Part shown: positions 1 through 34,653 of the stretch, in pieces
How the letters are laid out: every line of letters begins with the position of its first letter
Position numbering within the stretch: position 1 is the first letter of the stretch
DNA from: an uncultured virus (IMG/VR IMGVR_UViG_3300043101_000273)
Taxonomy: Duplodnaviria > Heunggongvirae > Uroviricota > Caudoviricetes
Length of the DNA stretch: 34,653 nucleotides
Virus record (IMG/VR): IMGVR_UViG_3300043101_000273
Strand: one strand, 5' to 3'
Position numbers and translations under genes: made by a program
The notes under the pieces: model-generated
The model's input: only the letters and a program-made list of their open reading frames with translations
Database searches by the model: none
What the model was told of the DNA's origin: nothing

Positions 1-52
1 TGAATTTTTTAAGATTGAATCTTGCATTTTTTAAAAACTAAGGAGGTTTATT

Positions 53-283
53 ATGGTACAATTATTAAATATTAATTTGACAGATACTTATATTGAATGT
101 CATTATTATCCTGAAAACAATAAAACAGATAAAGGATATATAAGATTAAACACTAAGACAAAAGAAATAATTGATTTTATATATACAAGAAATGAAGATA
201 TTCTTACTCCATATTTTAATCTTGCTAAAATACAATTAATTAAAATTTTAGAAGATACAACTCTTTCTAAAAATATTGTATGA
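53..283 (+). CDS. hypothetical protein (76 aa)
   Basis: AAGGAGG RBS at ~40-46, ATG start, plausible composition. Confidence 0.7.
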   Translation: MVQLLNINLTDTYIECHYYPENNKTDKGYIRLNTKTKEIIDFIYTRNEDILTPYFNLAKIQLIKILEDTTLSKNIV

Positions 284-288
284 AACTC

Positions 289-317
289 TTGACTTTATAA
301 GAAAAATAGTCTATAAT
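289..317 (+). promoter_or_regulatory. sigma-A type promoter driving a short non-coding transcript
   Basis: TTGACT(289-294)-17 nt-TATAAT(312-317). Confidence 0.65.
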
Positions 318-322
318 AATAT

Positions 323-392
323 AGATGTTTGCTTTTTAACATCCTGCTTTTGTTAAAAGACCACCTTGTATTATTCACAAAGTGGTCTTTCT
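323..392 (+). ncRNA. putative ~70-nt small RNA
   Basis: Consensus promoter followed by hairpin GATGTT/AACATC and terminator AAAGACCAC...GTGGTCTTT; no ORF. Confidence 0.35.
356..392. terminator. intrinsic terminator, probably bidirectional
   Basis: AAAGACCAC/GTGGTCTTT stem just past the stop of 405..1289(-). Confidence 0.6.
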
Positions 393-404
393 CTCTTTAT
401 GTTT

Positions 405-1289
405 CTATATATATTCTTTTTCATAAATCGCATTATATATTTCTTCTATATACCCCTTTATATCTTCTCTCTTAAAAAGAAGTATATACTCCTTATCTTC
501 TTTTATATTTAATTCTTTACATAACTCTTTATATTGTTCCTCTATATATATTTTATCTCTTATTAACAGGAGATAATTTTCTTTTTCTATATTGTCTTTA
601 TATTCTATGTTATATATATCAATTATATTCTCATTTAACTTATTCATCATATCTTTTAATGTTACTTCCAAATAAGTATTTAATGTTCTTATTATTTGAA
701 AAGTTTTCAATGGATAAGATATATGGTCATTCTTTATATCTATCTTATCTCTTATTCCTATTAAAAAACAATAATTATATATATTATATTCTTTACCAAA
801 ATTCGGACAGCTTATATATTCAGATACATTATTACCATAATAAAGATTAAAATAATTTTCTTTATCCAATTCCAGATTTATCATTTCTTGATAGCTATTA
901 TCAATTATTTCTTTTGCTCCTATTATATTCCCTATTAAAGAAAACAACAAACGATTCATTTTCTTGAAATATAATATACTTTCAATATTTATATTAGCTA
1001 ATAATATCGTTTCTACATTTGTAATATAAAATTCTTCTTTTCTTAAATTTTTGTTTATTATATTTAATACTGTATTTATTTCTTCCAGATTGTTTTCTTT
1101 ATTATAAGGAAAATAAAAATTAACATATAAATGTCCTGACTCCATTCCATAATTAATTACATAGGATTGTATTTCTTCTAATACTTCATTTAAACATATA
1201 TGATTATTTTTTAATATTAACTTAAAGGATTTTATTTGTATTGTTGAATTATTTATTATCTTATTCATTTTTATCAACTCTTTTATCAT
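405..1289 (-). CDS. hypothetical protein (294 aa)
   Basis: Long ORF in very AT-rich DNA; no recognised motif. Confidence 0.75.
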   Translation of the reverse strand: MIKELIKMNKIINNSTIQIKSFKLILKNNHICLNEVLEEIQSYVINYGMESGHLYVNFYFPYNKENNLEEINTVLNIINKNLRKEEFYITNVETILLANINIESILYFKKMNRLLFSLIGNIIGAKEIIDNSYQEMINLELDKENYFNLYYGNNVSEYISCPNFGKEYNIYNYCFLIGIRDKIDIKNDHISYPLKTFQIIRTLNTYLEVTLKDMMNKLNENIIDIYNIEYKDNIEKENYLLLIRDKIYIEEQYKELCKELNIKEDKEYILLFKREDIKGYIEEIYNAIYEKEYI

Positions 1290-1370
1290 AATATTTGTTA
1301 TATTCTAATAATAAAAAATAACCACTTATTAAAAGTGGCTTGATAAAAATAATATTAAAAATTTTTATAA

Positions 1371-1859
1371 TCAATTTAATATATGCACTGCTCCTGAAAA
1401 AGTTTTAGTGCAAGGCAATTTATTTAAAGAAGATATAACATCGTCAATATCTTCTTCTTTAAAATAAGGAATTTCATTACTAACGAAATCCTTATTATAT
1501 ATATAATTATTAGAAATAATATCTTCCAATATTTTTAATTCTTCAATATCAAATCCTGCATACTCATTTAATTGACAAGATGTATAATAATTATCTATAT
1601 ATAACATATCGTTTATTATCTTTATATTCGTAATTTTCCCTGTTATATAAAAACTTAATAAATGTCTTTTTAAAGAAGCAACGTCACGATTATAAAATTT
1701 ATAATATATATCCTTAAAAAAGATTTTACCCATAATATCATTTATATTTTCTTTAATACGAGTATTATTAAATTCATCTTTTATCTCTTTTAATTTTTTT
1801 AATGTCAAATAATCTAACTTACAATTATGGTCTTTAATAATTATCTTATAAAGAATCAT
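1371..1859 (-). CDS. paralog family A protein, unknown function
   Basis: AGGAAGGAG RBS, own promoter; LYxI...KRHLLSFYITG...KDF...YF motif pattern shared with the other family A copies. Confidence 0.85.
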   Translation of the reverse strand: MILYKIIIKDHNCKLDYLTLKKLKEIKDEFNNTRIKENINDIMGKIFFKDIYYKFYNRDVASLKRHLLSFYITGKITNIKIINDMLYIDNYYTSCQLNEYAGFDIEELKILEDIISNNYIYNKDFVSNEIPYFKEEDIDDVISSLNKLPCTKTFSGAVHILN

Positions 1860-1946
1860 ATTATTTCTCCTTCCTTTTAATATTTTTTCTATATATACAT
1901 TTTAAAAAAATTTTATTATTAATTCTATATTATTGTTTCTATATAT

Positions 1947-1975
1947 ATTATATCTTATATTTTGTAATTTGTCAA
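1947..1975 (-). promoter_or_regulatory. sigma-A consensus (early-type) promoter
   Basis: TTGACA-17 nt-TATAAT on minus strand. Confidence 0.8.
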
Positions 1976-1979
1976 TTTA

Positions 1980-4460
1980 AAAAAGAATTTAATATTTTTA
2001 TGAGAGATTCTTTTTTGCAATTATATCTTTTTGTAACATATCTTTTTATAATACATTTCTTTATATATATAAGAAAATAAATTAGAGTGGATTGTTTTTA
2101 AGATTAAACAATCCTTTGTTAAAAACCAATTTTTTATTTTTCTTATATATAATAAAAAATTATTTTTATATTGCCTTTTAAAGAGTATATTAGGATGATA
2201 TATTATTTTTGATATATATATTAAAAACAATTCAGAGCTTTTTTAGTGATGGATTATATTTTTCTTATATATAGAAAAATATCGCCCGAATTGGCGATAA
2301 ATAAATTTCAAATCTTTATTTTGCAAGTTTTACTTGTATAAAATTCATTTTTATTAAAAATTCTATATAGAATAATTAAAAAATTAGGGTATTTTTTGAA
2401 TTATTTATATTTAAATCTTGCATTTTAAAGAAAAATCTTATTTTTAACAATAAAAATCATTTTTTATATTGATAATTGTTAAAAAGCCCTCTTAAAAAGA
2501 AAAAACCATATATATATTAATTTTTTATAATATATATAGAAAAATAATATAATATCTTTTCCATAATAAGAAAAATAATATATATAACAAAATTATTATA
2601 TGAACTATAAAATATGGGAATTATCTATTTAGGAGAGAAAGAATATGTCAATTTTTTCCATTTTAAGAAATCTTTTTTAAATCCTATATATATTACGAAT
2701 TAAATAGGTTACAAAAATTCAAAAATGTAAACTGAAAAACAACAATCATAACAAAATTCCTATATAGTAAGGGTTTTGTTTCACAAGTGTAAAAAAAATT
2801 TGAAAAAATTTTTCAATCGGGCTGCGAGCGGCTTGATTTTTACTTAAAAATAAAAAAAATATAAACTGGAGCGGAATTAATTTTTATTTTTTATTGTTAT
2901 TTTTTCTATATATATTTTTTCTATATATTAACTTTTTCTATACAAGCGGAATTAATTTTATTATTATATATTTTTTTCTATATATATTTTTTTATTATTT
3001 TTCTTTATATATTCTTTTCTCTATATTCGAGGAATTAATAATTTATATATATATCGTTTTTATATTAGAGAATTTATTGTTATTTTTCTATATATATGTT
3101 TTCTTTTTACATACAGAATTGATTTATAAACCTTTTTTTATTTCTCTCTATATATATTCTCTATATATATTCTCTATATATATTCTCTATATATATTCTC
3201 TTTATTATTCTTTTCTATACTACTCTTTCTATATTTTCTTTCTCTATATTTTTCTTGTTATATATATATTCTTTTTATATATAGATTCTTTTAAATATAG
3301 ATTTATATTTTTATACTTCGATTTTTATATATAGTGATTTTATACTTTAAGAAATAATTATAAAAATATAACAGGGTAAAAATTAATTAAAATCAAGGAC
3401 AATAATAAGAAAAATTAAAAACGGATAAAACATTGGAATTATATAGGGAAAATTAGAATTCTATATGTAATATTTTTGTAATATTAATGAAAAGAAATAA
3501 CAATAAAAGAAATTACAGTTTTTACAATTCAAAGTAAAATATACTACAAGTGTAAAAGAAAAAACTACATTAATAAAGAAAAAAGGATTTTAACAAGAAA
3601 TAGTTGTAGTAACTAATTAAGATAAAATCTTGTTAAAACCCTTCATATAAAAAATAAAAATAAAGAGGATAAAAATAACAAAGAAAATAAAAATATTTTT
3701 AAAAAATTTTATAAGAGATGTTTTTGTGTATATAAAGAAAAATTCTATATATAGAAAAGAGTTTATACAGAAAAGATTTTATATATAAGCTTTAATATAT
3801 AGGGAATTTTATTAATTTAAGATTGAATCTATAATAATTGAAGAACATATGTTTTTTCTTATATATAAGGAATAAAAAATAAGAGTATATATAGAAAAAA
3901 CTTCATACAAGAAATTCTATTAATTTTGTTTTTTATATAAGAGAACAAAGATGTTTTTTTATTTTATATATAGAGAATTATTAATAGAAACCAGCAACAA
4001 AAGATTTATGTAATAATTTGTTGTTTTTTATTAATAAGAGTTTTTTATTAAGATGTCTTTTAAAAACAACAGGAGATTTTTTTAAATTCATATATATATA
4101 GGAAAAAAATAATAATCAGAAATTTATTAAGAATATAGATTTTAAAAATAAAAGTTTTCAGAATAAAGGCTTGCATTTTAAAATCTTCTATTATTTTTTA
4201 ATAATAAATTTTTACTGCTGAGGATTAATATAGATGTTTTTTAAAAAAAGATTATTAGATTTTTTATATGTTTTTTCTATATATAAGATTTCTATATATA
4301 AGAAAAATTATTAAACGGAACTTTTTAAGAGTCATTATTAATTTTTATATTTTAATAACTATATTTTTATTGCTCAGAGTAAATATTTATTATCAATATA
4401 ATTATAAAGAGAATTATAATTTTTTATACACCAAATATTTTTCTTATATAAGAAATAAAA
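1980..4460. repeat. 2.5-kb non-coding AT-rich tract with dispersed (TT)CTATATA/TATATAG(AA) motifs; candidate origin/packaging/partition site
   Basis: Many CTATATA/TATATAG copies including palindromes TTCTATATAGAA (~2360) and TTCTATATATAGAA (~3743); T-rich ~2880-3330 then A-rich ~3340-3900; only low-complexity ORFs. Confidence 0.55.
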
Positions 4461-4485
4461 ATATAATTATAGGAGAGGAGAAAAA

Positions 4486-5118
4486 ATGATTAAGAGATTA
4501 ATAAGAGAATCCGAGGCAAGTACTCCAGAAGAATTTTTAAAAGAGTGTAAAGATAGTGGAAAGTTTGATGACAAACAATTAGACGAAATAGCACTAGGAT
4601 TTCACGATTATTTAACAATTAAAGGAGTAAAAACATATGCAAAACCTGAGTTTAATGCTTATCAAATGGCACAAATAAAATGGGGGCTTGAAGAAGGCTT
4701 AGATGTATCATTGTATGCTAAACCTAATATTTCCTATCAGATAATGGCACAAATAAGAAAAGAATTACATTGGGGAATACAAGAAGCAGATTACGAACAT
4801 CCTCAATTTAACAAAGAACAAATTGAGCAAATAAGAGAGGGAATTGTATCTAACGTAGAAGTAGACTTATATGCAAAGCCTGCGTTTGATGCTGGACAAA
4901 TGGAACAGATTAAAATAGGACTTCAAGAGAAGTTAGATTTAGAAGATGTAATAATGTATGCTAATACTAAATTCAATAAAGACCAAATGTATCAAATAAG
5001 AAGAGGTCTTGAACAAGGATTAGATGTATCACAATATGCAAAACCTGAAATTGATGCAGCTCAAATGGAAGAAATAAGATTAGACCTTGATTATGAAGAA
5101 TTAAAAAAGAAATTATAA
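4486..5118 (+). CDS. helical-repeat protein, family C (YAKPEFxxxQMxQIxxGLxxGxDV repeats)
   Basis: GGAGAGGAG RBS; tandem ~24-26 aa repeats; homologous to 30804..31328 and 29069..29520. Confidence 0.9.
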   Translation: MIKRLIRESEASTPEEFLKECKDSGKFDDKQLDEIALGFHDYLTIKGVKTYAKPEFNAYQMAQIKWGLEEGLDVSLYAKPNISYQIMAQIRKELHWGIQEADYEHPQFNKEQIEQIREGIVSNVEVDLYAKPAFDAGQMEQIKIGLQEKLDLEDVIMYANTKFNKDQMYQIRRGLEQGLDVSQYAKPEIDAAQMEEIRLDLDYEELKKKL

Positions 5119-5219
5119 AAAAAGAATTTATTAAAAAAATTATAAAATATAGATTTTTTATAAACCATATTTTTATATATATTATTAACTATTGAAAAGA
5201 AAAGTGAGGTAAAAATAAT

Positions 5220-5690
5220 ATGGAAAATAGAGTGACTAAGAGAGTAGCAGAAGCACAGGCAAAGACAGCAGCTTATATTGGTGAATTTGTTTGTAATTTT
5301 GATAATGTTGTTAATGATTTAGTTGAAGCATTTAATAGCAAAGAACCTAATTATCAATATCAGGATGGTAATGCAACAGTATATGATAAGTGGACTATTA
5401 GTGTTACTTGTGGGTTAGATGGCAAGAAGAAATATATTGGTTTAAATATATTTATGACAGTTACACCTGACGAAGCAAAGAGATTAGGCGTTTATAGTAA
5501 GGCAAATTCAAACACATTTAAGGAATATGAAGTACCACAGGGGCAGCCTAGTGTATTTGCTTATTTACAGGGCAACAGATATTTTGATTCTTCTGAATTA
5601 GGTTTCTTAAATATAAAGAAGAAGATAGATAAGAATAAGGTAGTAAAGATATTTGAGGATGCTGTTCAGTCTGCTCAGTTCACATCATAA
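5220..5690 (+). CDS. hypothetical protein (156 aa)
   Basis: GAGGT RBS, higher GC than neighbours, followed by terminator. Confidence 0.85.
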   Translation: MENRVTKRVAEAQAKTAAYIGEFVCNFDNVVNDLVEAFNSKEPNYQYQDGNATVYDKWTISVTCGLDGKKKYIGLNIFMTVTPDEAKRLGVYSKANSNTFKEYEVPQGQPSVFAYLQGNRYFDSSELGFLNIKKKIDKNKVVKIFEDAVQSAQFTS

Positions 5691-5707
5691 TAAATAGAAT
5701 AATAATT

Positions 5708-5736
5708 AAAGGGAGTATTTGATTACTCCCTTTTTT
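5708..5736. terminator. bidirectional intrinsic terminator
   Basis: AAAGGGAGTA...TACTCCCTTTTTT between convergent genes. Confidence 0.8.
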
Positions 5737-5752
5737 ATGTGTTATATGTTTT

Positions 5753-6223
5753 TTATAATTCAGGATTTATAGTTTGGATTTTATAAAGAGTAAGATTATT
5801 ACATTTTTCTTCTTTTAGTTTTTCAATTACATAATTACAATTAGTCATTCTATTAAAGTACAATACTTCATCTGCTGTATAATCAATTTCTTCTTGATAG
5901 TTAGAAAAAATTTTATGTAATCTTTTTATTTCCCATAGATTAAGAATTCCTTTTATATATAATTCACTGGTATAATAAAAATCAAAATAATCCGAAGTAA
6001 TAAAACAAAGATAATCTCCAGCTAATAAAATTCTTAAATCTCCTGCAATAATTTTATGAAATAAAACTTTTTTTATGTCATGAAGTATATTTTTATTAAA
6101 AATCTTATAACAATAAAAAGGAATTGTTTTTTTTAACAAATCATCATTAAGTTTTTGTCTGTTGATGGATTTATAAAAATAATTCGGAGGAATTTGATAT
6201 GTTATCTCATATAGTCTTTTCAT
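5753..6223 (-). CDS. paralog family A protein
   Basis: AAGGAG RBS; LYEI..IKKVLFHKIIAG..LY..EIKRLHKIF..DY..LYF motifs. Confidence 0.9.
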   Translation of the reverse strand: MKRLYEITYQIPPNYFYKSINRQKLNDDLLKKTIPFYCYKIFNKNILHDIKKVLFHKIIAGDLRILLAGDYLCFITSDYFDFYYTSELYIKGILNLWEIKRLHKIFSNYQEEIDYTADEVLYFNRMTNCNYVIEKLKEEKCNNLTLYKIQTINPEL

Positions 6224-6278
6224 TTATTTTTCTCCTTTCAGTAAAATTTTTCGTAATCAATATTTTTATTACAATTGC

Positions 6279-6307
6279 ATTATATCATATTTTTTATGTT
6301 TTGTCAA
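6279..6307 (-). promoter_or_regulatory. sigma-A promoter with extended -10
   Basis: TTGACA-17 nt-TGaTATAAT on minus strand. Confidence 0.8.
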
Positions 6308-6317
6308 GATGCTTAGA

Positions 6318-6373
6318 AAAATGATGTTTACAAAATGATGTTTAGGAAATAATTCTTAAAGAATGATTTTCAG
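6318..6373. repeat. four degenerate 14-bp tandem direct repeats
   Basis: AAAATGATGTTTAC / AAAATGATGTTTAG / GAAATAATTCTTAA / AGAATGATTTTCAG. Confidence 0.5.
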
Positions 6374-6550
6374 AAGAAGTCCTTTTAAAAGAAGATTTGT
6401 TATATATGTTCTATATATATATTCTAAATATACTTTAAAAACGCTTAGAATGGCTTTTAAGACAAGTAAAATGTTCAACGAATAAATTGTAAAGCGAATA
6501 ATAAAGAGCTTTTAAAAACGAAAATAATAACAAAATATAGTTAAAAAACA

Positions 6551-6579
6551 TTGACAAATGATAAAAAGTATAGTAAAAT
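6551..6579 (+). promoter_or_regulatory. sigma-A promoter
   Basis: TTGACA-17 nt-TAAAAT; the ORF track's TTG start is this -35 box. Confidence 0.75.
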
Positions 6580-6619
6580 AATAATAGTAATAAATCTAAA
6601 TACAAAAGGAGATAAAGAT

Positions 6620-7339
6620 ATGCAAGCTATAATAACAAAAAAAAATGACAAATGTGATGAATATGCAATTCCGTTACCTTATCCTAATGATTGTGAAACA
6701 ATTAAAGAAGCAGCGAAAAGACTTTATGGTGTTTCAGACTTTTATGAAGATAGTATTGAGTTAGAAGTAGATGAAAAAAATGCTTTTGAACGTTCTATCA
6801 AAGCATATTATGATTCTACAATTTATTATAGTATTGACAAAATAAACTCAGCCATAAAATATTACTATGAAAACATTTATGATAATCCTGTAAGAAAAGA
6901 GATTTTTGTAAAAGCTTGTATAGCAGCAAACGGAAAAAATTTATTTCATTTGGCTGATGATGTTTTAATTTGTAACATAGAAGATTTATATATTATGATA
7001 GAAGCAATGAAATATAGCCGTTCGGAAGAATGTGAAAACAATCCTGAATGGTTTGCTAATGTAGTTGATATTTGTGCAGGAAATATAGGTACATATGAGA
7101 TATTCCCAAGTATAGAAGAAGCTGTAAAATATATTTTAGTGTTAAATGCAGATATAGAAAAAGAAACTGATAAGATATTTAGTGATGAAAATATTGAATA
7201 TATTACAAATGGATGTGGCGTTAATATAAAAGATTATAAACAGGCATTTCGTAGGATTCAAATAATAATGGGAATAAATGAATGTAAACATTATTTTTTA
7301 ACAACAGAAGCAGATACAGTAGTTTTTATTTATGCTTAA
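6620..7339 (+). CDS. family B protein, ArdA-like (putative antirestriction) copy 1
   Basis: Start moved to ATG 6620 (AAGGAG RBS); IPLPY..SIDKIN..YEIFPSIEEA..DYK..R..FLTT..VVF pattern resembles ArdA by eye; paralog of 15950 and 17828 ORFs. Confidence 0.6.
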   Translation: MQAIITKKNDKCDEYAIPLPYPNDCETIKEAAKRLYGVSDFYEDSIELEVDEKNAFERSIKAYYDSTIYYSIDKINSAIKYYYENIYDNPVRKEIFVKACIAANGKNLFHLADDVLICNIEDLYIMIEAMKYSRSEECENNPEWFANVVDICAGNIGTYEIFPSIEEAVKYILVLNADIEKETDKIFSDENIEYITNGCGVNIKDYKQAFRRIQIIMGINECKHYFLTTEADTVVFIYA

Positions 7340-7372
7340 TGTCTTTTATGATTGATATTTTTTATAAAATTC

Positions 7373-7403
7373 AAGGGGGAGTAATCAATTACTCCCCTTT
7401 TTT
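7373..7403. terminator. bidirectional intrinsic terminator
   Basis: AAGGGGGAGTAAT-CA-ATTACTCCCCTTTTTT. Confidence 0.8.
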
Positions 7404-7409
7404 ATACGA

Positions 7410-7611
7410 TTAAATAGAATGTTTTACTTTATAAAATTGATTATATTTTTCACTGGTATATTTTTGTAAAGTAGCAATTACTGTATCTACATTTGAAAAG
7501 CTAGGTATTATTTTAGTTGTAAAATCTTTTTTATAAGTAAAATTTTTAAATATACTATCATTTAACAAAACTAAATCTTCAAAAGAAAAATTGCAATGTT
7601 TATATAATTGT
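7410..7611 (-). pseudogene. 3' half of a family A gene split by the TnpB element
   Basis: Translates QLYKHCNFSFEDLVLLNDSIFKNFTYKKDFTTKIIPSF...HSI*, aligning with DLYRFCNFSIENLSLLNKVIFDKFNCNRDF of 9645..10142. Confidence 0.85.
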
Positions 7612-7750
7612 ATGAATAACTCACCACTTAATTGAGGCTTTGCCTCAATTTGAAGTGGGAGTTTCTAAAACTTAGGAACTGAGTTTAAGGGTGTCCACCC
7701 ACCCATCTATTCGATGTTACTCGAATTACTTTTAATAAATGTTGATTCTT
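7612..7750 (-). ncRNA. predicted omega/reRNA scaffold of TnpB
   Basis: Structured, GC-richer segment between the tnpB 3' end and the right end, the established location of reRNA; 5' boundary approximate. Confidence 0.6.
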
Positions 7751-9090
7751 TCTATTTTTGAGTAAAGATAGCTAAAATCTTTAATATTATCAAAAGCAGT
7801 GTCAACTGCTTTTTTTATTATATTAGAAGCTCCGTTTACATCAGCATTAAGTTTAATGCCTTCTTTAGATATATATAACCCTCTATATACTCTTTTACCA
7901 CTAAAAGTATAATTAGTAGTATTATCTTTTTTATAAGTAGGAATAAAGTCATTATCTAAAAAGGAAGATTTAGATGTATAAGATTCCTCATTAAGTATAA
8001 ATTTAATATTATACATTTCACATTTATATTTAAGTTTAGAAATAAAAGTACTATGTGGTAGGAAACAAAAGTTTTGGTTATTTATTGTACCAATATTAGA
8101 CTCTTGTTTCCAAGAGCCATTTTTTCCTACCACAATAGTACCTATCTTATTAGTTAAACAATAACTTATAATATAAGTAGAAATCTTATGTATAGCATCA
8201 TTCATATAATTAGAACGATATTTATAAATATGTTCTAATCTTTTAGAAGAATAAACTCCTAAAGGGAGTTTGCTCTTTAAATCGGAAGTAACTTTATTAA
8301 AAAATTGATTTTTAGATTTAAGAACTTTCCCATTAATAATAAATGGATTTAATCCACAATTATTACTTATAGTTAGAAAATTATCTACACCTAAATCAAT
8401 TCCTATGATTTTAGATTCATCTAAATCATAGTTTTTATTTATATCCACTTCACTAACGATACATACTTTGTATGTATCGTAGTAAGGTGTTACGGTTACT
8501 TCTTTTAAGTTAGATATTTCTCTTTTACCTAAATCCAAAACTAATTTAGATTTAGGTAATTTAAGATAAAAAGTATCACCATCTCTTTTATAAACAACGG
8601 CATCTTGATTCGTTATATTAAAACTGATTTCATCAGTTTTGATATAACCAGGAAGTTTAGGCGTTCCCATAAATTTAGAAGAATTTTTAATGTATTCTTT
8701 TTTAGCATTATTATAAGATTTAAAATCATTTAAACATTCTTTAATGATATTTTGAGTAGTTTGCATAGGATTATCATTATAGTAATCTGGATTATTGTTT
8801 ACTTTAAAAACAGCGTCCATAAGATTATAAGTAGGAAATCCGCTCTTTCTTAAATCCTTATAATATTTAGAATATTCACTACTTTTAACAGCTTCAAATT
8901 CATTTAATACTTGAATTTCATTATCACTTAAATCTTTATTTTCTTTCTTCCTAGCTGTTAAAAGTTGTCTTAATCGAAAAATAACACTATTTTTAAATAA
9001 CTTAGCATTTTTACAATTTTCCTTAAAATATTCTATTAATTCTTTATTACTATCATTATTTTTAACAATAATACAATCAGTTTTATACAT
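7732..9090 (-). CDS. tnpB: RNA-guided endonuclease TnpB
   Basis: IGIDLG (RuvC-I), VVGKNGSWKQ, EESYTSK, NADVNGASNI (RuvC-III); AGGAGG RBS; TTGAAA-17-TATAAT promoter at 9126-9154. Confidence 0.92.
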   Translation of the reverse strand: MYKTDCIIVKNNDSNKELIEYFKENCKNAKLFKNSVIFRLRQLLTARKKENKDLSDNEIQVLNEFEAVKSSEYSKYYKDLRKSGFPTYNLMDAVFKVNNNPDYYNDNPMQTTQNIIKECLNDFKSYNNAKKEYIKNSSKFMGTPKLPGYIKTDEISFNITNQDAVVYKRDGDTFYLKLPKSKLVLDLGKREISNLKEVTVTPYYDTYKVCIVSEVDINKNYDLDESKIIGIDLGVDNFLTISNNCGLNPFIINGKVLKSKNQFFNKVTSDLKSKLPLGVYSSKRLEHIYKYRSNYMNDAIHKISTYIISYCLTNKIGTIVVGKNGSWKQESNIGTINNQNFCFLPHSTFISKLKYKCEMYNIKFILNEESYTSKSSFLDNDFIPTYKKDNTTNYTFSGKRVYRGLYISKEGIKLNADVNGASNIIKKAVDTAFDNIKDFSYLYSKIERINIY

Positions 9091-9239
9091 TAAAATATCC
9101 TCCTTTCTTTAAAATTTATAAAATTATTATACACTAAAATAAATATATTTTCAATATATTTCCATTAAAAAATGCAATTCATCCCCCACTTAAAAATCTA
9201 ACGATTTTTTGAAGTGGGAATACTCTCGCCTAAAACTCG

Positions 9240-9486
9240 ATAGAATGAATAGTACCAGTAACATAAAAATTAAAAAGAGCCTTTTTTATTTTACTTTTTA
9301 AATAATTATCAAAAACGGAATCGTCAAAAATATAAGATATATCTTTAAGGACTATATTATCGATAATAACATTATTAAATGTTTCATTATCGATAAAAAA
9401 CTCGTTTTTAAACTCTTCAAGAACTTCCATAGTTAAATAATTTATAAAATTTGTGCATATTCAAACATTAATCTATAAGTAGACAA
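9240..9486 (-). pseudogene. 5' half of the split family A gene, with an extra 1-nt frameshift
   Basis: TTG start at 9486 after GGGG RBS gives LSTYRLMFEYA, which is out of frame by 1 nt with NFINYLTMEVLEEF...FYVTGTIHSI. Confidence 0.8.
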
Positions 9487-9506
9487 AGCAATCCCCTTTT
9501 TCAATA

Positions 9507-9535
9507 ATTATATCATAAATTTTATGATTTGTCAA
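9507..9535 (-). promoter_or_regulatory. sigma-A promoter with extended -10
   Basis: TTGACA-17 nt-TGaTATAAT. Confidence 0.8.
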
Positions 9536-9644
9536 ATTGAAAAATTGAAGAAGTATTTAAAAGATAATGAATAGAAATATAATTTTTTAAAAACATAAGA
9601 CCTCTTAATAAGAAAATTAAAAAGTGGTTTTTTTGTATATAAAG

Positions 9645-10142
9645 TCAATTTTCAATTATACATTTCGTTGCTTGAAAATTTCTATGCGTAATTTTTTTCA
9701 AAGAAGAAATAATATAATTTATATTTTCTTCATTAAAGCATAAAATCTCATTAGTAGAAAAATCTCTATTACAATTAAATTTATCAAAGATAACTTTATT
9801 TAATAAAGATAAATTTTCAATGGAGAAATTGCAAAATCTATACAAATCAAGAGTACTAGAACATTGGTTAATACAAAGAATATCATTTTTCAATGCAATC
9901 GAATGAATATCTCCTGTAATAAAAAAGTTTAACAAATGTTTCTTTATTATTTCTTCTGTATATCTGTTACTAAAAACATAAGTGGTATCTTTAAAAACTA
10001 TATTATTTTTAATATTCTTAAAAATAGCATAATTATCAGGACTATTGTAAGAATAATCTAAATGCCATTGATTAAGAGTTGTGCTATCCAAATAACTATA
10101 AAGTTGAGGTGCAAATTCATAAGTTATTTTATATGTGGTCAT
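9645..10142 (-). CDS. paralog family A protein
   Basis: AGGAGG RBS; IKKHLLNFFITG motif. Confidence 0.9.
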   Translation of the reverse strand: MTTYKITYEFAPQLYSYLDSTTLNQWHLDYSYNSPDNYAIFKNIKNNIVFKDTTYVFSNRYTEEIIKKHLLNFFITGDIHSIALKNDILCINQCSSTLDLYRFCNFSIENLSLLNKVIFDKFNCNRDFSTNEILCFNEENINYIISSLKKITHRNFQATKCIIEN

Positions 10143-10198
10143 AGTAAAATCCTCCTTGTTATAAAAGCAGTGCGTAACTTTAACGATTTATCTTTTAT

Positions 10199-10227
10199 AT
10201 TATACTACAATTTTTATATTTTGTCAA
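10199..10227 (-). promoter_or_regulatory. sigma-A promoter
   Basis: TTGACA-17 nt-TATAAT. Confidence 0.8.
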
Positions 10228-10525
10228 GAAAAAAGAAAGTATTTTTTCTTTTTTCAAATACTTCCTTAAAAACTTTTTTATCATTTACTCAATATTTAAT
10301 ATTATTTAACAAAAATTAGCCTTTATTTGTTGCTTGTAATAAATATTTTAATATTTGCGTAAATTAGAACTTATATCTTACAAAAGCACAAAATAGAACC
10401 CTCTTAGAATCGCTCAAAATAAGTTTTAAGAGGGTTTTGTTAATAATATGAAAATTACACAATAGAATGATTAAATAGCCTTAAAAATCAAAATAAGAGC
10501 AAATAGGATTATATACAAGTTTCTG

Positions 10526-11038
10526 TTATAAGTTATATTCAGAAATATAATAATTATCTGTTGCGTTCTCATATTCTTTTATTTTTTCAATTGTTTCATT
10601 TGCAATTTTAATATTTTTAAACAGCATAGTTTCATAGATAATATAATCTTTTTCTTCTTTATATTTAGAAAAAATATTATGAAGTTCTTCTAATTCATTT
10701 AAATCAAAAATTTTATCTCTATATAAATATAAAGTATCTTGATAATAAACGCTGTTTGCTACAAATCCAAGATACTGACCTAAGAAATCAAATTGAAAAG
10801 TACTATCAATTGTAAAATCTCCTGTAATAATTCTATGGAGAAATAATTGCTTTACGTCTTTAAATATTTTATTGTTATAAATTCTATATTTATGAAAAAA
10901 TATTGTCTTATCATTTAGAAATGATTGTATTTCTGTTTTATATGCTTTTTTGTTAAAAAAATCTGTATCAATATAATGAATACCATCCTTATCATTTCCA
11001 ATAAGTCCTTTATAATAAATTCCGTATAGTTTGTTCAT
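10526..11038 (-). CDS. paralog family A protein
   Basis: Start moved to ATG 11038 (MNKLYGIYY; AAAGGA RBS); family A motifs. Confidence 0.88.
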   Translation of the reverse strand: MNKLYGIYYKGLIGNDKDGIHYIDTDFFNKKAYKTEIQSFLNDKTIFFHKYRIYNNKIFKDVKQLFLHRIITGDFTIDSTFQFDFLGQYLGFVANSVYYQDTLYLYRDKIFDLNELEELHNIFSKYKEEKDYIIYETMLFKNIKIANETIEKIKEYENATDNYYISEYNL

Positions 11039-11057
11039 TAATAGTAATTCCTTTCTT

Positions 11058-11570
11058 TTAGCCAACATTGTATTCATAAATGCAATAATTATTTGACTTA
11101 GGATTGTAATTATTTAATTTCTCAATTATTTCATTTGCACTTTTGCGATATTTGAAAAATAATTTTTCAGTTGCTATATAATCTTTATCTTTTTTATATT
11201 TAGAAAAAATATTATGAAGTTTTTTTATTTCCTCTAAATTAAAAATATTATCTCTGTATAAAGAAAACGTATCTGGATAATAATTGTCAGAAGTTGTAAA
11301 AGCAAGGCATAATCCAGAAGTATCTATTTGAAAATCTCCCATAATAATTTTGTAAAAAAATTCTTTCTTTATATCTTTAAATATTTCTTCATTCCAAATT
11401 ACATAACAATAAAAAGAAAGCGATTTTTTCTTTAAAAAAGTCTGCATATCCGTTTCTGTGAAATTATTCTTTTTTAACACTTCGTTGTTAAATGAATTTG
11501 AATCAATATAAGAAACACCATCATAATAATAATGTTCCCCTTTATAATAAACCCTGTATAATTTTTTCAT
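11058..11570 (-). CDS. paralog family A protein
   Basis: Family A motifs, tandem array. Confidence 0.9.
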   Translation of the reverse strand: MKKLYRVYYKGEHYYYDGVSYIDSNSFNNEVLKKNNFTETDMQTFLKKKSLSFYCYVIWNEEIFKDIKKEFFYKIIMGDFQIDTSGLCLAFTTSDNYYPDTFSLYRDNIFNLEEIKKLHNIFSKYKKDKDYIATEKLFFKYRKSANEIIEKLNNYNPKSNNYCIYEYNVG

Positions 11571-11585
11571 TATTAGTACCTTCCC

Positions 11586-12089
11586 TTAATTTATGTTATG
11601 TTCTATTATACTATAATCAGTCCACCTAGAGTAGTAGTTCTTTAATTTTTTGATTATGTCATTCGCACTTTTTCTAGTTGTAAAGAATAATTCTTCTTCG
11701 AAATCATAATCATAGTCTTCTGTATATTTAGAAAAAATATTATGAAGTTTTTTTATTTCATTTAAATTGAAAATTTTATCTCTATATAAAGAAAAACTAT
11801 CCTTGTAATAAACTTCCTTAGCAAAAAAAATAGAACGTTCGCTAAAAGAAGTTATTTTGAAATCACCCATAATAATTCTATGGAAAAATTCTTTCTTTAT
11901 ATCTTCAAAAATTTGTTCATTGTAAACTTTATAACGATAAAAAGTCTTAGAATTTTTCTTTAAAAAAGATTGTATGTACGTTTGAGTAATATTATTTTTG
12001 CTTAAGAATTTATCATCAAAGAAATCTGAGTCAATATAATAAAACAAACTATTACAATAAATCCTATACATTTTTTTCAAAAATAACAC
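11586..12089 (-). CDS. paralog family A protein
   Basis: Family A motifs; true start probably a few codons downstream. Confidence 0.88.
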   Translation of the reverse strand: MLFLKKMYRIYCNSLFYYIDSDFFDDKFLSKNNITQTYIQSFLKKNSKTFYRYKVYNEQIFEDIKKEFFHRIIMGDFKITSFSERSIFFAKEVYYKDSFSLYRDKIFNLNEIKKLHNIFSKYTEDYDYDFEEELFFTTRKSANDIIKKLKNYYSRWTDYSIIEHNIN

Positions 12090-12096
12090 CTTCTAT

Positions 12097-12609
12097 CTAT
12101 GCAATTATAGTATAATAATAAACTCCCTGATGTGGGTAATTTTTTATTCGTTCCATTACCTTATTCGCAAAATTGTGATTTTTAAATAACAAATATTCAT
12201 ATTTGTAATAATCCTTTCCTTCCTTATAGTTAGAAAAAATACTGTGAAGTTTTTTTATTTCAGTTAGATTAAGGATTTTATGTTTATATAACAAAAAAGT
12301 ATTTGGGTATTGATAATCCTTTGTTATAAAGCAAAGCTTTGTTTTCGGTTCAAAGGGTTGTATTAAAAAATCACCTGCAAGTATTCTATGAAGAAATAAT
12401 TTCTTTACATCAGAGAATATTTTTTCATTAAGGATATCATAGTTATAAAAAAAATAAATATTCTTTTTATCCAAAAAAGATTGTATTTCTGGTTTTGTAA
12501 GATTGTTCTTTTTTAACAGTTCACTATTATTAAGAAAATTTGAATTTACGTAATTAACATAACTTCTTCTTTGTGAAAAATCCCGATAACAAATTCTGTA
12601 TAGATTCAT
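12097..12609 (-). CDS. paralog family A protein
   Basis: Start moved to ATG 12609 (GAGGTG RBS); family A motifs. Confidence 0.88.
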   Translation of the reverse strand: MNLYRICYRDFSQRRSYVNYVNSNFLNNSELLKKNNLTKPEIQSFLDKKNIYFFYNYDILNEKIFSDVKKLFLHRILAGDFLIQPFEPKTKLCFITKDYQYPNTFLLYKHKILNLTEIKKLHSIFSNYKEGKDYYKYEYLLFKNHNFANKVMERIKNYPHQGVYYYTIIA

Positions 12610-12639
12610 TTGCAGCTCACCTCTTTTTTGCATAGAAAT

Positions 12640-12668
12640 ATTATATCATAAATTTTATTTTTTGTCAA
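12640..12668 (-). promoter_or_regulatory. sigma-A promoter with extended -10
   Basis: TTGACA-17 nt-TGaTATAAT. Confidence 0.8.
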
Positions 12669-12673
12669 GAAAA

Positions 12674-12698
12674 ACAGAGAGGTAGCATCCCTCTCTGT
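12674..12698 (-). terminator. intrinsic terminator
   Basis: ACAGAGAGG/CCTCTCTGT stem after 12706..13236. Confidence 0.7.
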
Positions 12699-12705
12699 CA
12701 TATTT

Positions 12706-13236
12706 TTAAGCAAAATTTAAAATGTAATAATAATTATTTGAATTTGAATAAGGATAATTTATTATTTTTGTTACTACATCTTTTGCATATTTATATTTTT
12801 TAAAGTATAAACATTCAGCTGTAGCATAATCTTTTTCTTCTACATAATTAGAAAAAATATCATGGAATTTTTTAATTTCTCGTAATGTAAGAAATTTATT
12901 TTCATACAAATAAGCAGTTGAAGAATTAAGAAAAACCTTTTCATTATGAGTGAAATAAAGACGATTTTTTATTAAAACCGCTTTTACTTCTCCTGTAATA
13001 GTTCTATAAAAAAGAAATTTCTTAACTTCTTTAAATAATTCTTCATTGAAAATTGCGTATCTATAAAAAAACATTATATTCTTTTTATCCAAAAGGGATT
13101 GAATGTCACTTTCTTTTAGATTGTTTTTTCTTAATAATTCTTTATTATTAAGATATTTCGTATCAACTTGAAAAACTGTTTCTAATTTTTCTGATGATTT
13201 ACAATCATTATAGCATATTTTATATAATGGTGTCAT
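12706..13236 (-). CDS. paralog family A protein
   Basis: GAGGAGG RBS; family A motifs. Confidence 0.9.
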   Translation of the reverse strand: MTPLYKICYNDCKSSEKLETVFQVDTKYLNNKELLRKNNLKESDIQSLLDKKNIMFFYRYAIFNEELFKEVKKFLFYRTITGEVKAVLIKNRLYFTHNEKVFLNSSTAYLYENKFLTLREIKKFHDIFSNYVEEKDYATAECLYFKKYKYAKDVVTKIINYPYSNSNNYYYILNFA

Positions 13237-13264
13237 TTTTATCCTCCTCTTTGATGATATATTT

Positions 13265-13759
13265 TTAACACTTATAAAATAAACTTAAAAAATACCCAAT
13301 CGTTTCATACACATCAAAAAATGGATATATTTTTTTATACATTTCACTAATTGTCGCTATATCATTAGAATCTTTAAACAGTGGATAAGTTTTTTTGTTG
13401 TAATCTATATCCTCTTTAAATTTTGTTTCAATATGATTTTGTATATCTTTTAATTCTCTTAAAGTTATTACATCTTCCATATATGCTCCACGTAATCCTA
13501 ATCCATTTATTAAAAGTTGATTATTATCAATACTAAATTTTAAATTCCTACCCGTAAGAACTTCGTGTAAAAACATTTTCTTTAAAGATTTTGTAATTTC
13601 AAAATTTTTAATGATGTACACATTTGAATAAATAATATTTTTTTTAGGAATAGTGTTGATTTGTTTTTGAATATCTTTATAATCTAAAAGATTTTGAAGT
13701 GGAATTAATGTATTATTACGGTCATATTCTTTTAAAACATAATATTTTCGCTTATCCAT
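13265..13759 (-). CDS. paralog family A protein (divergent)
   Basis: AAGGAG RBS; LKKMFLHEVLTG..ITLRELKDI..DY..LF. Confidence 0.82.
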   Translation of the reverse strand: MDKRKYYVLKEYDRNNTLIPLQNLLDYKDIQKQINTIPKKNIIYSNVYIIKNFEITKSLKKMFLHEVLTGRNLKFSIDNNQLLINGLGLRGAYMEDVITLRELKDIQNHIETKFKEDIDYNKKTYPLFKDSNDIATISEMYKKIYPFFDVYETIGYFLSLFYKC

Positions 13760-13795
13760 AATAAATCTCCTTTCAACAAAACTATTTATAAAAAC

Positions 13796-13824
13796 ATAAT
13801 ACTATATTTTTTATTGTTTGTCAA
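13796..13824 (-). promoter_or_regulatory. sigma-A promoter
   Basis: TTGACA-17 nt-TATTAT. Confidence 0.7.
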
Positions 13825-13838
13825 TATTGGTTGATAAA

Positions 13839-13865
13839 AAATAGGGAGAATAAACTCCCTATTTA
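13839..13865 (-). terminator. intrinsic terminator
   Basis: AAATAGGGAG/CTCCCTATTT stem. Confidence 0.75.
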
Positions 13866-13871
13866 AATTTT

Positions 13872-15152
13872 TTAAACTGCTTGTAATGTTCTTTCTGCAA
13901 AGTTTTTATTTATTTCTTTTACAATCAAATCCACATTGTCACTATGACAGTGAATCCATTTACAATTGTTAGGCTTTGCTACATTCTTTATTTTTTCATA
14001 CAAAGCGTGTGAAATAAAGTTTGTTAAAAATACAATACCGTCAAATTTTTTTATATAATTTGCAGAACACATAGTAGAACAGCTAGTAATACCATCTGAA
14101 TTTTTGTAAAGGTTTTTTAACTTTTTTACAGTTGAAGTATGTCCACCAATAAACAAGAGTTTCTTATCTGTATCAATACTCTCTATTTCAACTTCTTTTA
14201 TTTCTTCATTTGTTACTTCTATAACTTCTTCTTTTGGAGCTTTTTGGATTTTAGAATTAACTGTTTCAATATTTTTTATTGAAGAAACTTGATGTTCTTT
14301 CTTTAATAATTCTTTATCCTTTTTATTTATTGTTTTTTGTAATTCATTATTTTTTTCTTCCAAAGCTTTAATCTTATTAAGCAATCTTTCTGTTTCACTT
14401 TGTTTTGTTTCAATTTGTTGCTTAAGTTTTTTATTTTCTTCAACCATTTTGCTGTTTGCTTTTTCAAGATTGTTTATATCTGTTTGTGTGAATATATTGC
14501 TATTGTTTTCATCATTAAATGTTAATGATACATTGTTTGCAATTATGTAACATATGTTTAATAGCAAATTAAATTCTCTTGTTTTTCCAAAAGAAAATTT
14601 TTTGGTTAAGAAATCAGCTTTACTCAACATTTTAGGATTATTTATTATTTCACTATATAATGCAAAGCATACTAAATCCTCTATTTGTGAATAAACCTTT
14701 GAAGTAAAAGAACGCTCAAATAATTTTAGTCCATAGTCTTCTTTAAAATTGGATTCTTTTTTTGGAAGTATTTTGTCTACCATATTTTTTATATCTGGCA
14801 AACTTTTTAAAAATTCCATAGGGAATCCTTTTGTTTCTTTAAAAATAAAATCATAAAACGTAATACTGTAAAAAACTAAGTGTGTGACATTTTGTAAAAA
14901 ACAATTTGCAATGTTTGAAATATCATCTTCACAAGGTTTTTCTAATAACTCTGTAATAGATTTAGGAAATCCCATTCTATTTACAAGTACATTGTTTAAT
15001 CTAAAATATGTATTTCTTAAAAATTTTTCTCCTATTTTACTAGTTTTAAACTCCTTTGACATAACCATAACCGCCAAATCTTTTTTCTTTTTGTTAAAAT
15101 CAGCATTTTCAAGTTCATTCATAAAATTTTCATAGTTTTCTACTATAATCAT
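13872..15152 (-). CDS. coiled-coil protein with C-terminal DUF2325-like domain
   Basis: C-terminal LLFIGGH...DGIVFLTNFISHALYEKIK pattern typical of DUF2325; E/K-rich heptad segment before it. Confidence 0.75.
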   Translation of the reverse strand: MIIVENYENFMNELENADFNKKKKDLAVMVMSKEFKTSKIGEKFLRNTYFRLNNVLVNRMGFPKSITELLEKPCEDDISNIANCFLQNVTHLVFYSITFYDFIFKETKGFPMEFLKSLPDIKNMVDKILPKKESNFKEDYGLKLFERSFTSKVYSQIEDLVCFALYSEIINNPKMLSKADFLTKKFSFGKTREFNLLLNICYIIANNVSLTFNDENNSNIFTQTDINNLEKANSKMVEENKKLKQQIETKQSETERLLNKIKALEEKNNELQKTINKKDKELLKKEHQVSSIKNIETVNSKIQKAPKEEVIEVTNEEIKEVEIESIDTDKKLLFIGGHTSTVKKLKNLYKNSDGITSCSTMCSANYIKKFDGIVFLTNFISHALYEKIKNVAKPNNCKWIHCHSDNVDLIVKEINKNFAERTLQAV

Positions 15153-15184
15153 AAGTACTACCTCCTTTTATTTTTTATAGTTAT

Positions 15185-15213
15185 ATTATACTACATTTTT
15201 TATGTTTTGTCAA
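15185..15213 (-). promoter_or_regulatory. sigma-A promoter, 32-bp identical to the one at 15817
   Basis: TTGACA-17 nt-TATAAT; TATTATACTACATTTTTTATGTTTTGTCAATA occurs twice. Confidence 0.85.
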
Positions 15214-15224
15214 TAGTTTTTTTG

Positions 15225-15256
15225 AAAAAAGAGTATGTTTTTTACATACTCTTTTT
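15225..15256 (-). terminator. intrinsic terminator
   Basis: AAAAAGAGTATGT/ACATACTCTTTTT. Confidence 0.75.
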
Positions 15257-15258
15257 AA

Positions 15259-15783
15259 TTAATCCCAAATTTTATAGTCACAAACATTCATACGAAAAAC
15301 ATAATTAGAGGATTCTTCTATTTTCCTTGCCAAATTAACAGCAAATCTATATTTTTTAAAATATAATTCTTCAAATATAATGTAATCTTTATTTTTTTCA
15401 TATTTAGAGAAAATCTTATGAAGTTCTTCTAATTCCTTTAAATTAAAAATCTTATCTCTATATAAAGAAAAAGTACTATTGTAACAAAATGAGTTTTTAA
15501 TAATAGAAAAGCTACTATCAAACATAGGTATTGTTATTTCTCCCATAATAATTTTGTGAAAAAACAATTTTTTAATGTCTTTATAAATTTCCTTATTAAG
15601 AATTGTATAATGGTAAAATGATATTGCATTTTTTTTACTCATAATATCTTCAATATAAGATTTTTCCAAGTTACTCTTATTAAAAAAATTTTCATCATTA
15701 AGATGTTTTGAATTGACAAAATGTAATCCGTTAGATTTATCAGTATCAACATCATAAAAGAAAATTCTATATAGTGTCTTCAT
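15259..15783 (-). CDS. paralog family A protein
   Basis: AAGGAGG RBS; family A motifs. Confidence 0.9.
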   Translation of the reverse strand: MKTLYRIFFYDVDTDKSNGLHFVNSKHLNDENFFNKSNLEKSYIEDIMSKKNAISFYHYTILNKEIYKDIKKLFFHKIIMGEITIPMFDSSFSIIKNSFCYNSTFSLYRDKIFNLKELEELHKIFSKYEKNKDYIIFEELYFKKYRFAVNLARKIEESSNYVFRMNVCDYKIWD

Positions 15784-15816
15784 ATCTATGCCTCCTTATA
15801 TAATGTGTTTGGTTGT

Positions 15817-15845
15817 ATTATACTACATTTTTTATGTTTTGTCAA
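15817..15845 (-). promoter_or_regulatory. sigma-A promoter
   Basis: TTGACA-17 nt-TATAAT. Confidence 0.85.
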
Positions 15846-15888
15846 TATTTTTATTGTTTTTATAACAAGTAATAGTTATAAAAAAGCA

Positions 15889-15917
15889 TTGACAATAATT
15901 ATATAATGTGTTATAAT
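15889..15917 (+). promoter_or_regulatory. sigma-A promoter with extended -10
   Basis: TTGACA-17 nt-TGtTATAAT. Confidence 0.85.
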
Positions 15918-15949
15918 TTTATAAAAAATATACAAAAAGGAGCAAGAAT

Positions 15950-16681
15950 ATGAAGGCAAGTATATTGAATAATAACTCTGAATATTTTATCAATTTACCT
16001 TATCCTGATGATTGTCATACGTTTAAAGAAGCAGTGAAAAAAATACATAATATTGCTGATTTTGATGAAAATAGCATTGAATTAATTAGCGATGGGAGTG
16101 GATTTGAAACTGCTGTTTATAATTATTATGAAGTTTTCAAAGATTATAGTATTGACGATTTAAATGCAGGACTTAGCTATTATTATCGTTATATTTATAA
16201 TAATAACGCATTAAGAGAAGTTTTTGTTAAGGCATTTATTGAGTGTGGCGGTTGCAATTTACTTAGTCTTGCTACGGATATTTTAGATTGTAATTTAGAA
16301 GATTTATTTATTATAAAAGAAGCAATTTCACTTGCGATTATGGAAGATAATTGTTTAAATTTTGCCATTTCTGTTTGTGCAGAAGAAGGGTATACAATAT
16401 ATCCGAGCAGAAAAGCTGCTATTGAAGGTATTTTGTCAAAGAACAATTACAAGGACGAGGAATATTTGTATTTCAATAAAGAAGAAGTTAATTATATTTT
16501 AAAAGATAAAGATATCAACAATATAAATGATTATCGTAAGGTTTTCGATAATATGTTGAATGTTTGTGATTCAAATAATTGCAATCGCACTCTTTTAGCA
16601 ACTAATGCCGATAACGTTGTTTTCTTTTGTTATAAGCTTTTTCAAATCCTTGATGATTATGATTATGAATTGGAAAAGTAA
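15950..16681 (+). CDS. family B protein, ArdA-like copy 2
   Basis: AAGGAG RBS; FINLPYP..YSIDDLN..YTIYPS..DYRK..LLAT..VVF. Confidence 0.6.
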   Translation: MKASILNNNSEYFINLPYPDDCHTFKEAVKKIHNIADFDENSIELISDGSGFETAVYNYYEVFKDYSIDDLNAGLSYYYRYIYNNNALREVFVKAFIECGGCNLLSLATDILDCNLEDLFIIKEAISLAIMEDNCLNFAISVCAEEGYTIYPSRKAAIEGILSKNNYKDEEYLYFNKEEVNYILKDKDINNINDYRKVFDNMLNVCDSNNCNRTLLATNADNVVFFCYKLFQILDDYDYELEK

Positions 16682-16785
16682 TTCACTGAAATATTTTTAA
16701 AAATGATTTTTTGGAGAGTTTACAAAACTCTCCTATTTTTTTATACAAAATATATATCTAAATTTTTTGAAAGGAAGTATATATT

Positions 16786-17802
16786 TTGTCAGATAAAAAA
16801 CTAAAAGTCATAGAACTTTTTGCAGGTGCAGGTGGACTTGCATTAGGTATTGAAAAAGCAGGATTTGAAACAATTGCATTAATAGAAATAGATAAAGATG
16901 CTGCTAATACATTAAAACATAATCGTCCAAATTGGAATGTTATAAATGAAGATATTTCAAAAATATCTTGTTTGAATTTAAAAGAATATTTTAATTTAAA
17001 AAAAGGTGAATTAGATTTATTATCAGGCGGTGCTCCTTGCCAGAGTTTTTCTTATGCTGGTAAAAAACTTGGATTGGAAGATGCAAGAGGAACTTTATTT
17101 TATCATTATGCTAAATTTTTAGTGCAACTTCAACCTAAAATGTTTATATTTGAGAATGTTAAGGGACTTCTTTCACACGATAAAGGTAGAACATATAAGT
17201 TGATTTTAGACATTTTTGAGAAAACGGGATATGAAATACAAAAAGAAGTTTTAAATGCTTGGGATTATGGAGTGGCACAAAAAAGAGAAAGATTAATAAC
17301 AATAGGTATAAGAAAAGACCTTAAAGAAAATATAAAATTTAATTTTCCTACACCTCATGAGTATAAACCTGTTTTAAGAGATATTCTATTAGATTGTCCT
17401 AAAAGTGCAGGTTCTCCTTACTCTGAATACAAGCGTAAAATATTTGAACTTGTTCCACCTGGTGGATATTGGAAAGATATTCCAGAAGAAGTGGCGAAAG
17501 AATATATGAAAAGTTGTTGGAATATGTCAGGTGGCAGAACAGGTATTTTGCGTAGATTAAGTCTTGATGAACCATCTTTAACAGTACTTACTTCGCCAAG
17601 TCAAAAACAAACAGATAGGTGTCATCCATTAGAAGCAAGACCTTTTACTATTAGAGAAAACGCAAGGTGTCAAAGTTTTCCTGATGAATGGCAATTTTGT
17701 GGGAGTATTGCTCATCAATATAAACAAGTAGGTAATGCTGTTCCAGTAAATTTAGCGTATGAAATAGCTGTAAAAATAAAAGAGGCTTTACAAACAATAT
17801 AA
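16786..17802 (+). CDS. orphan DNA (cytosine-5) methyltransferase, Sau96I/Eco47II-like (GGNCC predicted)
   Basis: Motifs FAGAGG, GAPCQSFS, ENV, QKRERL, RENARCQSFP, YKQVGNAV; target-recognition region SPSQKQTDRCHP resembles GGNCC-specific enzymes (specificity is inference). Confidence 0.93.
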   Translation: MSDKKLKVIELFAGAGGLALGIEKAGFETIALIEIDKDAANTLKHNRPNWNVINEDISKISCLNLKEYFNLKKGELDLLSGGAPCQSFSYAGKKLGLEDARGTLFYHYAKFLVQLQPKMFIFENVKGLLSHDKGRTYKLILDIFEKTGYEIQKEVLNAWDYGVAQKRERLITIGIRKDLKENIKFNFPTPHEYKPVLRDILLDCPKSAGSPYSEYKRKIFELVPPGGYWKDIPEEVAKEYMKSCWNMSGGRTGILRRLSLDEPSLTVLTSPSQKQTDRCHPLEARPFTIRENARCQSFPDEWQFCGSIAHQYKQVGNAVPVNLAYEIAVKIKEALQTI

Positions 17803-17827
17803 ATTAAAATAATAAAGGAGAATAATT

Positions 17828-18514
17828 ATGCAGGTAAAAATTGTAGATAACGAGAAAGAATATATAATACCATTACCTTATTCTAAAGAATATAAAGATA
17901 TAAAAACTCTTATGAAAGAGCTACATAATGTTGAAAATATAAAAGATATGTCTATAATTATAAATGAATACTTACCGTTTGAAAGAGCAATGCTTAACTT
18001 CTATAACAAAAAAGAAGATTATACTATTGATATTTTAAATGAAGGTTTAACTTTTTATTATGAAAATATTTACTTATCTGCTTTTTTAAGAGAATTGTGT
18101 ACACAAGCTGTTAGTGAAATTGATGGTGGCGATTTACTTCAAATATGTAAAGATATATTAAAATGTGATTTAATAAATCCTCAGAAAATGCAAGACTTTT
18201 TCATAATAAAACAAGCACTGGGTAAAAAAGATTATTTACTTTCCACTATATATTATTGTTCTAGCGAGAAATACATTATATACAATAACACAGAAGAAGC
18301 TGTAAAAACACTTCTAAAGAATAGCAAAGAATGTAATATTTTTACGGATGAACAGATAAACTACATTTTAAATGGAGTTGCTATTGAGGAAATTACAGAT
18401 TATTATGTAATTCTTAAAAGAATGATGGAAGTTACAATAAAGAACAAGATAGAACTTGCCATCATTCCAACTATGGGTGATGTTATTGTTGTGTTGCATA
18501 TTGAGAATGTTTAA
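17828..18514 (+). CDS. family B protein, ArdA-like copy 3
   Basis: AAGGAG RBS; YIIPLPY..YTIDILN..YIIYNNTEEA..DYY..KR..IIPT..VIV. Confidence 0.6.
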   Translation: MQVKIVDNEKEYIIPLPYSKEYKDIKTLMKELHNVENIKDMSIIINEYLPFERAMLNFYNKKEDYTIDILNEGLTFYYENIYLSAFLRELCTQAVSEIDGGDLLQICKDILKCDLINPQKMQDFFIIKQALGKKDYLLSTIYYCSSEKYIIYNNTEEAVKTLLKNSKECNIFTDEQINYILNGVAIEEITDYYVILKRMMEVTIKNKIELAIIPTMGDVIVVLHIENV

Positions 18515-18553
18515 TATCAAATGAGAAAGAGTATATTTTTATACTCTTTTTTA

Positions 18554-18582
18554 TTGACAAAAAATAAAAATTATGGTATAAT
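18554..18582 (+). promoter_or_regulatory. sigma-A promoter
   Basis: TTGACA-17 nt-TATAAT, directly after terminator AAAGAGTAT/ATACTCTTT (~18526-18552). Confidence 0.85.
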
Positions 18583-18616
18583 TTGAATTACAAAATATTA
18601 GAAAGAAGGCGAAAAT

Positions 18617-18895
18617 ATGAAAGTGGTAATTTGTGATAAAACAAAAATTATTTCATTTGCGGTCATATCCTTTGCGTTAAAAAATAATTTATTAGATAAA
18701 TATATGGGAATAGCTATTTTTGATTTGATTACTTTTAATAACGAATTTCTTGATGTTGAAGCAATATCAGAATCTATAATTGAAGAAAATGCAAATTTAG
18801 ACTGGTGGAATATTATAAACGATGAGTTTTCTCAAATATTAGACAATTTTTACATTATAGGTGATAAGTTTGTTAAAATAGGAGGGATAAGATGA
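18617..18895 (+). CDS. hypothetical protein (92 aa)
   Basis: GAAGG RBS, ATGA overlap with next gene. Confidence 0.8.
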   Translation: MKVVICDKTKIISFAVISFALKNNLLDKYMGIAIFDLITFNNEFLDVEAISESIIEENANLDWWNIINDEFSQILDNFYIIGDKFVKIGGIR

Positions 18896-19407
18896 TAAGG
18901 ATATACTATTCAAAAATAAGTAATAAATTTATTGTAAGTAGATTTGTTTTAGAAAATCAAGAAAGACTTACGTTTAATAAATTAAAATCTATTTTAAAAA
19001 CTAATTATAAGGAAACAATGAATGTTTTAGAAACATACGGAGCAGATGTTGTAATAACAGGATATCGTTTTTTTAACATTTCAAAAGTCGATATAAAAAA
19101 AGCATTATTACATCAAATATTGCAAGGATTAAGAATTGGTTTTCAACTTCCTGAAAAAATAAAATTGACAGATAAACGTAATGAAATAAAACTTATAATT
19201 AACGGAGATTTTGACATCAAATATCCTGAGTATGATAACGATTTTCAAAGGCAACAGAATGAAGAAGTTTTTCAAATAATTAGTAATAAGTTTAAAATTA
19301 ATAAAGATTTTTCTGTTAATATAGTTTATGATTTTAAGAATATCAATGAAGCTCAAACCTTTTGTAACTATTTAAATAATAAAGATAAAATGTTAGAGTT
19401 AAAATAA
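18892..19407 (+). CDS. paralog family A protein (divergent)
   Basis: GGAGG RBS; RIYY..YRFFN..IKKALLHQILQG..KDF..F. Confidence 0.8.
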   Translation: MIRIYYSKISNKFIVSRFVLENQERLTFNKLKSILKTNYKETMNVLETYGADVVITGYRFFNISKVDIKKALLHQILQGLRIGFQLPEKIKLTDKRNEIKLIINGDFDIKYPEYDNDFQRQQNEEVFQIISNKFKINKDFSVNIVYDFKNINEAQTFCNYLNNKDKMLELK

Positions 19408-19440
19408 AAAAGAGAGGGAATAATTAGCCCTCTCTTTTTT
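19408..19440. terminator. bidirectional terminator
   Basis: AAAAGAGAGGG/CCCTCTCTTTT between convergent genes. Confidence 0.8.
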
Positions 19441-19951
19441 AATCTAACAATTTATAGTCAAGATTTGCATTATATCTTTTAATTAAATATTCACAAGTGT
19501 TTTTACAATCTTCTTCGGTAAGGAAATAAAAATCTTCATCTATTATTTCATAATCTTTATTTAAAATAAAATTTTCTTCTATAAAATTTTGAATAGTTTC
19601 TATATCTTCTAAGTTTAACAGGTTTTCAAAATATGCCTGAATAAGAGAATACTCACAAATGCCATCAGTAGTAACACCTAAAGAACTTTTTATTTTTTTA
19701 TAATATGTAATATTATTTCTTAGAATAAGATATATTCCTTTTAATTTTAGCAAAAATAAAAGTTTTTTTATTTCCTTTTTTTTAAAAATTTTTTCTTCAA
19801 TATTATACGATTTAAAACTAAAAGAATTATTTTCTTTAAAAATTTCTTTAATTTTAAGAGGGGAAGTGTTAAAAGTTACAGCAAATTGTCTAGCATGGGT
19901 AATTGGAAATCTATATTTATCTCTAATACAATATAATTTACTCATAATCAA
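19439..19951 (-). CDS. paralog family A protein (divergent)
   Basis: LYCI..IKKLLF..G..LLNLEDI..KDY..YF. Confidence 0.78.
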   Translation of the reverse strand: MIMSKLYCIRDKYRFPITHARQFAVTFNTSPLKIKEIFKENNSFSFKSYNIEEKIFKKKEIKKLLFLLKLKGIYLILRNNITYYKKIKSSLGVTTDGICEYSLIQAYFENLLNLEDIETIQNFIEENFILNKDYEIIDEDFYFLTEEDCKNTCEYLIKRYNANLDYKLLD

Positions 19952-19975
19952 TCCTTTTAATATTCTTTGATGTTA

Positions 19976-20004
19976 ATTATACTACAAAATAATTGTTTTG
20001 TCAA
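19976..20004 (-). promoter_or_regulatory. sigma-A promoter
   Basis: TTGACA-17 nt-TATAAT. Confidence 0.8.
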
Positions 20005-20041
20005 CAAAAAAGGAGCGGTAAAAACCACTCCTTAATCATAA

Positions 20042-20584
20042 TTATCTTGTCATCTTTAACATTCTCTTAGCAATCTTATTTCTCTTAGCTAACTTTGCTA
20101 AATGATAAGTTCTCTTAAAATCTTCTGGGTCATTTACAAGTTCCTTAACGTGAGTTTCAACATCACCTGATGAACCATCAGAAATAAAATCAAGAATCTT
20201 TTCATCATACTTGTTATTTAAAGCAGAACCAATTGCAACTGCGTTCTTCTCTAAAATACCAAGAACAGCCTTGTCAAGCTTTCTACCGTTCTTAACGATA
20301 AAATCTACGCTATCATCACTAATCATATCTCTGAAAGCGTTTGCACATCTATATATAGCCTCTGCCTTGTCATCGTCAACAACACTTGGTTCTAAGAATA
20401 ACTTCTTAACTGTATCATAATCAAACTTAAAACCAACAGCGTTCTTTATTGTCTTTAATAAAGCATCAGATACACTATACTCTTCCTGTACAGAAGCAAA
20501 GAAATTATTATCTTCCTCTGTAAATGCAAAAGCCTTCTTAACAATCTTAGCCTGTCTTTCCAATCTATTTTTTATCTTATTCAT
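20042..20584 (-). CDS. hypothetical protein with basic N- and C-terminal tails (possible virion internal protein)
   Basis: AAGGAGG RBS; terminator AAGGAGCGGT/ACCACTCCTT at ~20009-20033. Confidence 0.85.
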   Translation of the reverse strand: MNKIKNRLERQAKIVKKAFAFTEEDNNFFASVQEEYSVSDALLKTIKNAVGFKFDYDTVKKLFLEPSVVDDDKAEAIYRCANAFRDMISDDSVDFIVKNGRKLDKAVLGILEKNAVAIGSALNNKYDEKILDFISDGSSGDVETHVKELVNDPEDFKRTYHLAKLAKRNKIAKRMLKMTR

Positions 20585-20703
20585 TTTAAAATCCTCCTTG
20601 AAAAACTTTTATTCTATTTATACCTTTAAAATATGTATTCCTTAAAAAAATATTTTACATTTATTGAGTTAATAGAATAAATAACGAATTTTATCTTAAT
20701 TTA

Positions 20704-21156
20704 ATGCAATTAAATAAAAATGCTATAAATCTAATATTTAAATCGGGTAATAAAATATTAACTTATAAAAAGGAAGTGTATATTTTGGACAAAATTTTAA
20801 CAGATATTATAGATATATTTAATTTAAAAGAAGCCAAATTAGTAAGGTTATCAGGTTTAACATTAAGAGAAAGAAAAATGTTTTATGATATAACTCCACA
20901 ATTATTAATAAGGATAATAAACAAATTGAAAAAAGAGAATGTTATTCATTTTAGTAAAATAGTTTATTGCCCTCATTGTAAGGAAGTTTTTTATTTAATA
21001 GAAGATGTAAACGGTGAAAAAGTATGTGATACGTGCGGAAGAAAGTTTAATGTATCTAAATTAAATACATTAAACGAATATGAAGTGGAAGGTATTGTTG
21101 ATGTATTGATGGATAATGCAGGTAATTTACAACAAAAAAATTTGAAAAAGTCTTGA
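20704..21156 (+). CDS. zinc-ribbon protein
   Basis: CPHC...CDTC motif. Confidence 0.75.
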   Translation: MQLNKNAINLIFKSGNKILTYKKEVYILDKILTDIIDIFNLKEAKLVRLSGLTLRERKMFYDITPQLLIRIINKLKKENVIHFSKIVYCPHCKEVFYLIEDVNGEKVCDTCGRKFNVSKLNTLNEYEVEGIVDVLMDNAGNLQQKNLKKS

Positions 21157-21181
21157 CAAATATAAAAAAATATGATACAAT
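21153..21181 (+). promoter_or_regulatory. sigma-A promoter with extended -10 driving the long non-coding unit
   Basis: TTGACA-17 nt-TGaTACAAT; predicted TSS ~21187-21188. Confidence 0.75.
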
Positions 21182-21185
21182 ACAA

Positions 21186-22122
21186 TTGTATTATCGAAGG
21201 TAAAGAACTTCCAATTTTTTCTTAAATATTACTAATTATGAATAGATATTTGTTCATATTATTAGTAATAGCTTATATGCAAATAATTCAATTTTATATA
21301 TTTTTTATAAAAAATAGGAATTGTTAGTATTATACTCAAATATGTAAAAAAGAAAAATTTACATATAAGTGATTTTATAAGTTTGAAAATAGATTGTTGT
21401 TTGATAACACAATAATGTATTTTATTAAAGTTTTTTGAAAAGAAATACATTGAAAAACAAATATATTTTAAATAAACTTATAAAAACTATTCGATAATAC
21501 AAAAAACTTAATTTATTTAGGAAAAAGATAAATTGAGTTTTTGAACCCTTTTTAAGGGCGTAATACTATTATTTTTTATAATGCTATGCTATTATTTGTG
21601 GTAATAGAATGTTATTAAGAAATTAGAGAAAGTCCGCATTTTTCCAATAAATAGCAAACCTAAAAAATAGTGACGTTTATAAAAACAAAATCCCCGAATT
21701 TTTATACGCATTAGTAAAAATGATGGTCAGGTTGTTGATATATTAAAATTTTTTATTTTTGCAAGCTAAAATAACCCCTTTGTTTATTAGATATAGTAGG
21801 GTAAAATAGAAAAGCTTTGAAACTTGATAAAAATATCTATAATTACTTTAATATTTGTTAAAGTGAGAAGTTCTTAAAAATAATTCTCTGAACAGTTTCG
21901 CTATTTTTACACAAGAAACTTTAAAAAAATGTACATTGCACAAAAAATAATTTCTATGTTAAGTTGCTTTTGTAAAAATCAAAAATAATAAATTATAAAT
22001 ATAAATTATTTCCTGTCAATAAAGCGTTATTCATATATTTAAATTAATTAGAAAAAGTACAAGAGTACGGATATGTGAATAACGAGAATATAAAAAAGAG
22101 AGTGAATATCCACTCTCTTTTT
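21186..22122 (+). ncRNA. candidate large structured non-coding RNA (~930 nt)
   Basis: Promoter at 5' end, terminator at 3' end, no credible ORF, more than 10 helices (several nested) with G-U pairs mostly on the + strand. Confidence 0.65.
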
Positions 22123-22123
22123 T
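22092..22123. terminator. bidirectional terminator
   Basis: AAAAAAGAGAGTG-AATATC-CACTCTCTTTTTT. Confidence 0.85.
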
Positions 22124-22126
22124 ATT

Positions 22127-25100
22127 TTAACTTAAATAATCATTTATTGATAAACGAGAACTATTATATTTAGCTTTCATAAACTTAGAATACTTATCAT
22201 AACAGAATGTAATCCAATCAATAGCAGGTTGTATATCTGAATCAATTGCATTTTCTGAATATGAGAATATAATTCCATGGTCAGTATTATCTTTTGAATA
22301 AAAATCAATATAAAAAGCTTCATATTCATCATCTTTATCAAATGTAGTTTTTTGTTCAGAAGGGTACATTAATTTAACATCAAACTCCGCTCTTGGATAA
22401 CTATTGTTAAATGACTTAAAAATATCATACGGAAGTATTTGTGTTATTTTATTCTTGTTGGCAAGGTAAGAAGAAGAATTTATTGCATTGTATGTTTGTA
22501 ATATCTTACCTGTTTCGGTTGCAGAAGATACGCCTAACAAACAATTCAAATCACTACTACTATTAAATTTAATATAATAATCTGTATTAAATTCACTATA
22601 TGTAGGATTAACAACTAAATCTGTTTTTGAAGTGCTCATTTCAAATTTAACACAACGCCAACTACCAAATTGTTTATCTGATTCTTCTATATATAATTCT
22701 AATAAGAAATCAATTAAATCTTGTTTATCGTCAAATCTTAATAAGTGTCCGATTAATGTATTTGGGTCTTTATATGTAGGTTCTGGTTCACTAACAGGAG
22801 TTTCAACTGTAACAGGAGTTGTAACTGTTTCTATTTTACTTGCAACTTTATATAAAGCGTAATATGTTGCATCTTGCGTTGGTGGATTTTCTATTTCTGT
22901 AACAGTTCTTTTATCTGTTGACCAACCTAATAAACTATACTTATATTTATTAGTTTCTTTTGTTTCTTTTAATTCAGGAATACTCTTTATCTTGTTCCCT
23001 TGTTTTACGTTTACAGTAGAAATAAGAGAATTATCTGTATTTTTAAAATTGATAATATATAATAATTGTTTTTCAAATAAATAAACAGGATAGAACCATA
23101 AATCTTCATTTATTTCATAATTTGCATATGGATTATAAGTTCTGTTATTGCTGTAATTGATACAGAATATATCGGTTTCAATATCAAAAATTTCATTTTC
23201 ATAATAATCATAATGATAAAGATTTGTATCAAAAACAAAACCATAATTCAAACAATTATCTGTACTCCATCCTTTGAAATATTTTGTGTAAAATTTACTT
23301 GATATTTCTTCGGAAGAAGGTATGCAATCATTAACCTCTTTAAATGTATCACTTGTTAAATCTGTATTAGTTATTTTTTCACCTTGATATTTTTTAAATT
23401 TATGGTTTTTATCTAAGAAATATACATAGTAAATATTAGTTTCTTTGTATTTAGGATAAATATCTTTATCTGTATCAAATTCAATTTTATCAATGATTTT
23501 TATTTCTTCATTATCTTTTAAATAATACCAATAGTCAAAATCATATTTAATTCTTTCTGTTTCAGCTTTTGTTAGTATTATTGAAGAATAATCTTTATAA
23601 GTTAATGTTTTTGATTCAACTTCTGTAAAACTATTTAATTTATTTCCATTTATATCATCATAAAAAGTAATCTTATGTTTTTTTTCATATTCTTTATAAG
23701 TAAAACTCTTTATAGCCATAGTGGCTTCATTTATTGTTAAATTTGTATTATTGATACATTCATTATTTATAATACAATTTGCATTTTCTGTATTTTCTAA
23801 TTCAATATACTCTCCTGAAGGGTTATAAATAAAAGTGGATTCTTCAATAATATTAATATCAGAAATTGTACCTTTGCTTTCGTCCCAATTAAGCAATGTA
23901 TCGAAATCAACAGCCCCATCATTATCTGAACGGAGATTAACCCAAATAGGTGTAATCGCATCATTGAACAAAAATGTAGAAAATTTGTTTGTTTCGGTAT
24001 TAAGTAAACAAATATTGCTCTTTACTGATTTTGTCGTTGTAAGAGTATATGTGAATAATTTAAGTTTTGTTCTTTGTGAAAGTTTGAACATAGATTCATC
24101 TGGCACTAGTACTATATATTTAGAATAATCATAATTTAATATTTGGTAAACAAACCCTGCAATAAAAGCGGCACATTCATCAGTTGTTTTAAATACTTTA
24201 ATAGAAGAAGCTGTTATGTTAAAACTTATTTCTAATGGTTTATTCTTGTAAAATACTGGTTTATTTTCATCCGTTATAAAATTAATATTTAAATTGTAAA
24301 AAGGATTTGATTCTTCATTGTCATTTGTAAGATTAATTTCTGATACAGAAAAATCAAAATTATAAATTAAATCTTCTTGTTTAAGCGTTAATGTGCTGTT
24401 AGCAGTTATATTATTCACATCACTTAATGTACAAGTTGTAATTGTTAAATTTTCAGGTGTAAAATAGTAACAATCATTTTTAATATTAAAATTAGTTATC
24501 TTATCGATTTCAGCTTTCCAAGTGTAATTAGAAGAATAAATTGGGTCAAAATTATATATTGCTTCATATTTCCTATCAACTAATTCATAATCCCCTTCTA
24601 ATGTGTTAAGGTTAAATTCAAAATTACTTGAATTAAGTTCGCTACTAAAAACAGCATAGAAAGTCAAATCTTGGTCTTTGTAAATTTCGGTAGTTGCAAA
24701 ATCAATAGGATTAGAATAACGACTTTCTAATGACCAGCCCTCAAACTTAAATGAAATAGTTTTTTCATCTATAATAATATCATTTTTAATTGGATTTTCA
24801 TTAGGTGGAGTTACTAGTTGATTTTTCGTTTTTTCTAATATAATGGTTTCTTGTTGATAAATTTCATCTTCAACATACCAAACGATGTCACCTTTTGTTA
24901 TTTTAGATTTTGCATAGAATTTATAGATATTTTTTTCATTTTCTACACCTGAGAAGTAACCATCTTCAATATGAATAGTTGTATATCCATCATCGCCTGC
25001 GTATACTACAATATTTTCTAAATTTTCATCACTACACCAGCCTATGAATACTTCTTTATCATAAGTAGGATTTTCAATTTTTACATCACAATTTGTTGTT

Positions 25101-28057
25101 GTAGTATTATTTTCAAGAGAATATATATGGTTATCAATTACTGTTGTGTATTCTGTTTCTCCTACGTAGAAGTTTGCAATACTATCATAAGTAGGATTAA
25201 TCCAATTTCGTGATTCATACTTAACTGTTGTAAGATTTGTATACGGACCAGCAGATTCACTATCAACAATTTCTTCATTAATAGTTTCAGAATTTGCAGT
25301 TGCAGGGATGTTGTAAACATTCCAATCTTGGAATTTATTATATATACCTACTTTTGAGAATGTATTAAAATAGAAATCTTCGTTAAAATATTTATCTATA
25401 TTAGTATAAATATCATAGTAATAATCACTTGACATTGGCTCAGATGGCAACTCTTTACTTTCTGTTGCCGCATAGAAACCACCAAAGTATTTATTACCTA
25501 TTATTTTCCCATCTTGTCTTGCTAATTCTTTTGTGTTTTCTATTTCTAATGGTTGTTCGTTTTCATAAAAATAAATTTTAGAATTTTCTGATGATATTTG
25601 TGCTAATGTTGGTCTATAACTTGCATTATGATTAGTGTATTTGTTTTCATCAGTACCATAAGTTACAAAAGTTTCAAATATTGGTTTTGCAATTTGGTCA
25701 ATCATAGCATAATAGGTTTTATCATACTCGAAATCTTCCGTATTTACTCTATTGTTTGCCATTTTAATTCTATCGCAATTATCTAATTTTGTTTTATATT
25801 CTTCATTTTCCGTCCAACCTGCGAAAAATAAATAATGTGTATCGGTTTCAGAATCTTCAACTATAGGAGCTTCTATAGCATCATCTTCAATTATTGTTGT
25901 GGTTATTTCTCCATCAACAACAAAGTATGTTTTTAATCGTTCAATATCATCAAATTTAGCATAAAATGAATAGGTGTAAAGATAAATTCTTTCAGAAGCC
26001 ATAAATTCATTTTCAGTGAATCCAATACCACTTAATTGTTTTTTATCAAGTTCTCCATCATACATATTTACTTCTATGTAATCTTGGTTGTTTTTTACTG
26101 AACATACAAGATTACTTAAATCAGACTTATTAGACCAACCTGTAAATTTTCTAAACTTAGGATTTTCAGGATTGTTTACTTTTATGGCTGCTGCTGGGTT
26201 TCCTTCATCAACAAAATCTTCATATTTTTCGCTTTGTACTATTTCTCCGTCTATATAAAAATTACATTTAAAATATTGTTTGGTTCTATGTGCTGTATAG
26301 TTTTGGTATGATTCTTCTATATTTTCTATGATATTACTAATATCAGGTTGCCCGTTTTCATTTATAGAAATTTCTGTAATAGGGGAATAGTTATATTCAC
26401 CTATTGTTTTAAACGTATCATTATCTCTATAATTACTTGTGTATAAGCTCCAGTAATTAAAATATCGTATTATTGAAATAGCTTTGCCATTCTCATCACC
26501 ATATTCTGAATTATCAAAATAACTAATATCGTAGTAATCTTGCAATTCCTTCATATCATTAGTAGTATTATCGTCAGAGAATGGATAGACCTTTTTAGTG
26601 ATTTTTGCATTATCAATATCTTCGGCAGTAGTGGTATATGCAAGGTCTGATACAGAATCCCACCTCTGACTACCACCATAACTATACCAATGATAAAATT
26701 TTACTGTTACTTTCTGTTTAGGTATTTGTATAAACATTGCATAATATGTATTACCTAATTCAAAATCAGTTGTTTTATCTGTTAAATAATTATTATAACT
26801 ACCATCTACATTATTGTAGGTTTCGTTTTTAGACCATCCATAGAATAAATAATTATAACTATCATCTTCTAAGGTTTTCACTTCGGGAGGAGTTGTATTA
26901 TCTCCTTGTTGTTTTATTTCTCCATTCACAATAAATGTGATATCATTATTGCTTGCAGTTTCTTCAAATTTAGCATAATAATTATCTACATAAGAATAAT
27001 AATCATAGCTACATTCACCGTTATCATAATAATTATATGTAAACAAACTCTCTCCGTTTCCACCATATGATGTACCAACTTGTACATTTATACAATCTTT
27101 GTCATCTGAAGCAGGATATATTAAATCTTCTAATGCTTCATCAGAACACCACCCTAAAAATATTTTTCCATCCAAAACAGGATTTTCTACTTCTTGGTAG
27201 TTATATTCATCTTGCGAATCACATTCTATAATAAATTGTTTATATGGTTCTGCATTATCACCCACATAAAAATTATGAGTACATAAATAATATCTAAAAT
27301 CATAAGAAAATGTGCAAATGTATTTTATTGTTACTTCTTCTTCGGAACTATCAGTTTTTAAATCACCTGAATCGTTAAAACTAAAGAATGTGGTATAACA
27401 ATATAAACTACAATCAACAATAAAAAAAGCGTTTTCATAGTTATCAGGTTGAAAATTCTCATTAGAAGTATAATCACCATACCAACCATTAAAACTCCTA
27501 GTACCTATTTTATATTCTACGTCATCAAACAACTGAGTAATAGTAATCTCGTTAGAAAAAAAGTCTTTATCGTTTGATATCTCTATTACTGTATTTTCAA
27601 ACTCTGTTTCCAAATCGTCACTGTTTTCGATATATAAAGGAGAAAAACTATAATAACTATCGTTTTGACTTGCTATTACATCATCTATGGTAGTTTTATA
27701 AGTATATGTATTATATGTTGTTTCTTGATTTTCTGAACAAAATTTTATATTTATTGTTTGTCTTTTAATTTTTATAAAAACAGCATAATAAGCTTTACCA
27801 ATCTCATATTCATATGATTCATCAGTAATTACTTCATTTTGATTTACAATATACTCGGTACTGATATTTTCGTATTTTTCATCTTCTGACCAACCATAAA
27901 AATAATAACTATAATCGTCATCATCATAGTTTTCTATTGTTGGTGGTGTTGTATTGTCTGTTGCTTGCAATGTCTTTCCATTACAAATAAATGTAATTAC
28001 GTCACTTGCTTTCGCTATTTTTTCTTCTGTATTTTCGTTATTATTTATATCTGCCAT
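22127..28057 (-). CDS. 1976-aa acidic protein with many Listeria-Bacteroides (InlB B-repeat/Flg_new-like) repeats; probable virion-associated adhesin
   Basis: Repeated 'itF..dG....P....y.F.GW....yYA.F' units; no signal peptide or LPxTG anchor; AGGCGGTG RBS. Confidence 0.75.
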   Translation of the reverse strand: MADINNNENTEEKIAKASDVITFICNGKTLQATDNTTPPTIENYDDDDYSYYFYGWSEDEKYENISTEYIVNQNEVITDESYEYEIGKAYYAVFIKIKRQTINIKFCSENQETTYNTYTYKTTIDDVIASQNDSYYSFSPLYIENSDDLETEFENTVIEISNDKDFFSNEITITQLFDDVEYKIGTRSFNGWYGDYTSNENFQPDNYENAFFIVDCSLYCYTTFFSFNDSGDLKTDSSEEEVTIKYICTFSYDFRYYLCTHNFYVGDNAEPYKQFIIECDSQDEYNYQEVENPVLDGKIFLGWCSDEALEDLIYPASDDKDCINVQVGTSYGGNGESLFTYNYYDNGECSYDYYSYVDNYYAKFEETASNNDITFIVNGEIKQQGDNTTPPEVKTLEDDSYNYLFYGWSKNETYNNVDGSYNNYLTDKTTDFELGNTYYAMFIQIPKQKVTVKFYHWYSYGGSQRWDSVSDLAYTTTAEDIDNAKITKKVYPFSDDNTTNDMKELQDYYDISYFDNSEYGDENGKAISIIRYFNYWSLYTSNYRDNDTFKTIGEYNYSPITEISINENGQPDISNIIENIEESYQNYTAHRTKQYFKCNFYIDGEIVQSEKYEDFVDEGNPAAAIKVNNPENPKFRKFTGWSNKSDLSNLVCSVKNNQDYIEVNMYDGELDKKQLSGIGFTENEFMASERIYLYTYSFYAKFDDIERLKTYFVVDGEITTTIIEDDAIEAPIVEDSETDTHYLFFAGWTENEEYKTKLDNCDRIKMANNRVNTEDFEYDKTYYAMIDQIAKPIFETFVTYGTDENKYTNHNASYRPTLAQISSENSKIYFYENEQPLEIENTKELARQDGKIIGNKYFGGFYAATESKELPSEPMSSDYYYDIYTNIDKYFNEDFYFNTFSKVGIYNKFQDWNVYNIPATANSETINEEIVDSESAGPYTNLTTVKYESRNWINPTYDSIANFYVGETEYTTVIDNHIYSLENNTTTTNCDVKIENPTYDKEVFIGWCSDENLENIVVYAGDDGYTTIHIEDGYFSGVENEKNIYKFYAKSKITKGDIVWYVEDEIYQQETIILEKTKNQLVTPPNENPIKNDIIIDEKTISFKFEGWSLESRYSNPIDFATTEIYKDQDLTFYAVFSSELNSSNFEFNLNTLEGDYELVDRKYEAIYNFDPIYSSNYTWKAEIDKITNFNIKNDCYYFTPENLTITTCTLSDVNNITANSTLTLKQEDLIYNFDFSVSEINLTNDNEESNPFYNLNINFITDENKPVFYKNKPLEISFNITASSIKVFKTTDECAAFIAGFVYQILNYDYSKYIVLVPDESMFKLSQRTKLKLFTYTLTTTKSVKSNICLLNTETNKFSTFLFNDAITPIWVNLRSDNDGAVDFDTLLNWDESKGTISDINIIEESTFIYNPSGEYIELENTENANCIINNECINNTNLTINEATMAIKSFTYKEYEKKHKITFYDDINGNKLNSFTEVESKTLTYKDYSSIILTKAETERIKYDFDYWYYLKDNEEIKIIDKIEFDTDKDIYPKYKETNIYYVYFLDKNHKFKKYQGEKITNTDLTSDTFKEVNDCIPSSEEISSKFYTKYFKGWSTDNCLNYGFVFDTNLYHYDYYENEIFDIETDIFCINYSNNRTYNPYANYEINEDLWFYPVYLFEKQLLYIINFKNTDNSLISTVNVKQGNKIKSIPELKETKETNKYKYSLLGWSTDKRTVTEIENPPTQDATYYALYKVASKIETVTTPVTVETPVSEPEPTYKDPNTLIGHLLRFDDKQDLIDFLLELYIEESDKQFGSWRCVKFEMSTSKTDLVVNPTYSEFNTDYYIKFNSSSDLNCLLGVSSATETGKILQTYNAINSSSYLANKNKITQILPYDIFKSFNNSYPRAEFDVKLMYPSEQKTTFDKDDEYEAFYIDFYSKDNTDHGIIFSYSENAIDSDIQPAIDWITFCYDKYSKFMKAKYNSSRLSINDYLS

Positions 28058-28080
28058 TTTTTCACCGCCTTTTAAAGGGT

Positions 28081-28203
28081 TTATTTAGAACTATTATTGG
28101 CTTTTATTTTAACAAATTCTATTTTATTCAATAGTTTTCCGAAAAATTCTTCTCTACATAAATCTAAAGAAATTAAAAAATCAGTTTTAATTTTTTCTGT
28201 CAT
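28081..28203 (-). CDS. small protein (40 aa), not in the ORF track
   Basis: AAGGTGG RBS; MTEKIKTDFLISLDLCREEFFGKLLNKIEFVKIKANNSSK*, directly upstream of the giant gene. Confidence 0.55.
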   Translation of the reverse strand: MTEKIKTDFLISLDLCREEFFGKLLNKIEFVKIKANNSSK

Positions 28204-28310
28204 AAAAACCACCTTTTTCATAATTTAATTAACTTTATTTTTTATTTTTATTTATAAATAAAGGCAGAATAATTTTTTATAAAAAAAAATCATAGAAAGT
28301 GGTGAAAAAT

Positions 28311-29030
28311 ATGGCAGGAGATTTGATAAGGGTTGGTCAATGTAAAGTCTGTAAATCTAAGTACAGAAACTTAATTGAAACTTTACACACTAAAGGATTT
28401 AATCCTCAAAAAATTTATGATTATCTGCAATCATTATCTGACCCTGATGAAAAAGCAATTATTATTAAAGAAGATATTAAACCATCTGCAATTCGTAGGC
28501 ATATAGATAGGCATTATGATGCACAAGAAAAGAAAGTCATAGAAAGTACATCTACTCAAACAAGAATTGAAAAAGCAAGAAATGATTATAAAGAGGGTAG
28601 AGATATAACTATAAATAAAGTTAATGCCATATCTATGCAAATTGATATTGCTTTAGCTAAAATGGAATCATTAGATAATATGTCAAATGAAGCTATGAAT
28701 CATAAATTGACTATCTCTTATATGAATACAATAAAGGGTTTAATAGAAACATTAGGTAAACTTACTGGCGAATTAAAGCAAGAGGGTACTATTGATGTTA
28801 ATTTCTTTGGTGATGAAATAACAAAATTTGCTGAAATTGTTGTTTTAACTATTCGTAGTGCAGATAATAGATTGGGATTGAATGGTGAATTGGAGAATGT
28901 ATTCTCAGAAGAATTTAAAAAGAGATGGGATAGTTATATTGATGTACAACATAAAAAGTTAAACAAAGAATTACCACTTGATTATGGCAATAATGAATTT
29001 AATGTTAATACATTTAATGATAATAGTTGA
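28311..29030 (+). CDS. CxxC...HxxxH zinc/HTH-like protein with helical C-terminus (possible terminase small subunit)
   Basis: CKVC, SAIRRHIDRH; ATG 28311 follows GTGGTG RBS; function is inference. Confidence 0.6.
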   Translation: MAGDLIRVGQCKVCKSKYRNLIETLHTKGFNPQKIYDYLQSLSDPDEKAIIIKEDIKPSAIRRHIDRHYDAQEKKVIESTSTQTRIEKARNDYKEGRDITINKVNAISMQIDIALAKMESLDNMSNEAMNHKLTISYMNTIKGLIETLGKLTGELKQEGTIDVNFFGDEITKFAEIVVLTIRSADNRLGLNGELENVFSEEFKKRWDSYIDVQHKKLNKELPLDYGNNEFNVNTFNDNS

Positions 29031-29033
29031 TGA

Positions 29034-29063
29034 AAAAAGGAGAGTATTTAAACTCTCCTTTTT
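29034..29063. terminator. bidirectional terminator
   Basis: AAAAAGGAGAGT/ACTCTCCTTTTT. Confidence 0.8.
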
Positions 29064-29068
29064 CAATA

Positions 29069-29520
29069 TTAGTCGTAATAACCATTTTCTATTTTTTCTT
29101 TTACTTCTTCAATTGATTCTTTCATTAAATCATCAATAATATCGTTCATTTTATAAGAAGAATATTGAGGATTAACATATAAATTCATTTCTTCAGGAGA
29201 AAAATCAAAATTATAACCTCTAATAATGCTATTTATTTGGTCTTCTTCGAATTTATTACAATTTTTTTCAAGAAACTTAACACAATCACTATTTTTATCA
29301 TAGCCCTCTTTTAAACACTTAAGCATTGTGTCCATTTTTTTAACAGTATAATTAGGTTTTACAAAAAACTAATATCTTCTACATCAAAATCACACGCATA
29401 TATTCCATCATATATTACGTTTAATTGAGCCTTGTTAAACTTTCCACTATTTTTACATTTTTCATAAAAGTTATCTGCTTCGGTAGTGTAGGCTTTTTTA
29501 ATTAATCTTTTTATTTTCAT
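29069..29520 (-). pseudogene. family C repeat protein with a 1-nt frameshift in a homopolymer
   Basis: ATG 29520 (GAGAGG RBS) gives MKIKRLIKKA..CKNSGKFN..; adding one T to the T6 run (A6 at 29363-29368) joins it to ORF 29069..29335 via FFVKPNYTVKKM. Confidence 0.75.
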
Positions 29521-29566
29521 TTTTATTTACCTCTCTTATAATATTTTTGTTACTTATAAAATATAA

Positions 29567-30735
29567 GGCTTTGTCATAACAAACAGTTGACTTTTATTAG
29601 AAATCGTGATATAATAACATCGTAGTTAGAGACGGAATAATGCCATAGTAAAGGAGTGTTGACAAATGCCTACAATACAGGATGCTTTAAACATAATCAA
29701 TAAGCTGAGTGCAGCCGAACGAAAAACTCTCAAATTAATGCTGTTAATTTCTGCATTTGTTAAAACTATGGATATTGAGGAATTTGTAACTAAGGATAGA
29801 TTCGCCAAGGGCAGAGTATGCCCTATTTGCGGTGGTACACATATAGTTCGTAATGGTCATAGAAAAGATGGTACTCAGAGATATGTATGCAGAGAATGTG
29901 GTAAATCATTCGTAATAACAACAAACTCTATCGTATCAGGCACAAGAAAAGACCTGTCTGTATGGGAAAAATACATTGATTGTATGATGAATGGGTTATC
30001 TATTCGTAAGACAGCAACTATTTGTGGTATTCATAGAAATACGGCTTTTATTTGGAGACAGAAAATTTTAGATGCACTTCAAAATATGGCAAATGGTGTA
30101 AACTTAGAAGGTATCATTGAAGCAGATGAAACTTTTTTCGCAATTTCATACAAAGGAAATCATAAAGACAGCCCTAACTTTACTATGCCCGTAAATCACA
30201 CAAGCGTGGTCATTCTACGCATATTCGTGGTTTGTCAAGAGAAAAGGTATGTGTTCCCTGTGCGGTAAATAGGTGTGGTATGTCTATTTCTAAGATAACA
30301 AACACAGGTAGAGTTGCTACTAAGGATTTGCACCATATTTATGACGGTAGGATTAAAGAACACTCTACTCTTGTTACTGATAAAATGAACTCTTACGTTA
30401 GATTTGCCAACGCCAATGGTGTTGAATTAATACAATTGAAAACAGGCAAAGCAAAAAAGGGTATCTATAACATTCAGCATATAAATAACTATCATAGTCA
30501 GTTAAAGCATTTCATAGATAAATTCAATGGGGTTTCTACTAAATACTTAAATAACTACCTTATATGGCATAACTTTGTAAATTATGCCAAAGAAACGGAT
30601 ACGGAGAAGAAGATTATTCTCTTAACTTTTGTTTTAACTACTTTAAAAACTGATAGATGTAGAGATTTATCAAGTAGACCAGCTGTACCCTTGATTGCTT
30701 GACTTTACGATTTTGTTGGTCTTGATAAAAAAGCT
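29567..30735 (+). mobile_element. IS1595-family insertion sequence
   Basis: Left end GGCTTTGTCATAACAAAC at 29567, internal promoter TTGACT-17-TATAAT (29587-29615), higher GC; right end degenerate/uncertain, no TSD found. Confidence 0.75.
29666..30702 (+). pseudogene. IS1595 transposase split by a 1-nt frameshift
   Basis: CPIC..CREC zinc ribbon, HTH, EADET, LVTD, HINNYHS, GVSTKYL; one extra base at CCC 30188-30190 restores MPRKSHKRGHSTHIRGLSREK. Confidence 0.88.
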
Positions 30736-30746
30736 TACCACAATAA

Positions 30747-30775
30747 AATAAGAGGGAAATTTATACCCTCTTATT
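30747..30775. terminator. intrinsic terminator
   Basis: AATAAGAGGG/CCCTCTTATT. Confidence 0.7.
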
Positions 30776-30803
30776 ATTGATTATAAGTTATATTTTTCAA
30801 CAA

Positions 30804-31328
30804 TTATCTCTCAGAATAAAAATCTTCCGTATTTTCTTGTTGCCACAGCAAATCCTCTTTCATTTCTTTCATCTTGTCAGCATTAAATTCAGGTTTTGCA
30901 TATAATTTCACATCTTCTATATCTAATCCGCATTCAAAACCGTCTAATATCTGATACATTTGTTTGTAATCAAACTCAGGTTTTGCATATATTGATACAT
31001 CAACTCCATTTCTAAGTCCACATTTTATTTGCTGCATTTGGGATGCTTCAAATTCAGGTTTTGCATATATTGATACATCAAATCCAATGCTAAGTCCACA
31101 TCTTATTTGATACATTTGGTCGGCATTAAACTCAGGTTTTGCATATGTTTTTACTTCTTCAATTGTTAAATTATCATAACAAAAACCACCTTTTATTTGG
31201 GATAATTGGTTTTCATTAAATCCTGCATTTTCACAAGTTTCCATAAATTCTTCTGGTGTAGTAATTTGAGATAATGCTAATTTATTTAATCTTCTAACAA
31301 TTCTATTTTTAAATTTATTATATTTCAT
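30804..31328 (-). CDS. helical-repeat protein, family C
   Basis: Four YAKPEF repeats, near-identical at DNA level; GAGGGAG RBS. Confidence 0.9.
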   Translation of the reverse strand: MKYNKFKNRIVRRLNKLALSQITTPEEFMETCENAGFNENQLSQIKGGFCYDNLTIEEVKTYAKPEFNADQMYQIRCGLSIGFDVSIYAKPEFEASQMQQIKCGLRNGVDVSIYAKPEFDYKQMYQILDGFECGLDIEDVKLYAKPEFNADKMKEMKEDLLWQQENTEDFYSER

Positions 31329-31372
31329 ATTTATTCTCCCTCACTTTATATTTTTATTTATTTGTTTCTTAC

Positions 31373-31417
<45 letters not shown>

Positions 31418-31458
31418 AATTCGGCAAAAGTAAATCTTTTAATAATAAAAAAGAGGCT

Positions 31459-31884
31459 TTAGCAGCCTCTTTTATTGTACTTATATAAATCGTGATTATA
31501 TATATACTTAACTAATTCATCAGCAACTATCTTCTTGTAAAATTGAACGTGATATTCAACTTTTCTATTACCTAATCTATATAAATTTACGTGATATAAT
31601 TTTGTTTTCTGATTTTTATTCGTAGGAACTTCAAATCTCCAATTATTATATTCACTTTCAATAAAGAACATATTAAATTTATACTCATATTTAAGATTAT
31701 ACTTTTCACAAGCATTTATTACCTTATTCATATAAACAGTTTTATAAATACAATTACAATCACAATCGTGTAACTCTAAATCCTCTATACCTATTTTAGC
31801 ACAAGTTTTCTTTTGTTTTCTTGTTAAAAAACAACACTCAGGCAAGTGACATTGATTAGAAAAAATATCTAAAAGATATTTCAT
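31459..31884 (-). CDS. hypothetical Cys/His-rich protein
   Basis: ATGA overlap with dut; KLYH..YHVQF..HD pattern. Confidence 0.8.
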
Positions 31885-32312
31885 TTTGTACCAGTACTAC
31901 CGAAGCCACTTCTATCTTTCTCGTCCAAATGTTCAACTTCTTCAAATTCAATCTTAGGCTGATTTTCAACAATTCTAAATTGACATATTCTATCATTCTT
32001 ATGAATAATAGTATCTCTTAATGCGATTGCAGGATATAACCAACAATCATTATCACCACAATATGAATTATCTATAACAGCTTGATGGTTTGCCTGAATA
32101 ATACCAAAATTCTTAAAAGTTGAACTTCTTGGTACAATATGAGCTTCGTACCCCTTTGGTAATTTCATACCAACTCCTAATGAAATTAATTTAAAATCAC
32201 CTTGCTTCATTTCTACTTCTTCTGCACTTCTTAAATCTATCCAATCACTTTTTCCATCAATGTACTCTAACTTTATTATTTCATTGTCAAAATATTTAAT
32301 TTCAATTTTCAT
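31881..32312 (-). CDS. dut: trimeric dUTPase
   Basis: [31 protein letters not shown] motifs. Confidence 0.95.
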
Positions 32313-32329
32313 TTTTATATTTTCCTTTC

Positions 32330-32494
32330 TTATGGAAGTTTATAAGTTAAATCTAATAATCCTTTTTTTGATTCAGTATTTTCATTTTCTTCGGTAGTTG
32401 TTTTTTGTTCATCAGTAACAGTTTTTATTAAAACATCATTTTCAAATATTTGAGTTATTGTCTTATGTATTTCAGTAACTATTACTTTTCTCAT
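32330..32494 (-). CDS. small protein (54 aa), not in the ORF track
   Basis: [26 protein letters not shown]...YKLP*, fills the nrdG-dut gap, GGAGTAGGA upstream. Confidence 0.7.
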
Positions 32495-32499
32495 TATTC

Positions 32500-33072
32500 C
32501 TACTCTCCAAACAATAATTCTACTTTATTATTCTTTAATGTTTTATTTATATCAATAACTCTTTGATTAGTACTACCAGCAAATTTATATCTTAAATCTT
32601 TTAATTCATCAACAAATTGCCCATCAACTAAAACATCAATATTATTTATAGCTAATCTTCTGTAATTATCATAAATAGTATTTGCTTCGTAATACTTTTC
32701 AATATTATCCATATCAGTCATATCAACAAGTTTTAATTTAAATAAAGCATCATAATTATATCCTGTATATAACCATATCTTTTTTGTTTTGTATCTATTT
32801 TTTATATTATTAATTAATTTTAATACAGTTTCTACATTTTCATCTGCTAAAGGCTCTCCACCAAGAATACTAATTCTTTTGATGTAATCTTTATTTGCTA
32901 ATTCAATAAAATTATTTTCAATTTCTTCATTCCATTCTTTTCCACCATTAAAATCCCAAGTTTCTTTATTAAAACAGTTTTTACAATGGAAATGACAACC
33001 TTGTACAAATAAAGAAATGCCAATTCCTAATCCATTACTGATATCCATATCTCTTATGGAAGCATAATTCAT
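32500..33072 (-). CDS. nrdG: anaerobic ribonucleotide reductase activating protein (radical SAM)
   Basis: GCHFHCKNCFN (CxxxCxxC), LGGEP, DVLVDG, GSTNQRVID. Confidence 0.95.
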   Translation of the reverse strand: MNYASIRDMDISNGLGIGISLFVQGCHFHCKNCFNKETWDFNGGKEWNEEIENNFIELANKDYIKRISILGGEPLADENVETVLKLINNIKNRYKTKKIWLYTGYNYDALFKLKLVDMTDMDNIEKYYEANTIYDNYRRLAINNIDVLVDGQFVDELKDLRYKFAGSTNQRVIDINKTLKNNKVELLFGE

Positions 33073-33161
33073 TTAATTCACCCCTTTCCTTATTTTTATT
33101 TCTATCTTTTATATTAAAAATATTTATTATTATTAAGTGTTAATTTTTTAACAATCTTATC

Positions 33162-33190
33162 TTGACAAATTATAACATTTATGCTATAAT
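33162..33190 (+). promoter_or_regulatory. sigma-A promoter with extended -10
   Basis: TTGACA-17 nt-TGcTATAAT. Confidence 0.85.
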
Positions 33191-33255
33191 ATATGTAATT
33201 AAGGTTTTGCTATTATAAAGAATATAAATATTTTTTAAATAAAGGGGGATTTTTT

Positions 33256-33522
33256 GTGAGCGAACAGTTGCAAAAAATAAACAGCATTTTAACAAGTTTT
33301 AATAATACATTTAAATTAGAAATACACGAAAGTAATGGCGATGAAGTAAATGGATTTACAATTAAAGAAACTACTGGAGACGGTAGAGATTTTATAAATG
33401 AGATTGTAGATTTATTTGAAAAAGTTATTACTAATAGTACGGAAGATTATGAATTAGTATATAATGAAGAAAAAGGATTGGTGCTTGCTAAGAAAGTACC
33501 TAGTGTAAATTATGAAATATGA
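33256..33522 (+). CDS. hypothetical protein (88 aa)
   Basis: AAGGGGG RBS, GTG start. Confidence 0.75.
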   Translation: MSEQLQKINSILTSFNNTFKLEIHESNGDEVNGFTIKETTGDGRDFINEIVDLFEKVITNSTEDYELVYNEEKGLVLAKKVPSVNYEI

Positions 33523-33721
33523 TATAAATAAAATAAATAATATTTATAAAAAGAAATTTGTAATAACAAAGCCTGTTAAAAAAGATGATGAATATTGGCT
33601 TAATAAATTTATTGAAGATTGTCCGAATTTAAATAGTATGGAAGATTTGGAAGAAAGTATTCATCAATTATATTTATCTTTAGATATAAGTAAAAAAGAA
33701 CAAGAAATTTCTGAATCCTGA
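33512..33721 (+). CDS. hypothetical protein (69 aa)
   Basis: Overlaps upstream gene; followed by terminator AATCCTGAT/ATCAGGATT-T run. Confidence 0.65.
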   Translation: MKYDINKINNIYKKKFVITKPVKKDDEYWLNKFIEDCPNLNSMEDLEESIHQLYLSLDISKKEQEISES

Positions 33722-33943
33722 TTTAAATATCAGGATTTTTTTTATATAAAAAATGAACCACAGGATAAAAATTACTTTTTAAAATTCTAATTATACTATA
33801 ACTTCTTTTTAAATATTTGTCGTTACAACAATGAGAGATATATTAAATTTGGAGGTAAAAATGGTTATTATAACTTGTAATTATAAGAGTATAATCAACC
33901 ACATTTTAAAACTTTTATATGCTATAGTAACCGAAAGAGTATT

Positions 33944-34423
33944 ATGGAAGTAATTAAAAGAGATGGACACAAGGATGTATTTGACGAAAATAAAATTATT
34001 AGTGCTTTAACTAAGACATTTATTGAAGTTGATGGTGAAATTACAGAAGAAAGTAAAACTAAAATCTTAAATATTGCTAATAGCATTAACAAAAAGAACA
34101 AGTTAATCACAATAGAAGAAATTCAAAACATTGTAGAAGATAAGTTAATGGCAAGCAATAGAAAAGATGTTGCAAGAGCTTATATCAGATATAGATATAA
34201 GAGAGAATTAGTTAGACAGGGGAATACAACAGATAAGAGTATTAAGGAATTAATAGAGGGTACTAATGATTATTGGAACACAGAAAATTCTAATAAAAAT
34301 CCAAGAGTTGTAACTACTCAAAGAGATTATTTAGCTGGTATTACAAGTACAGATATTGCAACAAGATTTTTGTTGCCTGATGACATTGTAAAGGCTCACG
34401 ATGAGGGTATAATTCATTTCCAT
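33944..34423 (+). CDS. nrdD: anaerobic (class III) ribonucleoside-triphosphate reductase, exon 1
   Basis: ATP-cone VIKRDG..EEIQNIVE..ARAYIRYR, ENSNK, QRDYLAG, AHDEGIIHFH; frame breaks where HD is expected. Confidence 0.92.
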
Positions 34424-34653
34424 AATTTAAAAATTGTGGCTTAATGTAGCAATACATTATGAAAATCTAATGAACCTTAATGTAAGGGTGTGGATTTAAG
34501 GATTTTTTATAAATCTGCTAATGGGAGAAGAAATCATTCTAATCTCTATGCTAAAAATATTAAAAAGTTGTGGTTGATTTTTTAATATTAAAGTTCACAG
34601 ACTATCGAAAGTTTTATTAAAACATTTAATAGAATTAGTAGAGTATACATAGA
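34424..34653 (+). ncRNA. group I intron in nrdD (5' part; continues beyond window)
   Basis: P1 CCAU/AAUUU-AA-AAAUUGUGG with U-G at the splice site; P2 TAATGTA-GCAA-TACATTA; P3 TGAAC/GTTCA; P- and Q-like GCTAATGGGAGAA and AATCTCTATGCTAA; R-like CAGACTATCGAAAG. Confidence 0.88.

Follow-up and report, generated by a model that had tools for sequence, protein, structure and literature searches.

The 970 bases from 21157 to 22126 of the 34,653-nt stretch of phage DNA analyzed here (the window) contain no genes and likely give rise to a plus-strand noncoding transcript, because the gap is non-coding and has, at its start, an early sigma-A-type promoter and, at its end, a terminator that each belong to a family recurring in this phage. 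Tentatively, we favor the reading that this transcript would be an early, lineage-specific RNA that ends at ~355 nt or, by read-through, at ~935 nt. The unit is a modest noncoding-RNA candidate, not a proven giant ornate RNA. The source is probably a huge phage infecting a Bacillota-type host; its DNA is very AT-rich (~20–21% GC), and its promoters and Shine-Dalgarno sequences are Bacillota-type in style. Most of what is known of huge phages comes from metagenomes, and hardly any of their RNA biology has been explored.

The gap separates two convergent genes and adjoins the 3' end of each. The upstream neighbor (20704 to 21156, plus strand) encodes a 150-aa protein with weak zinc-ribbon Pfam matches; it belongs to a family of 11 proteins, its homologues are 114–127 aa long, and one of them is gp430 of Bacillus phage G. 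Among the matches listed at the protein level, the identical protein was encoded on 9 contigs (the longest 502,690 bp), P0003 was 82% identical (3 contigs of up to 8.2 kb), and P0004 and P0005 were 59% identical (contig of 24 kb). The downstream neighbor (22127 to 28057, minus strand) encodes a 1976-aa protein with Listeria-Bacteroides repeats (PF09479), the last ~90 residues of which are homologous to separate 154–160-aa ORFs near the zinc-ribbon gene in relatives. In all relatives open to inspection, protein genes directly follow the zinc-ribbon gene and the gap is absent; five or six plus-strand genes separate the zinc-ribbon gene from the homologue of the giant protein's C-terminal domain. 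This gene order indicates that the locus is a rearrangement or synteny breakpoint, apparently of the inversion type. The only mobile-element genes in the window encode TnpB, 12 kb from the gap, and a split IS1595 transposase, 8 kb from it.

The absence of a credible ORF, asserted in the preliminary description, was borne out: there was no plus-strand ORF of at least 30 aa in 21157–22074. Reading the gap under code 4, with TAG as Q, or with TAA as Q gave no credible long frame; treating TAA as a sense codon opened frames everywhere, as expected at 21% GC. A 62-aa minus-strand ORF is without homologues, and gene calling passed it over. Period-3 power was 0.22 in the gap, compared with 2.5–17 in nine coding controls. 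A tblastn search of the gap with 25 window proteins gave nothing below E 0.1, the profile of an 8-member paralogue family scored negative in all six frames, and 21 neighbor proteins from relatives had no match in the gap. With neither residual protein similarity nor codon periodicity, a decayed protein gene was rejected. We conclude that the gap is truly non-coding.

A TTGACA-17-TGnTACAAT promoter had been described at the head of the unit, and it is present, as TTGACA-17-TGaTACAAT, on the plus strand at 21153–21181. This early sigma-A-type promoter scores 11/12 plus the TG and overlaps the TGA stop codon of the zinc-ribbon gene; transcription is predicted to start at ~21187–21189. It matches the extended consensus that spacers share across the phage's promoter family, TTGACAAA.ATAAAAAAT.., and 84% of its bases over 43 nt agree with the promoter at 6309–6267. 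The window contains 23 promoter sites scoring at least 11/12, compared with 4.9 ± 2.5 (maximum 11) in 100 Markov simulations, and most of them precede a gene start by 25–90 nt. The promoter at 21153–21181 stands apart from the other family members in having no Shine-Dalgarno sequence plus start codon within 75 nt. Its family membership argues that it is a real promoter. The early region consists of arrays of paralogous genes, each with a near-perfect host-type promoter, and a few of these promoters have no gene behind them. Perfect consensus promoters numbered 26 in 102 kb of this phage but 1 in the 504-kb genome of a relative (G002), which was therefore unusable as a comparator of regulatory design. 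A second promoter-like site, TTGACA-16-TATAAT (12/12), lies antisense to the unit at 21992–22019 on the minus strand. It has neither the family spacer consensus nor an ORF behind it, the RNA predicted from it (plus strand, 87803, in the 102-kb record G001) is unstructured (z 0.0), and its status is uncertain.

Positions 21187–21502 of the plus strand form a structured domain that runs from the predicted start site to the exact onset of a terminator-like hairpin. In both the MFE and the centroid structures, a terminal helix (21187–21201 with 21486–21501) closes a multibranch loop containing one short and three long hairpins. The perfect 13-bp inverted repeat reported earlier (21186–21198/21490–21502) was found within this terminal helix. 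Hairpin 21227–21270 was also found as described, with 21227–36 paired to 21261–70 and 21237–45 to 21250–58; a 2-nt bulge divides its 19 bp into helices of 10 and 9 bp, two of the pairs are G-U, and the loop measures 4 nt. It is followed by a long interrupted hairpin (21271–21370) with helices of 13, 3, 12, 5, and 3 bp, and then by a long hairpin (21373–21485) of 13 + 14 bp with a side hairpin at 21430–38/21450–58. The helix at the base of the latter, 21373–85/21473–85, was confirmed in the sequence and includes a 12-bp perfect core (21373–84/21474–85). Two further helices had been proposed, 21340–48/21358–66 and 21414–22/21443–51; the complementary stretches exist, but they compete with longer-range pairings of the MFE structure, and the first is an alternative local pairing within 21271–21370. 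Overall, the helices are 9–17 bp long, 80% A-U, and near-perfect, and they make up dsRNA-like hairpins of 19–33 bp.

Folding of positions 21187–21550 gave a z of −7.9, and 0 of 100 shuffles folded as well. The first 360 nt were also compared among 50 predicted early transcripts (46 in G001 and 4 in window positions 1–7800), using 6 shuffles each and a standard deviation floored at 3. The transcript from 21187 ranked first in structure, with a rough z of −11.4; the next was −5.6. The promoter at 21153–21181 heads the most strongly folding predicted transcript in ~110 kb of genome.

Whether the structure extends over the whole unit is a different matter. The entire 937-nt plus strand had an MFE of −196.6, compared with −146.7 ± 5.9 in shuffles (z −8.5, with 0 of 20 as good), and it had been described as a single structured RNA of ~930 nt. 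That description held for 21187–21550, for a 3' hairpin, and for the terminator, all of which were exceptional, but not for the middle ~480 nt, which folded no better than shuffles: positions 21495–21986 gave a z of −1.3 on the plus strand (10 of 100 shuffles as good) and −1.1 on the minus strand. The plus-strand stretch from 21546 to 22024 is thus non-coding (period-3 power 0.58) with chance-level folding. It contains two CCCC motifs, at 21692–95, in a hairpin loop of the MFE structure, and at 21775–78. Small RNAs of the RsaE/RoxS type in Bacillota are conserved, ~100–200 nt long, and have C-rich seed loops. The unit resembles them in having its own sigma-A promoter, an intrinsic terminator, and CCCC in a hairpin loop (21692–95), which might base-pair with ribosome-binding sites of the GGAGG or GGGG type, as found at this phage's genes. 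It differs in that the enrichment of CCCC is marginal (2 motifs vs. 0.31 expected, with at least 2 in 55 of 1000 shuffles), and the idea of a C-rich seed was set aside on that account. The 3' hairpin, a 16-bp structure at 22025–22084 directly upstream of the terminator, was confirmed as 22025–40 paired with 22069–84 with three G-U pairs; it encloses an inner GUAC/GUAC hairpin.

The unit ends at a strong intrinsic terminator at 22090–22125 (A6-GAGAGTG-loop-CACTCTC-T6). The preliminary description had called this the unit's own terminator. The terminator is present as claimed, but it is bidirectional (dG −15.5 / −15.8) and common to the convergent 1976-aa gene on the minus strand, lying 2 nt past its stop. 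It belongs to one family with the terminator at 19406–19440, from which it differs by a compensatory stem change from T:A to G:C. At other convergent gene pairs of the phage, there is one bidirectional terminator and almost no spacer (e.g., 19407/19439).

A second candidate transcript end lies within the unit. The AU-rich 17-bp plus-strand hairpin at 21502–21542, the helix of which (21502–18/21526–42) was confirmed in the sequence, adjoins the closing helix of the 5' domain and has A5 and T5 flanks and 2 G-U pairs. With its T-run it has a dG of −12.3 kcal/mol, while the phage's weaker gene-end terminators range from −12 to −20. It is terminator-like in both directions but has only 1 G-C pair, owing to which a stricter terminator scan left it out. 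Hairpin 21502–21542 probably acts as a weak or leaky terminator; the resulting RNA would measure ~355 nt. No ORF is present between it and the final terminator.

From these features we propose the following course of events. Host sigma-A RNA polymerase would start at ~21187–21189 at the early-family promoter. The first ~315 nt would fold co-transcriptionally into the multibranch domain, in which a helix of 13–15 bp pairs the 5' end with 21486–21502. Hairpin 21502–21542 and its T-run would then end part of the transcripts, giving the ~355-nt RNA, and the remaining transcripts would continue across a loosely structured ~480 nt and the 22025–84 hairpin to the terminator at 22090–22125, giving ~935 nt. 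The most likely mode of action would be that of a stable trans-acting RNA. In Bacillota, 5'-terminal stem-loops protect against RNase J1, and the base-paired 5' end would likewise shield this RNA from 5'-exonuclease; its targets in early takeover would be a host or phage factor or an mRNA, bound by its long double-stranded arms or an exposed C-rich loop. If the RNA is real and functional, an orphan structured RNA would join the takeover toolkit of such phages, and the ~355-nt form would offer an object for probing and structure work. Against this reading stand the lack of detected relatives, the absence of the gap in the relatives inspected, the near-equal folding of the minus strand, the single G-C pair of the proposed internal terminator, and the unstructured middle 480 nt. 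Contigs from metatranscriptome X1 that matched with 0 differences fell on the giant gene (22280–22856 and 23917–24181) and none fell on 20876–22143; these are assembled contigs and are uninformative on expression.

There is a precedent for such a unit. Two intergenic long noncoding RNAs, lnc001 and lnc002, are made by Staphylococcus phage K (Kayvirus); they measure 635 and 1154 nt, and one of the two has an early promoter of its own (PMC9241854). These RNAs are like the gap in being intergenic, ORF-free, and hundreds of nucleotides long, and in coming from a large phage of a Bacillota host; the gap unit likewise combines an intergenic position, no ORF, and its own early promoter. The phage K RNAs differ in having been seen by RNA-seq and in adjoining tRNA genes, whereas here transcription is predicted and there are no tRNAs nearby.

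The main rival explanation, a fairly unlikely one, is that the gap is a neutral spacer: AT-rich junk at a rearrangement or gene-loss junction, in which palindromes arose by slippage or template switching, and which may be transcribed, from a duplicated early promoter at its edge, into a functionless RNA. The broken synteny at the locus fits this explanation, as does its restricted occurrence. No homologue of the gap was found in the GenBank phage collection by a distant-mode search, at 21 loci with zinc-ribbon homologues (blastn, nhmmer), or in the relatives examined (whole records G002–G005 by BLAST, G002 also by nhmmer), which comprise a 100%-complete 504-kb genome, a 99%-complete 416-kb genome, and two fragments. 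The viral collection gave no homologue when searched with both helix arms and with an 18-mer from the gap. The peptide-motif pattern LVRLSGLTLRE had 0 matches in the viral collection and 4 unrelated ones in genome contigs. Scans anchored on proteins (the 150-aa protein, the C-terminus of the giant protein, P0003, and alignments A1 and A2) yielded no gap homologues among the matches listed. Record G001, the nearest, carries the gap unchanged and hence adds no information. The collection of homologues that the preliminary description had proposed thus yielded no homologous DNA in the collections and relatives searched, and the gap is best read as lineage-specific.

The folding controls also bear on the neutral-spacer explanation. 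The minus strand folded almost as well as the plus strand, with a z of −7.2 for the whole region and −7.6 for the 5' part; near-equal folding of this kind is the result expected of DNA-level inverted repeats. Three of the phage's four other non-coding gaps beat shuffles on both strands (z −4.2 to −5.5), and the TnpB coding region reached −10.1. Because other gaps and even a coding region reach very negative values, an extreme z is not specific to RNA genes in this genome. If the gap is a neutral spacer, it serves as a warning that phage DNA of 20% GC gives very negative z-scores on either strand and even within a protein gene; such scores cannot alone identify RNA genes. The near-perfect, AU-rich helices are further in keeping with a spacer; they look young, as short helices and conserved junctions would be expected of an old RNA fold. 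The 84% identity to the promoter at 6309–6267 would fit a promoter duplication.

Several observations argue against a neutral spacer. The 5' domain folds far above the other gaps and ranks first of the 50 early transcripts, and its limits coincide with the predicted start and the terminator-like hairpin. The phage is otherwise tightly packed, and 970 nt is unusual between convergent genes, which need no promoter space. In addition, the helix imperfections favor the plus strand. The preliminary description had taken the predominance of G-U pairs on that strand as a sign of selection on RNA. The asymmetry itself is real (12 G-U pairs on the plus strand of the 5' domain vs. 2 on the minus strand, compared with 12.6 vs. 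7.5 in shuffles; 3 vs. 1 in 22021–22126), but it mostly follows the G>C composition and is weak after controls: a plus-strand share of at least 12/14 occurred in 0 of 150 shuffles of the domain, whereas a difference of at least 10 occurred in 17 of 150, and the asymmetry in control gaps and regions follows G/C composition likewise. The GC skew (+0.14 overall; 37 G vs. 22 C in the 5' domain) was too mild to serve as a strand indicator.

A bolder version of the RNA reading is that the 5' domain (~315–355 nt) founds a new class of early structured RNAs of huge Bacillota phages, unrelated to GOLLD and ROOL, with its arms serving as a decoy or scaffold for a host factor, e.g., an RNA-sensing defense or a nuclease. 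We consider this improbable. Other ORF-less early promoters in the window (+289, −9535, and +33162) likewise head unusually structured RNAs, which suggests that the structured RNAs behind ORF-less promoters may form an RNA arm of the host-takeover program.

The gap might instead belong to the zinc-ribbon mRNA as a lengthy 3' untranslated tail, or be a processing substrate, with hairpins that would act as RNase III-type cleavage or stabilizing elements and as an insulator separating the convergent transcription units; it would then be no RNA gene in its own right. Because no terminator-like hairpin follows the zinc-ribbon stop codon (none in 21157–21385), the zinc-ribbon transcript probably enters the gap. 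The near-perfect, dsRNA-like hairpins of 19–33 bp would suit such a role, and the bidirectional terminator at the end of the unit, common to the convergent gene, would suit it as well. We give this explanation little credence: a full family promoter lies exactly at the start of the structured domain, and the phage's other convergent pairs need only one bidirectional terminator with almost no spacer.

An element acting at the DNA level, either an invertible switch or a replication or recombination site using cruciforms or single-strand hairpins, is very improbable. The perfect 13-bp inverted repeats flank 291 bp just downstream of a strong promoter, folding is strand-symmetric, promoter-like sites converge on the AT-rich region, and the synteny break at the locus is of the inversion type, all of which would agree with such an element. 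The 13-bp repeat, however, is not rare alone: there were 2 inverted repeats of at least 13 bp vs. 0.26 ± 0.50 per shuffle, and 4 of at least 12 bp vs. 0.73 ± 0.85 (300 shuffles). The window yielded no gene for a recombinase or invertase, and no promoter better than 9/12 occurs inside the segment. Invertons of the fimS type are invertible promoter switches. The gap resembles them in having ~300 bp between short perfect inverted repeats beside a promoter; it differs in lacking a nearby invertase gene, in having its promoter outside the repeats, and in an interior occupied by long hairpins of its own. A replication origin was rejected on the lack of a DnaA-box cluster and iterons, although the gap may carry a phage-specific initiator site; it holds one one-mismatch DnaA-box-like site (the window total, 18 vs. 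11.9 ± 3.9 expected, does not exceed chance) and no tandem repeats beyond 2–4 copies of 7–13-nt AT units. A MITE or other non-autonomous element was likewise rejected: the 13-bp inverted repeat is present, but the bases flanking its arms are not duplicated, and no second copy was found in the 102-kb record, the rest of the window, or the viral collection (both arms).

That the unit is one giant ornate RNA of ~930 nt, either a divergent member of the GOLLD/ROOL kind or a new class of comparable complexity, is barely credible, even though the whole unit beats shuffles and the phage has the promoter and Shine-Dalgarno style of Bacillota. According to bioRxiv 10.1101/2024.12.08.627333, GOLLD and ROOL are large noncoding RNAs of phages or prophages, many from Bacillota, with no known function; they are located close to tRNA islands, and their intricate folds, with pseudoknots and support from covariation, assemble into multimeric cages. 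That preprint also states that Rfam distributes GOLLD, ROOL, and OLE profiles. Membership in these classes had been suggested and is largely refuted: there was no credible Rfam match at any threshold, with 0 matches at gathering thresholds in the whole window and, at E ≤ 10 with lax filters, only 9 chance-level matches of 13–21 bits in 21050–22250 (mir-627, sraA, snoRNA, and CRISPR-DR fragments). ARAGORN found 0 tRNA genes in the 34.6-kb window and 0 in a further 80 kb of the same phage (~110 kb seen of a possibly ~500-kb genome), so the gap does not share the tRNA-island location. In place of an ornate fold with many short helices and pseudoknots over 500–800 nt, the unit has ~360 nt of long, simple AU helices, an unstructured middle of ~480 nt, and no relatives among the collections searched.

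Other known RNA types were also considered. OLE had no Rfam match. A riboswitch, T-box, or other cis-regulatory leader was rejected, with no Rfam match and no regulated ORF after an attenuator. A group I or II intron was rejected as well, with no match in the window and the gap sitting between genes, not inside one; the same Rfam search did find a group I intron elsewhere in the phage.

The gap at 21157-22126 is bounded by the stop codons of the + strand gene for a 150-aa zinc-ribbon protein (20704-21156) and of a convergent gene for a 1976-aa protein with Listeria-Bacteroides repeats (22127-28057, - strand; the giant gene). No + strand ORF of at least 30 aa occurred in the gap before 22075, and alternative codes (code 4, TAG=Q, TAA=Q) gave no credible frame. 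The longest minus-strand ORF (62 aa) lacked both a homologue and a ribosome-binding site. The period-3 power of the gap was 0.22, compared with 2.5-17 in nine coding controls, and searches with 25 window proteins, a profile of the 8-member paralogue family and 21 neighbour proteins of relatives detected no protein remnant. We conclude that the gap is non-coding, in agreement with the preliminary description, which had seen no credible ORF there.

Matches of at least 11/12 to TTGACA-16/18-TATAAT numbered 23 in the window, 12 of them perfect, compared with 4.9 +/- 2.5 in Markov simulations. In most cases a gene begins 25-90 nt downstream, and AAGGAGG and ATG come after the site. They form a near-perfect host-type family of about one promoter per gene (e.g. 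1975, 6307, 10227, 12668, 15213, 15845, 15889, 18554, 20004 and 33162), sharing an extended spacer (TTGACAAA.ATAAAAAAT) and often a TG ahead of the -10. Perfect sites numbered 26 in the 102-kb record of the same phage (G001) but only 1 in a 504-kb relative. The TTGACA-17-TG-type promoter proposed for the start of the unit (21153-21181) belongs to this family, and the promoter at 6309-6267 shares 84% identity with it over 43 nt. Neither a start codon nor a ribosome-binding site lies behind the site at 21153-21181. On the - strand, a promoter-like site at 22019-21992 matches perfectly; its spacer is 16 nt long and does not show the consensus of the family.

The terminator at 22090-22125 is of the same family as that at 19406-19440. 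Both are bidirectional and lie between convergent genes; they have flanks and stem in common, apart from a compensatory stem change, T:A to G:C. Because the terminator is bidirectional and sits 2 nt past the stop codon of the giant gene, it is shared with that gene; the unit thus has a terminator, but not one exclusively its own. Transcription of the zinc-ribbon gene, which lacks a terminator, should also continue into the gap.

Folding was expressed as z, the minimum free energy relative to shuffled sequences, with more negative values indicating stronger folding than chance. The predicted unit as a whole (937 nt) gave z -8.5 on the + strand and -7.2 on the minus strand. Splitting it was decisive in locating the excess: 21187-21550 gave -7.9 (+) and -7.6 (-), whereas 21495-21986 gave only -1.3 and -1.1. 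At the 3' end, sliding-scan windows over the hairpin at 22025-84 and the terminator gave -4.2 to -4.3. The structured unit of ~930 nt described earlier therefore holds for its two ends but not for its near-chance middle. In the predicted + strand fold, a helix (21187-21201/21486-21501) closes a multibranch 5' domain containing a 19-bp hairpin at 21227-70 and hairpins at 21271-21370 and 21373-21485; an A5-stem-T5 hairpin (21502-42, dG -12.3) follows directly. A-U pairs make up 102 of the 128 pairs in the 5' part. Perfect inverted repeats of at least 13 bp arose 0.26 times per shuffle; the closing helix, singled out previously as a perfect 13-bp helix, is notable for its position and not for its length.

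Strong folding also occurs elsewhere in the window. Three of four other window gaps gave z -4.2 to -5.5 on both strands, and one coding control gave -1.2 and -2.1 (8 shuffles each). In a sliding scan of 254 windows of 360 nt (positions 1-30720), the most structured stretch was the TnpB region, where the coding strand at 7921-8760 reached z -10.1; in this phage, then, RNA genes are not alone in reaching an extreme z. The first 360 nt after every strong promoter were also folded (50 predicted transcripts); the transcript from the gap came first by a clear margin (rough z -11.4; second, -5.6), followed mostly by other promoters without a nearby gene. Three further strong promoters, at +289, -9535 and +33162, have no gene start near them, and the folding of their predicted first 360 nt is unusually strong, with rough z values of -4.8, -5.6 and -4.4, respectively. 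The transcript from +289 would be antisense to the gene at 405-1289, and those from -9535 and +33162 would carry leaders of ~420 nt ahead of TnpB and ~750 nt ahead of the nrdD start. The TnpB gene itself (7732-9090, - strand) is intact, with OrfB_IS605 and TNB domains and several perfect 15-17-bp local palindromes within its reading frame; with its flanks (7340-7731 and 9091-9644) it is the hairpin-richest part of the window.

G-U pairs had been read as a sign of selection on RNA. The 5' domain (21187-21502) has 12 such pairs on the + strand and 2 on the minus strand, compared with 12.6 and 7.5 in shuffles. None of 150 shuffles reached a + strand share of 12/14, but 17 of them showed a difference of at least 10, and the asymmetry in control regions tracks the G/C ratio. 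The asymmetry is present, but after these controls it favours a + strand RNA only weakly. The helices may just as well be palindromes of recent origin in the DNA.

The zinc-ribbon protein belongs to a protein family, and in all 14 related loci with an examined ORF layout protein genes follow its gene directly, with no gap; the window contains none of those genes. At its C-terminus, the giant protein has ~90 residues (22127-22400) that match stand-alone ORFs of 154-160 aa in three of four related records (L007:9411-9881, G004:30020-30283 and G003:184926-185135); in one, the ORF is a 156-aa gene that has the same orientation as the zinc-ribbon gene and lies ~4.4 kb 3' of it. This C-terminal domain appears to have been fused to the giant repeat protein, inverted relative to the zinc-ribbon gene, in this lineage. 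Given these layouts, the gap lies at a rearrangement junction and occurs in this lineage alone. No DNA similar to it was found in the GenBank phage collection, the viral collection, genome contigs, or the related loci and records searched; G001, the nearest record found, is identical to the window over the gap.

The anatomy of the gap supports a putative early noncoding transcription unit, whose product would be a structured RNA of ~355 nt with read-through to ~935 nt. This RNA is a candidate from one lineage, the collections searched having yielded no homologous DNA by which to judge conservation. Among published RNAs the nearest functional analogues are in phage K, which has two intergenic long noncoding RNAs of unknown function, one with its own early promoter (PMC9241854); the gap is likewise intergenic with an early-type promoter, its transcription being predicted. 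Among the papers listed by full-text searches on noncoding or structured RNAs of megaphages or huge phages, none was relevant. The proposal of a divergent GOLLD or ROOL was rejected: the gap had no credible Rfam match and, with no tRNA gene in the window or in 80 kb more of the same phage, shows neither the tRNA-island location nor, in its predicted structure, the intricate cage-forming folds that characterize those phage or prophage RNAs (bioRxiv 10.1101/2024.12.08.627333). The candidate RNA is neither a giant ornate RNA nor a member of a known family.

The window is phage DNA of 16-32% GC, encoding a DNA methyltransferase, a dUTPase, NrdG- and NrdD-type ribonucleotide reductase parts, TnpB and an IS1595 transposase; most of its remaining ORFs have no family match. 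A product identical to the zinc-ribbon protein is encoded on a 502,690-bp contig. Viral genomes of 504 kb and 416 kb contain relatives of this protein, and Bacillus phage G (497 kb) encodes a homologue, gp430. The large genomes of these relatives, with the promoter and ribosome-binding-site styles, suggest that this is probably a huge phage of a Bacillota-type host.

Other features of the window were observed. The ~2.6 kb at 1860-4485 (16-17% GC) contain no credible gene, a 146-aa TTG ORF (2894-3334) falling in repeat sequence. The stretch is dense in TTCTATATATA-type motifs and holds most of the window's copies of TCTATATATA (18 on the + strand, 6 on the minus strand); it resembles an array of iterons, or of promoter/operator sites specific to the phage, and may be a replication origin. 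Small-gene paralogue arrays lie at 5753-6223, 10526-13759 and 15259-15783, at 6551-7339, 15950-16681 and 17828-18514, and at 4486-5118 and 30804-31328. One family has eight members (28-54% identity), another has three, and there is one pair; no member had a Pfam match, and many of the genes have their own consensus promoter. In layout the arrays resemble a host-takeover or anti-defence region. The IS1595-family transposase (29666-30702) is split into overlapping zinc-ribbon/HTH (29666-30268) and DDE (30232-30702) ORFs, either by a frameshift or as a broken copy. The NrdD frame (33944-34444) ends after 166 aa, comprising the ATP-cone and ~50 residues from the start of the NRDD domain, and ORF-free gaps of 0.67, 2.2 and 1.3 kb follow past the window end (G001:70596-75373); the gene may therefore be interrupted. 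Elsewhere in this phage, a group I intron (G001:21477-21810) lies within a 3.3-kb gap (G001:21327-24634).
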